From a virus, in IMG/VR virus record IMGVR_UViG_3300042539_001764, positions 4,094 to 68,093 of that record: 64,000 nt of DNA. One strand, 5' to 3'. The position numbers and the translations under genes were made by a program. Shown here piece by piece: positions 1-64,000 of this stretch (position 1 is its first letter; the number at the start of each line of letters is the position of its first letter). The notes beneath the pieces were generated by a model. That model saw only the letters and a list, made by a program, of their open reading frames with translations, made no database searches and was not told the DNA's origin.

Positions 1-1
1 C

Positions 2-3000
2 GATCCGGTTAATCTTGTTTATACCAATATTTCAGAGAATCCTGCGGGTGGTGTTCGCGTAAACACTTCGCTTGTTTGGTCTGCTGTGCATAGCCTTGGC
101 TCACGTCAGTTCATGCAAATGTTGACCGTCGTAGGCGCTGGCCCCATTGAAGAATTTGGCTACGGTCGCACTGCTTTTGGACAAACGCCGTTAAGGGATA
201 TTCCGTCTCAGCGTTTCTGGCTTTATTCTCAGCCGGAAGGTGGGCGTCTTGCGTTCCTTCACAATACGTATCCAGAGCCGCTTAACGCGGATGATCCTTC
301 TAGGGAAGGTATTGTTCCTTCTGACGCTGTTTACAAGGCAAACACTTCCGGACTGCAAAGGCCAGAGGGCTTTAGCCAGGCGTTTTCCCCTACAACTGCA
401 ACGTCACTAGGCGTATATGACGTTGTGCCAATCAGGGTGCAAGTTGAAGATAGGGACGACGATGGCAGCGAAGAGAGGGATTTGCTTGGAATTAGCATGA
501 CGGGAAGAGGAAGTTATTGGCCCGCGACTTGGCCAATTGTTGGCACTCGCCCGTCGTTACCAGTTGGCCATGAGTTAACTATTGTTTTCAATGAAGAAGA
601 TGGCAAACGCATCGATGAGGATGTAGAAAGGGCTGCAGTTGATTTGCGTAGCTCTTATATCACTGTTTTTGACTCATCTAGTCTGTATAAGCTTGGCGCG
701 GCCAAGTTGAAAATGATTTCTAGCACCATTAACAATGGAAGTGACGTAGAAGGACAGTTCACATTTAGGTGTGTTGAATCTGGAGTATTATGTGAGGAAG
801 ATTACAGCACTTTAAATTATCAACAAAACGGCGAAGAACTTAGGGCAAGGAAACGGCAGCTTGAAGCTCTTATTGCTCAACTTCTCATTGACAAAGGCGT
901 TGCTTTTGGTAACAAGATTAATGGTGCCACTGCAGCTCAGATTGATCAATATGCAACACGATTAGAGCAATTAGACGAAAATATTCTGCTTGCATCTGCA
1001 ATTAGAAAGGGAAATATATCATCACAAGACTTTAGGGATCTTCTTGATTCAACAGGTGCTTTTCAAGAAGCAAATAGGCAAATTAATAACTTGGAAGATG
1101 ACATTAGAGAGCGCAACAGGATTATCGATGCCAGGCGTGAAGAATTAGAAGATATCAACTCAACCATTCAAGACTTACTAGCAGAGCGTCCATTTACTGA
1201 TAACCAAAGAGACAGAATCAATAGGCTAAAAGAAAGGCGTGGAGATAAAAGACAGGCCATTCGCGATCAAACTACTGCCAAAAAAGAAAGCCGCAGGCAG
1301 ATCAATGACATCGTTCGGCGTCTCATGCCGCAAGCGATTGAAGAAGGCTTATTTGACGGTTCACCTAGGACTAACTTGCGCGAAGAGCTCCGCGCCATGC
1401 GCAAAGAGCGCCGTCAGATTAGACGCGCCATTGATGAGCTCATGCGGAATCAAAGGGATATTCCAGCAGAAACTGCGGCACAACAGGCATGGCAACAACA
1501 ATATGACGAAGCCACCAGAGAGCTGCGCGAAACGGAAGCCGAACTAAAGAATACAGACAATTGGAATGATTATTTCAATACAAAATGCATTGCAAAGATT
1601 GACGAAATTAGCTACGAAGCAACTACAAAATGTGACATCATTAATTTCTGCTTTAAGAGCAAGATTTATCAACGTATCCAAGGGAGGCAAAGTAAATATG
1701 CCGAAACTGATATGCAAGGACATAAAGATAGTGACAATGGTGTGCGCAATCGCACGTCAATGTTCTGGATGCTTTACAAAAAGCCAGGAGATTCTCGTTC
1801 TACAAGGGCGAAGTATGTATTAGCCATTCGCAATGGAAAGGAAGTTGATATTTATACGCATCTTCGTTTCATAGCTGCATCAAAGGATAAGTGGCAGTTT
1901 AAATTTGAGCCAATTGTCGATCTTCCGGCTGAACTTCGCACTCATAATGATGCGCAGCAAATCAATATGATTTATCTTCGTACATTTGGCTATGGGCTGA
2001 ATGATGAACAAAGTAGCGTCGTTCTTGATGGTGGTCATCAATTAGTATTTCGTGGCAAGATTCGCCAAACTGTTCGCCTTCGTCCTCGCTTAAATCGCAC
2101 GCCCAAGTTCATTGACGAATGGGGACTGTTTTCATTGCGTTCTGATACGCAAATTTCTTTCTCTTTTGATAGTGGTGCAGAGAATACGCTTGCTGCCGTT
2201 ACAGAGCAACAGCTTGAAGCATTCTCTCCAAATCTTTATCAAGATCTGGTAATGCTTGGTCTTAATATTTACAGTGGACAAGGTGTGCAAGATTTGCGTT
2301 CGCTTAGCGCATGGGTGACGAAGGGTAAAAAAGTAAGAAAACTTAGCGATGGTGGCAGTTATTCTTCTGGACTGGTTTCATCTACAAGCTTTGCGCCAGA
2401 AATTTTTCTTGACACAATTCTTGATGAAAAGAATGGTATTGGCGCCTATGCAAACATTAATGGTATTGATACAGCACGTCTGGGGATTGCGCAAAAGTTT
2501 TGTCGTGCCAATGGCTACTACATGGACGGAGTAATTGCCGAGCCGCAATCATGGCGAGAATTTTGGAGTACTGTTGCGCCGTTTTCCCTTCTTGAATTTG
2601 CGCGTATTGGAGGAAAAGAAACGCTCGTTCCAGCCGTGCCTTATGACACGTTTGGAAATGTCACTAGAAACATTTCTATCTCCGCATTGTTTAATCAAGG
2701 AAACATTCTTGAAGATAGCTATAAAGAGGAATTCCTTGATTATGGCGACAATACACAAGATTTAATTGCCACCATTGTTTACCGAAATACTGAAAACGAC
2801 AATGTTTTTCCTGGGAATACAAGCCTAACGATTATGCTTGCGGACGCTTCCGAAAGCAGCAGCGTTCGTCAAACATTTAATTTGTCAGACTTTATTGTAC
2901 GACGGACACAGGCTCTGCATTACGGAATGCTGCTTTGTCAGCAGCGTAGGTTATCCAGAAGAGCAGTGGAATTTAAAACATTTCCCACTGAAAGCCCTAT

Positions 3001-3409
3001 TGAGCCTGGTAGCTACATCTATGTTCAAACCGACCAGAATCAGTGGGACGATTTTCGCAGTGGCGTTGTCGAAGCTGGTGGTAGCCTAAATACGCCATTG
3101 GCAGAAGATCCAATTAACGGATCGTATACTGCGCTTTTATATAGTGGCAATCCAAGCGATTCCGTTGTCAAACTTTCTTCAGTGAGCGTTTCTAATAGTC
3201 AATCCGCTTCGTTTACCGCTTACGAAGGATGGTTATTTGTGCTTGGCACTGCTGTGACAACCAAGAGAGTATTCCGCGTGACGGAAGTAACAATGGAAGA
3301 AGAAGGTGAAATTACAGTGAGGGCAATTGAGCATCCATGCGAAGAAAGTGGTGGTCAAACAAAATCACAGATTGCACGGTTTGATCCATCGCTTTATCGT
3401 ATTGATTAA
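2..3409 (+). CDS. Tail tip / host-specificity (J-like) protein, 5' end outside window
   Basis: Frame is open from position 2, upstream of the ORF-track start at 86. >1100 aa with a central coiled-coil insertion, followed by tail genes. Confidence 0.75.
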   Translation, partial: DPVNLVYTNISENPAGGVRVNTSLVWSAVHSLGSRQFMQMLTVVGAGPIEEFGYGRTAFGQTPLRDIPSQRFWLYSQPEGGRLAFLHNTYPEPLNADDPSREGIVPSDAVYKANTSGLQRPEGFSQAFSPTTATSLGVYDVVPIRVQVEDRDDDGSEERDLLGISMTGRGSYWPATWPIVGTRPSLPVGHELTIVFNEEDGKRIDEDVERAAVDLRSSYITVFDSSSLYKLGAAKLKMISSTINNGSDVEGQFTFRCVESGVLCEEDYSTLNYQQNGEELRARKRQLEALIAQLLIDKGVAFGNKINGATAAQIDQYATRLEQLDENILLASAIRKGNISSQDFRDLLDSTGAFQEANRQINNLEDDIRERNRIIDARREELEDINSTIQDLLAERPFTDNQRDRINRLKERRGDKRQAIRDQTTAKKESRRQINDIVRRLMPQAIEEGLFDGSPRTNLREELRAMRKERRQIRRAIDELMRNQRDIPAETAAQQAWQQQYDEATRELRETEAELKNTDNWNDYFNTKCIAKIDEISYEATTKCDIINFCFKSKIYQRIQGRQSKYAETDMQGHKDSDNGVRNRTSMFWMLYKKPGDSRSTRAKYVLAIRNGKEVDIYTHLRFIAASKDKWQFKFEPIVDLPAELRTHNDAQQINMIYLRTFGYGLNDEQSSVVLDGGHQLVFRGKIRQTVRLRPRLNRTPKFIDEWGLFSLRSDTQISFSFDSGAENTLAAVTEQQLEAFSPNLYQDLVMLGLNIYSGQGVQDLRSLSAWVTKGKKVRKLSDGGSYSSGLVSSTSFAPEIFLDTILDEKNGIGAYANINGIDTARLGIAQKFCRANGYYMDGVIAEPQSWREFWSTVAPFSLLEFARIGGKETLVPAVPYDTFGNVTRNISISALFNQGNILEDSYKEEFLDYGDNTQDLIATIVYRNTENDNVFPGNTSLTIMLADASESSSVRQTFNLSDFIVRRTQALHYGMLLCQQRRLSRRAVEFKTFPTESPIEPGSYIYVQTDQNQWDDFRSGVVEAGGSLNTPLAEDPINGSYTALLYSGNPSDSVVKLSSVSVSNSQSASFTAYEGWLFVLGTAVTTKRVFRVTEVTMEEEGEITVRAIEHPCEESGGQTKSQIARFDPSLYRID

Positions 3410-3452
3410 TCATCTTTGAAAGTGCTAAGATTAAAACAAAAGCCTTAAGACG

Positions 3453-3872
3453 ATGCCCTTTTATACTGGCCGCACTGGCAAATTAAAGCTTGGCGGAAGC
3501 GAGGTGTCCAAGGTGCGCAATTGGACGTTAGACACATCTGTCAACATGCTGGACACTACAGCATTGGGAGATACTGCCAATACGTTTACGCCTGGCCTTT
3601 TTAGCGGTACTGGTAGCGCAACGCTTTCTTATTACAACGGCGATACTACTGACGTTACAAATCTTCTTGAAAAGATTGCCAAGACTGGCGCCATCACTGA
3701 TAGTGATGAAGTGACGCTTACGTTTGAAGTGGGCACCAATCAGTTCTTCACTGCTGATGCTTTTATCAATAGTGCAAGCATCACTTCTTCTACTGACGAA
3801 CTCACTAGCGTTTCATTTAATTTTACGCTTAATGGCCCCTTGACAACGGTGACGCTTACTGGCACCACTTAA
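3453..3872 (+). CDS. Minor tail protein (tail-tube-like fold)
   Basis: 139 aa, beta-rich; TG..G.L / W.L / DTT.LGD / G.G.A pattern of tail-tube-like proteins. Confidence 0.6.
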   Translation: MPFYTGRTGKLKLGGSEVSKVRNWTLDTSVNMLDTTALGDTANTFTPGLFSGTGSATLSYYNGDTTDVTNLLEKIAKTGAITDSDEVTLTFEVGTNQFFTADAFINSASITSSTDELTSVSFNFTLNGPLTTVTLTGTT

Positions 3873-3923
3873 TTTTTAATGCGCCGTTGTTAAGTACAAT
3901 GAAATGATTAATGCCGAGGCGAA

Positions 3924-4799
3924 ATGACGTTCTTTGTTGGCCATACTGGCATTGTCAGACTTCAGCGCAACGCTAGCAATAGCTTTCCCGCGATTATTTC
4001 GCCTGCGGATGTTAATACATCGCTCAACAGATTTAGCTTTGAGAATAGCGAGGATAATTTAATTACTGGAGATCTAGTAGAAATATCTACAACTGATGCA
4101 AGAGGAATTGATTTCCTTCCATCGTCTTTCTGGGGATTGCCAGAAGGGCAAAAAGCAAACAACGCAAAGGCTGTTGTCAATGTTAATAATGTAGGCGGCA
4201 TTCGTTTATATCGAGATTTTGCCGATGCAATCAATAACGTTAGAGCACAAGAGGTTTCTCTTTCTTCTTTCGCTGGGGCTGATTTAAGCACTTCTATTGC
4301 GGTGAGGGACACTCGATATAACACGCTTGGTTCTGTCACTTCTTTTGAAATTAATACTGACAGAGGGGCAATGGAAACAACCAGCCTTTCTGACGTATTC
4401 AGGCAGCAATATTCCGCAGGTTTATTAAGTGGCAATGGAAGTATTGAATGCTTGTTTAGCTATGAAACAACCGGCGTTGCCGAAACGCCTTTGCTATTGC
4501 TGCAAATTATTAATCGTTTAGACATAGGAAGCAGCTTCAAGGCACTTCTATCTTTATCGTCTGTTGAAAAAACAGCTACGTTTACCGAGGAAGTGTATTA
4601 TGAAGTGGATGCAGTTATTACGCGGGCAGGCGTTACCGTTACAGCAGATTCTTTGGTTTCCTGCTCTATAGATTTTGTTACCACTGGAGAATTCAAGCTC
4701 CGCATTGGCGTGCCTTCTGAATACATCCTGAAAGAAGACAATGATGCCATCTATCTTGAGCAGAGTCTTGATTATCTTCTGCAAGAAGTGACGGACTGA
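3924..4799 (+). CDS. Tail structural protein
   Basis: 291 aa; C-terminal half resembles the preceding tube-like protein; tail module context. Confidence 0.55.
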   Translation: MTFFVGHTGIVRLQRNASNSFPAIISPADVNTSLNRFSFENSEDNLITGDLVEISTTDARGIDFLPSSFWGLPEGQKANNAKAVVNVNNVGGIRLYRDFADAINNVRAQEVSLSSFAGADLSTSIAVRDTRYNTLGSVTSFEINTDRGAMETTSLSDVFRQQYSAGLLSGNGSIECLFSYETTGVAETPLLLLQIINRLDIGSSFKALLSLSSVEKTATFTEEVYYEVDAVITRAGVTVTADSLVSCSIDFVTTGEFKLRIGVPSEYILKEDNDAIYLEQSLDYLLQEVTD

Positions 4800-4853
4800 T
4801 AATAGCTATTATCGTTTAAGACTAGACTGTATTTAGCTTTGCCCTTCTGAGAG

Positions 4854-7800
4854 ATGGCCGATCAAAGAATCACGGAACTTGTTGAACTCTCCCAAGGGGC
4901 AGTCGCTTCTGGTGACGTACTGCCGATTGTAGATATCAGCGCCAGCCAGACCAAGAAGGTACAGGTGAAAAGCCTCATCCAGGCTGGATTTAATTTAGCG
5001 GATTCCTCGACATTAGATATTGCAAAAATCAACCAAAGTAGCACCACAAAGATTGGCACGACTGCCATCGCGGATGGCGCCATTACTTATGCAAAAATTC
5101 AAAACGTTAGTGCTACAGACAAGCTTTTAGGAAGATCTTCTGCTGGCAGTGGCAACGTTGAAGAGATTACTTGCACTTCATTTGCTCGTACTATTCTTGA
5201 TGACGCCGATGCCGCAACGGTTCGTACAACTATTGGCCTGGGGGTGGTTGCAACTGGCAATACAGTTAATACTGCTCTGATTGAAGACGAGAGCGTTACC
5301 AGTGCAAAACTAGCAAGCGGTAGCGTAACTACCGTCAAGATTGCAGACAGTGGTGTAACAAACGCAAAGCTTGCCGCAAATTCAGTTGACAGCGTACAGC
5401 TAGTTGTTAGTGGCGTAACTGCAGGAAAACTGGCTGCTGATGCTGTAGTCACCGTCAATATTGCTGACAATGCAATTACGGGCGCAAAAATTGGAGCCGC
5501 TGCGGTCAGTGGCGTTCATATCGTCGATGGAAGCATTACGCAAAGCAAGCTAGCAAGTGGAAGCATTGCTACTGCTTACATTACCGATAGCGGCGTTACG
5601 CAAGTAAAACTTGCCGCTAATGCAGTAGCCACTGTAAATATTACAGACGGGAATGTTACTGCAGCGAAACTTGCGTCTGGCTCCGTTACGCTTGCCAAGC
5701 TTTCTCTCTCCTCTGGCGAACTTTCTGGCACTCTTATTACTGCAAGCTCTATACCTTCTGGAAGCTATGCAAGTGGTTCTATTCCCACTGCTGCCATCGC
5801 GGATAACGCAGTCACTTTTGCAAAAATTCAACAAGTGGCTAGTGGAGTGCTGCTTGGCAGGGCTTCTGCGGGAAGTGGAAATATTGAAGAGATTACGCTT
5901 ACTGCTGCTGGCAGAGCATTGTTGGATGATGCTGATGCGAGCGCTCAGCGCACAACGCTCGGCCTTGGAACGCTAGCCACGCAAAATGGCACATTCTCCG
6001 GCACATCCACTGGCACTAATACGGGTGATCAAACTATTACTCTTTCGGGAGATGTTACTGGCACAGGAACAGCCGGATTTAGCACCACTATTTCTAATGA
6101 TGCTGTAACAACAGTCAAAATTCTTGATAGCGCTGTTACAACTGCAAAAATTGTTGATAGCGGAGTTACTGCAGCAAAGCTTTCTGATAACTCTGCTGCC
6201 ATTGTTGCTGGTTCCACTCCTACAGGTGATGGTGATTTTATTGGTCAGCAATGGCTCAATACGAATACTGGCGTTGAATATACCTGGACTGGTAGTGTTT
6301 GGCAGCGTCAAAGTGGCCTTTCGACAACTGTCGTTTCAGGAGATACTGTTTACAGTTTTGCCACTTCCTATCCTGATGCTTTTAGCGCCTCCATTGTTCC
6401 TTCTTTAAATACGCAAGTTGCTACACGCTTCTTCGCTGGTCCAGCCAGTGGAAGTGCAGATGCAGCTCCTACTTTCCGGGCTATCACGGCCAGCGATCTT
6501 CCAAAGGCTACCACCAGCGATTTAGGCGTTGCTCAAGCTGGCACTGGACTCGTTACTGTCAGTGGCGTTTTTAATCACGCCAACAGCGTGGCATCTGGCA
6601 CGTATTACAAGGTGACAGTAGATGCGCAGGGACATGTAAGCGCTGGCGCAGCCAGTCTTGTAGCAGATGACATTCCTGCTCTTTCTGCAAGCAAAATTAC
6701 CACTGGCACCTTTGGAAGTGGCTTTATTGCAGACGAATCAATTCTTGCTTCTAAGCTTGCCAACTATTCAGTCAGTCAGTTTGGCGAAGCGCCGCCTGTA
6801 GCAGATTTTATTGGGCAATTCTTCTTCAATCCATTGGAGAAAGACCTCTATCTATGGGATGGTAACGTTTGGAATCCAGTTGGCATTAGTGTTGGTGAAA
6901 TTATTTTTGGCGGCACTTATAACGCTTCTGGAAACACTATTGCCAGCGTTAGCGCTGATGGTGCTGGTATTGGCCTTTCTGTGGGACAACCACTTCCCGC
7001 TGCATCGACTACGTTTAACCGTTATTACGTTGTGGTAGCCAGTGGCGGTACTGGCACTTCACCGGCTCCCGAAACAACTCTGCAGCCGCCTGATATTCTG
7101 CTTTGCAATGGCACAGCGTGGGTAGAGCTTGATGTTAGTTCCACCTATCTATCTCAAACTGCTTCTAACGTAGCTTTTGCGCCAGCAGGAACCATTGGAA
7201 GCACAAATGTTCAATCTGCTATTGAAGAAGTAAATACTGAATGCCGCAATGTCAATAATGTGGCTAGCGGTATTTTGGCCACTGGTTATGGCGGCACTGG
7301 AATTAATTCTTACACCAAAGGCGATATTCTTGTTGGCAGTGGCACCACATTAGTTAAGCAAGCAATTGGAACTAACGGTCAAGTGCTTACTGCTAATTCC
7401 GCGTTTGGCGGTGGTGTTCACTGGGTGACACCTGCAAGTGGTACTGTTCTTTCCGTAAGCGTTAATTCCCCGCTCACCGTTGTTAGCGGCACCACCACTC
7501 CGGTTATTTCAATTCCCGATGCATCGACAAGCGTCAGGGGAAGCGTGCAGCTTACTGATTCTGTCTCTACTACTAGTTCTTCGCTTGCCGCTACTGCTAC
7601 TGCAGTAAAGAGTGCTTATGACTTGGCAAACGCCGCTCTTCCAAGAGCCGGAGGCACTATTACTGGCGAAGTAGTCATTGGCAGTGCTGGCACTCTTCTT
7701 TTTGAAGGAGCTAGTGATGACGCTTTTGAAATTCAACTTGCTGCGGCAGACGCCACTGCAGATAGGACGATCACGCTTCCTAATATTACGGGAACCATTG

Positions 7801-8015
7801 TTACTACTGGCGACACCAGCACTGTTACAAACACGATGCTTGCTGGCAGCATTGCCGACACAAAGCTAAGCACTATTTCTACTGCTGGAAAAGTTAGCAA
7901 TAGCGCCACTACTGCTACAAGTGCCAATACAGCCAGTGCAATTGTTGCGCGTGATGCTAGTGGAAACTTCTCTGCTGGAACCATTGATGCCACAATTGAT
8001 GAAGGAACATTCTGA
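4854..8015 (+). CDS. Long tail fibre protein
   Basis: 1053 aa rich in A/S/T/G; many VTxAK(L/I)A repeats; DASTSVRGSVQL fibre repeat; IDEGTF C-terminus. Confidence 0.8.
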   Translation: MADQRITELVELSQGAVASGDVLPIVDISASQTKKVQVKSLIQAGFNLADSSTLDIAKINQSSTTKIGTTAIADGAITYAKIQNVSATDKLLGRSSAGSGNVEEITCTSFARTILDDADAATVRTTIGLGVVATGNTVNTALIEDESVTSAKLASGSVTTVKIADSGVTNAKLAANSVDSVQLVVSGVTAGKLAADAVVTVNIADNAITGAKIGAAAVSGVHIVDGSITQSKLASGSIATAYITDSGVTQVKLAANAVATVNITDGNVTAAKLASGSVTLAKLSLSSGELSGTLITASSIPSGSYASGSIPTAAIADNAVTFAKIQQVASGVLLGRASAGSGNIEEITLTAAGRALLDDADASAQRTTLGLGTLATQNGTFSGTSTGTNTGDQTITLSGDVTGTGTAGFSTTISNDAVTTVKILDSAVTTAKIVDSGVTAAKLSDNSAAIVAGSTPTGDGDFIGQQWLNTNTGVEYTWTGSVWQRQSGLSTTVVSGDTVYSFATSYPDAFSASIVPSLNTQVATRFFAGPASGSADAAPTFRAITASDLPKATTSDLGVAQAGTGLVTVSGVFNHANSVASGTYYKVTVDAQGHVSAGAASLVADDIPALSASKITTGTFGSGFIADESILASKLANYSVSQFGEAPPVADFIGQFFFNPLEKDLYLWDGNVWNPVGISVGEIIFGGTYNASGNTIASVSADGAGIGLSVGQPLPAASTTFNRYYVVVASGGTGTSPAPETTLQPPDILLCNGTAWVELDVSSTYLSQTASNVAFAPAGTIGSTNVQSAIEEVNTECRNVNNVASGILATGYGGTGINSYTKGDILVGSGTTLVKQAIGTNGQVLTANSAFGGGVHWVTPASGTVLSVSVNSPLTVVSGTTTPVISIPDASTSVRGSVQLTDSVSTTSSSLAATATAVKSAYDLANAALPRAGGTITGEVVIGSAGTLLFEGASDDAFEIQLAAADATADRTITLPNITGTIVTTGDTSTVTNTMLAGSIADTKLSTISTAGKVSNSATTATSANTASAIVARDASGNFSAGTIDATIDEGTF

Positions 8016-8087
8016 TCATTAAAAATAAAAGCCTTTTAGAATTGCGAAAGACTAATTAGTCTTCTGTAATTCCGAAAGGCTTTAATC

Positions 8088-10181
8088 ATGGCTGGTGTTC
8101 TTCAGCATCTGCGTTCATCAACGCTTAACAAGCGTCCTAATCCTGCTTCCATGGTTGATGGTCAATTGGCCATTAACTATGCCAGTGGCAGTCCTGGGGC
8201 ATATTTCAAGGACAGCAACGGTAACCTTGTAAAAGTGGGGCCTGTGCATGTAGGGAGTGGTGCTCCTAATGCAAGTCCTGCGAGTGGTGGCACTGCTGGC
8301 AATAGTCTTGGTGAGCAATGGCTCGATACCAGTGGTGGCACTTATGTATTTAAAATTTGGGACGGCAGTGCATGGCGTAGTGAAGCTGGTGAGTTTGTAA
8401 ACGTCACTGGCGATACAATGACTGGAGCATTGGGCGTTATTGCGGGCGATGCTTCTACTCCAGGATTATTTTTTAGCGGGGACGCAAATACTGGACTCTA
8501 CTCTCCCGGCGCAGACCAAGTAGCCATCAGCACTAATGGCACGGGCAGGCTTTACATAGCGGCGGATGGAAAAATTGGAGTGGGAGTTAGTAGCCCTAAT
8601 TTTTCCGCATCAATTTATGGAGCCACAAACAGCTACTCTCAATACATCAATGCCCTAAGCGGATCTACAAGTGGTGACGGGTTTTTAGTTGGACTAGACG
8701 AAGCCGGCAGTGCAGTTCTTAGGTACAGAGAAAGTGGAAGTTTAATTTTTTACACTTCTGATACTGAGCGCCTCCGCATCACCTCAACAGGGCTCGTAGG
8801 CATAGGGACTTCTAGCCCACAGGTTCTTCTTGACATTACAGATACAGGTAATCAACCCAAGCTGCGGCTAAGTACTAACACAGCTTCAAATTTTCTTGAA
8901 ATTAGCCGATCCTCCAGTACAGGTCATTACACTTTTGCGTCCGAAGAAAATGGATCCAGCATTATTTTTGCCACTGATCCCGATGGGACAGGTGCACAAA
9001 ACAGGGTCACGATAGATCGCTACGGGAAAGTAGGGATTGGCTCTACTGCGCCTGCAGACAAGCTATCCGTGGCAGGATCTTCTTCTGCAGATTTCAGAGC
9101 TTTAACGCTTAGAAACTCCAATGGCGCAACAGGTTCGGCCGCTGTTTTAACCTTTGAGGCATCTAGTGGGACAGAGGGTGATACTGGAGCAATCGCAAGC
9201 CAAATCAAAGGTGTACGAGACAATGTTGGAACAGCGGGTGGCCTTGAGTTTTGGACATCTAATTCAGGCACTCCGTATCAACGCGCCCGCATCGACAGCT
9301 CCGGCAGGTTGTTAGTTGGCACGTCTAGTGCGCGTCAAAGTAGCGGTGGTTTGCAGGTTGAGTCAACCGCTGGCAATTCTTTTGTAACGATTACAAGGAA
9401 CGATTCAGGGCCAAATGCACCGCAATTAAGTTTGCAAAAATCCCGTGGCACCGCCAACGGTCAGTTCACAGTAGTTAATTCAAACGATCAACTGGGCCAA
9501 ATAAACTTCAAAGGCGCGGACGGTACTGCTGACATTACGGCGGCCCAAATTCTTTCTGAAGTAGATGGCACCCCTGGCACCAACGACATGCCGGGCCGCT
9601 TAGTGTTCTCCACTACTGCGGACGGGGCGAGCAGCCCGACGGAGCGGATGAGGATCAGCAACACTGGCACAGTGCTCACATACAGCACAGATGATTGTAT
9701 TTCGGCCAGAGCTTCACAAGGAGCCGGGACAAGCTACTTCTTCTATAGGGGAATGCAAGGTGCATCCAGCACCACTGCAGGCGGCACTACTTCGTTTATT
9801 GTCTACACAAACGGGAATGTCCAGAACACTAATAATAGTTACGCGGGTATTTCTGACCTTAGGCTAAAAGAGAACATTGTTGACGCCACCTCGCAGTGGG
9901 CTGACATCAAAGCCCTTCAAGTTCGCAAGTACAACTTCAGGGAAGAAACAGGTCAACAGACCCACACTCAGATCGGCCTGATCGCCCAAGAGGTTGAACT
10001 TGTTTCCCCTGGCCTCGTCAGCGAATCACCTGACCGCGACGAAGACGGCAACGACCTTGGCACCGTCACCAAGAGCGTCAATTATTCCGTGCTCTACATG
10101 AAAGCCGTCAAGGCGTTGCAGGAAGCAATGGAGCGAATCGAAACCCTTGAGGCCGCCGTTGCAACTCTGCAAGGTTCGTAG
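8088..10181 (+). CDS. Tail fibre / receptor-binding protein with C-terminal S74-type intramolecular chaperone
   Basis: Repeated R.RI...G.VGIGT modules; SDLRLKENI...IGLIAQEVE...VNY...VKALQE chaperone signature. Confidence 0.85.
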   Translation: MAGVLQHLRSSTLNKRPNPASMVDGQLAINYASGSPGAYFKDSNGNLVKVGPVHVGSGAPNASPASGGTAGNSLGEQWLDTSGGTYVFKIWDGSAWRSEAGEFVNVTGDTMTGALGVIAGDASTPGLFFSGDANTGLYSPGADQVAISTNGTGRLYIAADGKIGVGVSSPNFSASIYGATNSYSQYINALSGSTSGDGFLVGLDEAGSAVLRYRESGSLIFYTSDTERLRITSTGLVGIGTSSPQVLLDITDTGNQPKLRLSTNTASNFLEISRSSSTGHYTFASEENGSSIIFATDPDGTGAQNRVTIDRYGKVGIGSTAPADKLSVAGSSSADFRALTLRNSNGATGSAAVLTFEASSGTEGDTGAIASQIKGVRDNVGTAGGLEFWTSNSGTPYQRARIDSSGRLLVGTSSARQSSGGLQVESTAGNSFVTITRNDSGPNAPQLSLQKSRGTANGQFTVVNSNDQLGQINFKGADGTADITAAQILSEVDGTPGTNDMPGRLVFSTTADGASSPTERMRISNTGTVLTYSTDDCISARASQGAGTSYFFYRGMQGASSTTAGGTTSFIVYTNGNVQNTNNSYAGISDLRLKENIVDATSQWADIKALQVRKYNFREETGQQTHTQIGLIAQEVELVSPGLVSESPDRDEDGNDLGTVTKSVNYSVLYMKAVKALQEAMERIETLEAAVATLQGS

Positions 10182-10278
10182 TCCCCTTCACTGCTGGTTT
10201 TGAGCAAGGCAACCCTGGCAGGCGCATTTTTTGTCAGCCAGACACGTTTTTGAGCAAAGCCAGTAGTCCACGTCTTGA
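8521..10278. repeat. TAG(T/G/C)-N7-(A/T)CT(A) inverted core sites in and after the tail fibre gene
   Basis: 8521 TAGCcatcagcACTA; 8797 TAGGcatagggACTT; 9031 TAGGgattggcTCTA; 9313 TAGTtggcacgTCTA; 9601 TAGTgttctccACTA; 10179 TAGTccccttcACTG; half-site at 10264 TAGTccacgtc. Confidence 0.7.
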
Positions 10279-10303
10279 CAAGGTCTAGCAAGAAGAGTAC
10301 CAT
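10275..10303 (+). promoter_or_regulatory. Sigma70-type promoter of the recombinase
   Basis: TTGACA-17 nt-TACCAT, 21 nt upstream of the ATG at 10325. Confidence 0.7.
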
Positions 10304-10324
10304 GAGTCTCCTCTTAAAACAACC

Positions 10325-11179
10325 ATGACAACCACTGTCTCAAGCCTTTGGAGCGCCTTCGTCGAAGAGCGCTCCATTTCTTTGTGTCCAACCAGCCTCA
10401 CTTCTGATTACAAACAAGTCAGTAAATGGCTGAATCGCTGTCCCATTCAAGACATTAACGATGCAAGAAAAGTGATGATTTGGGCGTTAGGAGAAAAGCC
10501 AGTACTCACTTCCAGGCGTGTAGCAATGTATATAAAGAGCATGTACCGATGGGCTGCGCAAGAAGACGTGGCCATTGTTGCTCGCAATCCGTTGGCAAGT
10601 TTTAAAATACCAAAGGCGCCACAACGCGAAGAGGAAATTGTTGTCATCCCTCGCAATGAGACGGCATTGGTTCTTGCCGCGCTAGAAGCCAAGCTCACCT
10701 ATCGAAATGTTAACTGGGCTTCGTACACGGAATTTATGCTTCAAACCGCAATGCGAACTGGTGAGGTGAGGGCAGCGAAATGGGACGACATCAAGGAGGG
10801 CAAGCTTTTGGTTCATCAAAACTATACTCTTACTCATGGACTAAAAAATAGTACAAAAACAAACAAACGTCGCTGGGTGCCTTTGAATAATCGTTGCCAA
10901 GAAATTCTTGCTGAGCTTCCTCGCGAAAATGAATTCATCTTCCCATGGAATCGACTAGCTTTTCAAAGCTATTTCAGAAAAAAGCTTTCGCCATTGCACG
11001 AAGCAGGATTGATTTCTCACGTTTATAGGCCTTACGATTGCCGACACACCGCCATTAGTCGCTGGATTGAAGCTGGCATTCCTGTACCGCAAGTGGCAAA
11101 TTGGGCGGGTAATACCAGTGAAGTGATTTTTAAACACTATTGCAATAGCACGCAAGAATATGAAATGCCAGTGCTGTAA
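10325..11179 (+). CDS. Tyrosine recombinase (integrase family)
   Basis: MRTGE (catalytic R), YDCRHT (HxxR-type), WAGN and KHY (catalytic Y); 284 aa with no obvious arm-binding domain. Confidence 0.9.
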   Translation: MTTTVSSLWSAFVEERSISLCPTSLTSDYKQVSKWLNRCPIQDINDARKVMIWALGEKPVLTSRRVAMYIKSMYRWAAQEDVAIVARNPLASFKIPKAPQREEEIVVIPRNETALVLAALEAKLTYRNVNWASYTEFMLQTAMRTGEVRAAKWDDIKEGKLLVHQNYTLTHGLKNSTKTNKRRWVPLNNRCQEILAELPRENEFIFPWNRLAFQSYFRKKLSPLHEAGLISHVYRPYDCRHTAISRWIEAGIPVPQVANWAGNTSEVIFKHYCNSTQEYEMPVL

Positions 11180-11245
11180 GTCGGTTTTCCGAAGAGACAG
11201 TTTTTCTTTCCATTGTTAAACTAACAAAGACCATTCTTTTAAATC

Positions 11246-11560
11246 ATGGCTATCACATACCAATGGGGCGTTGCTAATCTTGAGCGCCACCTTGCTGATG
11301 GAATCGTCTACACGGTTCACTATACGATTTCGGCCGATGATGGCACTTACGCTAGTTCGGCTTACGGGAGTCTTGGTCTTGAAGCTCCTGAAGAGGATGC
11401 TGCAATTCCTTATGCTCAGCTCACGCCGGAAATTGTCACTGGCTGGGTAAAAGACAAATTTGGCGCTGAGAAAGTGGCTGAAATTGAGGCCGCTCTCGCC
11501 GATCAAATTTCTCAACAGCGCACTCCCACTTCAGGAACCGGCTTGCCTTGGGCCAGTTAA
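11246..11560 (+). CDS. Tail-fibre-associated protein
   Basis: W...LER...VHY...IPY..LT...V.GWV...GLPW pattern typical of genes that follow S74 fibres. Confidence 0.6.
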   Translation: MAITYQWGVANLERHLADGIVYTVHYTISADDGTYASSAYGSLGLEAPEEDAAIPYAQLTPEIVTGWVKDKFGAEKVAEIEAALADQISQQRTPTSGTGLPWAS

Positions 11561-11583
11561 AATTTTGCTTTCACCATTGAACA

Positions 11584-11721
11584 ATGGCAGCAAAATCTAA
11601 GATTGGAGTTAGTGGGCAAAAGCTTTTTTCTCCTGGTCGTCCCAAGAAAACAAAACAAGGTCAAGGAAAAAACAGCAAAGCCAGTCATGGCCGCAAAAAG
11701 ACACGCGGACAAGGTAAATGA
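11584..11721 (+). CDS. Small, highly basic protein (45 aa)
   Basis: Manual translation MAAKSKIGVSGQKLFSPGRPKKTKQGQGKNSKASHGRKKTRGQGK; followed directly by a terminator. Confidence 0.65.
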   Translation: MAAKSKIGVSGQKLFSPGRPKKTKQGQGKNSKASHGRKKTRGQGK

Positions 11722-11723
11722 AC

Positions 11724-11746
11724 AAGGGGCCGAAAGGCCCCTTTTT
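11724..11746 (+). terminator. Intrinsic terminator
   Basis: AAGGGGCC-GAAA-GGCCCCTTTTT. Confidence 0.75.
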
Positions 11747-11780
11747 AACGGCAGTACAATAAAAGAAAGCATTATTAATC

Positions 11781-13001
11781 ATGGGCCAGGTTATTGCAGG
11801 CGGTGAACAGTTTGAAACTCATATTGAAGCTGATTATCGTGGGCGCATTCTTCAAAAAGGCCCTGATAGTGGGAGTGTTGACGCATTTGGACGCGCTCGT
11901 GTCAGTGAACCATTCACTCTTTTCGATAGCACTCTTCGTTATACAAAGCGCACTGATCAATGGTTTGAAAACACAACCGGCAGTGGCTCTATCAACTATT
12001 TAGTTAACGAAAGTTCGCTTGAACTTAAAACTACCACCGCATCAGGAGACACGGCTTTGCGTCGTACAAAGCGTGATCTTCCTTATCAGCCAGGCAAAAG
12101 CTTGCTAATTATGCAAAGTTTTTGTGGAAACACACCAATTACTGGCTTGGTTCAAGAAGTTGGATATTTTGATGATGAGAATGGCGTGATACTTCGCGCT
12201 AGCGGCACAACGCTTCAATTTGTTATTCGCAGCTATGCGAATGGCAGCGTTGCCGAAGAAGTGGCTAATCAATCCTCTTGGAATATTGACACTTTTTCTG
12301 ATTTACGGTTCAACAAGACAAATATCTTTGTAACTGATCTTGAATGGCTCGGTGTAGGAAGAGTGCGTTGTGGTTTTATTATTGAGGGCGAAATTAAATG
12401 GTGTCATGAATTTAATCACGCTAATGAAAAAACTGCAGTTTACATGACATCTGCCACTCTTCCATTGTCCTATCGCATTCACAACAGCACTACTATTGCT
12501 TCTCCTGCAACGCTGAAGCAAATTTGTTGTTCCGCGATGAGTGAAGGTGGTTACGAGCCTACTGGCCCTATCTACACAGGGGGCGCAGGAATTACTGGAG
12601 TAAGGAGTGTCACTTCTGAAACTTTATTTGCCGCTATTCGCATGGCGAGTGGTCGCACTGATAATTTAGTAATGCCTGCTCAAGTTGATGCAGCAGTGGA
12701 TGGCAATGCTATTGCAAAATGGCGCCTTTATTTAAATCCCACTATTAGTGGCGTTTGGACTGCTGCTGAAAACGGACGCGGCAATGTTGAAGTGATGGCA
12801 AGTGGCACTTTTAGTGGTGGCACCATTGTTAGCACTGGCTTTCTTTCTGGACGCAGCAACACCGCATTTTCACCAGAAGGCTCTTTGGCACTTTCGCTCG
12901 GCAAAACTGCGAATGGTGATAGTGATATTTTGATGCTTACCATTCAATGTGAAACAGCTATGAAAGCAACTGGTCAAATTGGATGGCGAGAACTGTACTA
13001 A
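11781..13001 (+). CDS. Virion structural protein
   Basis: 406 aa; DAFGRARVSEPFTLFDS, YQPGKS and DLEWLGVGRVR motifs seen in cyanophage structural proteins. Confidence 0.65.
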   Translation: MGQVIAGGEQFETHIEADYRGRILQKGPDSGSVDAFGRARVSEPFTLFDSTLRYTKRTDQWFENTTGSGSINYLVNESSLELKTTTASGDTALRRTKRDLPYQPGKSLLIMQSFCGNTPITGLVQEVGYFDDENGVILRASGTTLQFVIRSYANGSVAEEVANQSSWNIDTFSDLRFNKTNIFVTDLEWLGVGRVRCGFIIEGEIKWCHEFNHANEKTAVYMTSATLPLSYRIHNSTTIASPATLKQICCSAMSEGGYEPTGPIYTGGAGITGVRSVTSETLFAAIRMASGRTDNLVMPAQVDAAVDGNAIAKWRLYLNPTISGVWTAAENGRGNVEVMASGTFSGGTIVSTGFLSGRSNTAFSPEGSLALSLGKTANGDSDILMLTIQCETAMKATGQIGWRELY

Positions 13002-13021
13002 TATAAAAGAAAAAGCTCATC

Positions 13022-13360
13022 ATGATTACGCCAGGTAAGCACGATATTACGATTTATCAGGGCGCAACTTTTGAGCTGCAATTACAATATAAAGATGCTT
13101 CTGGTGTGCCCGTCAATATGAGTGGGTACACCGTTGCGTCCAAATTGTATGATCGTCTCGGTAGTACAAAGTTTGCTGATTTTGCCGTATCTTATGTGAA
13201 TCAAGCGAGCGGTATTTTTAAAATTCGGTTAGAAGCCTCTGGAACTAGTGGCATCACTCAGCAAGGACAGTACGACGTGCTTATTACTGAGCCAGACAAT
13301 ACTGCGTATTATCTAGTAGAGGGAAATGCTTTTATTAATCTTGGGTTAAGCTTCAAATGA
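13022..13360 (+). CDS. Small tail/baseplate adaptor-like protein
   Basis: I.I.QGATF...PVN.SGY...YDV...LVEG pattern. Confidence 0.55.
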   Translation: MITPGKHDITIYQGATFELQLQYKDASGVPVNMSGYTVASKLYDRLGSTKFADFAVSYVNQASGIFKIRLEASGTSGITQQGQYDVLITEPDNTAYYLVEGNAFINLGLSFK

Positions 13361-13659
13361 CAGTTGTTGTACAACAATCTTCCTCCGTCGTCTCAATTAC
13401 CGAGGCATCAAACCCTATTGTTGTATCGAATGAAGAAGCAAATACTATACAGATTACGGCGCCTTCTCCATCGCCAAGACTTGAATTTTTTGGTAGTGGT
13501 CCACAAGGAGCAATTGGTCCGCAAGGAGAAAAAGGGATCAATTTAGATGAAACCGCTAAGATTGATGGAAGCGTAATTTATTACGATGCTTCATCTGCAA
13601 AGTTTAAAGCAGATGCAACAATTACAAAAACTCTTCTCACTGATGGGGGTAATTTCTAA
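13357..13659 (+). CDS. Short collagen-like structural protein
   Basis: GPQGAIGPQGEKG; DGGNF C-terminus; overlaps both neighbouring genes. Confidence 0.55.
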   Translation: MTVVVQQSSSVVSITEASNPIVVSNEEANTIQITAPSPSPRLEFFGSGPQGAIGPQGEKGINLDETAKIDGSVIYYDASSAKFKADATITKTLLTDGGNF

Positions 13660-14471
13660 TGGCCAATACCTTACGGATTAAGCGTCGCGCTAGTGGTAGC
13701 GCTGGTGCTCCGACAAGTTTGGCCAATGCAGAATTGGCCTTTAATGAAGTGGATGATACGCTTTATTACGGAAAAGGAACTGGCGGACAGAATGGCAGTG
13801 CTACCACTATTGAAGCTATTGGTGGCAAAGGGGCTTTCGTTAATTTAACTGGCGCCCAAACGATTAGTGGAAACAAAACGTTTACTGGCACCATTGATTT
13901 AAGCTCTGCGACTATTGCAACCATTTCCACAACTGGTAATGTAACAGTTGGCGGAGATCTTACTGTTAATGGCACTACAACTACTGTTAATAGCACAACA
14001 ATTACAGTTGACGATAAAAATTTAGAACTCGGCTCCACTGCATCACCTTCTGATGCCAATGCCGATGGTGGTGGTATCACTTTAAAAGGCAGCACTGATA
14101 AGACATTCAATTGGGTAGATGCCACTGATGCATGGACCAGCAGCGAGCATATCAATCTTGCAAGCGGAAAAGCTTATTACGTTAATGGCAACTCTGTTTT
14201 AAATGGCACAACACTTGGCGCTGGCGTTGTTTCTTCTAGTTTGACGAGCGTTGGCACTATTGCTACTGGCGTTTGGCAAGGTACTGTTATTGGTTTAGCT
14301 TATGGTGGCACTGGAGCTTCTAGTGCATCAGGAGCGCGTGCAGCTTTAGAGCTAGGGACAATGGCCCAACAAGCAGCTAGTGGCGTGACGATCACTGGTG
14401 GAACTATTTCCGGCGTCACCTTGAGTGGGGTGACTGTTATCAATTCAACCATCGACGGCGGCTCTTACTGA
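13659..14471 (+). CDS. Tail fibre-like protein
   Basis: Fibre N-terminus (LRIKRR...P..L..AELAFN); VGGDLTVNGTTTTVNS; IDGGSY C-terminus. Confidence 0.65.
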   Translation: MANTLRIKRRASGSAGAPTSLANAELAFNEVDDTLYYGKGTGGQNGSATTIEAIGGKGAFVNLTGAQTISGNKTFTGTIDLSSATIATISTTGNVTVGGDLTVNGTTTTVNSTTITVDDKNLELGSTASPSDANADGGGITLKGSTDKTFNWVDATDAWTSSEHINLASGKAYYVNGNSVLNGTTLGAGVVSSSLTSVGTIATGVWQGTVIGLAYGGTGASSASGARAALELGTMAQQAASGVTITGGTISGVTLSGVTVINSTIDGGSY

Positions 14472-14504
14472 GGCTACACTAAGGCGGCATGCTTCCGCCT
14501 TTTC

Positions 14505-14705
14505 ATGGCCTTTCCATCTGATTTTGAAAGTGAATGGTATAAACAACAAACAGAGCATCTTTCCGACATACTTGCCGAGCTTATGACTGACGATGATCCT
14601 CATATGGCTCGTAAGGCAATTGCTGAAACCATTGCAAGCTGGACAGATTATCACAAAAAAGAACTAGATAAATGGAACGCTTTGCGCAATTTGCTCAGTC
14701 TTTGA
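14505..14705 (+). CDS. Hypothetical protein
   Basis: 66 aa ORF filling the gap at the end of the plus-strand block. Confidence 0.55.
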   Translation: MAFPSDFESEWYKQQTEHLSDILAELMTDDDPHMARKAIAETIASWTDYHKKELDKWNALRNLLSL

Positions 14706-15087
14706 GCTGATAAGTGATCCTTAGTTCTCCTCCGAGAGCCTTTACAGCCTCGCTGGCGTCCGCTGGCGGGGCTTTTTCAATGAGCACTGACGGAACAATA
14801 GCGTTTGGCAAAGGTGTCACTTTCGCTTCGGGAAAAAGTTTGTGAGCCTCTTCGGCTAAGGCATTTGCCTTGGTTTCTCGTTCTTCTTGTTCCCATTGCT
14901 TAACGAGCACTGCAGCTTGCTCGTCAATTTTCTCCATGACAATCTTTGTCTTCCATTCGGTCCAGTCTTGCCTGCAATAAGCCATGAGCATTTTGAACCA
15001 TGGTTGCAAAGCAAGAGAAGGCCGCTTTTCAGTGGCCCATAGTCCCAGTTCATAGCACAGAGCATTAAACCAGGATTGCTTGTTCAT
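14695..15087 (-). CDS. Hypothetical protein in lysis operon
   Basis: 130 aa, downstream of the endolysin. Confidence 0.55.
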   Translation of the reverse strand: MNKQSWFNALCYELGLWATEKRPSLALQPWFKMLMAYCRQDWTEWKTKIVMEKIDEQAAVLVKQWEQEERETKANALAEEAHKLFPEAKVTPLPNAIVPSVLIEKAPPADASEAVKALGGELRITYQLKD

Positions 15088-15111
15088 TTGCTATTTGCGA
15101 ATGGCGAATGA

Positions 15112-16056
15112 TTAGCCTTCTTGATAGACACTGATAAAGACAGTGCCGGTTTTAGTAAGAGGAAGAATCTTGTCGCGAAGATCAATGTTATGACAACGCA
15201 CGCAACCATGAGTGGGGACCAGGGGTTGCTTAGGAGCCCATGCACCAGGCCATCCATTAGCGCTACCGCCACCATGCGCCATGATCCCTGCCCTGCCATT
15301 TCCTGCTTCTTGATTTTCTAGCTCGATCATGTCGAAGCTATACCAGCCATAAGCCATGAGGGTGCGATCATAAGCGGGCTTGTCGCCCACTTTCTCATAG
15401 TCTTTATAAATGGCACCAATTTTGTACAGACCCACTGGCGTATCAGAATTTGTAATTTTCCATTCAAAATCACTATATTGCCCACGAGCAAGACAAGGGA
15501 TTTCCCACAAAAGCTTCCCTTCAAAAGAGAAAGCTTTCATGGTTTCCACTGCATCGTTAACAATTAAATGCGAATCACCTTTCTTAAAGCCGAAATCTTG
15601 TGGACGTTTCTTTGGGCCAATCATGACAACAGTGGTTGATTCTGGAGCGTATTCCTTCATGAGCTTAGACAATTTTGCCGGATATCCGGGATCTGTCGCA
15701 TAGCTCTGTTCTTTAAGCATACGCGCCGCCGCATAGCGATTTGGCGCGTTATTAATGCCCTTGAAATGACGATAATCTTTATACCATCGCGTGATTAAAT
15801 ATTCAATGCATGCAGCAAGGCTTGGGAAATCAATAAAACCTGCTTTAATAGTCACCCACTGGCCGTCGTACCACTCTTGAGTGGAAGTAGTGGTTCCGTC
15901 TCCTTTGAGGCCCAGATAGTTATTGCGCCCAGAAGTGTGTCGACCGAAGCCGCTTTCAAGGCAGCACTGTGCAGCGACGAGCTCAGGGTAGCGAGCGCCG
16001 TACTGCCGAGCGAGCTGGAAACATTCGTCCCAGAACGCCCGATTAGAGGACCACAC
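15112..16056 (-). CDS. Endolysin: GH73 glucosaminidase plus YkuD/L,D-transpeptidase-like domain
   Basis: AQCCLESGFG, NNYLGLKG and YATDP.Y (GH73); DTP.GLY...GIMAHGGG...THGCVR (YkuD His/Cys). Confidence 0.85.
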   Translation of the reverse strand: MWSSNRAFWDECFQLARQYGARYPELVAAQCCLESGFGRHTSGRNNYLGLKGDGTTTSTQEWYDGQWVTIKAGFIDFPSLAACIEYLITRWYKDYRHFKGINNAPNRYAAARMLKEQSYATDPGYPAKLSKLMKEYAPESTTVVMIGPKKRPQDFGFKKGDSHLIVNDAVETMKAFSFEGKLLWEIPCLARGQYSDFEWKITNSDTPVGLYKIGAIYKDYEKVGDKPAYDRTLMAYGWYSFDMIELENQEAGNGRAGIMAHGGGSANGWPGAWAPKQPLVPTHGCVRCHNIDLRDKILPLTKTGTVFISVYQEG

Positions 16057-16060
16057 TGGA

Positions 16061-16204
16061 TCAGCCCTTAACGCGGAAGATAGTCTTCAAGCCTTCCAGC
16101 AGAAGTTGAAGCACGTTATTGCTTTTCCAAGGGGAATGATCAAGGATTTGGTCAGCGGCAGCGATGATAATACCGCCAATTACAAACCATTCTGCGCCGC
16201 TCAT
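16061..16204 (-). CDS. Holin-like small membrane protein (47 aa)
   Basis: Manual translation MSGAEWFVIGGIIIAAADQILDHSPWKSNNVLQLLLEGLKTIFRVKG; immediately upstream of the endolysin. Confidence 0.6.
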   Translation of the reverse strand: MSGAEWFVIGGIIIAAADQILDHSPWKSNNVLQLLLEGLKTIFRVKG

Positions 16205-16235
16205 GATGAACAATGCAAGGAGATATATAAATAGC

Positions 16236-16454
16236 CTAGCGCTCTATCTCTAAATTACGCACTCTGATTTCCATCTCACTCATTTTGTCAGTGAGAGTGC
16301 TAAGTTTTTCCGTGACAGCTTCAATTTGCACCGACACACGAGCTTGTTGATTGCCCACGGCAATAAGCATGGCCCCTGTCGAGAGTAACATGCCGGCCGT
16401 GATTGTGGCCACGAAGTTTGCAAGTCCGTCCTTGAAACTGTCCATAGCCAACAA
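16236..16454 (-). CDS. Membrane protein with coiled coil (lysis accessory candidate)
   Basis: One TM segment followed by heptads ending RVRNLE. Confidence 0.5.
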   Translation of the reverse strand: MLAMDSFKDGLANFVATITAGMLLSTGAMLIAVGNQQARVSVQIEAVTEKLSTLTDKMSEMEIRVRNLEIER

Positions 16455-16503
16455 TCAATACGACTATTCTATAGAAATTCATTCATAGTTATTTGGCGTT
16501 AGA

Positions 16504-17013
16504 TTGTGGTCACGACAATTTAATAGTGCCATGCTTAGAGCGAATGGTCCCGATGAGTTGCTGCATTCTCTCATTGAACTTCGCCCTGGTGACGCAAAAC
16601 GTAGATTTCGCAAAAGCATCTTTGAGGATTATTTTTTAAGGGGACCATTAGGGCAATGCGCCTGTGCTTATTGCGGCAAATGGGGAGAAAAGCTTACGAT
16701 TGATCACATTGTCCCTAAGAGCAAAGGTGGTCCGCATTTTGCTAAGTGGAATATGATTCCTGCCTGTCAAAAATGCAATCTTGACAAGGGAAATCTTTCA
16801 CTTCTTGAATGGTGGCGTATGCAGCCATTCTGGACTGAGCGCAAAGAAGAAATGTTGATGGCATGGGTGTATTGCAATAGTTTTATCAGTGCTCATACCG
16901 ACCAGAAAGATCTTGAAGAATGGTGCGAAAAGAAAGGCCTGTCTTTGCCTGTGCATGAGAAAATTGAGCATGAAAAAGGCCCCTTATGGGGCCTTTGTGC
17001 TACTGCTGCTTAG
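16504..17013 (+). CDS. HNH endonuclease
   Basis: CAYCG...[12 protein letters not shown]...N..PAC..CN..KG. Confidence 0.85.
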
Positions 17014-17357
17014 CTTTCTACCGGCTCAAACGTAACTTGCCTTCCTGGAAGATCAAAGCGAATGCCAGGAATGGGGCAAACGCCATCTTTACATTCCGTG
17101 GAAGCATTCTCAAGCGCTTCCAAAGCTTGCTGCTCCCCTTCTGTTTCCATGGAAAAGATGAGGGCATCAAGATACCAGCGGCATTTCTTTAAATCTTCTA
17201 GGCCATTCTTGTCTTCGTAGCGCCAAATATACTTAATGACATTACCTTTTAATAGACCACGGAATGCATCTTTATCCATCGAAGCTTCAATAGCTTCAAT
17301 ACATTCAATGCCACCATTCTTGGAATAGTGAGAAGGATGATTAACTGCGTCGTGCAT
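17010..17357 (-). CDS. DUF3310-family protein
   Basis: DAVNHPSHY...IECIEAI...GNVIKYIWR...[11 protein letters not shown]. Confidence 0.85.
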
Positions 17358-17359
17358 AA

Positions 17360-18067
17360 TCAGAACGAGGATTGGTGAAGATCATAAGCCTCAAAAGCTT
17401 CTTTGAACAGAGGGCGAGCCAAGGAGGACAATGCTTGAGCATAAGCCTGAATTTCGCCCTGGCTATCAGTCTTATCTCGCAGAGAAATAAAGTGGAGAAG
17501 CGCTTGAAGGCTGCAAGTCCACGTGAACGATGTGTAAGTAGACATTGGCAGAATGCCACGTGCTTGCTCTTTACTCACGCCTAGCGTCAAGAGAGCCTTG
17601 TAAGCCTGCTTAGCCTGCTCCAAGGCCTTGGCGTATTCAAGCATCGCCACTTGGTTCATTGCGGGCTCTAGAGGCCCACTAGAAGCTTGTTTATTGCTGG
17701 GGCTTTGCTGCCTAAATTCACGAGGCATGTAATAAATGTCATCATCAGCTTCGCAATAGCGAAAGCTCTTTTCGTTCCAACCAAGCGTGTCATTGGCAAA
17801 TGTGCCACCAATTACATGCTTCCACCATTGCCGACAGACAAACAACGGAGCTTTCACTTGCCATTTGGTGACCACGCCACGGAACGGACTCGTGTGCTGG
17901 TGCTTGACAAGGTAGTTAAGAAGCTTTTGATCCTTTTCTGACCACTCGCTACTAGTTTGATCAAAGCTCTGGCGAGCATCGCAAACAATATCCAAAGAGC
18001 TGCCCATCCAATCGATGAGGCGCACCATGCTGATGCCATCCATCAGCGGATCAATTTTTGTCATCAC
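17360..18067 (-). CDS. thyX: FAD-dependent thymidylate synthase
   Basis: H.SPF, APLFV.RQWWKH, NE.S.RY, EQARGILP, LR...Q.EI motifs. Confidence 0.92.
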   Translation of the reverse strand: MMTKIDPLMDGISMVRLIDWMGSSLDIVCDARQSFDQTSSEWSEKDQKLLNYLVKHQHTSPFRGVVTKWQVKAPLFVCRQWWKHVIGGTFANDTLGWNEKSFRYCEADDDIYYMPREFRQQSPSNKQASSGPLEPAMNQVAMLEYAKALEQAKQAYKALLTLGVSKEQARGILPMSTYTSFTWTCSLQALLHFISLRDKTDSQGEIQAYAQALSSLARPLFKEAFEAYDLHQSSF

Positions 18068-18273
18068 TTAGTTGTGCTTGGGCAAACAAGAAGACGAAAA
18101 GTAAGAGCAATCAAGAACCACTCCCAAAATCCCAACAAAACACTGGGAAACAGCAAGCCGGCACAAATGCTTAAAAGCCAAGCTCGTAGGCACATCACGC
18201 CAAAAATAGCAGTGATTTCTCCCGCAATTTTTGAGAAATCTTTAAGAAGATCATCAGTGGTCTTGGTAAGCAT
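18064..18273 (-). CDS. Small membrane protein
   Basis: Hydrophobic 69 aa; overlaps the thyX start. Confidence 0.5.
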   Translation of the reverse strand: MLTKTTDDLLKDFSKIAGEITAIFGVMCLRAWLLSICAGLLFPSVLLGFWEWFLIALTFRLLVCPSTTK

Positions 18274-18580
18274 TGGTGATCAGCGAGAGGGGCCGAAGTC
18301 GTTGCAGACTGATTGTAGGAGCAATGTCCGTAGTTGAATGCCACCGTACCTGTGCTTTTCGGGATCTTCCGCTTTCATCAAAGCCGACAATGGTGCCAAC
18401 AATGGAAGATGGCATCCATCCAGCGGCTGTGCGTTGCACGTAGACCACTTGCTCATTGAGAAGCCATTCATGGTTGCGGGGAGTGTGGGGAAGCTTGTAC
18501 GGACGGTAGCCCGTCCCAATTTTTACGGCATTCCTTCCATCGTCCACCGTATAAACAAACCGTTTGCCGAACTGCCGCAT
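18254..18580 (-). CDS. Hypothetical protein
   Basis: 108 aa, co-oriented and overlapping. Confidence 0.5.
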   Translation of the reverse strand: MRQFGKRFVYTVDDGRNAVKIGTGYRPYKLPHTPRNHEWLLNEQVVYVQRTAAGWMPSSIVGTIVGFDESGRSRKAQVRWHSTTDIAPTISLQRLRPLSLITNAYQDH

Positions 18581-18610
18581 GGCTAGGCTAAACGAAACGA
18601 TGAAAGAACA

Positions 18611-18988
18611 ATGTCCAGGATGTTTTCCATTCCAGTAGGATTAAACTACAACGGACAGGATTGCATTGCTGCTATGGGGCCTTTTGAACGAAGCCTTGAA
18701 CGAGACTTTGCCCTTGTAACCAATAAGAAGGCCCTGCAGGAATGCGATGATGTGGAAAAATTGCGCGAAGTAGCTTGCGCAATGATGGAAGGGTGGAGCA
18801 ATATGCAAGAAGCCGTCACTGCGCTTGTCAAGGAGAATCTTGAGCTGCGTCAAGCAATGACTCTTCAAGAGCGTGACTTGCAAGCTGCAGACGAGCTACT
18901 TGGTGAAGCTGCTGATGCAGTTAAGCGTTTCGCAGAGAAGCAGCAATCCGCTCAAGCCAAGAAGTTTCCTTGGCCGTTTGGCTGGTAA
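18611..18988 (+). CDS. Helical/coiled-coil protein, possibly NblA-like
   Basis: SLERDFAL...ECDDVEKLREVA...LVKE helix pattern. Confidence 0.45.
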   Translation: MSRMFSIPVGLNYNGQDCIAAMGPFERSLERDFALVTNKKALQECDDVEKLREVACAMMEGWSNMQEAVTALVKENLELRQAMTLQERDLQAADELLGEAADAVKRFAEKQQSAQAKKFPWPFGW

Positions 18989-19283
18989 GAAGAAATACTT
19001 TCCAGCCTCCAATCATTGCAAGATTAAACTTCCTAGCATCCCTTTCATAACCACTGCCGGTTACATGGCGACCACGGTTAAAAGTGCCGCCTTGTATCTC
19101 GATGAGAGATTGAGAAGAAAGATGCGCAAAATCTGCTCGATAGCGTTTGGAGCGCTTGCTCTTAGCGTAGCGCTCTTGAAAATCCATCTCCCAAGTAGCC
19201 ACGTCGCTGTATTCCCTAATCAATGGAAGATCGGGGAAATGTGCTTGCCACAGTCCGAGAAATTGATCTTCAAGAGCGCTCAC
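18921..19283 (-). CDS. PD-(D/E)XK restriction-endonuclease-like nuclease (possible resolvase)
   Basis: S.LE..F...RYRADFA...LIEIQGG...GRH..G.GY..D..K.N.A...GW. Confidence 0.75.
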   Translation of the reverse strand: MSALEDQFLGLWQAHFPDLPLIREYSDVATWEMDFQERYAKSKRSKRYRADFAHLSSQSLIEIQGGTFNRGRHVTGSGYERDARKFNLAMIGGWKVFLLTSQTAKETSWLERIAASLRNA

Positions 19284-19286
19284 TAA

Positions 19287-19886
19287 TTAGACGGCAGCAA
19301 ACGTTACGTTAGCGCCTTGATTTTGATATTTGCCATCTCCATAGCCTTGGCTGACGGCTTCTGAGAGACGAACGAACATGACTTGCACGATTCCCTCGTT
19401 GGCATAGATGCGTACTGGGAAAGCCAGGGGATTGACAATACAAATAGTGAGATGACCAGACCAGCCAGGCTCAATTGGCGTAACGTTAATGATCGTACCT
19501 TGGCGAGCATACGTGCTTTTGCCGTCTGTGATTCCCATTATGTTAGACGGCATTGTCAGGAGCTCCACACTTACACCAAGAGCATAAGAAAATGGTGGCA
19601 GAACAAAGAATGTAGAACCAAGCTGCTCAATGGGCTCTAGCTCCACCATTAAGTCTTTATTAAATGCCTTCACATCTAAAGGATCTGCTGATGCAAGGCC
19701 ATGGGCAAACGTGTTGTCAATGACCATGAAGCCTTTCGGGGAAAGGCGAAGGTCATATCCGGCATGGCTCAGTCCGTATGAAAGAGCTTTTGTGCCATTC
19801 TCTAATTCTCTGGTCTTTTCTCCGACGAAAGGAAAGATGATGTCATTCTCAGCAAGCACTGAGATTTCCTTGTCATTAAGAAGCAT
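19287..19886 (-). CDS. dcd: dCTP deaminase
   Basis: SYGLSHAGYDLRL, GKSTYARQG, TPIEPGWSG.LT, YANEGI.Q, KYQNQ. Confidence 0.92.
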   Translation of the reverse strand: MLLNDKEISVLAENDIIFPFVGEKTRELENGTKALSYGLSHAGYDLRLSPKGFMVIDNTFAHGLASADPLDVKAFNKDLMVELEPIEQLGSTFFVLPPFSYALGVSVELLTMPSNIMGITDGKSTYARQGTIINVTPIEPGWSGHLTICIVNPLAFPVRIYANEGIVQVMFVRLSEAVSQGYGDGKYQNQGANVTFAAV

Positions 19887-19954
19887 GGCTCAAAAAAAAA
19901 GAAAGGGGCTCTTGAGAGCCCCGTTGTCAAGAAAAGAAAAGCTTCAAGAAGCGA

Positions 19955-20224
19955 TCAAAATGGATCGTCAGAGAAACCCTGCTTGCTCTTGTTGCCGTTA
20001 TCCCACATCGAGGCATAAGCCTTGGGAGAATTCTCAAGCTTGTTGACAGTCACTTGCCCTTTGAAGTGGGGAGCAGTGTCCTTGTCACGCTTGTCGTTAT
20101 CCCACAGAGCAAAACGCAGGGAATAGTTACCCTGAGGATTAGTCCCGGCTTTCTTCATTGCGTTGAGAATGTCGGGAGTGAGATCAAGAGTTCCAGAGAA
20201 GGAAGGAGAGTTGCCAGCGGGCAT
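19955..20224 (-). CDS. Single-stranded DNA-binding protein (candidate)
   Basis: Small beta-rich protein with acidic-aromatic tip DDPF, next to the exonuclease and annealing protein. Confidence 0.6.
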   Translation of the reverse strand: MPAGNSPSFSGTLDLTPDILNAMKKAGTNPQGNYSLRFALWDNDKRDKDTAPHFKGQVTVNKLENSPKAYASMWDNGNKSKQGFSDDPF

Positions 20225-20296
20225 TTAGTAGTCCTCAAAAGGAGAGAAGTGGGCCCTGGTAGGGGCGTAAAAAGCTTAGCTGGATATTTTTTCAGG

Positions 20297-21097
20297 TCAA
20301 GCCCCACGGTCCATAGAAATCATTAAGGGACGGCCGCCTGGGTAATGCTCAAAGAAGAATTGCTGCACTTTCTGCACCATGATGCCTGCCTGCATCGCAA
20401 GCTCTCCCGCTGATAAAGAGACAACTTGCGCCTCCTGGCCTTTGCCCGTATCCGGATCATAAATAGCAATGGCACAATGCGCCTCATTGACTTCGATGTC
20501 ATACATCTGTTCAATGGCTTGCACATAAGCACCAAGCTGCATACGATAATCGGCCAACTGTGTATCAGGCTTTTCCTTATAGCTCGTCTTCCAATCCAGT
20601 AATGCGTAAGCACCACTATTCATCTTGGCGAGCATATCGAATGTGCCTGAATAGCCAATTTCTTGCGCATGATCGTACCAGGCAATAGCACTCTCAACGA
20701 GCAACGGACTATCCACTTGCTCAAGAAAGCCAACGATGCTTTCAAAGTAGGGGACATACGCTTCATGAGAATCAAGATGCGTTTGAATGTCCTCGCCGTT
20801 CCAGAAGTCTTCTAAAACACCGTGAAGCCAATTGCCTCGATTCACTGCATTACGAGTGCGACGATTAGCTTCTTCATCACCCACTTTCTTGCGCCAGTTC
20901 ATGAGCGCTGCAATCTTGCCAGGGGGAGAACACGCGCTCGCAATAGTCGTCACAGAGGGCAAAACATACCCTGCGGGGACATTGGGAAAATCGTCGCAGA
21001 CGTAATAGCGTTTCTTGTTCAGTTGAAGGCGATTGGGTTCGTAACGAGGAAACGCTGGCATTTGAAGGGAGGCAAGGCATAGATCGTAACAAGCCAC
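20297..21097 (-). CDS. PD-(D/E)XK exonuclease
   Basis: PSVTTI, RGNWLH..LE, YSGTFD, LLDWKTS, QLGAY. Confidence 0.85.
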   Translation of the reverse strand: MACYDLCLASLQMPAFPRYEPNRLQLNKKRYYVCDDFPNVPAGYVLPSVTTIASACSPPGKIAALMNWRKKVGDEEANRRTRNAVNRGNWLHGVLEDFWNGEDIQTHLDSHEAYVPYFESIVGFLEQVDSPLLVESAIAWYDHAQEIGYSGTFDMLAKMNSGAYALLDWKTSYKEKPDTQLADYRMQLGAYVQAIEQMYDIEVNEAHCAIAIYDPDTGKGQEAQVVSLSAGELAMQAGIMVQKVQQFFFEHYPGGRPLMISMDRGA

Positions 21098-21100
21098 TTG

Positions 21101-21421
21101 TCATTTTTCGTTCACGTCCCAGAAATAGTCGCAGCCTTCCTCATCACATGGAGGCGCAGCGAAATAGCTTTGCCAGCGACTTGCAGGCGCCATGTAGCGC
21201 CAACAATTTTCTTTAACAGGGCATTCGCCCCCCGAGCACATTGCAATGTCAGGCATGAGAATAGTCCGAGCAGTTTGACGGAGAAATCGCTTATCAGCCA
21301 AAGGATGATTAGCAACGGCTTCAAGAAGAGCAGCAATGCGACGATCACTGCTAAGCGTATCTTCAGGAAAGCTCCAGAACGCTTCATGGCAAGCATCAAG
21401 CAGTGAACGATGATTCTGCAC
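21101..21421 (-). CDS. Hypothetical protein with Cys-rich C-terminal domain
   Basis: MPDIAMC.G..CP....CWRY.AP....QSYF...C.YFW. Confidence 0.6.
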   Translation of the reverse strand: MQNHRSLLDACHEAFWSFPEDTLSSDRRIAALLEAVANHPLADKRFLRQTARTILMPDIAMCSGGECPVKENCWRYMAPASRWQSYFAAPPCDEEGCDYFWDVNEK

Positions 21422-21659
21422 GCTTTTCTTCCATCATTTCATACTCTTCAACCATGGTTGACATGGCAGCCATCAAATTGCTTTCAAAGAAGCCGCAACC
21501 CTGCATGAAATGCTTGAAATTCTCAACAATTTCAGGGCAGTAGATATTGTGGAACGAATGGGAAACTTTACTGTTTCCTTCTTCGTAAGTGAAAGTGAAG
21601 CGGCTCATTGAACTATCAAAGAGAGAATCGCCAGAATCGACAGAGAAAGAATTAGGCAT
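21396..21659 (-). CDS. Hypothetical protein
   Basis: 87 aa; F..FM.GCGF motif. Confidence 0.55.
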   Translation of the reverse strand: MPNSFSVDSGDSLFDSSMSRFTFTYEEGNSKVSHSFHNIYCPEIVENFKHFMQGCGFFESNLMAAMSTMVEEYEMMEEKRAESSFTA

Positions 21660-21796
21660 GTGAAAGTAACAAGGAGAAACAAGCCGAGAGGATCATTCGC
21701 CAAAGAAGGCGGGAGGAAGCTCAGTAACGGGAAAGGCGTCATTGTCAATGCAAACGGTTCCAGCAAAGGCCCGCGCAAAGCGGGCCGCTGCTAGAT

Positions 21797-22738
21797 CTAT
21801 TGCTTTTTTGCAACGAAAGCTTTCATGCCTTCAATCATTGCTTCTGTATCCGGCAGGCTACGGACGGCATTGATTTCTTCAGTCATTTCAGCTTTGCCAA
21901 TGCCGATTTGCTCTTGCTTCGCCCAAAGGGTCATCATTGCTGCGACGACGTTTCCGAAGGCTTGCCAGGTTTTAACTTCCGTGGCGCGAGCAAGTCCAAT
22001 ACTTTCAAGAGCAGCTTTACCTGCAGCCATAGAAGCTTTCTCGTCGGCATAGTTCAAAGGATTGGCTTTGCACACTGCCGTGAGAGCAGTTTTTGCATCG
22101 AAAGGCTCAGGGGCAGAGTCAGGGGCAGAGTCATGGGCAGAGTCAGAAGTGCCACCAGTAGTTGCTGTCGCAACCTTCTTGGCCGCACGAGCAGGCTTTG
22201 GGGAGTCTTGCTGCAGCGCAGGTTTTGGCGCTTCCTCTTTCGGGATGTCCTCTCCGGCATAGAGCCGAAGACCAAGGCCCGTGAAGGTAGCGATGGCCTT
22301 GACGCTGGCACGTTGGATGTTGTCACTAATGGCGCGACCATCGAGCTGTTGTATGGAATTGTGCTTCCTGTCCATCACTGGAAACACCAGTGCAGGAGTG
22401 CGGCGAATGCCGTCTGTGAGATAGGGGCGAAGAATGAAAGCACCAGGCTCGCCAAACACGGGCCATCCAAGAGTTTTCTCCTCAAACGCCACATACAGCG
22501 TCGGGAAATGCTCTTTCAGATAGCGGAAAGCAAACGGCCAAGACAGATAAGAGAGGCCCTTGTAATCCTTCTCAATGTGAGGGCCAATATCGGGAGTGTC
22601 ATAGGCCGCTTTGAAATCTGCGGCGCTGATTTCCAGCGGAGTGAAGATGCCGTTGTAGCGATCCATCATTGCTGCTTTTGCTGAATCTTCCATGGAAGAA
22701 AAATCGGAAGGAGAGTAGGTGAGGATAGTGTGGTTCAT
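21797..22738 (-). CDS. Single-strand annealing protein (Sak3/DUF1071, Rad52-like)
   Basis: IEK..KGLSYLSW, FPVMD..HN, I.DNIQRA.VKAIA..TGLGL.LYAGEDIP. Confidence 0.85.
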   Translation of the reverse strand: MNHTILTYSPSDFSSMEDSAKAAMMDRYNGIFTPLEISAADFKAAYDTPDIGPHIEKDYKGLSYLSWPFAFRYLKEHFPTLYVAFEEKTLGWPVFGEPGAFILRPYLTDGIRRTPALVFPVMDRKHNSIQQLDGRAISDNIQRASVKAIATFTGLGLRLYAGEDIPKEEAPKPALQQDSPKPARAAKKVATATTGGTSDSAHDSAPDSAPEPFDAKTALTAVCKANPLNYADEKASMAAGKAALESIGLARATEVKTWQAFGNVVAAMMTLWAKQEQIGIGKAEMTEEINAVRSLPDTEAMIEGMKAFVAKKQ

Positions 22739-22926
22739 TCTTCTAGAAAGGCAAACTGCCAGTCAAGAACATACTCTTCGCTTTCTTCGTCAAACGAAAG
22801 ATTTAGCCCAGTAACGGCCACGCCAGTATCAGAAAGAAAGCAATCAAGACAATGAAGCACATCCTGATCCATTTGCTTCATGCGAGCATAAAGCTCGGAG
22901 GTGGTGAGGTTAGGAAAGTCCATCAC
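22735..22926 (-). CDS. Hypothetical protein
   Basis: 63 aa with ATGA-type overlaps. Confidence 0.5.
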   Translation of the reverse strand: MMDFPNLTTSELYARMKQMDQDVLHCLDCFLSDTGVAVTGLNLSFDEESEEYVLDWQFAFLEE

Positions 22927-23237
22927 TCCAGAGATGCCACTGCTTTGTAACCAAATCCAGAGGGTTGATATTCGCCATACATAATGACAAACATCTTGCT
23001 TGGGTTTTCGTTCTTAGTGATAAGACTGTCACCAGGGAGCGGCCAGTCATTAATCACTCTCACGTCAGTGGGATCTTCTAGGAATTCAGGGTCGTATTTC
23101 TCTGAAATTACGCCTTCTTCCCAAAGAATCTTCACTTCAGTATCGGGATGCTCAAGAAGAAATTCTTCGCAAGCGAGTTTAAGCTGAGAAACCTTCATAG
23201 TCCTCAATGGTGATGTCGGAAGCGGAATAGTCTTCAA
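22923..23237 (-). CDS. Hypothetical protein
   Basis: MKVSQL motif; operon context (true start may be downstream). Confidence 0.5.
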   Translation of the reverse strand: MKTIPLPTSPLRTMKVSQLKLACEEFLLEHPDTEVKILWEEGVISEKYDPEFLEDPTDVRVINDWPLPGDSLITKNENPSKMFVIMYGEYQPSGFGYKAVASLE

Positions 23238-23424
23238 TCATGGAAAAGGCGCCGTCTGAAAGAGTGGCGCTACCTTCCCAGATGGGAGTGGAGCGAACCA
23301 AGCGTTCTACTGTTTCGCTTAAGCTTTGCCGTGCTTCATGGGCAATGTTTTTTAGGTGGTTGTAGGCAGTGTCCGTAAGGGTGAAATGGCGACTTTTCTT
23401 CGGTTCGCCGTGATCAATGGTCAT
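23179..23424 (-). CDS. Ribbon-helix-helix-like DNA-binding protein
   Basis: HGEPKK.RHFTLTDTAY..L..IA.....S.SE.VERL; first gene of the leftward operon, divergent from the primase. Confidence 0.6.
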   Translation of the reverse strand: MTIDHGEPKKSRHFTLTDTAYNHLKNIAHEARQSLSETVERLVRSTPIWEGSATLSDGAFSMIEDYSASDITIEDYEGFSA

Positions 23425-23574
23425 GAAACAAGCTTGAAAGTGGCGCGAGTCATGGACAGCTTAGCCATTATGGCCAGGATGGCAACCCCGAATAGCTAAG
23501 AGAGTCTTAAGAGCTACCAAGGGGTCGCCATGCGCTCGTTTTACTGCTAGAACCAGGCGATCTCCGCTGCCCTC

Positions 23575-25602
23575 ATGGCCTTTTCCATCCTCGACCACCT
23601 CGCCAAGCTGGAGCCGAGCGACCATCCTGGTAAATACATCTGCCCTGCCTGCGGAGGGAACGATCTGTCAGTAAACGAGAAAAATGGCGCATATAACTGT
23701 TTCAATGACGACAGCGCGAAGCATCGCGCCGAAATTCGCAACATCCTTGCTCCATTGGAACGCTGGGAACGCCCGATGCGGGAACCTGGCTCCTATGTTT
23801 TCGTCTACCAGAACCGTGATAAAGAAGAAGTAATTAACGTTATCAGGGACGATTCTTCTGGTAAGAAAAGCATCCGGCAGGATTATCCAACCATTCCCAA
23901 AGACAGTGGCAAGCGGAAAGCCGCTATTGATCAACTGCGCAAGAATATCCTCCCATATCGATATTACGATGCCATTGAAGCATCAGAAACCACAGGCCTT
24001 CCCATTTTTGTCGTTGAAGGCGAACTCACTTGTGACAGGCTCTGGGAAATCGGTCTGCCTTCTATCACGTTTCTTGGTGGTAGCGGCCAATACCGCGCCA
24101 ACGGTGACTATTCGCAGCTTTTTCGCGGCAAGAAAGTAGTTCTTTGTCCAGATCGCGATGAGCCTGGCATTGATTTAATGAAAGAAGTGGCGTCAGATAA
24201 CCCTGGCGCACAATGGCTCTACGCAGATCCGGACAACTTTGAATGGAAAAGTCTTCCTCAAAAAGGAGGCTACGATCTTGCCGACTGGCTAGACGATGGC
24301 GCAGATTATGAAACCATTCTTTCCTCCATCGTTTCAAAAGACAGGCACGAAGGAAAAGATGGCATTCCATCGTTTGAAGAAATTATTTCAACGCTGGAAC
24401 GCATGGTTGGGCTTTATGGCAACGATGCTCGCATTGCTTTTGAAGCTCGCCAATGGATGGAAAGCCATGGCGTCAAGCTAAATGCTCAAGAAACTGAAAA
24501 GCTTTTGCAAGAGGCTCGCGGGCGTGTGCATGGCCGTGAAGAGCTTGAAATTCTTGATGCCAAGTCCATAGCACAGTCTGAAGATTCCCGCAAGTGGACG
24601 ATTGCTGGCATTCTTCCAGAAAGCAGCGTCATGCTTTTAGCTGCTGCTCCTGGCAGCGGCAAATCAACAATTCTTTACAACTGGGCTCTGCACGTCGCCA
24701 CTGGTAAAGACTGGAGCAACCGTCGTTGCAAGAAAGGGAAAGTGCTGGTCATTCAATGCGACGAGCCTGTTGTTGATGCTGCAGAAAAGCTGCAGATTAT
24801 TGGTTACGACGACGAAGAGCTTGCCAATGGTCAGATTGATTTTATTGATCGCTGGCGTTTCAACAATATCCCTCAGCTTCTATCTTATGTACAGCGTCAC
24901 CATCCCCAGCTCATCATGATCGATAGTCTTACTTCCTGCCTCGCCGGCATGGACGTAGATCTAATTCGCTCTGATGCTGGTAATTGCATCTACGAGCTTC
25001 GCGATATTGCCAATCAATATGGCTGCTCCATTGTCATCCTTCATCACTTAAACAAAAGCGGTGGCATTCGTGATAGTTCCAGCTTTGAAGCCAATGTTAG
25101 TGAAGTGGTGAAGCTTTATCGCACTGATAATAATCCTGATTCCACTCAGTTCATGATGGAATGGACAAAGAGCAGAAGTGGCTTAGCCGGTAAGCATTTT
25201 ATGCAGCGTGATCCTGCCACGTATGGCTGGTATTACAAAGGCCCTGCTGCTGGCGGTAATGAGGCTCTTGACAATTTGGTCAATATGATTAACTCGCGCA
25301 AACACGAGCGTTTTGATCGCAACGCTGCTGCCGCAGCTTCTGGCGCATGGGACCGTACTACTGTTGGCCGTCTGTTGGAAGTGGCTCGCCGTCAAGGCTT
25401 AATTGCAACAAGCTTTATTGTTGGTCCCAATGGAGAGCGGACGCGGATGTATCAAAGCTGGGCTTATGAAGAGCCTAATCTTGATTTTCAAAGCAAGTCA
25501 ATTGAAATTCCCGTTCAGGAACAAGCCACGCAAGAAGAGTCTGTTTCCATGGTGATAAATGAAAATCTTCCCGAAGGGGAAGACGATGATGAATGGTTCT
25601 AA
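23575..25602 (+). CDS. DNA primase-helicase (Zn finger, TOPRIM, RepA/AAA_25 helicase)
   Basis: CPACGG...YNCF; VVEGE; PDRDEPG; Walker A AAPGSGKS; IMIDSL; ILHHLNK. Confidence 0.9.
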   Translation: MAFSILDHLAKLEPSDHPGKYICPACGGNDLSVNEKNGAYNCFNDDSAKHRAEIRNILAPLERWERPMREPGSYVFVYQNRDKEEVINVIRDDSSGKKSIRQDYPTIPKDSGKRKAAIDQLRKNILPYRYYDAIEASETTGLPIFVVEGELTCDRLWEIGLPSITFLGGSGQYRANGDYSQLFRGKKVVLCPDRDEPGIDLMKEVASDNPGAQWLYADPDNFEWKSLPQKGGYDLADWLDDGADYETILSSIVSKDRHEGKDGIPSFEEIISTLERMVGLYGNDARIAFEARQWMESHGVKLNAQETEKLLQEARGRVHGREELEILDAKSIAQSEDSRKWTIAGILPESSVMLLAAAPGSGKSTILYNWALHVATGKDWSNRRCKKGKVLVIQCDEPVVDAAEKLQIIGYDDEELANGQIDFIDRWRFNNIPQLLSYVQRHHPQLIMIDSLTSCLAGMDVDLIRSDAGNCIYELRDIANQYGCSIVILHHLNKSGGIRDSSSFEANVSEVVKLYRTDNNPDSTQFMMEWTKSRSGLAGKHFMQRDPATYGWYYKGPAAGGNEALDNLVNMINSRKHERFDRNAAAAASGAWDRTTVGRLLEVARRQGLIATSFIVGPNGERTRMYQSWAYEEPNLDFQSKSIEIPVQEQATQEESVSMVINENLPEGEDDDEWF

Positions 25603-25721
25603 CTGTCTCGCAATAGGAGGGAGGCTCTATTGCTAGCCTCCCCGCTGCCTACCGTCGCGGGCAGCTTTTTCAATCATAAAGCTTTTTCAAGAACGGGGCC
25701 TGATGGCCCCTTTTCTTTGTT

Positions 25722-25880
25722 TTATTTGCGTTTGCCTTGATCTTGGCCGTCTAGCTTGCGCTGAAATTCTTTCTGCTCCTGTTCTTTGCCATAAAGCCAA
25801 GCTTTTGTGCTTTGTCCTGGTTTTGGACCATTGCGAGGAAGCTTAATAATCTTGAAACCGTCGGGAACAGAAGAAGTCAT
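25722..25880 (-). CDS. Small basic protein (52 aa)
   Basis: Manual translation MTSSVPDGFKIIKLPRNGPKPGQSTKAWLYGKEQEQKEFQRKLDGQDQGKRK; ends at a bidirectional hairpin. Confidence 0.45.
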   Translation of the reverse strand: MTSSVPDGFKIIKLPRNGPKPGQSTKAWLYGKEQEQKEFQRKLDGQDQGKRK

Positions 25881-26068
25881 AGTGGTTCGCGAAGTCCAGA
25901 AATCCTACCACCGGCTTGTTTTCCCATGGAAATGGACAGTTTAACGATTGACTCTCTTGTGGAGATTTGGCGGGGGTGAGTACACTGGTTCCGGAATGTC
26001 CCGCGTGTCTCCAAGAGATCTCAGACGAGTATTCCAGGGGCTATAAGCCTACGCCTTCTGGCCCTGTC

Positions 26069-26210
26069 AGAGCAAGCGTAGCCCCCAAGGGCGGAGCGCC
26101 ACAGTCATCAGGCCAAGATTCCTTAAAAGAACAAGTCAGATGAAACCATAAACCTCCGCAATGCCGCTCTAGCCAGAGTGGAGCCCCCAAAGGGCGGAAC
26201 GTTCAAGACA
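26069..26210 (+). repeat. Two hairpin motifs AGCCCCCAA(A)GGGCGGA, also present inverted at 40522-40626
   Basis: Direct sequence comparison. Confidence 0.75.
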
Positions 26211-26274
26211 TAAGGCAAAGAAGCCTTCAACTAAAAAGAACGTTTCTAAGATTGCGAAGGAAATTCTCCTAGCA

Positions 26275-26511
26275 ATGCTTAACCCTCCCAAGGCTGTAGA
26301 AAAGCTTCCTCTGTTGGAACACAATGGGGCAGAAATTTTGCCCATTATTCACCACGGTTTTTCTCGCCCGCAAAAAGGGCCGCAGCCAGCGGCCCGAACA
26401 ATTTATGGAGCCCGTGATAATAATGGAGAGCGCCATTGGCGCTCTAGCTTGCACGAAATTCAACAATTGATTGATAGTGGTTTTGCATCTACGGAGCAAG
26501 CAGATGCGTGA
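26275..26511 (+). CDS. Hypothetical protein
   Basis: 78 aa, first gene after the non-coding block. Confidence 0.55.
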   Translation: MLNPPKAVEKLPLLEHNGAEILPIIHHGFSRPQKGPQPAARTIYGARDNNGERHWRSSLHEIQQLIDSGFASTEQADA

Positions 26512-26719
26512 GTTTTGCACCAATCCAAAAGATTGCATGGCCCTTGCTTACGAGCGCGAGGCTGAGCACGAGCTAGATCCTCGCGGGCTTGATGCTGCTT
26601 ATGCAGAAATCGTTGATAGCTTCCATAAAGAAATGGAAGAATTCATTACAAAATACTGCCCCAAGAAGTTAAATGAGTTTGATGACTTACTAGAGAAAGC
26701 TTTCTGGCGGTATCATTAA
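26471..26719 (+). CDS. Hypothetical protein
   Basis: Likely starts at the ATG near 26504 (MREFC...). Confidence 0.5.
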   Translation: MIVVLHLRSKQMREFCTNPKDCMALAYEREAEHELDPRGLDAAYAEIVDSFHKEMEEFITKYCPKKLNEFDDLLEKAFWRYH

Positions 26720-26722
26720 GTC

Positions 26723-26899
26723 ATGGTTGACTCAGGCGATGCTAAGATTCGGCATCTCATCGATGATGCCATTCGTCGTCACGAGATCAGAGTGGCAGTA
26801 GGGAGCGGCGCATTGGGCGCCGCTCTTTTGCTAGGCACTTTTCACGCCATAGGAATGTTGCGTCATGAATTACATGCCCTCGCCATTATCGGAAGCTGA
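26723..26899 (+). CDS. Small membrane protein (58 aa)
   Basis: Manual translation; IDDAIRRHEIR followed by a TM segment. Confidence 0.45.
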   Translation: MVDSGDAKIRHLIDDAIRRHEIRVAVGSGALGAALLLGTFHAIGMLRHELHALAIIGS

Positions 26900-27041
26900 A
26901 TGGGAAGAGCTATGCATATTGAAGCAGGCTATTAATGATGCTCCGGCCACTGTCGTGGCCTCCAAGATGGAACGCTTCACTGAACTATTTGTTCGTACTC
27001 TCCATGGAAAAGGAGATACCATGAGAGAAGCTAGTCACTAG
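26865..27041 (+). CDS. Hypothetical protein (58 aa)
   Basis: Manual translation LSEAEWEEL..LK.AI...KMERFTELFVRTL.GKGD. Confidence 0.5.
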   Translation: MNYMPSPLSEAEWEELCILKQAINDAPATVVASKMERFTELFVRTLHGKGDTMREASH

Positions 27042-27044
27042 AGA

Positions 27045-27788
27045 ATGCCGCGTCCTGAAATTGAATTTACCACGCCTGAAGAAGAAGAGGCTTACGCAAG
27101 GAAGGCTTTAATTAAAGCAGGTGTTCCTGAAAGCCAATATGAAGCAGTAAGGAACTATGGCAATGGTAATGGCGTGGTTTATGCCAAGGAAATGCTTGGC
27201 GTGAGGCGATGGATGGTGCAAGAATTATTGGCTGCTTCAATGAGCAATCGCCAGATTGCGAATGTTCTAAAGCTAAGCAAAGAAACAGTTAATGCCGATC
27301 GCCATTTCAACAGAGCTTTATATACGCAAGAAATCCTGAAGAATCAAGATACGCACAGGGCGCGTCTCTTGAAAGAACAAATGGATCTTAAAGACTTGGC
27401 GCTTGATAGCTTTGAGAAAAGTAAGCGCAAGAAAGTTATCACCATTATGGACGGTGGTGACGATGGCGGGAAAGAAATGGTGAAGCTAGAAGAAAGTGCT
27501 GGTGATCCATCGTTCTTGAACGTGGCGAAAAACTCGCTGGTAGAGCAAGCAAAGCTGCTCGGTCTCAACGAGATCAAGCAAGTCGAAAGCCAAGACACCT
27601 CCTATCGGAAGTTCCTCAAAGACCTTTCCACCACCATTGAAAAAGAAAAAGAATCTAAAGCTACTGACGAACGGCGCAGCAACTCGCTATTGGCATCTGC
27701 TGAAACCATTAGCTTTGACCCGGAGCCTGAAAACGAGCCCCTTCCTGAAACCATGCCTTTAGAAACAATTAATCATGATGACTATTGA
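27045..27788 (+). CDS. HTH protein, candidate terminase small subunit
   Basis: HTH (MSNRQIANVLKLSKETV), helical core and GDP.FL...QAKLLGL motif common in TerS-like proteins. Confidence 0.55.
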   Translation: MPRPEIEFTTPEEEEAYARKALIKAGVPESQYEAVRNYGNGNGVVYAKEMLGVRRWMVQELLAASMSNRQIANVLKLSKETVNADRHFNRALYTQEILKNQDTHRARLLKEQMDLKDLALDSFEKSKRKKVITIMDGGDDGGKEMVKLEESAGDPSFLNVAKNSLVEQAKLLGLNEIKQVESQDTSYRKFLKDLSTTIEKEKESKATDERRSNSLLASAETISFDPEPENEPLPETMPLETINHDDY

Positions 27789-27835
27789 CAAGGCCGCCTA
27801 GCGGCGGCAAGCTATAACCACTGATTTTTCTCCCA

Positions 27836-28261
27836 TTGGAAGAATTTTCCTCCGTTAACGACTTTCTTCGGCAGGCAGTAGCCGCTAAGGACAGCAAGCG
27901 CCAAGCTATCAGCGCCTCTATCACGCCTGATCTACAAGATCATGGCATGGTTGGCATCCCGCCAAGACTCGCTAACACCTTGGAGAGCATGCTGCAAAGC
28001 TATGGCGATGAAGCCTATCGACAAGTGGCTCTCTTTTGTCTAGGCAAATGGTTTGAAATGCATATTGGCATGTTTGAAGAGCTCATTGGAGAGGAGCCCA
28101 GTATGGGCTGTAGTTGCCTGATGGATGCCACTCGCATTGCGGACTCCCTCCATCTCCTTTCTGAAATCAATAGCATTGGAGGCGACAAGGGGTGGAGGGA
28201 CATGCTGAGCGAAACGCTTAGTCAGCACATCCTTGAAGAGCTTGAAGAGGAGCGCTGGTAA
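27836..28261 (+). CDS. Hypothetical protein
   Basis: 141 aa, preceded by a TTGACA...TATAAC promoter-like sequence. Confidence 0.6.
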   Translation: MEEFSSVNDFLRQAVAAKDSKRQAISASITPDLQDHGMVGIPPRLANTLESMLQSYGDEAYRQVALFCLGKWFEMHIGMFEELIGEEPSMGCSCLMDATRIADSLHLLSEINSIGGDKGWRDMLSETLSQHILEELEEERW

Positions 28262-28428
28262 TGGCTGCTTGCCGTACGTATTTAATTACTACGTCTGAAG
28301 GAAAGAAAATCGCCCTGGGGGCGATTTCCGCAAAACAAGCTGAACACTTCATGCTTGTCATGCGTCCTGACATCAAGATTGCAATGGTTGAAGAAATTCC
28401 ACCACTTCCCGAAGACCCACAACTGTGA
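28261..28428 (+). CDS. Hypothetical protein (55 aa)
   Basis: Manual translation MAACRTYLITTSEGKKIALGAISAKQAEHF...; TAATG coupling. Confidence 0.5.
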   Translation: MAACRTYLITTSEGKKIALGAISAKQAEHFMLVMRPDIKIAMVEEIPPLPEDPQL

Positions 28429-28597
28429 TTTTTTCTTTCCATTGCACTGACACTACTGGCCACTTCCGTATTGGAGCTTTTTGTCTCCAATGGAGAAACA
28501 GTTTTATGCTTGGCACCATGTATGACGGCTTTGGTGAAAGCTGTTTAATACTCGGCTCTCGTTCCTTCCACTTCGGGCAATTTCGTTTCGCCTAATC

Positions 28598-29020
28598 ATG
28601 GACCTTCAGCTCTCTTTTATGGAAGAGCATTCCCTTCCTCGCATGGTACACATTTGCATTCCTCCGCAAATCCAAAAGGAAGTGGAGGCGTTGGCAATGG
28701 AAAATCCGCCCATCCATCCAGCATGGTGCAAAGCTCAAAAGCGTGGTAGGCATTTTGTCATCGCCACCAACGACCTTGACGACATTACGGAACTGGCTGA
28801 CTTTGCTCGTACTAACATCGAAGAGCCTGAAGAGCCAATGAGCAAGCCGAAGCGCCAGGCTTATCAAATCCTGCTGGACAGAGCATTCAGGCATGCCCAT
28901 CTGGAGCCTATGGGCACCTGTCATGCCATTGCTACCAAATGGCGAGACAAGCCCTTGCCATGCCAGAAGAACCTTAGTATTGCCACACAGGCTTTACGGC
29001 AGCCAGTCAGGCCTTTGTAA
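28598..29020 (+). CDS. Hypothetical protein
   Basis: 140 aa. Confidence 0.55.
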   Translation: MDLQLSFMEEHSLPRMVHICIPPQIQKEVEALAMENPPIHPAWCKAQKRGRHFVIATNDLDDITELADFARTNIEEPEEPMSKPKRQAYQILLDRAFRHAHLEPMGTCHAIATKWRDKPLPCQKNLSIATQALRQPVRPL

Positions 29021-29086
29021 CGATTTATGAATGGCCCCTTGATAGGGGCCTTTTTACTGGCACAATAAGCGAAGCAACGGCGAACG

Positions 29087-29443
29087 TTGCTAGTCCTCCG
29101 CTTTTCCACCGTGACCGTCAGATTCAACCATTTATTGCCAGGGCAGCCCGTTTCTGCGTTTAAAGACGGAGAATTGGCCATGAGCTTTGGGCAGCCCATG
29201 GTTTCTCGCTCCTTTTCCATGGCAGATTTGCAAGAATATATTTGCACTCTTGAAAAGGCCATTGAAGAAGAGCCTAATGTTGTACAACAACTAGCTCTTG
29301 ATCGTATTCGTTGTGCCTTTGTTGTAAGCCTGGACATTCTCAAGGAAAACCATGAGGAACTCTGCAAAGAAGCTCCTAGTGGCGCAGATTTTGAGGAATA
29401 TTTATTTTCTTATGCGCGTGCCATCAAAGGAGGAGCTCTTTGA
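29087..29443 (+). CDS. Hypothetical early protein
   Basis: Downstream of the promoter at 29014; likely GTG start near 29110. Confidence 0.5.
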   Translation: MLVLRFSTVTVRFNHLLPGQPVSAFKDGELAMSFGQPMVSRSFSMADLQEYICTLEKAIEEEPNVVQQLALDRIRCAFVVSLDILKENHEELCKEAPSGADFEEYLFSYARAIKGGAL

Positions 29444-29646
29444 TCATGGGATTTATTAAGAACCGTGAAGCAATTCGTGATTATGGCTACATTGAGCTTG
29501 GTATTGATTTTGGCAGGCGGATTACTGCTGAAGAAATCTTTGCCTTTGTAGAAGAAATTAGGGACAAAGTGGAAGGGCAAGCTGGCATTGATTATGCCGT
29601 AAGCTTGAAGACTATTGAACTTGACCATCCGCATAACTTGTCATGA
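29440..29646 (+). CDS. Hypothetical protein
   Basis: 68 aa, coupled to the upstream gene. Confidence 0.5.
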   Translation: MIMGFIKNREAIRDYGYIELGIDFGRRITAEEIFAFVEEIRDKVEGQAGIDYAVSLKTIELDHPHNLS

Positions 29647-29810
29647 TGGATGGAAATTATTTCGAGAATGATCCTTCTCTTGATTGGGAACAGGAAAAAC
29701 GCAGCTCTCGCCGTCTTGCAAGAGAAATGCTTGAACGTCGTTTAGCGTACTGGCGAGAAAAGCAAGAGCAGCTTTATTTAGAAATGTATCGTTCCGCCAC
29801 GAGTATTTAA
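29643..29810 (+). CDS. Hypothetical protein (55 aa)
   Basis: Manual translation; ATGA overlap. Confidence 0.45.
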   Translation: MMDGNYFENDPSLDWEQEKRSSRRLAREMLERRLAYWREKQEQLYLEMYRSATSI

Positions 29811-29813
29811 TTT

Positions 29814-30032
29814 TTGACAATGGAAAACAAAGAAATCATTCATCTTGCATACGAATATGCAGATTCATTTACAAGTGGCTTTATATTTAGCGAGGATAAT
29901 TTAATTGATTTTGCGAAGGCAATTTTAAATTATTCTGCAGCAATAAAGCCCCAGCCTTTTTATAAAGACGAATTCACTGAAAGCTACATTAAAGAGCTAG
30001 CAAGTTCTACACACTACGAGGTTCAACAATGA
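29814..30032 (+). CDS. Hypothetical protein
   Basis: 72 aa; IDFAKAIL motif. Confidence 0.5.
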   Translation: MTMENKEIIHLAYEYADSFTSGFIFSEDNLIDFAKAILNYSAAIKPQPFYKDEFTESYIKELASSTHYEVQQ

Positions 30033-30148
30033 CTCAAGAACACCCAATTACTCCGCCGCCTGAGCTACTCCGTCAGTGGCGCACGGACGCACAAGAGGTT
30101 TTGCCGAGTGATTCTTACTTTTACATCGCCACCCAAGCCGCCCGATGA
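30029..30148 (+). CDS. Short, possibly truncated protein MTQEHPITPPPELL... (39 aa)
   Basis: Manual translation; ATGA overlaps on both sides. Confidence 0.45.
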   Translation: MTQEHPITPPPELLRQWRTDAQEVLPSDSYFYIATQAAR

Positions 30149-30663
30149 CTGATTACACAGCAACGACCGATCAATGGGCCGACACGGAGCATTGGGCTCG
30201 GCACAACGGCAACGCTCAAGCTTGCATCCTTGAACTCCGCGCCAGAATCGAGGTGCTAGAAAATGCGGCTCAGAAGCACATCGTCGAAACCACTTCAAAC
30301 ATTCTTGCCTTATTTGGACGGGTTGAATCGTTAGAAGCTGCTGAACGCCAAACATCAACGGTCCACCAGATCAGCAAACCTCTGAAACTTACTGCAAAGC
30401 AGCAGGCAGAGTTAAAAGCATTGCTGACGCCCGATTTTAGGGTTGGCATGACGCCAACTTCTACTTCAAGCCAAGTTGGTAGTTCGCTAGTGGATGAGGT
30501 AGCCCGTGCCATTGGTCGAGACGATGAACCCATCAACTGGGAGGAAGAAGCCCGCGCTGCGATCCGCACGGTTGCCTTGTGGCTTAACGAAGCTCCGTTG
30601 CATCTTTACCCCGGTGATCGCGGCACCATTGTCAATACTCTTTATGACCAAGCGAATCAATGA
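30145..30663 (+). CDS. Hypothetical, apparently modular protein
   Basis: 172 aa; CILELRARIEVLE coiled segment plus EARAAIR.VA.WL segment. Confidence 0.6.
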   Translation: MTDYTATTDQWADTEHWARHNGNAQACILELRARIEVLENAAQKHIVETTSNILALFGRVESLEAAERQTSTVHQISKPLKLTAKQQAELKALLTPDFRVGMTPTSTSSQVGSSLVDEVARAIGRDDEPINWEEEARAAIRTVALWLNEAPLHLYPGDRGTIVNTLYDQANQ

Positions 30664-30842
30664 ATGACTTCAAATTTGTGCCACTGAACAGCCTTGAGAA
30701 TCGCCTCGGTGATGCCCTCGGCCTTGCCATTGCCATGATCCGCGACCCAAGCACCGTGGACAACAAAACCATGGCTCAGATAGAAGCACCATTCAAGGAA
30801 TGGTGCGATGGTCTCGTTGATGGAGGTCTATTCAATGACTGA
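30660..30842 (+). CDS. Hypothetical protein
   Basis: 60 aa; ATGA overlap. Confidence 0.55.
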   Translation: MNDFKFVPLNSLENRLGDALGLAIAMIRDPSTVDNKTMAQIEAPFKEWCDGLVDGGLFND

Positions 30843-30892
30843 CATCTTTCCGCCGTGCTCTTGAGTCCCTGCCCGATTAGTCAACATCACTA

Positions 30893-31069
30893 ATGACTGA
30901 CCAACAAATTATCCAGGCGGCACGCGAAGCCGGTCTTTGCTTTCCAACTTGTTGGAGCTTGATAGCCCCTTGGGATCCCACCAGAGACGTCAGCGACGAG
31001 TGGGGTGGCTACGAGCAAGGACAGATGGATAAGCTGCGCCACTTTGCTGAACTGATCAAAGCCTCCTAG
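30893..31069 (+). CDS. Cassette gene (58 aa)
   Basis: ATG directly after the ACTA arm; its stop TAG is the left arm of the next site. Confidence 0.6.
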   Translation: MTDQQIIQAAREAGLCFPTCWSLIAPWDPTRDVSDEWGGYEQGQMDKLRHFAELIKAS

Positions 31070-31086
31070 TCCACCTCGCTAAGACC

Positions 31087-31296
31087 ATGACTGAACTATC
31101 TCCCGCCGCGCAGGCGGTGTTGAAAGCAGCCTGCATCCACCACGGTTTATTCAACGAAGAAATCGTGCAGCGTCGTCGTATGGTTGCCGCCGTCCTGCGG
31201 GCTGCTGCGGATCAGGTGGTCATCAAACTGGCAGGGCTTGGACAAGAAAGCGCCTGGTATCTGGAAGAGATCGCCACCGAGCTTGAAGCCCAGTAG
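31087..31296 (+). CDS. Cassette gene (69 aa)
   Basis: MTELSPAAQAVL...AAVLRAAADQV...IATELEAQ; stop TAG lies within a site. Confidence 0.65.
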   Translation: MTELSPAAQAVLKAACIHHGLFNEEIVQRRRMVAAVLRAAADQVVIKLAGLGQESAWYLEEIATELEAQ

Positions 31297-31317
31297 TCCG
31301 ATCAACTAACCACCACC

Positions 31318-31503
31318 ATGACCTTACCAACCAACAGCATTATCTTTCGCGCAGGTCGTGTCCCCGATGAAGTCATCCGCATCGACGCCGAAGGCTTCCA
31401 CTACCGAGGCCAGTTCATTGAAGATGCAGGAGAAGCCCACCGCCTGCTGGTGGAGTTTCTACGCAAGCACCAGCCAGATACTGACTGGAAACACGCCAAG
31501 TAG
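31318..31503 (+). CDS. Cassette gene (61 aa)
   Basis: EGFHYRGQFIEDAGEAHRL; stop TAG lies within a site. Confidence 0.65.
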   Translation: MTLPTNSIIFRAGRVPDEVIRIDAEGFHYRGQFIEDAGEAHRLLVEFLRKHQPDTDWKHAK

Positions 31504-31573
31504 TCAGACCCACCTCTAGCTTTTTGCTAATTATCAGGATTTCCAATAAACGCCATTTATCAGGATTCTTGAT

Positions 31574-31600
31574 AAGGCCCCTTAAGGGGCCTTATTATTT
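31574..31600 (+). terminator. Hairpin terminator closing the cassette array
   Basis: AAGGCCCC-TTAA-GGGGCCTT-ATTATTT. Confidence 0.6.
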
Positions 31601-31789
31601 GTCCAAACCGTATCACCTGGCAATGGTTCAAGACCTACGTTCCAAGTATCAAAATCATCTTCGTTGCGAGGATCGTAAACTTCCCCGCTCGCCATCCATC
31701 GCTTAAGCCTTTCCCTTTCCTGCTCCGCAGAAAGCTTCATGATCGGCTAGCTCTGTATTGCCCGAGTCTAGCTAGCCCCGTATAAGCAA

Positions 31790-31996
31790 AAGAAAAGGGG
31801 CCTTGCGGCCCCCTCTCTTTACACCCTCCGATACCTCGCTTTCCCTTCAGTTACATAGGGAGATGACGCGCCTCGCGGGAGACCATGCCTAGCTCCCTGG
31901 CTAAGCCATACGGCTTTGCCCGCATCATCAGAAGTGTCCACCCTCACGGCTCGCCCGAAGACGAGAGCAGCAATTAAGCCGCTAGGACCGAGTGCT
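31790..31996 (-). ncRNA. Candidate stand-alone structured ncRNA (~200 nt)
   Basis: Own extended -10 (TGtTATGAT, 32010-32002), multiple stems including a UUCG loop, own terminator, no ORF in the track. Confidence 0.65.
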
Positions 31997-32107
31997 CAGA
32001 AATCATAACACGCCAGGTCCGTTCGGCAGCTCCCTGGAAATTCATGGCACAATGGGCATTGCGCTTCCAGAGATGGTTGCGCCCTCGCTAGCTCTCTCTC
32101 CTTCTTA

Positions 32108-32458
32108 ATGAAACGACTTTTTCTTTCCTTCCTGCTGCTCTGCCCCTTATCAGTGCAGGCAGCAACGCTCCAATGTGGCCGTGCATCTCACTACGGCATT
32201 GGCGATGGCTATCACGGGCAACGTGCTGCTAATGGTTCCCGCTTTGATGCCTATGCCCTCACTGCTGCCCACCCCTGGCTTCCATTTGGCACGAAAGTGC
32301 TTGTAAAGAACCGTAACAATGGAAAGGCCGTGGCGGTGACAATCACTGATAGAGGCCCTTACGCTCATGGGCGCATCCTCGATCTGTCTTACGGCAGCTT
32401 CTCTCGCATTGCTTCCCCTTCCCAAGGCGAAGCTTCCATCTGCATTTCCAAACTATGA
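32108..32458 (+). CDS. RlpA-like lytic transglycosylase (DPBB domain) with signal peptide
   Basis: G.AS.YG...ANG..FD...LTAAH..LPFGT...V.V.ITDRGP....RILDLS. Confidence 0.88.
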   Translation: MKRLFLSFLLLCPLSVQAATLQCGRASHYGIGDGYHGQRAANGSRFDAYALTAAHPWLPFGTKVLVKNRNNGKAVAVTITDRGPYAHGRILDLSYGSFSRIASPSQGEASICISKL

Positions 32459-32643
32459 AAGACGCTGCTTCGTTCCTGCTGGTGAGCATGGTCTTCGGAC
32501 TTGGTGCTTTCGCCATTGCTGCAGCCCCTCATGTGCAGCCAAACAAGGCAGGCCTTGACAAGTGCATGCAGCTTCACCCCGAACGCTACTGTCGCATTGC
32601 TAACGGCTTCCCCGTACCAAGGTTTGACACCCAGGCTAAATAG
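32455..32643 (+). CDS. Small membrane/secreted protein
   Basis: TM segment followed by C..LHPERYC. Confidence 0.5.
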   Translation: MKDAASFLLVSMVFGLGAFAIAAAPHVQPNKAGLDKCMQLHPERYCRIANGFPVPRFDTQAK

Positions 32644-32723
32644 CTCTATTATCCCCTCGGAATGTTCGCAAGGCCCTTCGGGGCCTGCTTCTTTCTTCGA
32701 TCCTCCGCTGGCGACAGCTCCTC

Positions 32724-33137
32724 ATGACTACCACCACCAAATCATCAGGGCATTTTCGCATCACGCAGAAAGCCCAAGAGCATCTCGGTCTGCAAGTGCT
32801 AAACGTGCTTCAGCACGTTGTAGTGATTCGCACTAACAAAGGCCCTCGTTTCGTCTCTCGCAAATACTATTTCGATGCATGGGAGATCGCCCAGCGTCGT
32901 TCACGCGCTCGTGGTTGCATCGCCCAGAAAAATGGCGAGCATTCCTGGCTGGTGTTTGATCCGCACACTGATAGCGATCACCACATTGTCATTCAGCATG
33001 GCATGAACACTGGCAAAGCTGGATATTATTCTTGCACTTGTGCTGATGCCTATTTTCAGCATGAGCGTGGCATTGAAGCTGATGCCATTCAATGCAAGCA
33101 CATCATTGCGGCTCAAATGTGGATGGAAAGGGCATGA
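32724..33137 (+). CDS. SWIM zinc-finger protein
   Basis: CTCAD...CKHI. Confidence 0.7.
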   Translation: MTTTTKSSGHFRITQKAQEHLGLQVLNVLQHVVVIRTNKGPRFVSRKYYFDAWEIAQRRSRARGCIAQKNGEHSWLVFDPHTDSDHHIVIQHGMNTGKAGYYSCTCADAYFQHERGIEADAIQCKHIIAAQMWMERA

Positions 33138-33349
33138 TGCGCTGGTTTCGTCGTCCCAATAGAAAGTCTGTCATTTCCAACAAAACTCGCGTGCTGTTGT
33201 CTCAGCATTTACGCCCAGAAGGAAGGCCGGTAGCAGAAGCCTTAATGGAAGAAGATGGCGTAATGCTTGAGCGTCTCTTTAATTACATTGGTGATCTGGA
33301 AGGTCGCATTAAAAGTCTGTCAATTTACATTCACTCTCGCAATCTTTGA
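33092..33349 (+). CDS. Hypothetical protein
   Basis: Likely start near 33134 (MMRWF...). Confidence 0.45.
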   Translation: MQAHHCGSNVDGKGMMRWFRRPNRKSVISNKTRVLLSQHLRPEGRPVAEALMEEDGVMLERLFNYIGDLEGRIKSLSIYIHSRNL

Positions 33350-33352
33350 ACC

Positions 33353-33559
33353 ATGCCTCTCACAACCACGCAACAGGCTATTGCCAGAATGGTTTCTGAC
33401 AATGCGAAGCACAAATGGAAAACTTACGATGCAAATGATCGCGCTTCTGCTCGCAGCTTCATTCTTTCTCGCATTGATAAACCCTCTTATAAAAGCAAGA
33501 AAGACTTACTCCTGACGCTTGCTGATGCCTTGCAAGATGAAATTTGGAAAGTGCTCTAG
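33353..33559 (+). CDS. Hypothetical protein
   Basis: 68 aa. Confidence 0.55.
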   Translation: MPLTTTQQAIARMVSDNAKHKWKTYDANDRASARSFILSRIDKPSYKSKKDLLLTLADALQDEIWKVL

Positions 33560-33750
33560 TGGCGCTTAAAGACAATAGGCGACAATTATTTGCGCTCGTT
33601 GAAAAGCATGGCTTTGCCTTGCATCGTCAAGGAAAGCATTATATTTTCAAGCATTTTTCAGGCAAAATGCTAGTGTGTAGCAAAAGCACAACAGACTGGC
33701 GAAGCTTAAAGAATGTAGAGCGTGATATTAAGCGAATCTTGTCTTTGTAA
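33559..33750 (+). CDS. HicA-like protein
   Basis: GF.L.RQGKH.IFKH..G...V.SKS..D.R..KN....IKR. Confidence 0.65.
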   Translation: MALKDNRRQLFALVEKHGFALHRQGKHYIFKHFSGKMLVCSKSTTDWRSLKNVERDIKRILSL

Positions 33751-33836
33751 CGTTTTATAACAAGGGGCCAACAAGGCCCCTTTCTCGTGTATTGTTGCAA
33801 GGTCTTCGGCAGCGATGCCGCCCTCCATTAAGCACC

Positions 33837-34010
33837 ATGGAATTTCTTCCGATTAAGCGTTCTTCACGAACTGGTAAAAGCGGCAGGTTTATTCGTTGCC
33901 CTCATTGCGGCCACATTGAGCTCGTGCATCATTTTGCATGGTCTGCACTTTCTTGCTCTAATTGCAACGCAATGGTTTCTAAGTTTGATTACACAATGGA
34001 GAGCAAGTGA
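33837..34010 (+). CDS. Zinc-ribbon protein
   Basis: CPHC...HFAWSAL.CSNC; start reassigned downstream of the promoter. Confidence 0.65.
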   Translation: MEFLPIKRSSRTGKSGRFIRCPHCGHIELVHHFAWSALSCSNCNAMVSKFDYTMESK

Positions 34011-34273
34011 TTATGACAACAATTCCTACCATCCATCTCAATGGCACTGGCGCCACCACGCTGCGTGATGAATACGCTGCTGCTTACGATGCCATCGGCA
34101 AGGCAGTAGATGCGTTAGTAGCAGCTACGTGCAACGCTCGCGATTTTTATCCGCAGGGCACTGATGCCTACTACAAAGCTCGTGATGAGCGTGCAGAAGC
34201 TTTCGACAAGCTTCGCCAGGCGCAACGCTATGTGGGCGAAATGCTCATGGGCATTTGCGACCAAATGCCCTGA
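34007..34273 (+). CDS. Hypothetical protein
   Basis: PTIHLNGTG...NARDFYPQG..AY..AR. Confidence 0.65.
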   Translation: MIMTTIPTIHLNGTGATTLRDEYAAAYDAIGKAVDALVAATCNARDFYPQGTDAYYKARDERAEAFDKLRQAQRYVGEMLMGICDQMP

Positions 34274-34389
34274 AGCCAGAGCTGAGCTAGGCTTCACGAG
34301 GCCTAGCTCTCACAGCGTGCTCTATCGCTGGTAACGCCCCATGAAGAAATCATTGGGAGCCCATATCCTACAGTATTTCTTAAGAAATT

Positions 34390-34590
34390 ATGCCCTTTCC
34401 CATTGGTACTCTCGTCGATCTCTACGATTTTGGCTTCAAACAATGGAGAGGAGAATACATAGTGGTGAAGCTGGGCGATAACGGCTTGCATAAGATCAAA
34501 AATACCAAGACCAATAGCCAGCAATTCGTTAAAGAAAAAGCTTTGCGCATGGGCAGGCTCGCTCCTTTTCGCATTGAGAGCCTTTATTAA
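34390..34590 (+). CDS. Hypothetical SH3-like small protein
   Basis: 66 aa, beta-rich. Confidence 0.5.
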   Translation: MPFPIGTLVDLYDFGFKQWRGEYIVVKLGDNGLHKIKNTKTNSQQFVKEKALRMGRLAPFRIESLY

Positions 34591-34677
34591 GCTGTGTAAC
34601 AGGCCTCGATAGAGGCCCTGCCATGCTGTATTGTTCTTCCCACAGGCGGAGACGCCTCCTCTAACCAACCATCCACC

Positions 34678-35064
34678 ATGACTGCCATCGCTCCCCCTCT
34701 CCAGGGCACCATCCTTCAGCCCGGCACCATACTCTCCAACTCCTGGGGTTATTCCATGACCATCGTTGATTTTTATGTGGTAGTGCGTTGCACGGAGAAA
34801 ACTGCCTGGGTGCAGCAAATCCAAAGCCATGAAGTGGACAAAGGGCCTGCTGGTGGCTATGCAGTGCCCGAACTCACTCGCAAGCCATTGATGGTCTTCC
34901 AGAATCGTGCCGATGGTGAAGGTGGTGAGCTAGTGGTGGCTCCGATTAAGAGCTTTCGCATCAGGAAAGACACCGATGGCACTGAATGGCTGTGGAACAG
35001 CAAACTTCAGCGCTCCATGCGCATCTGGAGCGGCAAGCAGATCTACAGCAACCACTGGGACTGA
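34678..35064 (+). CDS. Hypothetical early protein
   Basis: G.IL..SWGY.MT.VDFY.VV motif; downstream of a promoter. Confidence 0.7.
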   Translation: MTAIAPPLQGTILQPGTILSNSWGYSMTIVDFYVVVRCTEKTAWVQQIQSHEVDKGPAGGYAVPELTRKPLMVFQNRADGEGGELVVAPIKSFRIRKDTDGTEWLWNSKLQRSMRIWSGKQIYSNHWD

Positions 35065-35171
35065 TCTTTGTAACGAAATATTTCAATGCAGGAGCGGGGC
35101 CGAAAGGCCCTGCTTTGTCGTGCTGTATAGTTCTCTCATGAGCGGCGACGCTCTTCCTTCGCTTTCCTTCC

Positions 35172-35552
35172 ATGGCAATCATTAACCACTCTGTCGAGCA
35201 GCTCACCGGCCCCGGTTACTGGACCAAATTTGAAGGGCTTGAGCGCGTGAAGCTCACTATTACTGTGCCCTCCTGGCACGAGCCCTTCCCTTCTCAACAA
35301 AGAGCAGGAGCTGAAGATCCTCGCTCTCTTGAGCTACACGGCCTCCTCCACGTTTGCCAAACTTGGTACATCAATGGTCCCGTGATGGATCAATGGACCA
35401 TCAGCACTATGTGGGGGCCAATCAAGGTGCCTGCTGGCACTCGCATTGTTTCGGAGCCCCTGCCTGAGAAGTGGGCAGCATGGGAGCAGGAGGCCAGTGA
35501 AGGCACCAAGCAATGGTGGGCCTATTCCAACGGACGCACGGCCTTCTGTTAA
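35172..35552 (+). CDS. Hypothetical early protein
   Basis: 126 aa; downstream of a promoter. Confidence 0.65.
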   Translation: MAIINHSVEQLTGPGYWTKFEGLERVKLTITVPSWHEPFPSQQRAGAEDPRSLELHGLLHVCQTWYINGPVMDQWTISTMWGPIKVPAGTRIVSEPLPEKWAAWEQEASEGTKQWWAYSNGRTAFC

Positions 35553-35635
35553 GCATTGTTACAACGGGGCCGATTACGGCCCCCTTCAGACTATTGTTTT
35601 TCCATGAGGCGCGAGCCTCTCTCGCTTTTAAAACC

Positions 35636-35845
35636 ATGATCCTCAACGAAACCCAAGCAAAAGCACTGCAGCTCGTCGCTAACGCTGAGCTACGCACGCC
35701 AGAACAAATGCTTTCTCTTCTCCTCGCAGAAGGCATTCGATTTTATTTTTGTGACTACGAAAGCCCGTTCGGTCACGTAGATCTTGATGCAGACGCAGTT
35801 GAAAGACTTCTTCGTGCAGACGCCATGCGTTGCGTACAGGGCTAA
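35636..35845 (+). CDS. Hypothetical early protein
   Basis: Start reassigned downstream of the promoter. Confidence 0.55.
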   Translation: MILNETQAKALQLVANAELRTPEQMLSLLLAEGIRFYFCDYESPFGHVDLDADAVERLLRADAMRCVQG

Positions 35846-35865
35846 TTCAATTCTTCCTTAAAACA

Positions 35866-36045
35866 ATGCACACTTACTCCGTTACCATTGAACACCGCTA
35901 CGGTGGCATTTACAAAAACTGGCAAACTATCAACTTGGATGCCACTAGCGAAGAAGAAGCAAAAAAGCTTGCAGAATATCGCTTCCCTGAATGTTGGGAC
36001 GTAGAAGCAATCCGCGCCATCCGCCACGAATGGGCTGCACTATGA
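35866..36045 (+). CDS. Hypothetical protein
   Basis: A.SEEEAKKLA motif. Confidence 0.55.
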   Translation: MHTYSVTIEHRYGGIYKNWQTINLDATSEEEAKKLAEYRFPECWDVEAIRAIRHEWAAL

Positions 36046-36278
36046 CAGCTCTACAGTCTGGGCTCACTATCAATCAACGCAATCTTCTGCTCTACTATTT
36101 AAACCACAAGAAAAAGCATGGCGATAAACCATGCCATGTGCCAAGATTTCCTTCGCAAGTTAGTCGGTTTTCTGACTACTTGAGAGCGATGGAAAGGCTA
36201 GAGGAGCGCAAATTGCTTTGCATAGAACGGAATTCTGAAGATTATCTTTCCTGGACCATCGTTGACGCCGAATCATGA
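36042..36278 (+). CDS. Hypothetical, winged-helix-like protein
   Basis: LT.NQRNLL.Y...AMERLEERKLL. Confidence 0.5.
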   Translation: MTALQSGLTINQRNLLLYYLNHKKKHGDKPCHVPRFPSQVSRFSDYLRAMERLEERKLLCIERNSEDYLSWTIVDAES

Positions 36279-36577
36279 TCACCACCATCAAGACTTACCA
36301 AGACAACGGCCCATATTTCTCCTGCACCAAGGGCAGCTACCAGGCCGCTTCGCTGCAGCAGCTCATCTTCCACGTGAGACAGGCGATGGAAGACCGTGAG
36401 CACATCATTGGCATCTATGGGCCCGATGGCTCCTGCAGGGGCGTCTGGCAGCTTGATATCGAAGGGCACGTAGACAGTGCTGGCGATACCATCGTTGACC
36501 ATGAAGCCTATGAGCTGCTAAGGCCCTCGACTAAAAGCAGATGGACGTGGGACTTCCTACAAAGGCAACTGGCTTAA
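36275..36577 (+). CDS. Hypothetical protein
   Basis: 100 aa; ATGA overlap. Confidence 0.55.
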   Translation: MITTIKTYQDNGPYFSCTKGSYQAASLQQLIFHVRQAMEDREHIIGIYGPDGSCRGVWQLDIEGHVDSAGDTIVDHEAYELLRPSTKSRWTWDFLQRQLA

Positions 36578-36713
36578 TTGCAGGAGCATCTTGGATGCTC
36601 CCTTCCTGAACCTTGTTCAGGCATTGTTTCGCTTTGTTAACAAGGGGCCTCCAGGCCCCTTTCTGCTGTATTGTTGGTTCACGAGGCGCGAGCCTCTCCT
36701 CTGCTTTCTCACC

Positions 36714-36968
36714 ATGGAATTCCTTGTTAATACTGGCGGTCTGCTCATCAAGCACGATGAAGAGCAGCTTATTTCCCTCATCGCTCAGTTCATCAACGAA
36801 GGCAAGCCTGGCTCTGGCTTTTTCGTGCAAGGCGTAGCCTGCATTGCTAAGCACGAAGATGGCCAGATGATGATGGGCCGCAAAATAGAAACGCTCAGCC
36901 GCCTTTTCAATAAAACCAGCGACGATATCATGCACACGGTTAAGTGCTGGGCATCAGAGGCTGTTTAA
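36714..36968 (+). CDS. Hypothetical early protein
   Basis: Start reassigned downstream of the promoter. Confidence 0.55.
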   Translation: MEFLVNTGGLLIKHDEEQLISLIAQFINEGKPGSGFFVQGVACIAKHEDGQMMMGRKIETLSRLFNKTSDDIMHTVKCWASEAV

Positions 36969-37015
36969 TTAAGCAAAGGGGCGCCCCAAAGCGCCCCGTT
37001 CTCTTCTTTAAAACC

Positions 37016-37174
37016 ATGATTCTCATTGATTTCTTTGATGAAGCCTCCTGCAAAGGCACTGAACTCATTGAAGGCTGGTATTTCTACGATGATGCAGATG
37101 ATTCCGTAGTAGGCGGGCCGTTTTCCAATGAAGAAGCTGCCATAAAGGCGGCGTTTGATGGACACGGCTGGTGA
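37016..37174 (+). CDS. Hypothetical protein
   Basis: GWYF...GGPF..EEAA..AA. Confidence 0.6.
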   Translation: MILIDFFDEASCKGTELIEGWYFYDDADDSVVGGPFSNEEAAIKAAFDGHGW

Positions 37175-37179
37175 TGTAT

Positions 37180-37250
37180 AGTGGATCCGGCTGGAAGCGT
37201 ATAGGGTCTGGCTAGCTCCGTATCTAGGGTCCGGCTAGGGGCGTATCCTG
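37180..37250 (+). repeat. Three tandem GGCT(A/G)G-N3-CGTAT units
   Basis: Seen directly; similar units at 31745-31785. Confidence 0.65.
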
Positions 37251-37256
37251 GGAGGT

Positions 37257-37491
37257 GGTACATGTGTACTTCTTGAAAATGAGAACCATTCTCAATAGTA
37301 CATTTGTACTATATAAGCAAAACTTATCATTCCGGGCCGAACGATAAGCTGGGCTTATCATATAAGCTCCCCTTATGGGACCCTCGCCCTCCCATAAGCT
37401 GGGCTTATCAGTGGTGCGGATAGTACGTCTGCACTTGTGCCAATCCGCAGGTGGCACACAGCCTCTCGTGATATTGAAAATCATTCTCAAT
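37257..37491. promoter_or_regulatory. Dense cluster of palindromic operator-like boxes (LexA-, Fur- and LysR-like)
   Basis: Ten boxes in 235 bp; listed in the findings. Confidence 0.7.
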
Positions 37492-37514
37492 AACGCGGCA
37501 TTGCGTCTTGCCCG

Positions 37515-37590
37515 TATCACGCTTGCGTTGTTTGCACTATCACGCTTGCGTTGTTTATCGTTCTGCGCTTGCGTTGTTTGCATTATCACA
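37515..37590 (+). repeat. Three direct repeats of CGCTTGCGTTGTTT
   Basis: Seen directly. Confidence 0.75.
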
Positions 37591-37882
37591 ATGCCGTTAT
37601 GCGATGGCCTGATTGCCTGATTGTTACGGATTGTTTCAACCGTTGACTTTTGGCGCGTCATGCTGTATTTCGCGCAGGTGTGCGCGTTTCGTTCTTTATT
37701 TGCTCGCATCTGGCTGTTTGTCGGTGCCCGTACCATCGCAGTCCCCATGGCGTCAAGGCAACGCCGCGTTATGGTGGCCGCTTTGCTAGGTGGCCACATT
37801 GGCGGGCCGTTGCGCGGTTTGGCGGTGGTATGCTTTGCACATCGGACGGAGAGATCCACCGATGCTCCCGCAATCCCCCATC

Positions 37883-38026
37883 ATGCGACTCTCACCTATC
37901 CCTGTTCTGCTGACTGCACTCGTTGTTGGCATTATCTGGGCAGATCGCGACGCTTCGGCTCGTTTCAACCGCTGCACTGAAACGCAATCCCTCGCGCACT
38001 GCCGTCTCGTATTCTACGGGCGCTGA
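37883..38026 (+). CDS. Small membrane protein
   Basis: MRLSPIPVLLTALVVGIIW...C...C..GR. Confidence 0.5.
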   Translation: MRLSPIPVLLTALVVGIIWADRDASARFNRCTETQSLAHCRLVFYGR

Positions 38027-38065
38027 TTCTCTCAAATATTCTGCAAACATTCTCACAAACAAACA

Positions 38066-38224
38066 ATGCAAAAGTACTTTCTAACCATTTCAGAACGCGC
38101 TGAAATTATTGATGAGGCCGTCGCCAATGATTGCGAGAATTCCGATTTTGAGCCCGTAACTTATCGCAAATTCTTGGAATCATTGAGCAACTCTGAACTA
38201 GTCAAACTCTGCTGCAATCCGTAG
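38066..38224 (+). CDS. Hypothetical acidic protein (52 aa)
   Basis: Manual translation ...YRKFLESLSNSELV. Confidence 0.5.
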   Translation: MQKYFLTISERAEIIDEAVANDCENSDFEPVTYRKFLESLSNSELVKLCCNP

Positions 38225-38265
38225 CCTTTTCAAACATTCCCGCAAACATTCCCTCTCCTAAAATC

Positions 38266-39177
38266 ATGCCTACCGTTCTGAATTCTCGCGCTAAGCTTCC
38301 CTCTGATTTGGCTTCAATGTCGCAACAATATAAGATCAGCTACCGTGATCTGCTGAGCGTTAATCCTAAGACTGAGAAAAGCAAGGTGCAAACATACATT
38401 CTGCACCTTGCGCCCGACAATACCAGCGGCGTTAATGTTTGCCCCGGTGCTGGCAATTGTCGCAAAATCTGTTTGCATTTTGCAGGCAATCCAGTTTATA
38501 TGACAAACAAACAGGCAGCCAGAATTCGCCGGACGCTAGCATTCGCCGCCGATAAACAGCGATTCGCCCGCCTCATTGTTTGCGCGATTCTCTCCAAGCT
38601 AAACAAACATTCAGGCGAACCTATTGCAATCCGTCTTAACGGTACGTCGGATATTGCGTGGGAGAATGTAGATTTTAACGTGACGCCAGAATTTGCTACA
38701 TTCTGCCGCACAAAATTTGGCTACTTTCTGCCAACGGGCACCCGCAATATTTTTGAAATTTTCAACAATATTCGCGCAAATTATGGGGCTGTGGTTATTT
38801 TCTATGACTACACAAAAATTAAGCGCAACTGGGAGGAATGTGCGCGGATTGGTTACCATCTCACCTTCAGTTTCGACGGATGGAAAAATCTCCAGAATCT
38901 TAAAATCTGCCGGGATGCTCTACGCGCTGGCGTTAATGTGGCGGCCGCGTTCAACCTTAAAAAGGGGCAAGAATTGCCCCATTATGTAGACTGTTCGCGT
39001 TTTGATTTCCTCCCTAGCGATAAAGTGACTGGGCGCGTGTTTGCCGTTCTGGATGGCGACCTGACAGATTTTCGCCCGTCAGATATAGGCGGCGGCCACA
39101 TCGTAGGCTTAAGGTTCAAGCTACCCCACGGCATTAACTACACTGACGCTGATAAAAAGGCGTTCTGCATCGCATGA
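38266..39177 (+). CDS. Gp88-family protein (Cys cluster, radical-SAM-like)
   Basis: LHLAP...CP....C...CL..AG; ARIRRT; IRLNGTSD; FYDYTK; YHLTFS; DGD..D.R; IVGL.FK. Confidence 0.75.
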   Translation: MPTVLNSRAKLPSDLASMSQQYKISYRDLLSVNPKTEKSKVQTYILHLAPDNTSGVNVCPGAGNCRKICLHFAGNPVYMTNKQAARIRRTLAFAADKQRFARLIVCAILSKLNKHSGEPIAIRLNGTSDIAWENVDFNVTPEFATFCRTKFGYFLPTGTRNIFEIFNNIRANYGAVVIFYDYTKIKRNWEECARIGYHLTFSFDGWKNLQNLKICRDALRAGVNVAAAFNLKKGQELPHYVDCSRFDFLPSDKVTGRVFAVLDGDLTDFRPSDIGGGHIVGLRFKLPHGINYTDADKKAFCIA

Positions 39178-39229
39178 TAAAGAGGGCGGCAATTGTCGCC
39201 CCGTTGTTTAAACATTCCCTTCTAAAATA

Positions 39230-39433
39230 ATGCAAACTTTCTACATTCCCTACACTGACGAATACGGCTTTAACTGTGAAATGGCCGTACATAGTGTAGA
39301 AGATGCTGAAGATCTTTTAGAAAGTTTCAACAATGCCCTAGAAAATGCTTCAATCAGTCGATCCTACATCCTACGTAGCATGATAGAAAGCCTGGAAGAT
39401 CAGCTCGCAAACTATAAAGAACTGCCAGACTAG
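39230..39433 (+). CDS. Hypothetical acidic protein
   Basis: 67 aa; shares the AAACATTCCCT leader seen upstream of 38266. Confidence 0.55.
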   Translation: MQTFYIPYTDEYGFNCEMAVHSVEDAEDLLESFNNALENASISRSYILRSMIESLEDQLANYKELPD

Positions 39434-39618
39434 CCTAGAAGCCCGCACAAGCCCGCACAAGCAAAGCCCGCTAGCACTCCCCCTAGCGGGCTTTTAACGT
39501 GCCATAAAAGCTCGCAGGATGGCCGCATGATGGGAGCCGATAGAGTCGGCAGAATCTAGAAAGTGCGGGAATCTAGGGAGCATCAGCATTGTTACAGTTT
39601 GAGACAATGCCGAAAATC

Positions 39619-39652
39619 ATTACAAAGTGTTAAAATTGTATCCGTTGCTACA
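39619..39652. promoter_or_regulatory. Adjacent HLR1-like repeat and NtcA-like box
   Basis: ATTACAAA-gt-GTTAAAAT (39619-39636), then TGTA-N8-TACA (39637-39652). Confidence 0.55.
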
Positions 39653-39779
39653 GAAACTGGGGGCAGGCTATGGTAGGGAGCAATAACACGGCAAAAACAA
39701 AACAGGGGGCTGCGGTATCTCCTCCGAAATGTGCGATCAAAAATCACCTACTTTTTTCGCCCTAGTATTTATACCTAGT

Positions 39780-40160
39780 CTAAAATTCCAAGCTATTAAC
39801 AATGGCTTCACCTACGGCTTTTGTTACTAGTTTTAGTTCTTCGTGAGAAGCATCATTTTTAATTCGATTAGCTTTATGACTAATAATCCATACATTTCCT
39901 TTGACGTAGCCTTTAGAAGGATCAATACGATCTAGGGAGGGGCTATTAGAAAGACTGACAGAACCAAGTCCGCGTCGAAGGGACCATTCTAGGGGGATAT
40001 TGAAGACTGGGCAATGAGAAGGGACAATAGAGCGAATATAGGCGAGATCAATATCGAAGGGAAGATTTTTATTTTTTGCTCTTTCTTTTGCTTTAGCCAC
40101 CATATCCTTTGTTTGACGCATCACTGGATTTTGACGATCGTACTGGTGGTCGTAATTCAT
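39780..40160 (-). CDS. HNH-like endonuclease
   Basis: AK.RA......F.I...P..CPV...SPSLDRIDP.KGYVKGNVWIIS.KAN..K. Confidence 0.8.
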   Translation of the reverse strand: MNYDHQYDRQNPVMRQTKDMVAKAKERAKNKNLPFDIDLAYIRSIVPSHCPVFNIPLEWSLRRGLGSVSLSNSPSLDRIDPSKGYVKGNVWIISHKANRIKNDASHEELKLVTKAVGEAIVNSLEF

Positions 40161-40785
40161 GATGTTGCAAGGGCTTGAGAAATATTAACGAGCAAAAGCT
40201 AGTCGTACTATGCCGAAGGCAAGTCGAAGACGCCGCCTGAGGCATCCTCAGGAGATCTCAGGCGATTAACTAAACCAATGGAGACGCCCCAAAGGCGTCG
40301 GAATGATGCGCTTATAAAAGCAAGAACAAGACAATTCGCACATTCTCCTTCCCATTGCTCTTAATGCCAGAAAGCGGCCCTTAAAGGGGCCGCTGCTCAG
40401 AAGATAAAAATAGAAACAAATGATTTTTAGCCTTTCCCGCAGCAAGCACACTTTCAGCGACTCATCGTGAGTGTGAGTCAACTCTTGATCTTCTGGCGCG
40501 GGCCTTTTATTTTTCGCCGCTTGTCTAGAACGCTCCGCCCTTTGGGGGCTTCGCTGGTCTAGCTCATCGCGGCTAGTTTAGCCTTTGTCAGTAGACGCTC
40601 CGTTCCTTTGGGGAACTCCGCTCGCTTGAGGCGCTGACTTGAGGAGCGTCGTCTAGCCAGGAAGCTGCTTTTGGCTGAAATCAGACAGCAGCTTCGCTTA
40701 CGTCTATCGTATCTAACGCTGTCGGGAGTGATTTTGTCCCTGTTGTCCCTATTCAGGTATAGTAAGGGCTTTCAGGCGAGCAGCC

Positions 40786-41481
40786 GTGGTTCAGCCCAAG
40801 CAAAAGAAGCGCAAAACAGAAGGCTGGGTGTATTTCGTGCAGTGGGCGAGCATGCCCTACCACGTCAAAATTGGCTTCTCCACATCGCCAGGAGAGCGTT
40901 TCGCATCGTTTCTCACGTCGTCACCGGACACGCTGATCGTCGTCAAGGCTTTTGAGGCCAATCGAGACGATGAGCAGGATTTGCATGAGCGTTTTGAGAA
41001 TTTTCGCCATGCAGGAGAATGGTTCCATCTTTCCATGGCAATCAAGAAATATCTTGAAAGCGAAGCGCCTTGCCAAACATTGGAGGCGAAAATTAAATTT
41101 GGCAACAGAAATGAAAGTCGCGTTCAATGGACCCCTATGCGGCCAGGATTAGCTCAGTCTCTTGAAAAGCTGCACCAAGAAAAACGCCTGCCTCGTTATG
41201 TGAAAAATGCTCGTACGTTTGTGCTATGGGCTATTGGCGACATTGAGGCTTGCGATTATTTCCCCACGTCAAATGCCATTATTCACCACGAAGCAAATCG
41301 TGATGTTTATCAGGCGAAAACCATTTACAACCAACTCATTGCGTTGGAAGAAGAGGGAATGATTGCGAAAAAGCCCGGCAAAACTTTTGCGTTGCTTCCG
41401 AAAGGTGAAAGTGAGCTTATCAAGACAGAAAAAGAAAACATGCAAAAACGCAAGAGCGCAAGAAGCTTAAGACTTGATTAA
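40786..41481 (+). CDS. GIY-YIG (T5orf172-like) nuclease with C-terminal winged helix
   Basis: VYFVQ...VKIGFS..P..R...E..LH..F...R..GEWF. Confidence 0.75.
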   Translation: MVQPKQKKRKTEGWVYFVQWASMPYHVKIGFSTSPGERFASFLTSSPDTLIVVKAFEANRDDEQDLHERFENFRHAGEWFHLSMAIKKYLESEAPCQTLEAKIKFGNRNESRVQWTPMRPGLAQSLEKLHQEKRLPRYVKNARTFVLWAIGDIEACDYFPTSNAIIHHEANRDVYQAKTIYNQLIALEEEGMIAKKPGKTFALLPKGESELIKTEKENMQKRKSARSLRLD

Positions 41482-41557
41482 AGGCGAAGATTGTATTAAA
41501 TGCTGCTTGTCATTTTGAAGAAAAGAACTAGCGTTAAATAATCTTCGCCAAAGTACC

Positions 41558-41749
41558 ATGTGGGGCCTTCCTGATCGCCAGCCATTCAACATTGGTCCAT
41601 ATAAATTGTGGCCTTGTTTCAGTAAGCCAGAGTTCCAATGGTTTGCTGCCATTGATGGCAGGCCTCATTACTTCCGCACAACGAACGATGCGAAGCTTTT
41701 CGTGAAAGATTTGCTAGCAATGGAGGATGAGGAGGGGCTGTGTGATTAA
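41558..41749 (+). CDS. Hypothetical protein
   Basis: 63 aa, aromatic-rich. Confidence 0.55.
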   Translation: MWGLPDRQPFNIGPYKLWPCFSKPEFQWFAAIDGRPHYFRTTNDAKLFVKDLLAMEDEEGLCD

Positions 41750-41835
41750 GGAAATCTTCCGCTTCTCCATTGTTCTCTTGCGCTAGCCTTCCTTCTGTTG
41801 ATTCTCGGCCCGCCTGAGCGGGCCTTTGTCGTCTC

Positions 41836-43281
41836 ATGAAGCTAAAGGAAAAGGCAAAATGTGAACCAATTGCCCGTACTGGGCGAGTGCAAGATTGGCT
41901 TGATAGTCCCGAAGGACGTTTGCCCGTAAGTTGCACTGTTTTTAACGTGGACGATTCAATGGAGGGCGAAGATGGCATTGAAGCGTCTTGGCGATTTGTC
42001 AGCCACGGTTTGCGCAATGGTGCGGGCGTCGCTGTTCATTTGTCTTCTTTGCGTCCGAGGGGCATGGAAAATGGCAAAGGCCTCGTGGCAAGCGGACCAG
42101 TAAGTTTTGGTAAGATTTATTCCACGCTTAATGAAATCCTTCGTCGCGGCGGTTTATACAAAAACGGAGCTGTAGTTCTTCATCTTGACTATACAAGTCC
42201 TGATGCGATGGAGTTTGTCAATGCATCGCGAAGCGAACTGCCTTGGGTGAAGCGTTGCTTAAATGTTGATGAAAATTTTCTTTCCGCATCGTCTCCTGAG
42301 CTAATTAATGCCTGTCTTCGTGCCATCTCTTCTGGCGATCTCTGGCTCAACAAAATTCGCTACAACAATCGTGGAGAACGCATCCGATCGAATGTCTGTT
42401 TGGAAGTTTATCTTCCGCATCGTGGCACTTGTCTTCTTCAGCACGTTAATTTGGGCGCATGCACGTTGGACAATGTGCAAGGAGCTTTTATTGAAGGCAT
42501 GAAGCAGCTTTGTGAGCTGCATCCCAATACTGGCGTTGGCGACACTGGGGAATATCTTTCTCCTTCCATTGATAAGCAAATTGGTTTGGGCGTGTTGGGC
42601 CTAGCTAATTTCCTTGCCATTCAAGGGATTAGCTACGAAGATTTTGGCAATGCACTAGAGGCTTATCAGGCAGAAGATCCTCGCGGTTGGAACGACTTCT
42701 GGAAAAACACGATTTCTGGCGAAGCCGTCTGGCAAATTGACCAGGGCATCCAGAAGGCTGCAGAAATTGCTCGTGAGCATGGCATGGAACGTGCTTTCTG
42801 CATTGCTCCCACTGCATCATGCTCCTATCGCTATCTAGACACCAGGGGCTTTACCACTGCTCCTGAAATTGCTCCTCCCATTGCTCGCACTGTAGATCGC
42901 GACAGCGGCACATTTGGCGTGGAGAGTTTTGACTATGGAGAAGTGGAGACTGCTGCAGAAGTGGGCTGGGACGCTTTTTATAAAGCTGCTAATGGTTTAG
43001 TACGGCTGTATCAACGCACTGGTCTTTTCCATGGTTATTCGTTTAATTCTTGGTCAGATGTGGTGAGTTACGACGAAGCCTTCCTGAAGGATTGGCTAGA
43101 CTCTCCTCAGACGAGCCTCTATTACAGCTTGCAAGTCCTGCCTGATACTCAGCGCAAGGACGATGCATATGCTGCGTTGGACGACGACTTTAAGAGCATG
43201 TTTGGTCTCAATGAAGAGACTGAGCAGGATTCTGCGTCTTGTTCGCTGGAGGCTGGATTCTGCGCCGCCTGTGCGGAGTGA
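41836..43281 (+). CDS. nrdA: Ribonucleotide reductase large subunit (minimal cyanophage type)
   Basis: PVSC, finger loop NVCLE, APTASCS, SLYY, C-terminal C..C; only 481 aa and no ATP cone. Confidence 0.92.
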   Translation: MKLKEKAKCEPIARTGRVQDWLDSPEGRLPVSCTVFNVDDSMEGEDGIEASWRFVSHGLRNGAGVAVHLSSLRPRGMENGKGLVASGPVSFGKIYSTLNEILRRGGLYKNGAVVLHLDYTSPDAMEFVNASRSELPWVKRCLNVDENFLSASSPELINACLRAISSGDLWLNKIRYNNRGERIRSNVCLEVYLPHRGTCLLQHVNLGACTLDNVQGAFIEGMKQLCELHPNTGVGDTGEYLSPSIDKQIGLGVLGLANFLAIQGISYEDFGNALEAYQAEDPRGWNDFWKNTISGEAVWQIDQGIQKAAEIAREHGMERAFCIAPTASCSYRYLDTRGFTTAPEIAPPIARTVDRDSGTFGVESFDYGEVETAAEVGWDAFYKAANGLVRLYQRTGLFHGYSFNSWSDVVSYDEAFLKDWLDSPQTSLYYSLQVLPDTQRKDDAYAALDDDFKSMFGLNEETEQDSASCSLEAGFCAACAE

Positions 43282-43288
43282 CAAAAAA

Positions 43289-43313
43289 AGAAGGGGCCGA
43301 AAGGCCCCTTTTC
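43289..43313. terminator. Hairpin between the RNR subunit genes
   Basis: AGAAGGGGCC-GAAA-GGCCCCTTTTC. Confidence 0.55.
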
Positions 43314-43344
43314 TCCTCAACACCCACTGAATGATAGTAAGACC

Positions 43345-44079
43345 ATGACGACGAAGAGCCCCTATCTGTCGATGATTGCTAAAAAACGGCCTTGGCAAGC
43401 CGTTGCCGTAGACAAGGGCATGGTGCAAGAAGGCAGTGAGGCTACGCTTGGCAAGCTGCTAGCTCTGCGCCATTTGGAACTGCCCGTAAAGGACTTCCTG
43501 GAGCAAGGCTTAGAGCGTGATCTGCCCTCCACTCCTGGCGTTGTAGAAGCTTTGCGGCATAACCAAGAGGATGAGCAGCGTCATGACCAGGCCCTTAATT
43601 ACATCGTCGCTGCCCATGGTGCCGATGAAAAGGCTGAAAAGGAAGTGGAAGGCATTTTGAAGGCATGGCAAGAGCATCCTGCCCATCCCATTTTGAAAGC
43701 TGCCATTTTGGAGCGCAGTATTTTCTTTGTGGTGTTGCCATTTTTCCGTTTCAACGGAGATATGGGCATTCGCACTGTGGCTGCCGACATTAGTCGCGAT
43801 GAAATCACCCACGTGGGCGTCCACAGCCTTGTGGCCAAGGAGCTTAATGAGAATGCTGGTCAGAGTCTGAATAAACTGCGCCGCGCCACTGCATTGTGGG
43901 CTTTTGATGCGCTGGGCATGAGCGAAAATAAATGGCTCAACAAGGATTTCTGGCTCAAGCAAAGCGATAGTTTGTTTGAGAAAGGAAAGGCCGATGGCTT
44001 AATTGAAACACAACGAAGCCGAGTCCCCGCGTTTTTCGAGACCGCCAATACTAATTTGCCTTCTTACGGCAAAGCTTGA
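43345..44079 (+). CDS. nrdB: Ribonucleotide reductase small subunit (ferritin-like)
   Basis: E, DE.RH, E, DE..H di-metal ligands; adjacent to the large subunit. Confidence 0.85.
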   Translation: MTTKSPYLSMIAKKRPWQAVAVDKGMVQEGSEATLGKLLALRHLELPVKDFLEQGLERDLPSTPGVVEALRHNQEDEQRHDQALNYIVAAHGADEKAEKEVEGILKAWQEHPAHPILKAAILERSIFFVVLPFFRFNGDMGIRTVAADISRDEITHVGVHSLVAKELNENAGQSLNKLRRATALWAFDALGMSENKWLNKDFWLKQSDSLFEKGKADGLIETQRSRVPAFFETANTNLPSYGKA

Positions 44080-44101
44080 CGCTATATTGTCAAGCGATAG
44101 A

Positions 44102-44224
44102 GCCTAAGCCTCTGAAGCGATTAGCGCTTGTTAATCGCTTCATGCTTAGGCCATCTGGCCCTGAAGTGTTGGCACACGTCATGCAGATAGCATGGAATAC
44201 TGGGTTCGATTCCCAGCAGCGCCT
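44102..44224 (+). ncRNA. Long hairpin followed by an atypical tRNA-like element (44157-44224)
   Basis: Cloverleaf with canonical T arm CTGGG-TTCGATT-CCCAG, 4-nt D loop and non-canonical anticodon loop CAGATAG. Confidence 0.6.
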
Positions 44225-44239
44225 TTTCTCCACTGAACC

Positions 44240-44794
44240 ATGGTCAACTGCTGGCTCACGTCAGACAATCATTTTGCGCACGACAAGGCCTATACGTTTT
44301 TAAGGTCTGATGGCGAGAAGCTGCGTCCATTTAAGGACGCAGAAGAAGGTGATGCGTTCATGGTGGAACAATGGAACAAGAAAGTAGGGCCAAAGGATCG
44401 CATCTATGTGCTTGGTGACGTGGCAATTGCCCGTCGCGGCCTGAAAATTCTGGAGCAACTCAATGGAAGGAAAGTATTAGTGAGGGGCAATCACGATATT
44501 TTCAAGCTGCAAGATTATGCGCAATATTTTGATGACATTCGTGGATGTTTTTACCACCATGAATTCATGATGAGCCACATTCCACTACATCCCGAATTGT
44601 TTGAACAAAGATTTAAAGGAAATATTCATGGTCATTTACATTCTCATAACGTAAAACTTCCTAACGGAAGCTTGGATAGGCGCTATTTTAATTGTTGTGT
44701 AGAACAACACAACTTTGCGCCTGTCCATTGGGACGAGGTGATGCAATATTTTTCCAATGACAGAGCGCAGAACGTTCAACACGCCCCTGCGTGA
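44240..44794 (+). CDS. Calcineurin-like metallophosphoesterase
   Basis: SDNHF.H, LGD, GNHD, SHIP, HGHLH. Confidence 0.88.
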   Translation: MVNCWLTSDNHFAHDKAYTFLRSDGEKLRPFKDAEEGDAFMVEQWNKKVGPKDRIYVLGDVAIARRGLKILEQLNGRKVLVRGNHDIFKLQDYAQYFDDIRGCFYHHEFMMSHIPLHPELFEQRFKGNIHGHLHSHNVKLPNGSLDRRYFNCCVEQHNFAPVHWDEVMQYFSNDRAQNVQHAPA

Positions 44795-44981
44795 GCCTCT
44801 CAATCCCATCATCTACCAATCTTTGCGAGCCATTGATTGGCACAATGCCCAATATTTCCTCACCATGGACCAGTGGCATCTTGAAAAAGCTGCCATCATT
44901 AGGCAGTATGTCAGCGAGCTGAAGGCCTGGATTTATGAGCAAGAAGAACGCATGGAGAATTTGGGCGAAGGCTCTGGGTGA
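44757..44981 (+). CDS. Hypothetical protein
   Basis: FNTP.REP.NP.I...L.AID.H motif. Confidence 0.6.
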   Translation: MTERRTFNTPLREPLNPIIYQSLRAIDWHNAQYFLTMDQWHLEKAAIIRQYVSELKAWIYEQEERMENLGEGSG

Positions 44982-45144
44982 GAAGGCGAGCAAGCATGAT
45001 CATGAAGCAGACAGAGTGGCTCTAATTCGCACTCTCATCTTTGCATCGTATTTAATCACCAACATTGCCATTGTTGCTAATGCAATTAGGCATTGGGAAA
45101 AAGAAAGGCCCGCCGAAGCGGGCCAATGTGCTCAGAACCAATGA
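44935..45144 (+). CDS. Small membrane protein
   Basis: WRIWAKALGEK....EADRVA.IRT...IRHW. Confidence 0.6.
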   Translation: MSKKNAWRIWAKALGEKASKHDHEADRVALIRTLIFASYLITNIAIVANAIRHWEKERPAEAGQCAQNQ

Positions 45145-45251
45145 GGCTTGGGCACGTAAGCAACGCCGCGATAGACGAGCGAAGCCATTTGTGCTTCACG
45201 CAGACGAGCTGCTTTCTCAAGCTGCTGCTTGATGAGGGCGAGAGGGTTCAT
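45132..45251 (-). CDS. DUF4278-type small protein (39 aa)
   Basis: MNPLALIK...LVYRGVAY; lies downstream of the riboswitch. Confidence 0.75.
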   Translation of the reverse strand: MNPLALIKQQLEKAARLREAQMASLVYRGVAYVPKPHWF

Positions 45252-45272
45252 GATAGTTCCCGATGATGCTGG

Positions 45273-45320
45273 CCCCGTTCCGTGCCAGCGAGTCATGCGC
45301 CCCTTACGGGGTGAACGTAC
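45273..45320 (-). promoter_or_regulatory. Glutamine-II (Downstream-peptide) riboswitch
   Basis: CGTTCA-CCCC-GTAA-GGGG-CGCA...CTG...GGAACGGG; extended -10 TGcTACACT just upstream. Confidence 0.8.
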
Positions 45321-45336
45321 CAACAGTGTAGCAAAG

Positions 45337-45410
45337 TACCCTCAGTGGGATTTGAACCCACACTGAAGCGATTTTAAGTCGCTTGCCTCTTCCGATTGGG
45401 CTACGAGGGC
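45337..45410 (-). tRNA. trnL: tRNA-Leu(UAA), short variable arm, CCA not encoded
   Basis: GCCCTCG/TGAGGGT-A acceptor; AGCGA-CT-TAA-AA-TCGCT anticodon arm; GTGGG-TTCAAAT-CCCAC T arm. Confidence 0.9.
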
Positions 45411-45417
45411 AGGTGAA

Positions 45418-45575
45418 GTTGAGGGCGCCGAGCGGGGCTTCAATCCGCTTTTAGTACGGCGTTTCAAGATGGGTAGGCCCATCTCCCTCTTCCCCTGGTA
45501 CGAAACAATAGTGCCTGATCACCATTGTTCGTTTCTTGTGGACTAACGCTGGCCAGCGTGCTTCGCGAAAGCTCC
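45418..45575 (-). ncRNA. Structured RNA upstream of the tRNA
   Basis: Extended -10 TGcTATGCT followed by five hairpins. Confidence 0.45.
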
Positions 45576-45600
45576 AAAAGCATAGCATGGTTTTTAGAGG

Positions 45601-45867
45601 TCAAACGTCATATTCTCTACAGGATTGATCTTCGGGGTGGTAGCGGCAGTATTCGTCAAAATTCTCTTCGCCATCGTGCATCATTTGCTCTAATAGAGTA
45701 ATTTGCTTAAGGCGCTTGGCGTGAGCTTGAAGCTTAGGCAGCAGCGAAGGAATGTATAGGTGTTCGGCTGCGAGAAGCTGAAGGGCGGTTTGGCGATTGG
45801 AGCTGCCACATTCAAGCAATGACACAAGAAACTGCGCCTCTTGCATAGTTAATTCACTGTTCTTCAT
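45601..45867 (-). CDS. Hypothetical protein with CP12-like C-terminus
   Basis: Ends FDEYCRYHPEDQSCREYDV, resembling the CP12 C-terminal C...P....C..YD motif. Confidence 0.55.
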   Translation of the reverse strand: MKNSELTMQEAQFLVSLLECGSSNRQTALQLLAAEHLYIPSLLPKLQAHAKRLKQITLLEQMMHDGEENFDEYCRYHPEDQSCREYDV

Positions 45868-45898
45868 TTCATAGGAGAACTATTGTTTGAAAATCATA

Positions 45899-47266
45899 CT
45901 AGGAGATAAGGCTATCAATCCAACCAATGTCATCATCTTTACTAGCAGCAAGAATTGCGCCTGCCATTGCAAACGCTAAGTCGTCAATTCCAGAAGCTTT
46001 ACCGCCAGTAACGCTCCATTGCCCGCTTGGTTTATAGATGACAGTAAGGTTTTTGAGCTGCATAATTGCCTTTTCATGGCGATAAACATTGATTTGTCCT
46101 GCATTGAACAGTTCTCGCATCTTGCTGAATGCTTTCATCTTGGAGCTAACCGTCCAGGTGAGTTCAGTAATAGGCAAATCACTTGCCAAGCTTTGAATGG
46201 TGCCAGCGCTATTGAACTGGTCCATCACGATGGTGTCAAAAACGTATAAACGATGCTGTTCTTTAATCCAATCTTCCACTGCATTGATATTCACTTCCAT
46301 TCTTCCATTGATTTCAAAATCAGCGGCAAAGGAATGGAATTTATCGACGACTAACGTGCCATTTTCATAGTGAACAATACAAGCAGTGTAGTCGTCACGC
46401 CCAACGCCACCACGGGCGGGGTCAAGGGCAAGTACGTAAGCTCCTTGGAATTCAGGGCGGGGTGGAAGAGCCGCTCTGCGGTCATCAATACAGGCGTCAA
46501 TAACATCGCTGGCAACAAGGGCTGAAAGATTGCTTGCGAATTGCGCCCCATATTCCACCTTAAACTTCTCAGGGTCACGTTGTCTCTCTGTGTCAAGAAA
46601 CTCTTGCGAAATGCTTGGGTTCATCTCCCACGTTGGGAGATTTACGGCTTGCATGAAAGGAAACCTTCCAGAGCTTGCCTCCTTGAAATGTTGATAGAAG
46701 ATGCCGTCAGTTAACCATGGTGAGGAAAGCTCAAGGATGCGCCCTTTACCACCAAACTGAGCAATGGCAGGCGAAAGAGCGTCATAGATACCACGGCCTC
46801 CACTGTTTGCATCACCTTCAGTGGCAAATGCAAGTTCGTCAAACACTGCCCCTGCGCAAGCAAGACCACGAGCAGCACGACCTGACGTGGGGATGGCTTT
46901 GAACACGCAATTATTGCTCAGTTCAATGAGATCGGCGGTTTCGCGAACGATCTCCTGAGCAAAGGGGCTATCGAGGATGAGCTGGCGAATGTTATTGAGA
47001 GCAATACGAGCCTGATCCTGGCTGTTTGCCACTGTCACGATGTACCATTTCTCACCTTTTCTGACGCGCCTTCTGTATTCATCCTCTAAAACAAAGCACA
47101 TATACACGCAAGCCACTGCTGCCATGACGGTCTTGCCTGATCGTCGGCCCAGTGCCCATACGGCATGGCTTTTATCGGGCTGGAAGAACGTATCAAGAAT
47201 CTGCGCCTGCTTTGGATAGAGATCGAGCTTTAGAGCGTGTTTAGAAAAGTCAGAACATTTCAGCAT
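45899..47266 (-). CDS. terL: Terminase large subunit
   Basis: LYPKQ, Walker A GRRSGKT, Walker B AVFDE, nuclease LALDP...DD. Confidence 0.9.
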   Translation of the reverse strand: MLKCSDFSKHALKLDLYPKQAQILDTFFQPDKSHAVWALGRRSGKTVMAAVACVYMCFVLEDEYRRRVRKGEKWYIVTVANSQDQARIALNNIRQLILDSPFAQEIVRETADLIELSNNCVFKAIPTSGRAARGLACAGAVFDELAFATEGDANSGGRGIYDALSPAIAQFGGKGRILELSSPWLTDGIFYQHFKEASSGRFPFMQAVNLPTWEMNPSISQEFLDTERQRDPEKFKVEYGAQFASNLSALVASDVIDACIDDRRAALPPRPEFQGAYVLALDPARGGVGRDDYTACIVHYENGTLVVDKFHSFAADFEINGRMEVNINAVEDWIKEQHRLYVFDTIVMDQFNSAGTIQSLASDLPITELTWTVSSKMKAFSKMRELFNAGQINVYRHEKAIMQLKNLTVIYKPSGQWSVTGGKASGIDDLAFAMAGAILAASKDDDIGWIDSLIS

Positions 47267-47756
47267 GACGAAAAACTGCTAAGGGTGAAAGGGCGGACTG
47301 AGGAATAAAATATGCGGGCCTTCCACCTGCCGGATCCTTCCTCCATTGTTCTTTCATGGCATATTCACTTCTTGTCCAGCCATGGAGAAGAGTGATTTTG
47401 TTCTGTATCGTAACCAACACCAATATTTTTCCAGGCTTCTCATCTAATTGGCAAATGAGATCGTAATCATGGCGAGAGCGTGTTTTCACGTCAATATTGG
47501 GAGGAAGATCGCAGGATCCGCGTTTTGCTTCTGTTTCTTGATATAAAAACTGTCGCAAACCGAGATAATCGGCCACTGCAAGTTCACCTGCAGCGCCAAG
47601 CTTATGGAAAAACAGAGCTTTTTCACCATCCTCTGGCCCACCATTGCGCCCTTTTAAGCCTTTTCTCTCATTGATTGACTGCCTACGAGCAGCTTCTGCT
47701 AGCACCAAAGCTTTATCTTCTTCACTGAATTGAAAAACGATGGCAGAGCTGGCCAT
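47250..47756 (-). CDS. PD-(D/E)XK-like protein
   Basis: GAAGELAVA...DL...IDVKT; overlaps the terL start. Confidence 0.55.
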   Translation of the reverse strand: MASSAIVFQFSEEDKALVLAEAARRQSINERKGLKGRNGGPEDGEKALFFHKLGAAGELAVADYLGLRQFLYQETEAKRGSCDLPPNIDVKTRSRHDYDLICQLDEKPGKILVLVTIQNKITLLHGWTRSEYAMKEQWRKDPAGGRPAYFIPQSALSPLAVFRHAEMF

Positions 47757-47831
47757 GTTGTCTACAAGATGCAGGCCAATGTAGCCAGCTTTTAGAATGA
47801 ATGCAATACATCATGGCCATAAAACTTTCTT

Positions 47832-50099
47832 ATGGAAAACGAAGCAGTTGATCTTGGCCACGTGGGAAGTGGTGGAGTGAGGGCAGATGGGCTTCAAAAT
47901 GTGCTTATCGGCATGGGTACTGGCCGTGACAAGGGGCAATACACAAAGACTACTGCTACGATTTTCTTAGCTCAAGAGGAGCTAGAGAATCTTTATGGCG
48001 AATGGCTTCCTCGTCGCATTGTTGACATTTATGCTGATCAAGCCACTCGGAAAGGCTTCAAGGTTTTGTTTGGCGGAGACGGTGTTAGAGCCGAAGAAGT
48101 GCAAGGAATTGAACAAGTAATTGAAGACCTCTACATCCTTGAGCACCTCAACCTCGCAGCGAAGAACGCCCGCCTTTATGGGGGTGCTTGTCTACTTCTT
48201 TTTATTGACGATGGGCGTCCCGCTTATATGCCTGTCGATAAACGGAATATCCGTCGCATCGAAGACATTGAGTGCTTGGATAGATGGCAAATTGCTCCCG
48301 TCATTAACGAAGAAAACTTATACGACTATTCAAAAGCCACTTATTATCAGATTATCTCTGGAGATTTAATTAACCAGCCGCAACTATCTTATATTCATAA
48401 AGATAGGATTTTGCGTTTCGATGGGGACTGGCTGCCGTATCGCGTGAGGCAGCGGAATTATGGCTGGGGCATGAGCAGCTTACAAACTGTTTACGACAGC
48501 TTTAAGCATTATTGGACTGGATTAAATTCGGCGGCAACGCTTCTCACCGAGTTTGACATCTTTGTTCATAAGGTGAGGGGCCTTGCGGCAATGCTTGCTG
48601 CTGGCAAGGAAAGTTCCATTCGTGATCGTTTACAAGTGAACGATATGAGCAAGAGCATCTATCGCGGCTACGCGATTGATGCAGAGAAAGAAGAGCTTGA
48701 ATTTATTAGTCGCAACTTTGGCGGCATTGGAGAGATCTTAGAAAAGCTGCGCGTAGACATTATTGGCGCTAGCAAGATTCCTCATACAGTGTTATTTGGC
48801 GAGAGCCCCAGCGGCCTTGGCTCCACTGGCCGCAGCGAAGAGCGTGATTTTGCCAAAACGCTTGCTGATTATCAAAGCGTCCATTTCAAGCGGCCCATCA
48901 AGAAACTGATGGAAATGATCATGCTGAGTAAGGAGGGTCCGACAAAAGGAGAGCTTCCTGAATCGTGGCGCATTTCGTTCAATCCATTGTTTGAGCTTAA
49001 TGAGCGCGAAATGGCAGACGTACGGGCGCGTGTGGCGGCTGTAGACGGCCGTTACATTCAACTTGGCGTACTGAGTCCGAAAGAAGTGGCAGACGCCCGC
49101 TATGGCGGTTCTGAGTGGAGCATGGAACTCACCTTGGATCCGTCCGTAGTGCGGGAACTTCCCCAGTCTTCCACTCAAGGAGGGGGTGGTTCCACTCAGA
49201 AAGGGGGTGGTTTCGCAGTGCCTCCTGGCGGACGCGATCCAATGAACGAAGAGAATGGCACGCTTCCCATGGACGGCAGTCGGGAAGTGCAAGACGGTGC
49301 TGGTCTTTATCTTCCTGGCGACTTAGAAAAAGTACGTGGTGATGTGACCTTCACTGATAAAGAGCTGCATTCACGAGCCGTGAGCGCCGCCAAGGCCAAG
49401 TTCAAAGTGTGGCCTTCCGCTTATGCCAGCGGTTATGTGGTGCAGCAGTACAAGCAGATGTATAAGAAAAAGCATGGGTCATTGAGCGGCGCTTTCAAGA
49501 GCGATGGACAAGACATTCACGCGGATGATCTTGATCAATGGTTCAAAGAAAAGTGGGTGAGGATTGGCGCTAACGGAGAGATTCTTGGCCCTTGTGGCGG
49601 GCGTGAAAAGAAGGAAGGCAAGCCCAAGTGTCTTCCTCAGGCCAAAGCCCAAGCAATGAGCAAGGAAGAGCGTCAAACAATTGTTGCTCGCAAGCGCAAA
49701 GCTGATCCTGATCCTGAACGCAAAGGAAAAGCAAAAATGGTGAGCAGCAAAGTGGATGCCATTAGCCCTGATGCTCATATTTATGAGACCAAAGAAGAGG
49801 CATTAGCCACTGCCCAGAAAATTGGCTGCGCCGGATTCCACCAGGAAGAAGGGGAAGATGGCCCCATTTTCATGCCTTGTTCAACGCACGAAATTTTTCT
49901 TAAGAAGCATGAAGAATTTTTGTCGCAAAAGAACGACGCAATGGAGCCGATGAAGGTAGAAGGCCTCATCCTTTCTGACATTGACGAGGCTTCGTTGATT
50001 AGTGAAGAGGATATTGATGCTGCCTTAAATCAATGGAAAGAGGAAGCTCCTGAGCGTTTTAAAGATATCCTGGAGGCAGAGGATGCAAAGCCTGAATGA
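47832..50099 (+). CDS. Portal protein (DUF1073 type) with ~300-aa C-terminal extension
   Basis: RIVD..A..ATRKG, ARLYGGA, IH.DRI.RF.G, WGMS.LQ, IP.T.LFGESPSGL.STG, FNPL. Confidence 0.85.
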   Translation: MENEAVDLGHVGSGGVRADGLQNVLIGMGTGRDKGQYTKTTATIFLAQEELENLYGEWLPRRIVDIYADQATRKGFKVLFGGDGVRAEEVQGIEQVIEDLYILEHLNLAAKNARLYGGACLLLFIDDGRPAYMPVDKRNIRRIEDIECLDRWQIAPVINEENLYDYSKATYYQIISGDLINQPQLSYIHKDRILRFDGDWLPYRVRQRNYGWGMSSLQTVYDSFKHYWTGLNSAATLLTEFDIFVHKVRGLAAMLAAGKESSIRDRLQVNDMSKSIYRGYAIDAEKEELEFISRNFGGIGEILEKLRVDIIGASKIPHTVLFGESPSGLGSTGRSEERDFAKTLADYQSVHFKRPIKKLMEMIMLSKEGPTKGELPESWRISFNPLFELNEREMADVRARVAAVDGRYIQLGVLSPKEVADARYGGSEWSMELTLDPSVVRELPQSSTQGGGGSTQKGGGFAVPPGGRDPMNEENGTLPMDGSREVQDGAGLYLPGDLEKVRGDVTFTDKELHSRAVSAAKAKFKVWPSAYASGYVVQQYKQMYKKKHGSLSGAFKSDGQDIHADDLDQWFKEKWVRIGANGEILGPCGGREKKEGKPKCLPQAKAQAMSKEERQTIVARKRKADPDPERKGKAKMVSSKVDAISPDAHIYETKEEALATAQKIGCAGFHQEEGEDGPIFMPCSTHEIFLKKHEEFLSQKNDAMEPMKVEGLILSDIDEASLISEEDIDAALNQWKEEAPERFKDILEAEDAKPE

Positions 50100-50766
50100 T
50101 CTTTCGCAATTTGCCACCACGCTTCAATTCCGCATTGATCAATCCTTATGGAACTACGATCCCATTAGTGGCCGTTATCGCGGAGACAATGGACGCTTTC
50201 TCAGTCAGTCTGCCATTGAGAGTTTGGTTGATGGTCGAATTAACAAGCTTGGTACTTTGCTACGCCGTCTTACAAACATGCTTAGTAGCGGCGATATCAC
50301 GCTGGATCAATGGCAGCGAAGCGTAAGGGAAGCCCTTAAGCTTGCCCATACGCAAACTGCAATTATTGGCAATGGTGGAAAAGACAATATGCAAGCTGCG
50401 GACTGGGGCCGTATTGGTCAAAGGCTTCGTGCGGAATATCGTTATTTGGAGAGTTTTGCTCGCGATCTTTTGGCTGGGAGCATTTCTACTCCCATGGCTC
50501 TTGCTCGTATCGGCATGTATGCTCAAGCTGTGCGAGGTTCTTACTGGGAAGGTTCCGCAATTCGTCAGGAACGACAAGGCTACAGCTTGATGCGCCGCAT
50601 CCTCGATCCACAAGCTAAGCATTGCAGCGATTGCGTGAATTTTGCAGCTAGGGGAGCAGTGCCTATTGGCAGTCTGCCAATGCCTGGACAGCGTTGTGCT
50701 TGCATGTCCAATTGCAAATGCCGCGTACAATACATGCGTCAACAGGTGCCTGTAGTAGCAGTTTGA
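50083..50766 (+). CDS. Minor head (MuF-like) protein
   Basis: Follows the portal; HCSDC...PG..C.C.SNCKC. Confidence 0.65.
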   Translation: MQSLNDLSQFATTLQFRIDQSLWNYDPISGRYRGDNGRFLSQSAIESLVDGRINKLGTLLRRLTNMLSSGDITLDQWQRSVREALKLAHTQTAIIGNGGKDNMQAADWGRIGQRLRAEYRYLESFARDLLAGSISTPMALARIGMYAQAVRGSYWEGSAIRQERQGYSLMRRILDPQAKHCSDCVNFAARGAVPIGSLPMPGQRCACMSNCKCRVQYMRQQVPVVAV

Positions 50767-50768
50767 GC

Positions 50769-51494
50769 ATGGACGTTTTGGTTGGAAGCACTGGCCTGAT
50801 TGGTAGTGTTTTGCGCGAGCATCATGACTTTGATTGCCGCTTTAATTCCGAAAACATCCACCTTGCTCCATTGTTGAAACAAGATGTCAACAGGCTTTAT
50901 TTGGCGTGTTTACCAGCGGAGAAATGGAAGGTAAATCAAGCTCCTGCTGCTGATTTCGACAATATGTACCATGTTTTGACAAAAATAAGATTGTTGAGAC
51001 CAAAGGAGATCATTCTTTATTCGACCATCGATGTCTATTGTCAAACTTATAAATACGTTGAGAATTATCCCGAAATTCATGATATTGATTATGGCTCTGT
51101 TCGATACATTTTTGAGTTATTAGTCAAGGCTACATTCCCGGAGGCTATTATTACAATCATTCGTCTTCCTGCATTGTTTCACAAGCGGATCAAGAAGAAC
51201 ATCTTGTTTGATCTTCTTAATAAGAACAACGTAGAAAAAATCAACGCTAATTCTTGCTATCAATGGTACGATCTGAATGATTTATGGGCACATACTGAAG
51301 CCTGCGAAAAAGGCAGAGTGTATCAGTGGTTTCCTGAGCCCATTGAAACTCTAGAAATTATTGATAAATGGTTTGCTTGGGCTAGAGAGGTAGTCGATTG
51401 CGGGGCACGCATTGAATACAACTATGCTCCATATTCTGCTAGCAAAGAAGAAACAATGAAGAAAATGGAGGCATTTATCAATGCTTGGAATTAG
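50769..51494 (+). CDS. NAD-dependent epimerase/reductase-like protein
   Basis: LVG.TG.IG, PAEKW, STIDVY, YG..R...E, IIRLP.LF. Confidence 0.7.
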   Translation: MDVLVGSTGLIGSVLREHHDFDCRFNSENIHLAPLLKQDVNRLYLACLPAEKWKVNQAPAADFDNMYHVLTKIRLLRPKEIILYSTIDVYCQTYKYVENYPEIHDIDYGSVRYIFELLVKATFPEAIITIIRLPALFHKRIKKNILFDLLNKNNVEKINANSCYQWYDLNDLWAHTEACEKGRVYQWFPEPIETLEIIDKWFAWAREVVDCGARIEYNYAPYSASKEETMKKMEAFINAWN

Positions 51495-52221
51495 CGCTAT
51501 CGGCTGGAAGGATGAAGAAGAGCATGACATTTTGAGCGCTAATGCAGGCGCTTTTAATTTTATTGAGATTGTCCCTTCTCGTATCTTCGCGAGAAATGAA
51601 GATTTTGGTGATATTGCAAAACGCTATCGAGAGCACTATGGACTTTGGGCTTATTCTGCCCAGGCATTATTTTATGACAGCAGCGTGCAAAGTTTTGAAG
51701 ATACGGCTGCCACTCAAGAACATTTATTGCGCATTGTAAAGCTCGGTTCTCTTATGGGAATCAAGCGTTTTGTACTTGGCAGTCCTGCTTTACGAAGAGG
51801 AAGTCCATCATGTCTTATGGAAGTTTTGAAGCGAATGGACAGCGTGTTGGATGCGAACGATGCCATCCTTTGTATTGAGCCAATCGCCAAAGCCTTTGGA
51901 GGTAAATATTTTTATACAGTCGAAGAGATTGTCAATCATATTGACTTCTACAACTTGCATCATGTAAAGACAATGCTTGACACAAATAATGCATGGCTGC
52001 AAGGCGACAGTCCAAGGAAGATTATCAAGAATTATTTTCGCTTTATTGCTCATGTACATATCAGCGATACAGACAATGGTCCCATTTTGAATCAATATGA
52101 GCACAGGCAGATCAAACTGTTTCTTGATTCAAGCAGCTATCAATATGGCATCACGAGGGAACTGGTCAATGTCAACCAGCACCATCGAGAATACCCACTA
52201 TTTAGGCGGCTTTATGGTTGA
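51481..52221 (+). CDS. Sugar-phosphate isomerase/epimerase (TIM barrel)
   Basis: IS.IGW, E..P, V.GSP..R, CIEP, LDT, H.HIS. Confidence 0.75.
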   Translation: MLGISAIGWKDEEEHDILSANAGAFNFIEIVPSRIFARNEDFGDIAKRYREHYGLWAYSAQALFYDSSVQSFEDTAATQEHLLRIVKLGSLMGIKRFVLGSPALRRGSPSCLMEVLKRMDSVLDANDAILCIEPIAKAFGGKYFYTVEEIVNHIDFYNLHHVKTMLDTNNAWLQGDSPRKIIKNYFRFIAHVHISDTDNGPILNQYEHRQIKLFLDSSSYQYGITRELVNVNQHHREYPLFRRLYG

Positions 52222-53165
52222 GCAATAATTTGTTTGACCATTTGTTCGATGGCATAGATGCCTTGGATTTTGCCAGTAAAAAAAGAGAATAAATTATCTT
52301 CCTGACGCATCAATGGCGTACGCTTAGCACTGCTATCTTTAACTTTTGCCTTGATTGAAAGCGTTGGAAATAGATAGTCAAAACTATCAGAGAAATCAGG
52401 CCAATAGCGCTCCACGTGTTCTTCAATTAAGCGCCTTGCATTGTCCGCATTGTCCAGCGATTTATCGCTCATAATTCCATGCTTTACATGACTCAGCGAG
52501 AAACACGTTTCGTTGTATGGATAGATGGAAAATAGTTCTCCGTCGATGTAAGTGAGAGCGCCAAATGGAAGAGGCTTCTTGGGGCGATAAATGAACATAG
52601 CCACTGCTTCAAAGAACTGAGAAGGCAATGGCTCAAGGAGAGAGTTGTTAGTGCAATCAAAAACAAAATCATAATCTTTCTTTAGTGCTTGCAGATTGGA
52701 GCGTTGAATTGCTTCCTTTTTAACTAATGACTCTAGTTGCCATTGAAAATATAGACTTGCACCAATTGCATCAATGCGCTTTTCAGGCGTATTTAATAAA
52801 AGCGATGTGTGGCCGAAGGCTTGTGAGTCCAGTAAATTATGTGGCCCTTTTCCAAAAATAATTGAAATAGTTTCAGCATCAAGAAGGCTTTCATCTTCTG
52901 ACACTGCATAGTAATTATTGCTTACATCATGGACTAGATTTCCATAGTCTTCCATGAAGCGCACGAAAGTAGTCGCGCATAAACGGCGAGTGGCAGCATT
53001 TCTGGCGTAGTGATAACCATAGTGCAAGCGGTTTTGATTGACAAAGGATGTTTCTGAAATGAGCGTATGGTTCTTTTCGTACAACACCACTTCCGCTTGG
53101 TCCCGCAAAACCATTGCCAAATGACAGCCCACCCAGCCGCCGCCAATAATTGCTACACGCTTCAT
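52212..53165 (-). CDS. FAD-dependent oxidoreductase
   Basis: IIGGGWVG.H.A, YEK, S..NQNRLHYGYHY.R, GKI.GI. Confidence 0.8.
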   Translation of the reverse strand: MKRVAIIGGGWVGCHLAMVLRDQAEVVLYEKNHTLISETSFVNQNRLHYGYHYARNAATRRLCATTFVRFMEDYGNLVHDVSNNYYAVSEDESLLDAETISIIFGKGPHNLLDSQAFGHTSLLLNTPEKRIDAIGASLYFQWQLESLVKKEAIQRSNLQALKKDYDFVFDCTNNSLLEPLPSQFFEAVAMFIYRPKKPLPFGALTYIDGELFSIYPYNETCFSLSHVKHGIMSDKSLDNADNARRLIEEHVERYWPDFSDSFDYLFPTLSIKAKVKDSSAKRTPLMRQEDNLFSFFTGKIQGIYAIEQMVKQIIAQP

Positions 53166-53860
53166 CAGATGTCAATACAAAGGTGGGGTTGCACGCCTTG
53201 CCAGTTGCTTTTAGCTTTGGCTAGCTCTAGTTGAGGGAAAAATTCAATGCGACGCTGCATTCCAGTGCCATAAGGATCAGCATGGCCTTGGTAATTCCAT
53301 TCGTCTGGACCATGGAGATGAGGATGATAGATATGACAACGCACGTCTTGAAGCTTCCAAAGCATATAGTCCTCGTTCGGCACTCCCCATTGCTTCCAGT
53401 GTTGTAATACCTCTGGCGAGTTGTCCATATTTTTGATGGCCATCAGGCGCTCCTTATGAGCCATGAGATAGTCGTAGCGATATAGACCAATACTCATTGA
53501 TGGCGTTTGCTTCATTGCCACTTTTTCTGGGTGTTCCACTGGTGGTTCGTAAGCCAAAGCCTTAAAAGTTGGCCCTGCAATGCAAGTGTCATGCAGCAAG
53601 AACCAATAATCACTTTCAATTGAATGTTCCACCACTTCAATTAATGGTGTGTATTCAAAAGAATTTTGCTGCGTCAGCAGCATTGGTACACCTTTGTAGC
53701 TTGTATTAGCGCGAACAGTTTGTCCACCATTGACAATTAAAATTTCTTCCTGACCAATGCCAGCAGCCAGCAAGCTGGGGATAATCACTGGAATGGTATG
53801 GGGAGCAAATTTCTTGCACGTACTAATACAGAAACGAATAGAACCTTGCGACAGCACCAT
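53165..53860 (-). CDS. Glycosyltransferase-like protein (GT-A)
   Basis: IIPSL...I.IVNGG...NSFEYT.LI...WFLLHDT. Confidence 0.55.
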   Translation of the reverse strand: MVLSQGSIRFCISTCKKFAPHTIPVIIPSLLAAGIGQEEILIVNGGQTVRANTSYKGVPMLLTQQNSFEYTPLIEVVEHSIESDYWFLLHDTCIAGPTFKALAYEPPVEHPEKVAMKQTPSMSIGLYRYDYLMAHKERLMAIKNMDNSPEVLQHWKQWGVPNEDYMLWKLQDVRCHIYHPHLHGPDEWNYQGHADPYGTGMQRRIEFFPQLELAKAKSNWQGVQPHLCIDI

Positions 53861-53917
53861 TCCTCCTTCTTTTGTGCCCTCAGTATAAAAGGCCCTTAAG
53901 ATGACGAAGATTCACGG

Positions 53918-55147
53918 ATGACTATGGCTCGTATTCTTTACTGCGGTGACGCATTTGTAGAAACTGGTTTTGGCCGCGTTGCGCAATATTTGCTTCCTGC
54001 TTTGGCTGAAGAGCACGAAGTGAGTGTTCTGTCCGTGAATTACCATGGCGATCCCCATCCAGAGGCGAAGAAATATCAAGTGTTTCCGGCGATGCTGCAT
54101 GGTGCGGATCCTTTTGGGTCTCATCGTATTGCAGAAGTCATTCAGCGAGTGAAGCCTGATCTTGTGTGGGTAACAAATGACATCTGGATTGCATTGAATT
54201 TGTGGGAAAAAGCAAAGCCACTGAAAGAGCAGATGGGCTTTAAATGGTTTGTTTATACCCCCATTGACTCATATGGGCTTTTCCCTGATCTAGCAAAGCC
54301 CATGATGGAATGGGATGGTCTTGCCACTTATACGGAGTTTGCGAAGAAAGAGCTTGAGCTAATGGGCTACACAAAGCCTGTTTACATTATCGGCCACGGC
54401 ACTGACTTTACCAAATTCTTCCCACTAGACAAAGAAGAATGCCGTAAAAAGCTGGGTGTTCCAGAAGATGTATTTGTTGTATTTAATGGCAACAGGAATC
54501 AACCGCGCAAACGGATTGATTTAACGATTAAAGCATTTATTAAATTTGCGAAAGATAAGGATGATGCACGCTTGTGGCTTAACATGGGCAGCAAGGATTT
54601 GGGCTGGGAACTCGTTCCCTTATTTAAGCGCGTGGCACGAGATGAAGGATTTGACCCCACTGGCAAGCTGATTCTGACAAGCCCACACTATTCTGTGGAC
54701 AACTGTCTTCCCATTGAACAGCTCAATCAGGTGTATAACGCTGCCGATATTGGTATTAATACTTGCATTGGAGAGGGATGGGGACTGGTTAATTCAGAGC
54801 ATGGCGCCACTGGCGTGGCTCAAGTTGTACCAGATCATACGAGCCTGGCTGAAATCTTTGATGAGCTGCCTCGCATTGAATGCATTGGTAGTGAAACCGA
54901 TAGGAACTATGGCCTGGAACGATTGCTTCCAGATCCACAATCTGCAGCGGACATTCTTACTTATTACTACGAAAATCGCGATGTCCTGCAAGAGCATGGC
55001 AAGTGGTGCTACAACCGCCTGCATGAAGAGCCTTTTACTTGGCCTTATATTCAGCAGCAATTAAAAGAAGCAGTAATGGACACTCTTAATGCCAAGCCTG
55101 TAGAGCCTGAATTCAAAGGTTTTGGTACTCCCGCAAAAATCGCTTGA
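53918..55147 (+). CDS. Glycosyltransferase family 4 (GT-B)
   Basis: TGFGRV, HG.D...FFP, NRNQPRKR.D, YNAAD...EGWGL...E. Confidence 0.88.
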   Translation: MTMARILYCGDAFVETGFGRVAQYLLPALAEEHEVSVLSVNYHGDPHPEAKKYQVFPAMLHGADPFGSHRIAEVIQRVKPDLVWVTNDIWIALNLWEKAKPLKEQMGFKWFVYTPIDSYGLFPDLAKPMMEWDGLATYTEFAKKELELMGYTKPVYIIGHGTDFTKFFPLDKEECRKKLGVPEDVFVVFNGNRNQPRKRIDLTIKAFIKFAKDKDDARLWLNMGSKDLGWELVPLFKRVARDEGFDPTGKLILTSPHYSVDNCLPIEQLNQVYNAADIGINTCIGEGWGLVNSEHGATGVAQVVPDHTSLAEIFDELPRIECIGSETDRNYGLERLLPDPQSAADILTYYYENRDVLQEHGKWCYNRLHEEPFTWPYIQQQLKEAVMDTLNAKPVEPEFKGFGTPAKIA

Positions 55148-55152
55148 TCGCC

Positions 55153-55869
55153 ATGCAGATTTCACAAATCTTCCTTTCAGCTAATCCATCGGAAGAGCTA
55201 AGTCCATTTCTTAAGCATGCCACTGGCACCATTGATGCATGCTTTCCAGATGTGGAGCATGTGATTTACAACAACGAGACACTCCGTGCTTTCATTGTTG
55301 ATAATTATGAACAAGAAGTTGTATGGGCTTACGATTGTTTAACGCCATTTTCTTACAAAGCAGACCTTGGCCGTTTCTGTTTATTGAACAAGCTTGGCGG
55401 CTGGTATTTTGATATTGGTGTGAGGGCTTTTAATGCAGTGGACCTCGGCGAACGTATTGAATTTTTGGCCTTTCGTGATATTCAGCGCTTTAGCTATACA
55501 AGCTGGGCCTGCGCTACAACTGTGCTCTATTCCAAGCCTGACAACAAAGCTTTACAGGGCGCCATTGGAATGATTGTCGAAAATTGCAAAACGCAATACT
55601 ATGGCATCACTCCATTGTGCCCTACTGGTCCAACATTACTTGGCAAGGCGCTTGCAGCAAATGGAAGTCAGGTTAATTTTATTTACGGAGACTATCTTGA
55701 ACTGACGCCTACGCACGGCCAGAAGAATAGGGCATTCGTGCTGCCTGACGGTACGATTATGGCTTGGAGTAAGCCCGCTGGTGGCGGCGATCTTACTGGA
55801 TTGGGCGCGAAAGGCGTTAATAATTACAACGAGCTTTGGGCCGCGAGGAAAGTGTATGCAACCGTCTGA
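55153..55869 (+). CDS. Glycosyltransferase, GT32/Och1-like
   Basis: I.QIF, KADLGR.C.L...GGWY.D, TGP.LLG. Confidence 0.75.
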   Translation: MQISQIFLSANPSEELSPFLKHATGTIDACFPDVEHVIYNNETLRAFIVDNYEQEVVWAYDCLTPFSYKADLGRFCLLNKLGGWYFDIGVRAFNAVDLGERIEFLAFRDIQRFSYTSWACATTVLYSKPDNKALQGAIGMIVENCKTQYYGITPLCPTGPTLLGKALAANGSQVNFIYGDYLELTPTHGQKNRAFVLPDGTIMAWSKPAGGGDLTGLGAKGVNNYNELWAARKVYATV

Positions 55870-56572
55870 TTGCACAATTTATGCCGTATGCATTCCTGGC
55901 GAAAAGGTGCGCTACCAAGCCCGTTCTCGCATTGTCCCCATTATGGGAGGAGCTTATGCCTTGTCCAATGATGAGCGTGAAACGCTTCGCTCTGAGGGTT
56001 ATGTATTTGATGATGAGAATGCTTCTCTTTCCACTCGCAATAGTCGATGGGGAGAATTGTCTTGCATCTCTTGGATGATTCTCAACGCCAATGAAAAAAA
56101 TATTGGTAATGCGCAATATCGCCGGAATTGGATTGAGCCCGAAAATCAATGGTACGACGAGGATACGTTGTATTTTCCAGAGCCCGCATTGTTTAACTGC
56201 ACATTAGAACAACAGTTCTATGGTGGACATTCAGCATTTGATGCGCCTGCTATCACAAGAGAATTAGCTGATTCAGGAAGTTGGATTTTCTCTCGTGAAG
56301 AAATTGATGCCATCTGGAAGCAGAATAGCTTTATTGGCTGCAATATGGCGCGAGGAAGTAATGTTCAGTATAAACAATTCATGAGTGCATTGTTTGTCGC
56401 GCTTGCCCCTATTTGGCATAAGCACGAAGAGCATTTTCTTCGCATTGGAGGTTATGACAAGCGAGCTTTAGCTTTTATCGCAGAGCGCCTCATCACTGGA
56501 ATGGTTTTGTATCGAGACAAACTTTTTCCTGGCATGAATATAGCTACGGCGCCGATAGGATTTATTCATTGA
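55856..56572 (+). CDS. DUF4422-like glycosyltransferase (furanosyltransferase-type)
   Basis: DD...S.RN..WGEL....W...IG..QYRR; CNM; R..AF.AERL. Confidence 0.7.
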   Translation: MQPSDCTIYAVCIPGEKVRYQARSRIVPIMGGAYALSNDERETLRSEGYVFDDENASLSTRNSRWGELSCISWMILNANEKNIGNAQYRRNWIEPENQWYDEDTLYFPEPALFNCTLEQQFYGGHSAFDAPAITRELADSGSWIFSREEIDAIWKQNSFIGCNMARGSNVQYKQFMSALFVALAPIWHKHEEHFLRIGGYDKRALAFIAERLITGMVLYRDKLFPGMNIATAPIGFIH

Positions 56573-56598
56573 GTATGCTTAAGAAAAGCATTTGAATC

Positions 56599-56868
56599 AT
56601 GACTAAAAAACAAAAGCAGGCAAAAATTGCCAAGGTGATGCGTGAATTCAAGGCCGGCACGCTTAAGGGGAGCGATAAAAAGCCTGTTACAAATCGCAAG
56701 CAGGCTATTGCGATTGCTCTTTCTGAGGCAGGTATGTCAATGAAGGGCAAGAGTGATGCCTATATCGATGCTTATATTGACACGATGATGTGCATGGAAG
56801 TAGAAGAGCCGGAAGAAGAAGCAGAGATGGAAGGTGAGATGGATGCAAGCTGTGAAAAAAAGCGTTAA
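56599..56868 (+). CDS. Small head-region protein
   Basis: KIAKVMREFKAG.L.......V.NRKQAIAIALSEA with acidic tail. Confidence 0.75.
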   Translation: MTKKQKQAKIAKVMREFKAGTLKGSDKKPVTNRKQAIAIALSEAGMSMKGKSDAYIDAYIDTMMCMEVEEPEEEAEMEGEMDASCEKKR

Positions 56869-57212
56869 GGGGCGACGCTGAAAGCTTTGCCCCTCCCGCT
56901 GCTGTTAGAAGCGCTGCGCGACGCGGTCTGGAACTGCGCAAGAAGCATGGAAAAGGTGGTTTAACGACACAGGAGGCAGGCAAGCAAGGTATTGGCAGCG
57001 GTGTTGCTAGAGCTAGTGATCTGGCCGGTGGCGGAGCGGTAAGCTTCGCCACGATCAAACGAATGTCTGCGTTCTTCTCTCGCCATGAAAAAAACAAAAG
57101 TGGTGGAGAAAACGATGCTGGTTATATTGCATGGCTTTTATGGGGAGGCGATGCTGGTAGAGCGTGGGCAAATCGTATTATTAAGATGGTGGAAAGTCGC
57201 CAAAAAGATTAA
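56856..57212 (+). CDS. Start-less 116-aa extension reached by a predicted -1 frameshift
   Basis: A_AAA_AAG followed by a hairpin; ARRGLE...RM.AFF.RH...IAW.LWGGDAG..WA domain; stop overlaps the next ATG. Confidence 0.8.
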   Translation, partial: KKALRGDAESFAPPAAVRSAARRGLELRKKHGKGGLTTQEAGKQGIGSGVARASDLAGGGAVSFATIKRMSAFFSRHEKNKSGGENDAGYIAWLLWGGDAGRAWANRIIKMVESRQKD

Positions 57213-57526
57213 TGAGCGAATATGTGCGCGTCATCGAGCAAGAAGACGAAGGCATTGGTCTTTTGCAGGCGCTGTCTATTCTTTCCTCTAATGAACATCG
57301 CAATACTTCGCGATGGGAATTAGTGGAAAAACAATGTTTTAAAAATGGGCGTCTTGACGAAACGCACATCTATGTGATGAGCGTTTACGAAAAACCTGAC
57401 CCTCATTTTGAGCCAACTAAATTTCTCACGTTTGAAATTGAGGCAATGGCAAAGTCATACATCATGGAAGGCATTGAGGATCAACTTCGCGATATTCGTG
57501 AAGAAGATAATGATGATGAGGATTGA
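57212..57526 (+). CDS. Hypothetical protein
   Basis: 104 aa with acidic tail. Confidence 0.6.
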   Translation: MSEYVRVIEQEDEGIGLLQALSILSSNEHRNTSRWELVEKQCFKNGRLDETHIYVMSVYEKPDPHFEPTKFLTFEIEAMAKSYIMEGIEDQLRDIREEDNDDED

Positions 57527-57811
57527 TTATTCTCGCTTTGCATTGACCACGAACGAAGGATAGCCCATTAGCCATAGCACGCTAATTCCATAGAGGCCAC
57601 TGAGAGTTCTCACCTGCACGCAATCCGGCGGTAGCACCGCTCGTTCAATGCGCGAGTAAGAGCTTTGACTAATATGTAAAGCATCTGCCACATCTTTCTG
57701 AGAGAGCCCGCTATTAAGGCGGGCTTCTTTAATGCGAGAAGCGATGAGAAGGCGAGCCTGCTGATGAGGCATTTTAAGGACATCAGCGGTACTCTTCTTA
57801 AGAAACATCAC
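57527..57811 (-). CDS. XRE-family HTH regulator
   Basis: RIKEAR...GLSQ..VA..L.ISQSSYSRIE...L..LY.IS..WL. Confidence 0.85.
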   Translation of the reverse strand: MMFLKKSTADVLKMPHQQARLLIASRIKEARLNSGLSQKDVADALHISQSSYSRIERAVLPPDCVQVRTLSGLYGISVLWLMGYPSFVVNAKRE

Positions 57812-57874
57812 GAGGCTAGTCTGTTCTGAATAGTTGTTTTTATGATAAACTATAATTATTAGTAAAGTAAGTAT

Positions 57875-59068
57875 ATGAGCACCACATCTTGTCGCTACGA
57901 TTTCTCTCCTATTGAGAAATATGAGGTGACGCCTGAAGGTTATCTTCGGGCATGGGCCTCTATTGCTCGCACTGGCATTCAGCTCTATACAGATGCTGAT
58001 GGTTCAGTGCGGCGTGAATATAGGCCTGAAACAGAAGTGGCGTCTCCCGATAGTCTTGCTTCCTTTGCGGGCAAGGCAATCACTTCGGAGCACCCTCCTG
58101 TTCTTCTTGATGCCGCAAATACTAAAGACTACCAAGTAGGCTTTAGCGGCACTGAAGTGGTGTACGACAATGGTTTTGTCAAGGCCGTGATGACAATCAC
58201 GGACGAAGATACCATTGAACGTATCATGCGAGGTGATGCTCGTGAGGTAAGCGCTGGCTATAGGGTCAACTACGATCCAACGCCTGGCGTTACTGATAGC
58301 GGTGAGCATTACGATGGCATCCAAAAGGAAATCATCGGAAATCACATCGCCGTTGTTCGTCGGGGCCGCGCTGGCCCGCAAGTGAAGCTTCATCTTGATC
58401 GTCAAGATGCTGCTGATCCATCCTTAATTTCCATCGAGGAAAATACAACTATGAGCGCGAAAGTCGTTTTCGACGGCGCCGAGTTTGAAGTGACGGAGAG
58501 CGTTGCTCTTGCGATCACTAAAGAACGCGAAGACGCCAAGATGTCCTACGAGGACATGAAGAAGAAGTACGACGAGCTGCAAGCCGCCGCCGATTCCATG
58601 AAGTCCGAAATGGACGCTATGGAAAAGGAAATGAAAGGCAAAATGGACGCTGCCGAAGGTCGCGCCGATGCCCTGGCTGAGCAGGTCGAAGAACTGAATA
58701 CTGAACTGGCTGCTGCCAAGGAAATCAATCTTGATTCCATGGTGGAAGAGCGTGTTGCTCTTGTCGAGAAGGCTAAGCCTGTGCTCGATGCCGCCTACGA
58801 CTTCGCTGGCAAAACTGCTCGCGAAGTGATGGTTGATTCCATCAAGGCAGTGCGTGGTGATGAGCTCGATCTTTCTGAGAAGAGCGATGACTACGTGCAG
58901 GCAATGTTTGATACTCTCTCTGAGGGTCGCAAAGATTCCGCCACCACTGATGAGCTGCGCAAAGTCGTAGCTTCCATTGCTTCTCCCATGTCTGCACCTT
59001 CGTCCTACATGGACATGCTGCAGAATGCCTGGAAGAAGCCCCTTTCCATCTCCAAGGAGGCTAAGTAA
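57875..59068 (+). CDS. Prohead protease/scaffold (DUF2213)
   Basis: TPEGYL...IARTGIQ.Y, T.EHP, EVSAGY, NHIAVV..GRAG, then a coiled-coil scaffold. Confidence 0.88.
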   Translation: MSTTSCRYDFSPIEKYEVTPEGYLRAWASIARTGIQLYTDADGSVRREYRPETEVASPDSLASFAGKAITSEHPPVLLDAANTKDYQVGFSGTEVVYDNGFVKAVMTITDEDTIERIMRGDAREVSAGYRVNYDPTPGVTDSGEHYDGIQKEIIGNHIAVVRRGRAGPQVKLHLDRQDAADPSLISIEENTTMSAKVVFDGAEFEVTESVALAITKEREDAKMSYEDMKKKYDELQAAADSMKSEMDAMEKEMKGKMDAAEGRADALAEQVEELNTELAAAKEINLDSMVEERVALVEKAKPVLDAAYDFAGKTAREVMVDSIKAVRGDELDLSEKSDDYVQAMFDTLSEGRKDSATTDELRKVVASIASPMSAPSSYMDMLQNAWKKPLSISKEAK

Positions 59069-59070
59069 TT

Positions 59071-59631
59071 ATGGCCGTAACTTTCTCTGCTTCGGGCACT
59101 GCCTCCGCTGGTGGCGTGCAACAGAGCTACGCTCTGGAGCAAACCGCACTGCTGGAAGGTCAACTGTCTGACATTCGCGACAACACCATTGGCACCTATG
59201 TCAATGAGAGTGGTGCTGTTGTTGCTTTCGGTAATCTGGCTGTGTACAACACTGCTGGTACTGTCGCTAACTCTGCTACCACCATTTCTGGTGCTTCTGA
59301 TACCGTGCTGGGCGTTAACGTCCTCACTTATGTTGATGAAACGGCTCGCGATACAAACAATCGTCCTGGCGTGAAGAATCAGCAAGCCATGAACGTGGCT
59401 AACGAAGGTGCAGTTGCTGTTTATGTGACTGGCGCTGTGACTCCCGCATCGCCCGTGCGTGTGCTGTATTCCGCTAGCGGCACTGGCAAGGCCGGTCAGT
59501 TCTCCCATGCTTTTGCATCGGGCAAAACTGTTCGCCTGGCTAACGCTCGTTTCCTTACCTCCACCACTGGCAGCGGCATTGCTGTGCTGGAGCTGAACGG
59601 TCCGAGCTTCACCCTCTCTGCTGATTCTTGA
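59071..59631 (+). CDS. Capsid decoration/cement protein
   Basis: 186 aa, beta-rich, between the protease and capsid genes. Confidence 0.7.
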   Translation: MAVTFSASGTASAGGVQQSYALEQTALLEGQLSDIRDNTIGTYVNESGAVVAFGNLAVYNTAGTVANSATTISGASDTVLGVNVLTYVDETARDTNNRPGVKNQQAMNVANEGAVAVYVTGAVTPASPVRVLYSASGTGKAGQFSHAFASGKTVRLANARFLTSTTGSGIAVLELNGPSFTLSADS

Positions 59632-59647
59632 TAGGAGGCTCTTAAAA

Positions 59648-60556
59648 ATGTCTGAATTCCGTATGGATGACGCGGGCCTGTTTCTTGAGCGTCAGCTTGA
59701 GTACATCCGCCCCCAAGTGTTTGAAGTGCAGTATGCGGATATCAAATATCCGACTGTTCTGCCTGTAACTGCTGAAGCTGGTCCTGGCGCCCAGACCTTC
59801 ACCTATCGCATCATGGACTCCACTGGCGAGTTCCGTCTGATTGCTGATGCTGCTGATGATCTGCCCCGCGCTGATATCAGCCAAACCGAGAAGAGCATCA
59901 ACATCCGCTCTTTCGGTGGTTCCTTTGGTTACACCGTTCAGGAACTGCGTGCCGCTCAAATGGCAAATATCGCTCTGGAGCAGCGTCGTGCTGCTGCTGT
60001 GCGTCGTGCCTATGAGGAGAAAGTGGAAGAGGTGGCTTTCTTTGGTGAAAGCGCCGTGGGTCTGTCTGGTTTCTTCAACAACTCCACCGTGGATGTTGTT
60101 GCTGCTGACAAGTGGTTCACGACTGCCGGCACCACTGCTCAGGAAATGCTGGAACTGCTGAACTATGGCGTGACTGCCATCATCAATGGTTCCAAGATGA
60201 AGGAGCAGCCGGACACCATTCTGCTGTCCTACGCAGATTACAACAAGATCAGCACCACTCGCAATTCCGACTCTTCGGACGTGACCGTGCTGGAGTACTT
60301 CCTGCGTACCAATCCTTACATCCGCAACGTTGAGCCCATCAACCAACTTGAGGCTGATAACAGCGTGCTGAACACCGACCGTATGGTGGTGTACAAGCGT
60401 GATCCTGAGAAGGTGCAACTGCACATTCCTCAGCCCCTTGAGCTGTTCCCCCCTCAGCAGCGTGGTCTGGAATTTATCGTTCCCGCTCACGCTCGCGTTG
60501 GTGGCGTTGCTCTGTACTATCCCAAGAGCGTGATCTACGTTCAAGCTTCTAGCTGA
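59648..60556 (+). CDS. Major capsid protein (DUF2184 type, HK97 fold)
   Basis: FL..QLE.I, YT.QEL.AA, AFFG, PDT, GGV..YYP; strong codon bias. Confidence 0.9.
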   Translation: MSEFRMDDAGLFLERQLEYIRPQVFEVQYADIKYPTVLPVTAEAGPGAQTFTYRIMDSTGEFRLIADAADDLPRADISQTEKSINIRSFGGSFGYTVQELRAAQMANIALEQRRAAAVRRAYEEKVEEVAFFGESAVGLSGFFNNSTVDVVAADKWFTTAGTTAQEMLELLNYGVTAIINGSKMKEQPDTILLSYADYNKISTTRNSDSSDVTVLEYFLRTNPYIRNVEPINQLEADNSVLNTDRMVVYKRDPEKVQLHIPQPLELFPPQQRGLEFIVPAHARVGGVALYYPKSVIYVQASS

Positions 60557-60612
60557 GGATAGTTAATTAAGAAGAGGGGCGTTAAGCTATTAGCAATTGT
60601 TTTTCTTGAACA

Positions 60613-60999
60613 ATGCTGATTGCTTATCGCCCCGAACTTGAGAATCCCCCTCGTGATGCAGGGTTTGGCATTATTACCAAGAGCGGGCTTATTCAACTTG
60701 CTCCTGGTCTTAATCAGGAAATTCCTGATGAGAAATGGAAGGAAGCTAAAGAAAACGGCACCGTCAAAAAGCTTCTTGCTATTGGCGCCATTGAAGAAAT
60801 GAAAGAGCAGGTGATGGTAGAAGATCTACCAGAAAATGTTCAAAGCCTTAGCGAACTTCCCCTTACACAAGCAATTCGCGCCATTGAACTCATCCATGAT
60901 CCAGATCGTCTGGCAGATTGGAAGAAAATTGAAGGCCGTATTCGCGTGAGGAATGCCATCGCGAAGCGTATTGAAGCCATTCGTATTGGGAAGGCCTGA
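60613..60999 (+). CDS. Hypothetical head-associated protein
   Basis: L.PG.N, E.R..VR.AI.KR; directly after the capsid gene. Confidence 0.6.
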   Translation: MLIAYRPELENPPRDAGFGIITKSGLIQLAPGLNQEIPDEKWKEAKENGTVKKLLAIGAIEEMKEQVMVEDLPENVQSLSELPLTQAIRAIELIHDPDRLADWKKIEGRIRVRNAIAKRIEAIRIGKA

Positions 61000-61001
61000 T
61001 T

Positions 61002-61313
61002 ATGGCAGTCACTTACGCAAGCTTTCTTGAACGCTTCCCTGAATTCAGTCCACATCCTTCTGGCATCGTGAATGGTGCTATTGCAGAAGCTACTTACGAT
61101 GCTTCTAGTGATGTGTTTGGGGCTCAAACTGATAGGGCGGTAAAATTTCTTGCTGCTCATATCATTGCCATTCAACTAGCTCAGATGGGCATTCAAATTG
61201 GTGCCACTGATGGCAAGGTGTATGGCGAGGGGCTTGATGCCACTCAATACGGTCAGGAGTTCAAACGAATGACCAACAATCTTCCTCTTTCTTCTGTTGG
61301 GTTTGTCGTGTGA
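61002..61313 (+). CDS. Head-tail adaptor (DUF4054-like)
   Basis: F..RFPEF, LAAH, T.YGQEF. Confidence 0.8.
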   Translation: MAVTYASFLERFPEFSPHPSGIVNGAIAEATYDASSDVFGAQTDRAVKFLAAHIIAIQLAQMGIQIGATDGKVYGEGLDATQYGQEFKRMTNNLPLSSVGFVV

Positions 61314-61699
61314 GCAACTATCTGGAGCCACTTGCAAATGCCACTTTGGTATTTAGTGTGGCATCTGGATATGCGCTTGATGCAGAAACTGGCAATTATG
61401 TGCCAGTTGCCACTGGAGTGACGTTTTACGCCACTTTAAAACAAAAGAATAATCCTCGTTACGATCAACTTCTCGGGGCTGACATGACTGCCGTCTATAT
61501 GGAAGGCAGGATGACCAGCCCCCTTACTTTGTCTGGCGTAACTGTAGGAGATTCTGCTCAAGCTACGATCAATGGAAGGGAAGGAAGATTTGAACTGTTG
61601 CCGAACGAACAAATTGCTATTCATTATTGGCAGTTTTTGGGCACTCCAGTCAGGGGTATTTTTAGACTGATTGGCAAAGGAAGCGTGGACAACGCTTAA
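61310..61699 (+). CDS. Head closure protein (candidate)
   Basis: Position and size. Confidence 0.55.
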   Translation: MSNYLEPLANATLVFSVASGYALDAETGNYVPVATGVTFYATLKQKNNPRYDQLLGADMTAVYMEGRMTSPLTLSGVTVGDSAQATINGREGRFELLPNEQIAIHYWQFLGTPVRGIFRLIGKGSVDNA

Positions 61700-61728
61700 C
61701 TCTCTTCTTTCCCATTGAGGATTTTCTC

Positions 61729-62307
61729 ATGCTCTACCATCCCACTGAGCTAGTGAAGAGCCAGGACGTGATTGTCCGCGTGGGCTCTATTGGCGGCACT
61801 TCTCGTCCTGTCATCACTCAATCTGGCGCTACTTTTACTGTTAGCGGCGCTCCTACTCTCTACACTCTGCAAGCAGCTACCACTGCTTCTGTTGCCTTCA
61901 ACGATGGCAACCAGGAATTTTATCTGCTGGGTGGCGGCGGTTTCGCTGATAGCGTGATCACCACCAGCCAGGCTACTGCCTCCATCACCTCCTACTTCCA
62001 GAAGGATGTTGATGGCACCGTCTTCCTGCCAAACAGTTTTGACGAGGCTTTCCAAGTGGTTAGCGCTAGCCGCTACGACAAGAACCACGAAGTGTACGTG
62101 GAAATTAACAAGCAACTTGGCGCTTCTGGTAACACTTATTACTATGACCGCGTGGCATTTGTTGCTTGCGTTATGAACTACAACGAGAGCTATCCCGCAG
62201 ATAATCTTGTGGAAGTAACGTTTGATCTGACCAGTCGTGGTCGCATCGGCGTCCACCAGAACGCTTCTGAGACTGGCAGCATCATTCCGACTGCTCCTAA
62301 CTCCTGA
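61729..62307 (+). CDS. Major tail tube protein
   Basis: 192 aa; high-expression codon bias; followed by a terminator. Confidence 0.75.
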   Translation: MLYHPTELVKSQDVIVRVGSIGGTSRPVITQSGATFTVSGAPTLYTLQAATTASVAFNDGNQEFYLLGGGGFADSVITTSQATASITSYFQKDVDGTVFLPNSFDEAFQVVSASRYDKNHEVYVEINKQLGASGNTYYYDRVAFVACVMNYNESYPADNLVEVTFDLTSRGRIGVHQNASETGSIIPTAPNS

Positions 62308-62329
62308 TTCTCTTATTGAATCTTCGCTA

Positions 62330-62356
62330 GCCTGTCCTTACGGGGCAGGCTTTTTT
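62330..62356 (+). terminator. Intrinsic terminator
   Basis: GCCTGTCC-TTACG-GGGCAGGC-TTTTTT. Confidence 0.75.
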
Positions 62357-62357
62357 A

Positions 62358-62768
62358 ATGAACATTTCACAACTGCGCGAAACAGTTACGGAACTGCTTT
62401 CTGCATCGCCTAATCTTATTGGCACATATACCTTGCCAAATAACTCTACGCTTCCTGCAGTGTACGTGGTGGGCAGGCAGAGCGTGCCAAAAGAATGGAA
62501 GGTAAAAGGCCTAGAAGTGACTATGCGAGAGTTCCCTGAACTCGCGCCCCGCTCTCCATTGGGAGGCACGGTAAAAGTTACGCAGGTATGGGAAGTGGTT
62601 TTAGTGCAATATACGCCAAATAGCAATTCTATTGCATTGGCAATGGACAGAATGATTAGGAGATTTCCAGATGCTACGCCACGATATTTTCCTGGCGATG
62701 ATATTGCATATGAGCGCTGCCGCTTTTTAATTCCTGATCTAATTCTTCGTAATTTAGTAGCACCATGA
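62358..62768 (+). CDS. Tail terminator/completion protein (candidate)
   Basis: Position; PAVYV motif. Confidence 0.5.
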   Translation: MNISQLRETVTELLSASPNLIGTYTLPNNSTLPAVYVVGRQSVPKEWKVKGLEVTMREFPELAPRSPLGGTVKVTQVWEVVLVQYTPNSNSIALAMDRMIRRFPDATPRYFPGDDIAYERCRFLIPDLILRNLVAP

Positions 62769-63217
62769 GCGGAGTTATTGTTGGCGGAACAATTATTAAC
62801 GCTAAAAAATTAGAGGACAAGCTCGTCAAAGCATTTGAGACGTGGGCACGTTTTGATGTGAATGATTATTTTCGCGATCAATTTTTAGAAGATAAATGGC
62901 CTTACGATGGAGAGACAGAGCGCAAGAACGGAGAAACGGTTACAAGTCCTCGTAATATTTTCGATCTAGGAGATTTATACAGAAGCGGAAGGGATAGTTT
63001 TTCCATCACTCAAGGCGGAGTAGACATTACCGCATCATGGGATTGGAACGCAAAAAATAGCAGTGGGCGTGGTTACGCTTGGTATGTCCATGAAGGATTA
63101 AGCACAAATCTCGCTCCACGTCAATGGACCGACGTTTTTCAGCAGAAAGATTTATTTGGCAGTAGCGCTATAAATCGTGATCTTAAGATGCGAATACGCA
63201 CTACGCTAGGCAAATGA
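62765..63217 (+). CDS. Tail completion protein (HK97 gp10-like)
   Basis: PRNI.D.G.L..S, YA.YVHEG, R.W. Confidence 0.6.
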   Translation: MSGVIVGGTIINAKKLEDKLVKAFETWARFDVNDYFRDQFLEDKWPYDGETERKNGETVTSPRNIFDLGDLYRSGRDSFSITQGGVDITASWDWNAKNSSGRGYAWYVHEGLSTNLAPRQWTDVFQQKDLFGSSAINRDLKMRIRTTLGK

Positions 63218-63477
63218 AAATTGATTATTTATGGAGTAATGACAATACAGTTCATGCCATTAATTGCCTTGTTGATGGCATGGCATTGGAAGTAGGGATA
63301 TTATGTCTTATTTCTTGCCGTGAACCCACCCTTAGAATAAGCAACGACAATCATTCAATGCTGATTGAAATTCCGCCCGAATTCCGCTCTTCTCACGAGC
63401 GAGTGAAGGTGTTCAACGCATTGTTAAACATTCTCGATCATGAGCAAATACAGCTTTCTGGTTCAGACCAAAACTGA
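63214..63477 (+). CDS. Hypothetical protein
   Basis: 87 aa; ATGA overlap. Confidence 0.5.
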   Translation: MKIDYLWSNDNTVHAINCLVDGMALEVGILCLISCREPTLRISNDNHSMLIEIPPEFRSSHERVKVFNALLNILDHEQIQLSGSDQN

Positions 63478-63973
63478 AGGTTACTTTGAGCTGTTGCCTG
63501 AAATTCGCATGAAGCGTTATGGTAGTTGGCTGGTGGCCGAATCCATCGAGCAAGAAGAAATTAGCAAGCTTCAGAGCCAGGCCACTATTCGTGCTGTACA
63601 ACTTGCTAAGCGTATTGCCACGTCTCGCAATATTTCAATCGACGAAGCCTTTTCATTACTTCAAAGTGGAGAAGTGATTTCGGAAGCTGATTTACTTTCA
63701 GAATTTACGGAAGAAACTTTAGCGATGATTACCAGCGGATCTTCAGTGGAAGCCACTAATGCTCGCATGGTTACTGCATTCATCCGCTCTCGTGGACAGG
63801 GCTTAGTTGATGACGAATGGCAAGATCTTTCTGATTGGGACATGGAAGACACTAAAACTCTTCCTCGTAAGATCATTGCAAAAGTGGTTGAATTTATTGC
63901 TGAAGAGCAAAGTGCGGAGACACAGGAGGCTATTGCAGCAAAAAAAGCAACGAAGAGGACTTCTCCTCAATAG
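63440..63973 (+). CDS. Tail assembly chaperone with predicted -1 frameshift extension
   Basis: Position after the tail tube gene; A_AAA_AAA at 63940-63946; -1 frame open to the window end. Confidence 0.7.
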   Translation: MSKYSFLVQTKTEGYFELLPEIRMKRYGSWLVAESIEQEEISKLQSQATIRAVQLAKRIATSRNISIDEAFSLLQSGEVISEADLLSEFTEETLAMITSGSSVEATNARMVTAFIRSRGQGLVDDEWQDLSDWDMEDTKTLPRKIIAKVVEFIAEEQSAETQEAIAAKKATKRTSPQ

Positions 63974-64000
63974 CAGAAAAGCTTGAAGGACAAGCTAGAA

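Follow-up and report, generated by a model that had tools for sequence, protein, structure and literature searches.

Layout of the locus

The region described here is a 235-bp non-coding array (37257-37491) within the window, by which we mean the whole stretch of DNA analysed, 64,000 nucleotides of a 68,093-bp viral record. Judged by its sequence, the phage is a freshwater, cyanobacterial siphovirus related to Synechococcus phage S-CBS4, its nearest isolate, with which it shares a syntenic gene order and a portal of 66% identity across 85% of the protein; the runs in which the stretch occurs are listed as lake-water and freshwater metagenomes, all of them consisting of contigs and none being an RNA run. 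The boxes of the array and the GP88 module are absent from S-CBS4, which was therefore dropped as a model, and a DNA similarity search of 36900-38300 against the phage collection returned no matches. Comparisons were made with 35 related phages, collected with the GP88-family gene as anchor, and with genomes of the Cyanobiaceae, the presumptive host family. The phage carries a primase/helicase; no polymerase was recognised, nor were an integrase, a partition gene or a repressor among the ORFs scanned. The contig is broken within the tape-measure gene.

The boxes form the variable middle of a control region of about 690 bp, flanked by phage-specific iterons and, at the other end, by a conserved promoter that has a structured leader (Table 1). 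The type A iterons were matched by a regular expression in 30 of 36 loci, with variants seen by eye in the others, and pairs of them also occur at 31743-31785 of the window and in S-CBS4; as a specificity control, the same pattern was counted in host genomes and found unenriched (14 sites against 10 in the control). The small ORF upstream belongs to no Pfam or PHROG family. Within the array two core promoters can be read, TTGAAA (37273-78) and AATAGT (37294-99) separated by 15 nt, and TTCTCA (37289-94) and TATAAG (37312-17) separated by 17 nt; both candidates are weak, the first in its 15-nt spacer and the second in a -10 hexamer without the final T, and a promoter scan at its thresholds listed no sigma-70-type site in 37257-37491. 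The conserved promoter-like element downstream was likewise absent from the scan list. The boxes lie 150-390 bp upstream of this one well-conserved promoter, a distance too great for them simply to repress it.

In the leader hairpin all five pairs covary and none of 500 shuffles matched the observed score; the hairpin was aligned on its loop and counted separately, and three closing pairs were a condition of selection, so that the result for these three is biased. RNAalifold on a MAFFT alignment of the leader recovered just one invariant helix, and an Rfam search of 30000-42000 (E up to 1) gave no match in the region and two sub-threshold matches at 31786-31926. The operon that follows encodes a small membrane protein, the GP88-family protein, for which a PDB search found no relative, and, further on, a ribonucleotide reductase.

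Table 1. Features of the control region and adjoining genes, in window positions
Feature	Position	Strand	Remarks
Terminator-like GC-rich hairpin and T-run, end of upstream gene block	36978..36997	+	Stem of 7-8 pairs, then TTCTCTTCT
Small ORF, 52 aa from ATG, directly upstream of control region	37016..37174	+	Kept as coding sequence in several relatives
Type A iterons, four 21-23-bp direct repeats, GGnnCCGGCYRG-N4-YGTAT	37164..37246		Phage-specific
Mechanical ORF	37224-37859	minus	Overlaps array; not a credible gene
LexA box 1, GGTACATGTGTACT	37257..37270		Abuts -35-like hexamer
Candidate core promoter(s)	37273..37317	+	Consensus reading only
Zur box 1, TGAGAAC-C-ATTCTCA	37280..37294		Within 37278-37296, AATGAGAAC-C-ATTCTCAAT; same 15-mer in host genome G023
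LexA box 2, AGTACATTTGTACT	37297..37310		Perfect to consensus AGTACWNWTGTACT and to RGTACNNNDGTWCB
Four RbcR-type T-N11-A boxes, ATAAG-N5-CTTAT	37313-27, 37344-58, 37362-76, 37394-408		Pattern search
Mechanical ORF	37375-37620	plus	Overlaps array; not a credible gene
LexA-like box 3, AGTACGTCTGCACT	37422..37435		One mismatch to consensus
23-bp palindrome TGTGCCA-N9-TGGCACA	37436..37458		1/1 in 68,093-bp record
Zur box 2, TGAAAAT-C-ATTCTCA	37475..37489		Within 37473-37491, ATTGAAAAT-C-ATTCTCAAT; same 15-mer in host genome G020
Type B iterons, four 23-bp direct repeats TATCACGCTTGCGTTGTTTGCAT, then GATTGTTnC repeats	37497..37598		Repeat search and alignment
Conserved promoter-like element TTGACT, 17 nt, TATTTC	37643..37672	+	Alignment; relatives TTGAC-N15-TGnTA
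Conserved structured 5' leader	37662..37864	+	Hairpin 37840-37864, GAGA (GNRA) loop, ATG 37862 in 3' arm
Hydrophobic ORF, 54 aa, first gene after leader	37862..38026	+	No Pfam family
GP88-family gene (PF17338; phrog_1617)	38266..39177	+	Anchor for relatives

A dense array confined to one site of the phage genome

Nine boxes of three host-type kinds and one palindrome are packed into the 235 bp, the boxes covering 155 of the 235 bases. Every motif listed in the initial annotation was found where it had been placed, and its reading of the stretch as non-coding stands, since the relatives differ by 23-bp repeat copy number and by other indels that are not multiples of three, which discredits the two overlapping mechanical ORFs. 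The boxes are unique to this site: within the 68,093-bp record, both perfect GTAC-N4-GTAC sites, all four ATAAG-N5-CTTAT sites, both copies of ATTCTCAAT and the single TGTGCCA-N9-TGGCACA fall in the array. Short palindromes (5+5 bases, gap 0-9) number 19 here, compared with a mean of 3.5 (sd 2.4, maximum 17) in 580 genome windows of equal size and a mean of 2.1 in 500 shuffles of the region, none of either set reaching 19. The box density is well above chance, and we agree with the initial annotation that it goes beyond the needs of one promoter, there being three LexA and four RbcR boxes here and up to six LexA-like boxes in one relative (L027). A 671-nt contig from another sample and study (run X2) is identical to 37193-37863, with 0 differences, and shows the array to be no assembly artefact; run X1, from which this DNA may itself derive, covers the whole stretch. 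Patterns for NtcA, the Pho box and HLR1 were absent from 37101-37900. The ATAAGC-NNN-GCTTAT repeats were also considered as N4-like hairpin promoters, a reading we rejected: the genome has no giant virion RNA polymerase, and arm mismatches in the relatives are uncompensated.

The boxes share their motifs with operators of recA, znuA and csoS1 in host-family genomes

For picocyanobacterial LexA the published consensus reads AGTACWNWTGTACT, and CGTACGTTTGTACT is among the recA boxes given (PMC3091678, section 6, Table 1). Box 1 fits RGTACNNNDGTWCB and its core, GTACATGTGTAC, recurs unchanged as a host recA box (L240), while box 3 stands one mismatch from GTACGTCTGTAC, the commonest host recA core. 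Of 30 Cyanobiaceae genomes, 28 have a perfect GTACNNNTGTAC (GTAC-N3-TGTAC) in the 400 bp before recA, and none of 30 control windows of equal size inside the recA gene contains one, on which basis we take GTAC-N3-TGTAC to be a LexA box; it precedes recA in the freshwater strains G006 and G008 and a umuD-like gene in G007. Genome-wide the same motif is not enriched in host genomes (382 sites against 365 in the control), so the assignment to host LexA rests on position and not on counts. Across the window and the 35 relatives (328,223 bases), all 45 perfect GTAC-N4-GTAC sites sit 500-1300 bp upstream of the GP88 gene, and each of the 13 distinct central tetramers shows the A/T asymmetry typical of a LexA box, a count that leaves out six junction sites with N4 = TATA or TGTA.

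Both Zur boxes are 7-1-7 inverted repeats, each differing at one position from the ideal TGAGAAT-N-ATTCTCA. When one mismatch is allowed, TGAGAATNATTCTCA occurs at 16 sites in host genomes of at least 2.1 Mb, compared with none in the control, and at 0-4 sites per host genome; the perfect 6-3-6 form TGAGAA-N3-TTCTCA is unenriched in host genomes (15 against 10). Twelve sites were fetched and ten flanking genes scanned, which comprised five ZnuA genes, one ABC ATPase gene beside znuA, and one each of CobW_C/COG0523, HupE/UreJ, ferritin and SLH. The neighbours in the larger host genomes are mostly zinc genes; at one Prochlorococcus-like locus two boxes lie between a ferritin gene and a Crp-family gene. 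SynZur is described as binding Zur boxes that overlap the -10 of znuA (PMC9337993), and the phage boxes match the Anabaena FurA consensus AAATAAATTCTCAATAAAT, as given in PMC4005646, at 14 of 19 positions.

The four RbcR-type boxes lie within 96 bp, at centre-to-centre spacings of 31, 18 and 32 bp. In the host family csoS1 is preceded by the pattern ATAAG-N5-CTTAT, at 123-128 nt from its start codon, in all 29 genomes in which the start was found (30 loci fetched; 25 perfect, four with one mismatch), and the pattern lies about 43 nt before a CTTGAC -35; csoS1 encodes a BMC-domain protein, and the gene for the RuBisCO large subunit comes after it. The position of the element before the carboxysome/RuBisCO operon is our reason for assigning it to the LysR/RbcR type. 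The Synechocystis RbcR consensus is quoted in PMC13249358, citing Bolay 2022, as ATTA(G/A)-N5-(C/T)TAAT, with which the phage and host motif shares eight of ten specified positions and the same 5-N5-5 layout; the same source describes RbcR as activating from about -90 and repressing near the transcription start. For Prochlorococcus MED4, a preprint puts RbcR forward as regulator of the carboxysome/RuBisCO module by inference and no more (bioRxiv 10.64898/2026.04.15.718746). From its position we infer that the protein bound at the csoS1 box in Cyanobiaceae is most probably the LysR-type activator RbcR/CbbR. The perfect form ATAAGC-N3-GCTTAT is rare, with 31 sites in 61 host genomes (0-3 per genome), 14 of them csoS1 sites; the 17 others were inspected in part. 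Among 14 perfect sites fetched, eight were outside csoS1 and seven of these intergenic: three at prmA/petF hairpins, two at cbiX/DUF2811 and two beside unannotated or unassignable genes. The remaining one (L166, in G026) has no csoS1 match nearby.

These host genomes bear out the LexA and LysR T-N11-A assignments of the initial annotation, the first also through the published boxes in Table 1 of PMC3091678 and the second through the fixed element before the host carboxysome/RuBisCO operon, with which the phage pattern is identical. Its Fur-type boxes keep their place in the Fur family and are better assigned to Zur than to iron Fur because the host copies mark mostly zinc genes.

The 23-bp palindrome could be assigned to no host motif by the Cyanobiaceae genome counts, and relatives carry TGTGCCAAT..TGTCACA in its place. 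The looser GTGCCA-N9-TGKCAC gave 20 host sites against four in the control, seven of ten inspected lying inside ORFs, and TTTAGC-N7-GCTAAA gave 11 against four, which we count as no support for a host motif. Separately, TTGCRnnATTYGCAA, a motif taken from the arrays of other phage lineages, occurs 41 times in host genomes, compared with 10 in the control.

Conservation and turnover among related phages

The initial annotation proposed conservation in relatives as a check, and the LexA-like and RbcR-like boxes do recur there at the same position. LexA-like boxes are present in 17 of 35 relatives (64 sites in control regions, 13 elsewhere; 42-fold density), RbcR-like boxes in 19 of 35 (53 and 11; 41-fold) and Zur-like boxes in six. 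The boxes are near-perfect among relatives and their central N positions vary freely. L027 and the window have in common a composite layout of -35-like hexamer, Zur box, -10-like hexamer and LexA box; other relatives show this layout with TTGTGC-16-CATAGT. In the 18 relatives without LexA-like boxes, unrelated arrays fill the same slot, and other lineages place 7-9 tandem copies of other motifs there. Array content is hypervariable even between G001, G002, G004 and G005, whose terminases are 93-99% identical; box order and number vary, homing-endonuclease genes adjoin the region, and runs X3 and X9 contain many variant short contigs.

Discussion

Our findings describe boxes that are real, unique in the phage genome, conserved in the phage family and built on the motifs found before recA, znuA and csoS1 in genomes of the host family. 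It is probable that the virus responds to its host's own regulators or sequesters them. We favor, at a probability of roughly 0.5, the reading that the array is a set of genuine host-regulator operators, three for LexA (the SOS repressor), two for Zur (the zinc-sensing Fur-family repressor) and four of RbcR type, which would tie a phage transcription unit to the state of the host. In this proposal, where binding in vivo, the promoter and the direction of effect are what we infer from the motifs and their arrangement, host LexA, zinc-loaded Zur and RbcR would occupy the boxes after DNA entry. The first LexA-Zur-LexA-RbcR group would overlap the weak -35/-10-like hexamers at 37273-37317, so that rightward transcription would be kept low while the cell is undamaged and zinc-replete; damage to the DNA or a shortage of zinc would release it, and carbon status would modulate it. 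As phage genomes are copied their boxes would come to outnumber the host's few sites, and some titration of the regulators would be expected as a by-product. Homologues of LexA, Fur and LysR were absent from the 65 non-structural phage ORFs scanned together and from the roughly 30 scanned singly; Pfam searches of 65 small ORFs gave a weak GerE helix-turn-helix in 27045-27788 and a HicA-like match, and no repressor. Set against the operator reading are the lack of any RbcR box at the host's activating distance from a -35 and the lack of a promoter-like partner for Zur box 2 and LexA box 3.

These last features lead to the main rival, in which the boxes regulate no phage promoter and were selected as decoys that lure LexA, Zur and RbcR away from the host chromosome while copies of the phage genome build up. 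SOS and recombination genes would then be induced, zinc uptake derepressed and the carboxysome/RuBisCO operon deprived of its activator. The multiplicity of boxes without matching promoters (four of RbcR type in 96 bp, a third LexA, a second Zur) speaks for it, as does the number of perfect boxes, which in one phage genome equals that of a whole host genome (0-3 RbcR-type; 0-4 Zur with up to one mismatch), and so do the tandem arrays, of 7-9 copies of different motifs, that other lineages have in the corresponding slot. Redirecting host carbon metabolism is a known cyanophage strategy, with which a shutdown of carbon fixation would agree. A pure decoy, however, would need no operator geometry, and the first box group has the classic geometry around promoter-like hexamers, common to the window and L027; moreover, each genome offers nine boxes and no more. 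We regard selection as a decoy as possible and rather doubtful, while acknowledging that sensor and sponge readings are both compatible with the data. A broader form, which we entertain tentatively and think unlikely, would make the locus a hypervariable, protein-free 'regulator cassette' slot that lineages load with arrays for different host transcription factors, the sites titrating scarce regulators as phage DNA multiplies and so reprogramming the host by sequence alone.

An iteron origin consists of direct repeats bound by an initiator beside an unwinding element, and the two families of 21-23-bp direct repeats that flank the boxes could place them in an iteron-type origin or a packaging site, as sites for phage proteins whose likeness to host boxes would be incidental or mimicry. 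Type A iterons, kept as far as S-CBS4, are not a host motif; the primase/helicase without a recognised polymerase implies that host machinery is recruited at an origin; the majority of the small ORFs fall into no known family; and hypervariability at 93-99% terminase identity is behavior often seen in specificity determinants. Against this, three independent box types each coincide with a motif marking a defined host regulon, for LexA the coincidence includes the asymmetry of the box, and among ORFs within 6 kb none follows the GTAC class, cluster correlations returning only ORFs that overlap the region or are physically linked to it. GC skew and contig-end arguments were uninformative as to an origin or terminus. 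The iterons may well be an origin, yet the boxes between them would be left unexplained, and we consider phage-protein sites improbable.

The hypervariability also raises the question of whether the boxes are inert relics, fragments of host promoters acquired through recombination and now without function. The region is a recombination hot spot, as the differing box order and number, the adjoining homing-endonuclease genes and the variant contigs of X3 and X9 attest, but the likeness to host DNA stops at the boxes and does not extend to the flanks, the boxes stay near-perfect while their central positions drift, and they hold the same position in 17-19 of 35 relatives, which together make relics very unlikely. 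A protein-loading pad at a genome end, of the type of the T5 injection-stop region, which lies within a terminal repeat at the first-entering end, has in its favor the density of repeats and palindromes only and is highly improbable, given a contig broken inside the tape-measure gene, a 100%-complete relative in which the end-repeat of the assembly lies elsewhere, about 4 kb downstream of GP88, and an S-CBS4 record cut inside a gene.

Returning to host-regulator operators, if the proposal is true it would add regulators of DNA damage, zinc and the carboxysome/RuBisCO operon to the known borrowing of PhoB and NtcA, stacked in one exchangeable non-coding module, and a lake cyanophage would set the timing of some of its programme according to DNA damage, metal and carbon conditions in its host. 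If the boxes are instead decoys, carbon fixation would be shut down and zinc uptake raised without any phage protein, which would bear on viral effects on primary production. The host group of an uncultured phage might be predicted from its box content. SynZur, one of the three regulators, has already been purified. Independently of the phage, the fixed ATAAG-N5-CTTAT upstream of csoS1 in 29 of 29 genomes is a candidate RbcR site for alpha-cyanobacteria.

Comparison with known systems

Long non-coding stretches with arrays of 21-23-bp direct repeats and palindromes are familiar from lambda ori, P4 ori/crr and the T5 injection-stop region; the present one differs in that its repeats flank the boxes and its boxes match host regulons. 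Phage switches controlled by LexA include those of CTXphi and of coliphage 186 through tum. GIL01 of Bacillus thuringiensis, as described in PMC6182141, has no classical repressor and depends on host LexA. The likeness to all three lies in host LexA boxes at a phage promoter, here a candidate, from which DNA damage releases, or in the present case would release, transcription. These phages are, however, temperate with a lysogenic state, whereas here the ORFs scanned gave no recognisable integrase, partition gene or repressor, and the LexA boxes of the present array are combined with Zur and RbcR-type boxes.

The operators of recA, znuA and csoS1-cbbL in Cyanobiaceae share the motifs of the array, some as identical 12- to 15-mers. 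A host promoter has one or two boxes, each at a set distance, whereas the phage has nine of three kinds in 235 bp, none at the host's activating distance. The closest parallels in cyanophages are the host-PhoB system (Pho boxes; P-SSM2 pstS, S-PM2d) and the host-NtcA system of T4-like cyanophages, in which lytic cyanophages carry sites for host stress regulators and phage genes therefore follow host physiology. Our literature searches found no report of LexA, Zur or RbcR-type LysR sites in cyanophages. In comparison with the PhoB and NtcA systems, the phage described here is a freshwater S-CBS4-like siphovirus, the regulators differ, being LexA, Zur and an RbcR-type LysR protein on our reading, and the boxes are packed into one non-coding hub, in several copies each, and swapped between lineages.

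Results

The phage and its probable host

The virus record (68,093 bp), of which the window is bases 4094-68093, is classed as linear and 95% complete; the contig starts inside the tape-measure gene, and its ends are therefore assembly breaks. The window carries structural and packaging genes (terminase large subunit, portal, tail genes), DNA metabolism genes (primase/helicase, Sak-type annealing protein, exonuclease, ThyX, dCTP deaminase), a class Ia ribonucleotide reductase and two tRNAs. Synechococcus phage S-CBS4 is the nearest isolate, with 66% portal identity over 85% of the length and a shared gene order, and the runs containing the 37257-37491 stretch are lake-water and freshwater metagenomes, so the host is most probably a freshwater picocyanobacterium. 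The GP88-family protein is without a solved relative; an early function is suggested by the place of its Pelagibacter and Mesorhizobium podophage homologues, which fall in the first 2.5 kb of the genome. Among the early genes just one product, a 247-aa protein, is recognisable as a DNA-binding candidate.

Features of the window discussed in the text
Positions	Feature	Remarks
27045-27788	247-aa protein	PHROGs label 'RNase E'; sole Pfam signal a weak GerE-type helix-turn-helix
31743-31785	Type A repeat pair	Adjoins a terminator-like hairpin
31786-31926 (minus)	Sub-threshold Rfam matches	PrrB/RsmZ, 27.3 bits; ctRNA_p42d, 27.9 bits; in a 400-bp non-coding stretch, also kept in S-CBS4, 5' of an RlpA-like lipoprotein gene
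33544-33750	Small ORF	HicA-toxin-like
37164-37246	Type A repeats	In nearly all relatives
37257-70	LexA box	First group
37273-78	TTGAAA	Candidate -35, consensus reading
37280-94	Zur box	First group
37294-99	AATAGT	Candidate -10, consensus reading
37297-310	LexA box	First group
37313-27	RbcR-type box	First group
37289-94; 37312-17	TTCTCA; TATAAG	Alternative promoter, 17 nt between
37497-37641	Four 23-bp iterons TATCACGCTTGCGTTGTTTGCAT, then GATTGTTnC repeats abutting a TTGACT hexamer	Iterons in 3-5 copies among relatives
37662-37864	Leader	Plus strand
37840-37864	Terminal hairpin of leader	3' arm holds the start codon (37862) of a 54-aa ORF
38045, 38232, 38244, 39210	AAACATTCY repeats	Just 5' of phage start codons
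38266-39177	GP88-family gene	PF17338

A dense array of boxes in non-coding DNA

The initial annotation had placed LexA-, Fur- and LysR-like boxes and a palindrome in the non-coding stretch 37257-37491, and every motif was found where it had been described. The non-coding status is likewise upheld: the stretch is flanked upstream by a terminator-like hairpin and an ORF of 52 aa, whose end is at 37174, and downstream by an ORF with its ATG at 37862, and among relatives it varies by 23-bp units as well as by other indels. A contig of a run from another study matches 37193-37863 with zero differences. Of the 235 bases, 155 fall within boxes. In a search of the whole record each type was confined to this stretch, and its 19 short palindromes (genome mean 3.5) were reached by none of 580 genome windows and none of 500 shuffles.

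Three box types mark host regulons

A cyanobacterial 16S primer scan led to the named freshwater strains Vulcanococcus limneticus, Synechococcus CS-1330 and Synechococcus UW140, and 61 genomes from their family served as the host sample. The LexA-like box is the motif that precedes host recA, a perfect GTACNNNTGTAC lying within 400 bp upstream in 28 of 30 genomes, against 0/30 for control windows placed within the gene; of its occurrences in the named strains, two stand before recA and one before a umuD-like gene. Host cores GTACGCCTGTAC, GTACGTCTGTAC, GTACGTTTGTAC and GTACATGTGTAC are the same words as in the phages. The published consensus AGTACWNWTGTACT (PMC3091678, section 6 and Table 1) has an A/T asymmetry, which each of the 13 distinct central tetramers seen in phage boxes preserves. 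For the 9-base LexA pattern, counts over whole host genomes show no enrichment (382 versus 365 in the control), as expected of a small regulon.

With up to one mismatch, TGAGAATNATTCTCA occurs 49 times in host genomes versus 25 in the control, and 16 times versus 0 in genomes of at least 2.1 Mb. Twelve such sites were retrieved, and a scan of ten genes next to them gave five ZnuA, an ABC ATPase beside znuA, a CobW_C (COG0523-type) protein, a HupE/UreJ, a ferritin and an SLH protein, a set that corresponds to the Zur regulon described for cyanobacteria (PMC3323870, PMC9337993). Host genomes contain 15-mers identical to both window Zur boxes. The boxes may also be iron-Fur sites: one Prochlorococcus-like locus has two of them adjoining ferritin, and the match to the Anabaena FurA consensus (PMC4005646) is 14/19.

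In 29 of 29 genomes ATAAG-N5-CTTAT lies 123-128 nt before the start codon of csoS1 (25 perfect, four with one mismatch), with an invariant CTTGAC about 43 nt downstream of the box; csoS1 is a BMC-domain gene, and the RuBisCO large subunit gene comes after it. The form ATAAGC-N3-GCTTAT has 31 sites in 23/61 host genomes (reversed control, 0), 14 of them just upstream of csoS1, and the central five bases of ATAAG-N5-CTTAT vary freely in host and phage alike. The Synechocystis RbcR consensus is given as ATTA(G/A)-N5-(C/T)TAAT, with activation from about -90 and, near the start site, repression (PMC13249358); for the carboxysome/RuBisCO gene module of Prochlorococcus MED4, RbcR is the inferred regulator (bioRxiv 10.64898/2026.04.15.718746). 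In some Cyanobiaceae (host loci L163, L165, L175), a long hairpin between prmA and a ferredoxin gene has ATAAGC-NNN-GCTTAT as its tip, which is fixed while the lower stem covaries.

The 23-bp palindrome occurs 20 times in hosts versus 4 in the control, but seven of ten inspected sites lie inside ORFs and no host motif was matched. For three of the four box types, the motif is identical to one that marks a defined host regulon, and for this reason we accept the initial identification with two refinements: the Fur-type boxes belong to the Fur family, probably as Zur boxes, their neighbours in the larger host genomes being mostly zinc genes, and the LysR boxes, of LysR/RbcR type, are the carboxysome-operon element.

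A variable slot in related phages

Relatives collected with the GP88-family gene as anchor gave 35 related viral loci of one architecture: (a) direct repeats of 21-23 bp, GGnnCCGGCYRG-N4-YGTAT, (b) an array of repeats and palindromes that varies between loci and contains the 37257-37491 boxes, (c) a conserved element GAATGTTGCGGAATGTTGCA..TTGAC-N15-TGnTA, and (d) a leader of about 190 nt, likewise conserved. Across window and relatives (328,223 bases), perfect GTAC-N4-GTAC occurs 45 times, always 500-1300 bp 5' of the anchor gene. By host-derived box definitions, the control region holds LexA-like boxes in 17, RbcR-like in 19 and Zur-like in 6 of the 35 relatives, at 42-, 41- and 8-fold the density of the rest of the loci. 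We conclude that the boxes are real, non-random and conserved.

Other relatives have different arrays in the same slot: TTTAGC-N7-GCTAAA (7-9 copies; L006, L012, L017-L019), ATCAACAATTAAT (4-7 copies; L014, L020-L022, L028, L036), or TAACAT-N9-ATGTTA with TTGCRnnATTYGCAA (6-8 copies; L031, L033). Because TTGCRnnATTYGCAA occurs 41 times versus 10 in the control in host-family genomes, it may be the site of another host factor. The host-regulator boxes were not found in S-CBS4, which has a type (a) repeat pair elsewhere (record 64458-64505; about 15458-15505 of its locus L038), as does the window. The type A iteron is not enriched in host genomes (14 versus 10 in the control) and so provides a specificity control; these repeats may be bound by a conserved phage DNA-binding protein or may form an origin. 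In the relatives L011, L025, L029 and L031 a putative HNH-type homing endonuclease ORF, judged by eye from translations alone, replaces the 52-aa ORF directly 5' of the iterons, which is consistent with a recombination hot spot at this junction.

Promoter geometry and leader

In both promoter readings the predicted boxes of all three regulators overlap candidate core promoter positions; the hexamers are weak and were not reported by a promoter scan. The composite arrangement recurs in the relative L027 and, with TTGTGC-16-CATAGT, in most GTAC-class relatives. Three more RbcR-type boxes lie 3' of the first group, with two pairs about 31 bp apart, a spacing that fits what is known of LysR tetramers, and further 3' follow a third LexA-like box, the palindrome, the second Zur box, the 23-bp iterons and the conserved promoter-like element.

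No Rfam family matches the leader, a structured RNA in which an invariant CAACG...CGTTG pairing surrounds further variable helices. Of 26 non-redundant sequences, 24 have G(C/A)GA as the loop of the terminal hairpin, and in the window this loop is of the GNRA type; 5/5 closing pairs covary, with a score reached by 0/500 shuffles, though the sequences were selected on three closing pairs and thus only the outer two are unbiased. The AAACATTCY repeats, also present inverted 5' of the conserved TTGAC, resemble the invariant GAACATTCCA that opens the host csoS1 leader (L177-L206), a likeness that may stem from a leader element, or a further binding site, common to both.

Discussion

The boxes are arranged much like operators, which favours control of a phage promoter by the state of the host: three host regulators would bind the first group over core promoter positions. 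The boxes might instead act as a decoy for these regulators, a less likely reading that draws on the excess of boxes, on their tandem repetition and on the sister lineages, where arrays of 7-9 copies occur. Some titration of host regulators is likely once phage DNA is abundant, because by counting there are nine boxes per phage genome and a handful per host chromosome.

At host promoters, LexA and Zur act by overlapping the core promoter (PMC9337993), the same arrangement as predicted here. Cyanophages are known to use the host regulators PhoB and NtcA (PMC10976474, PMC3037559), whereas no LexA, Zur or RbcR boxes in cyanophages came up in our literature searches. Boxes for these three regulators would be an addition to the known borrowing of PhoB and NtcA by cyanophages.
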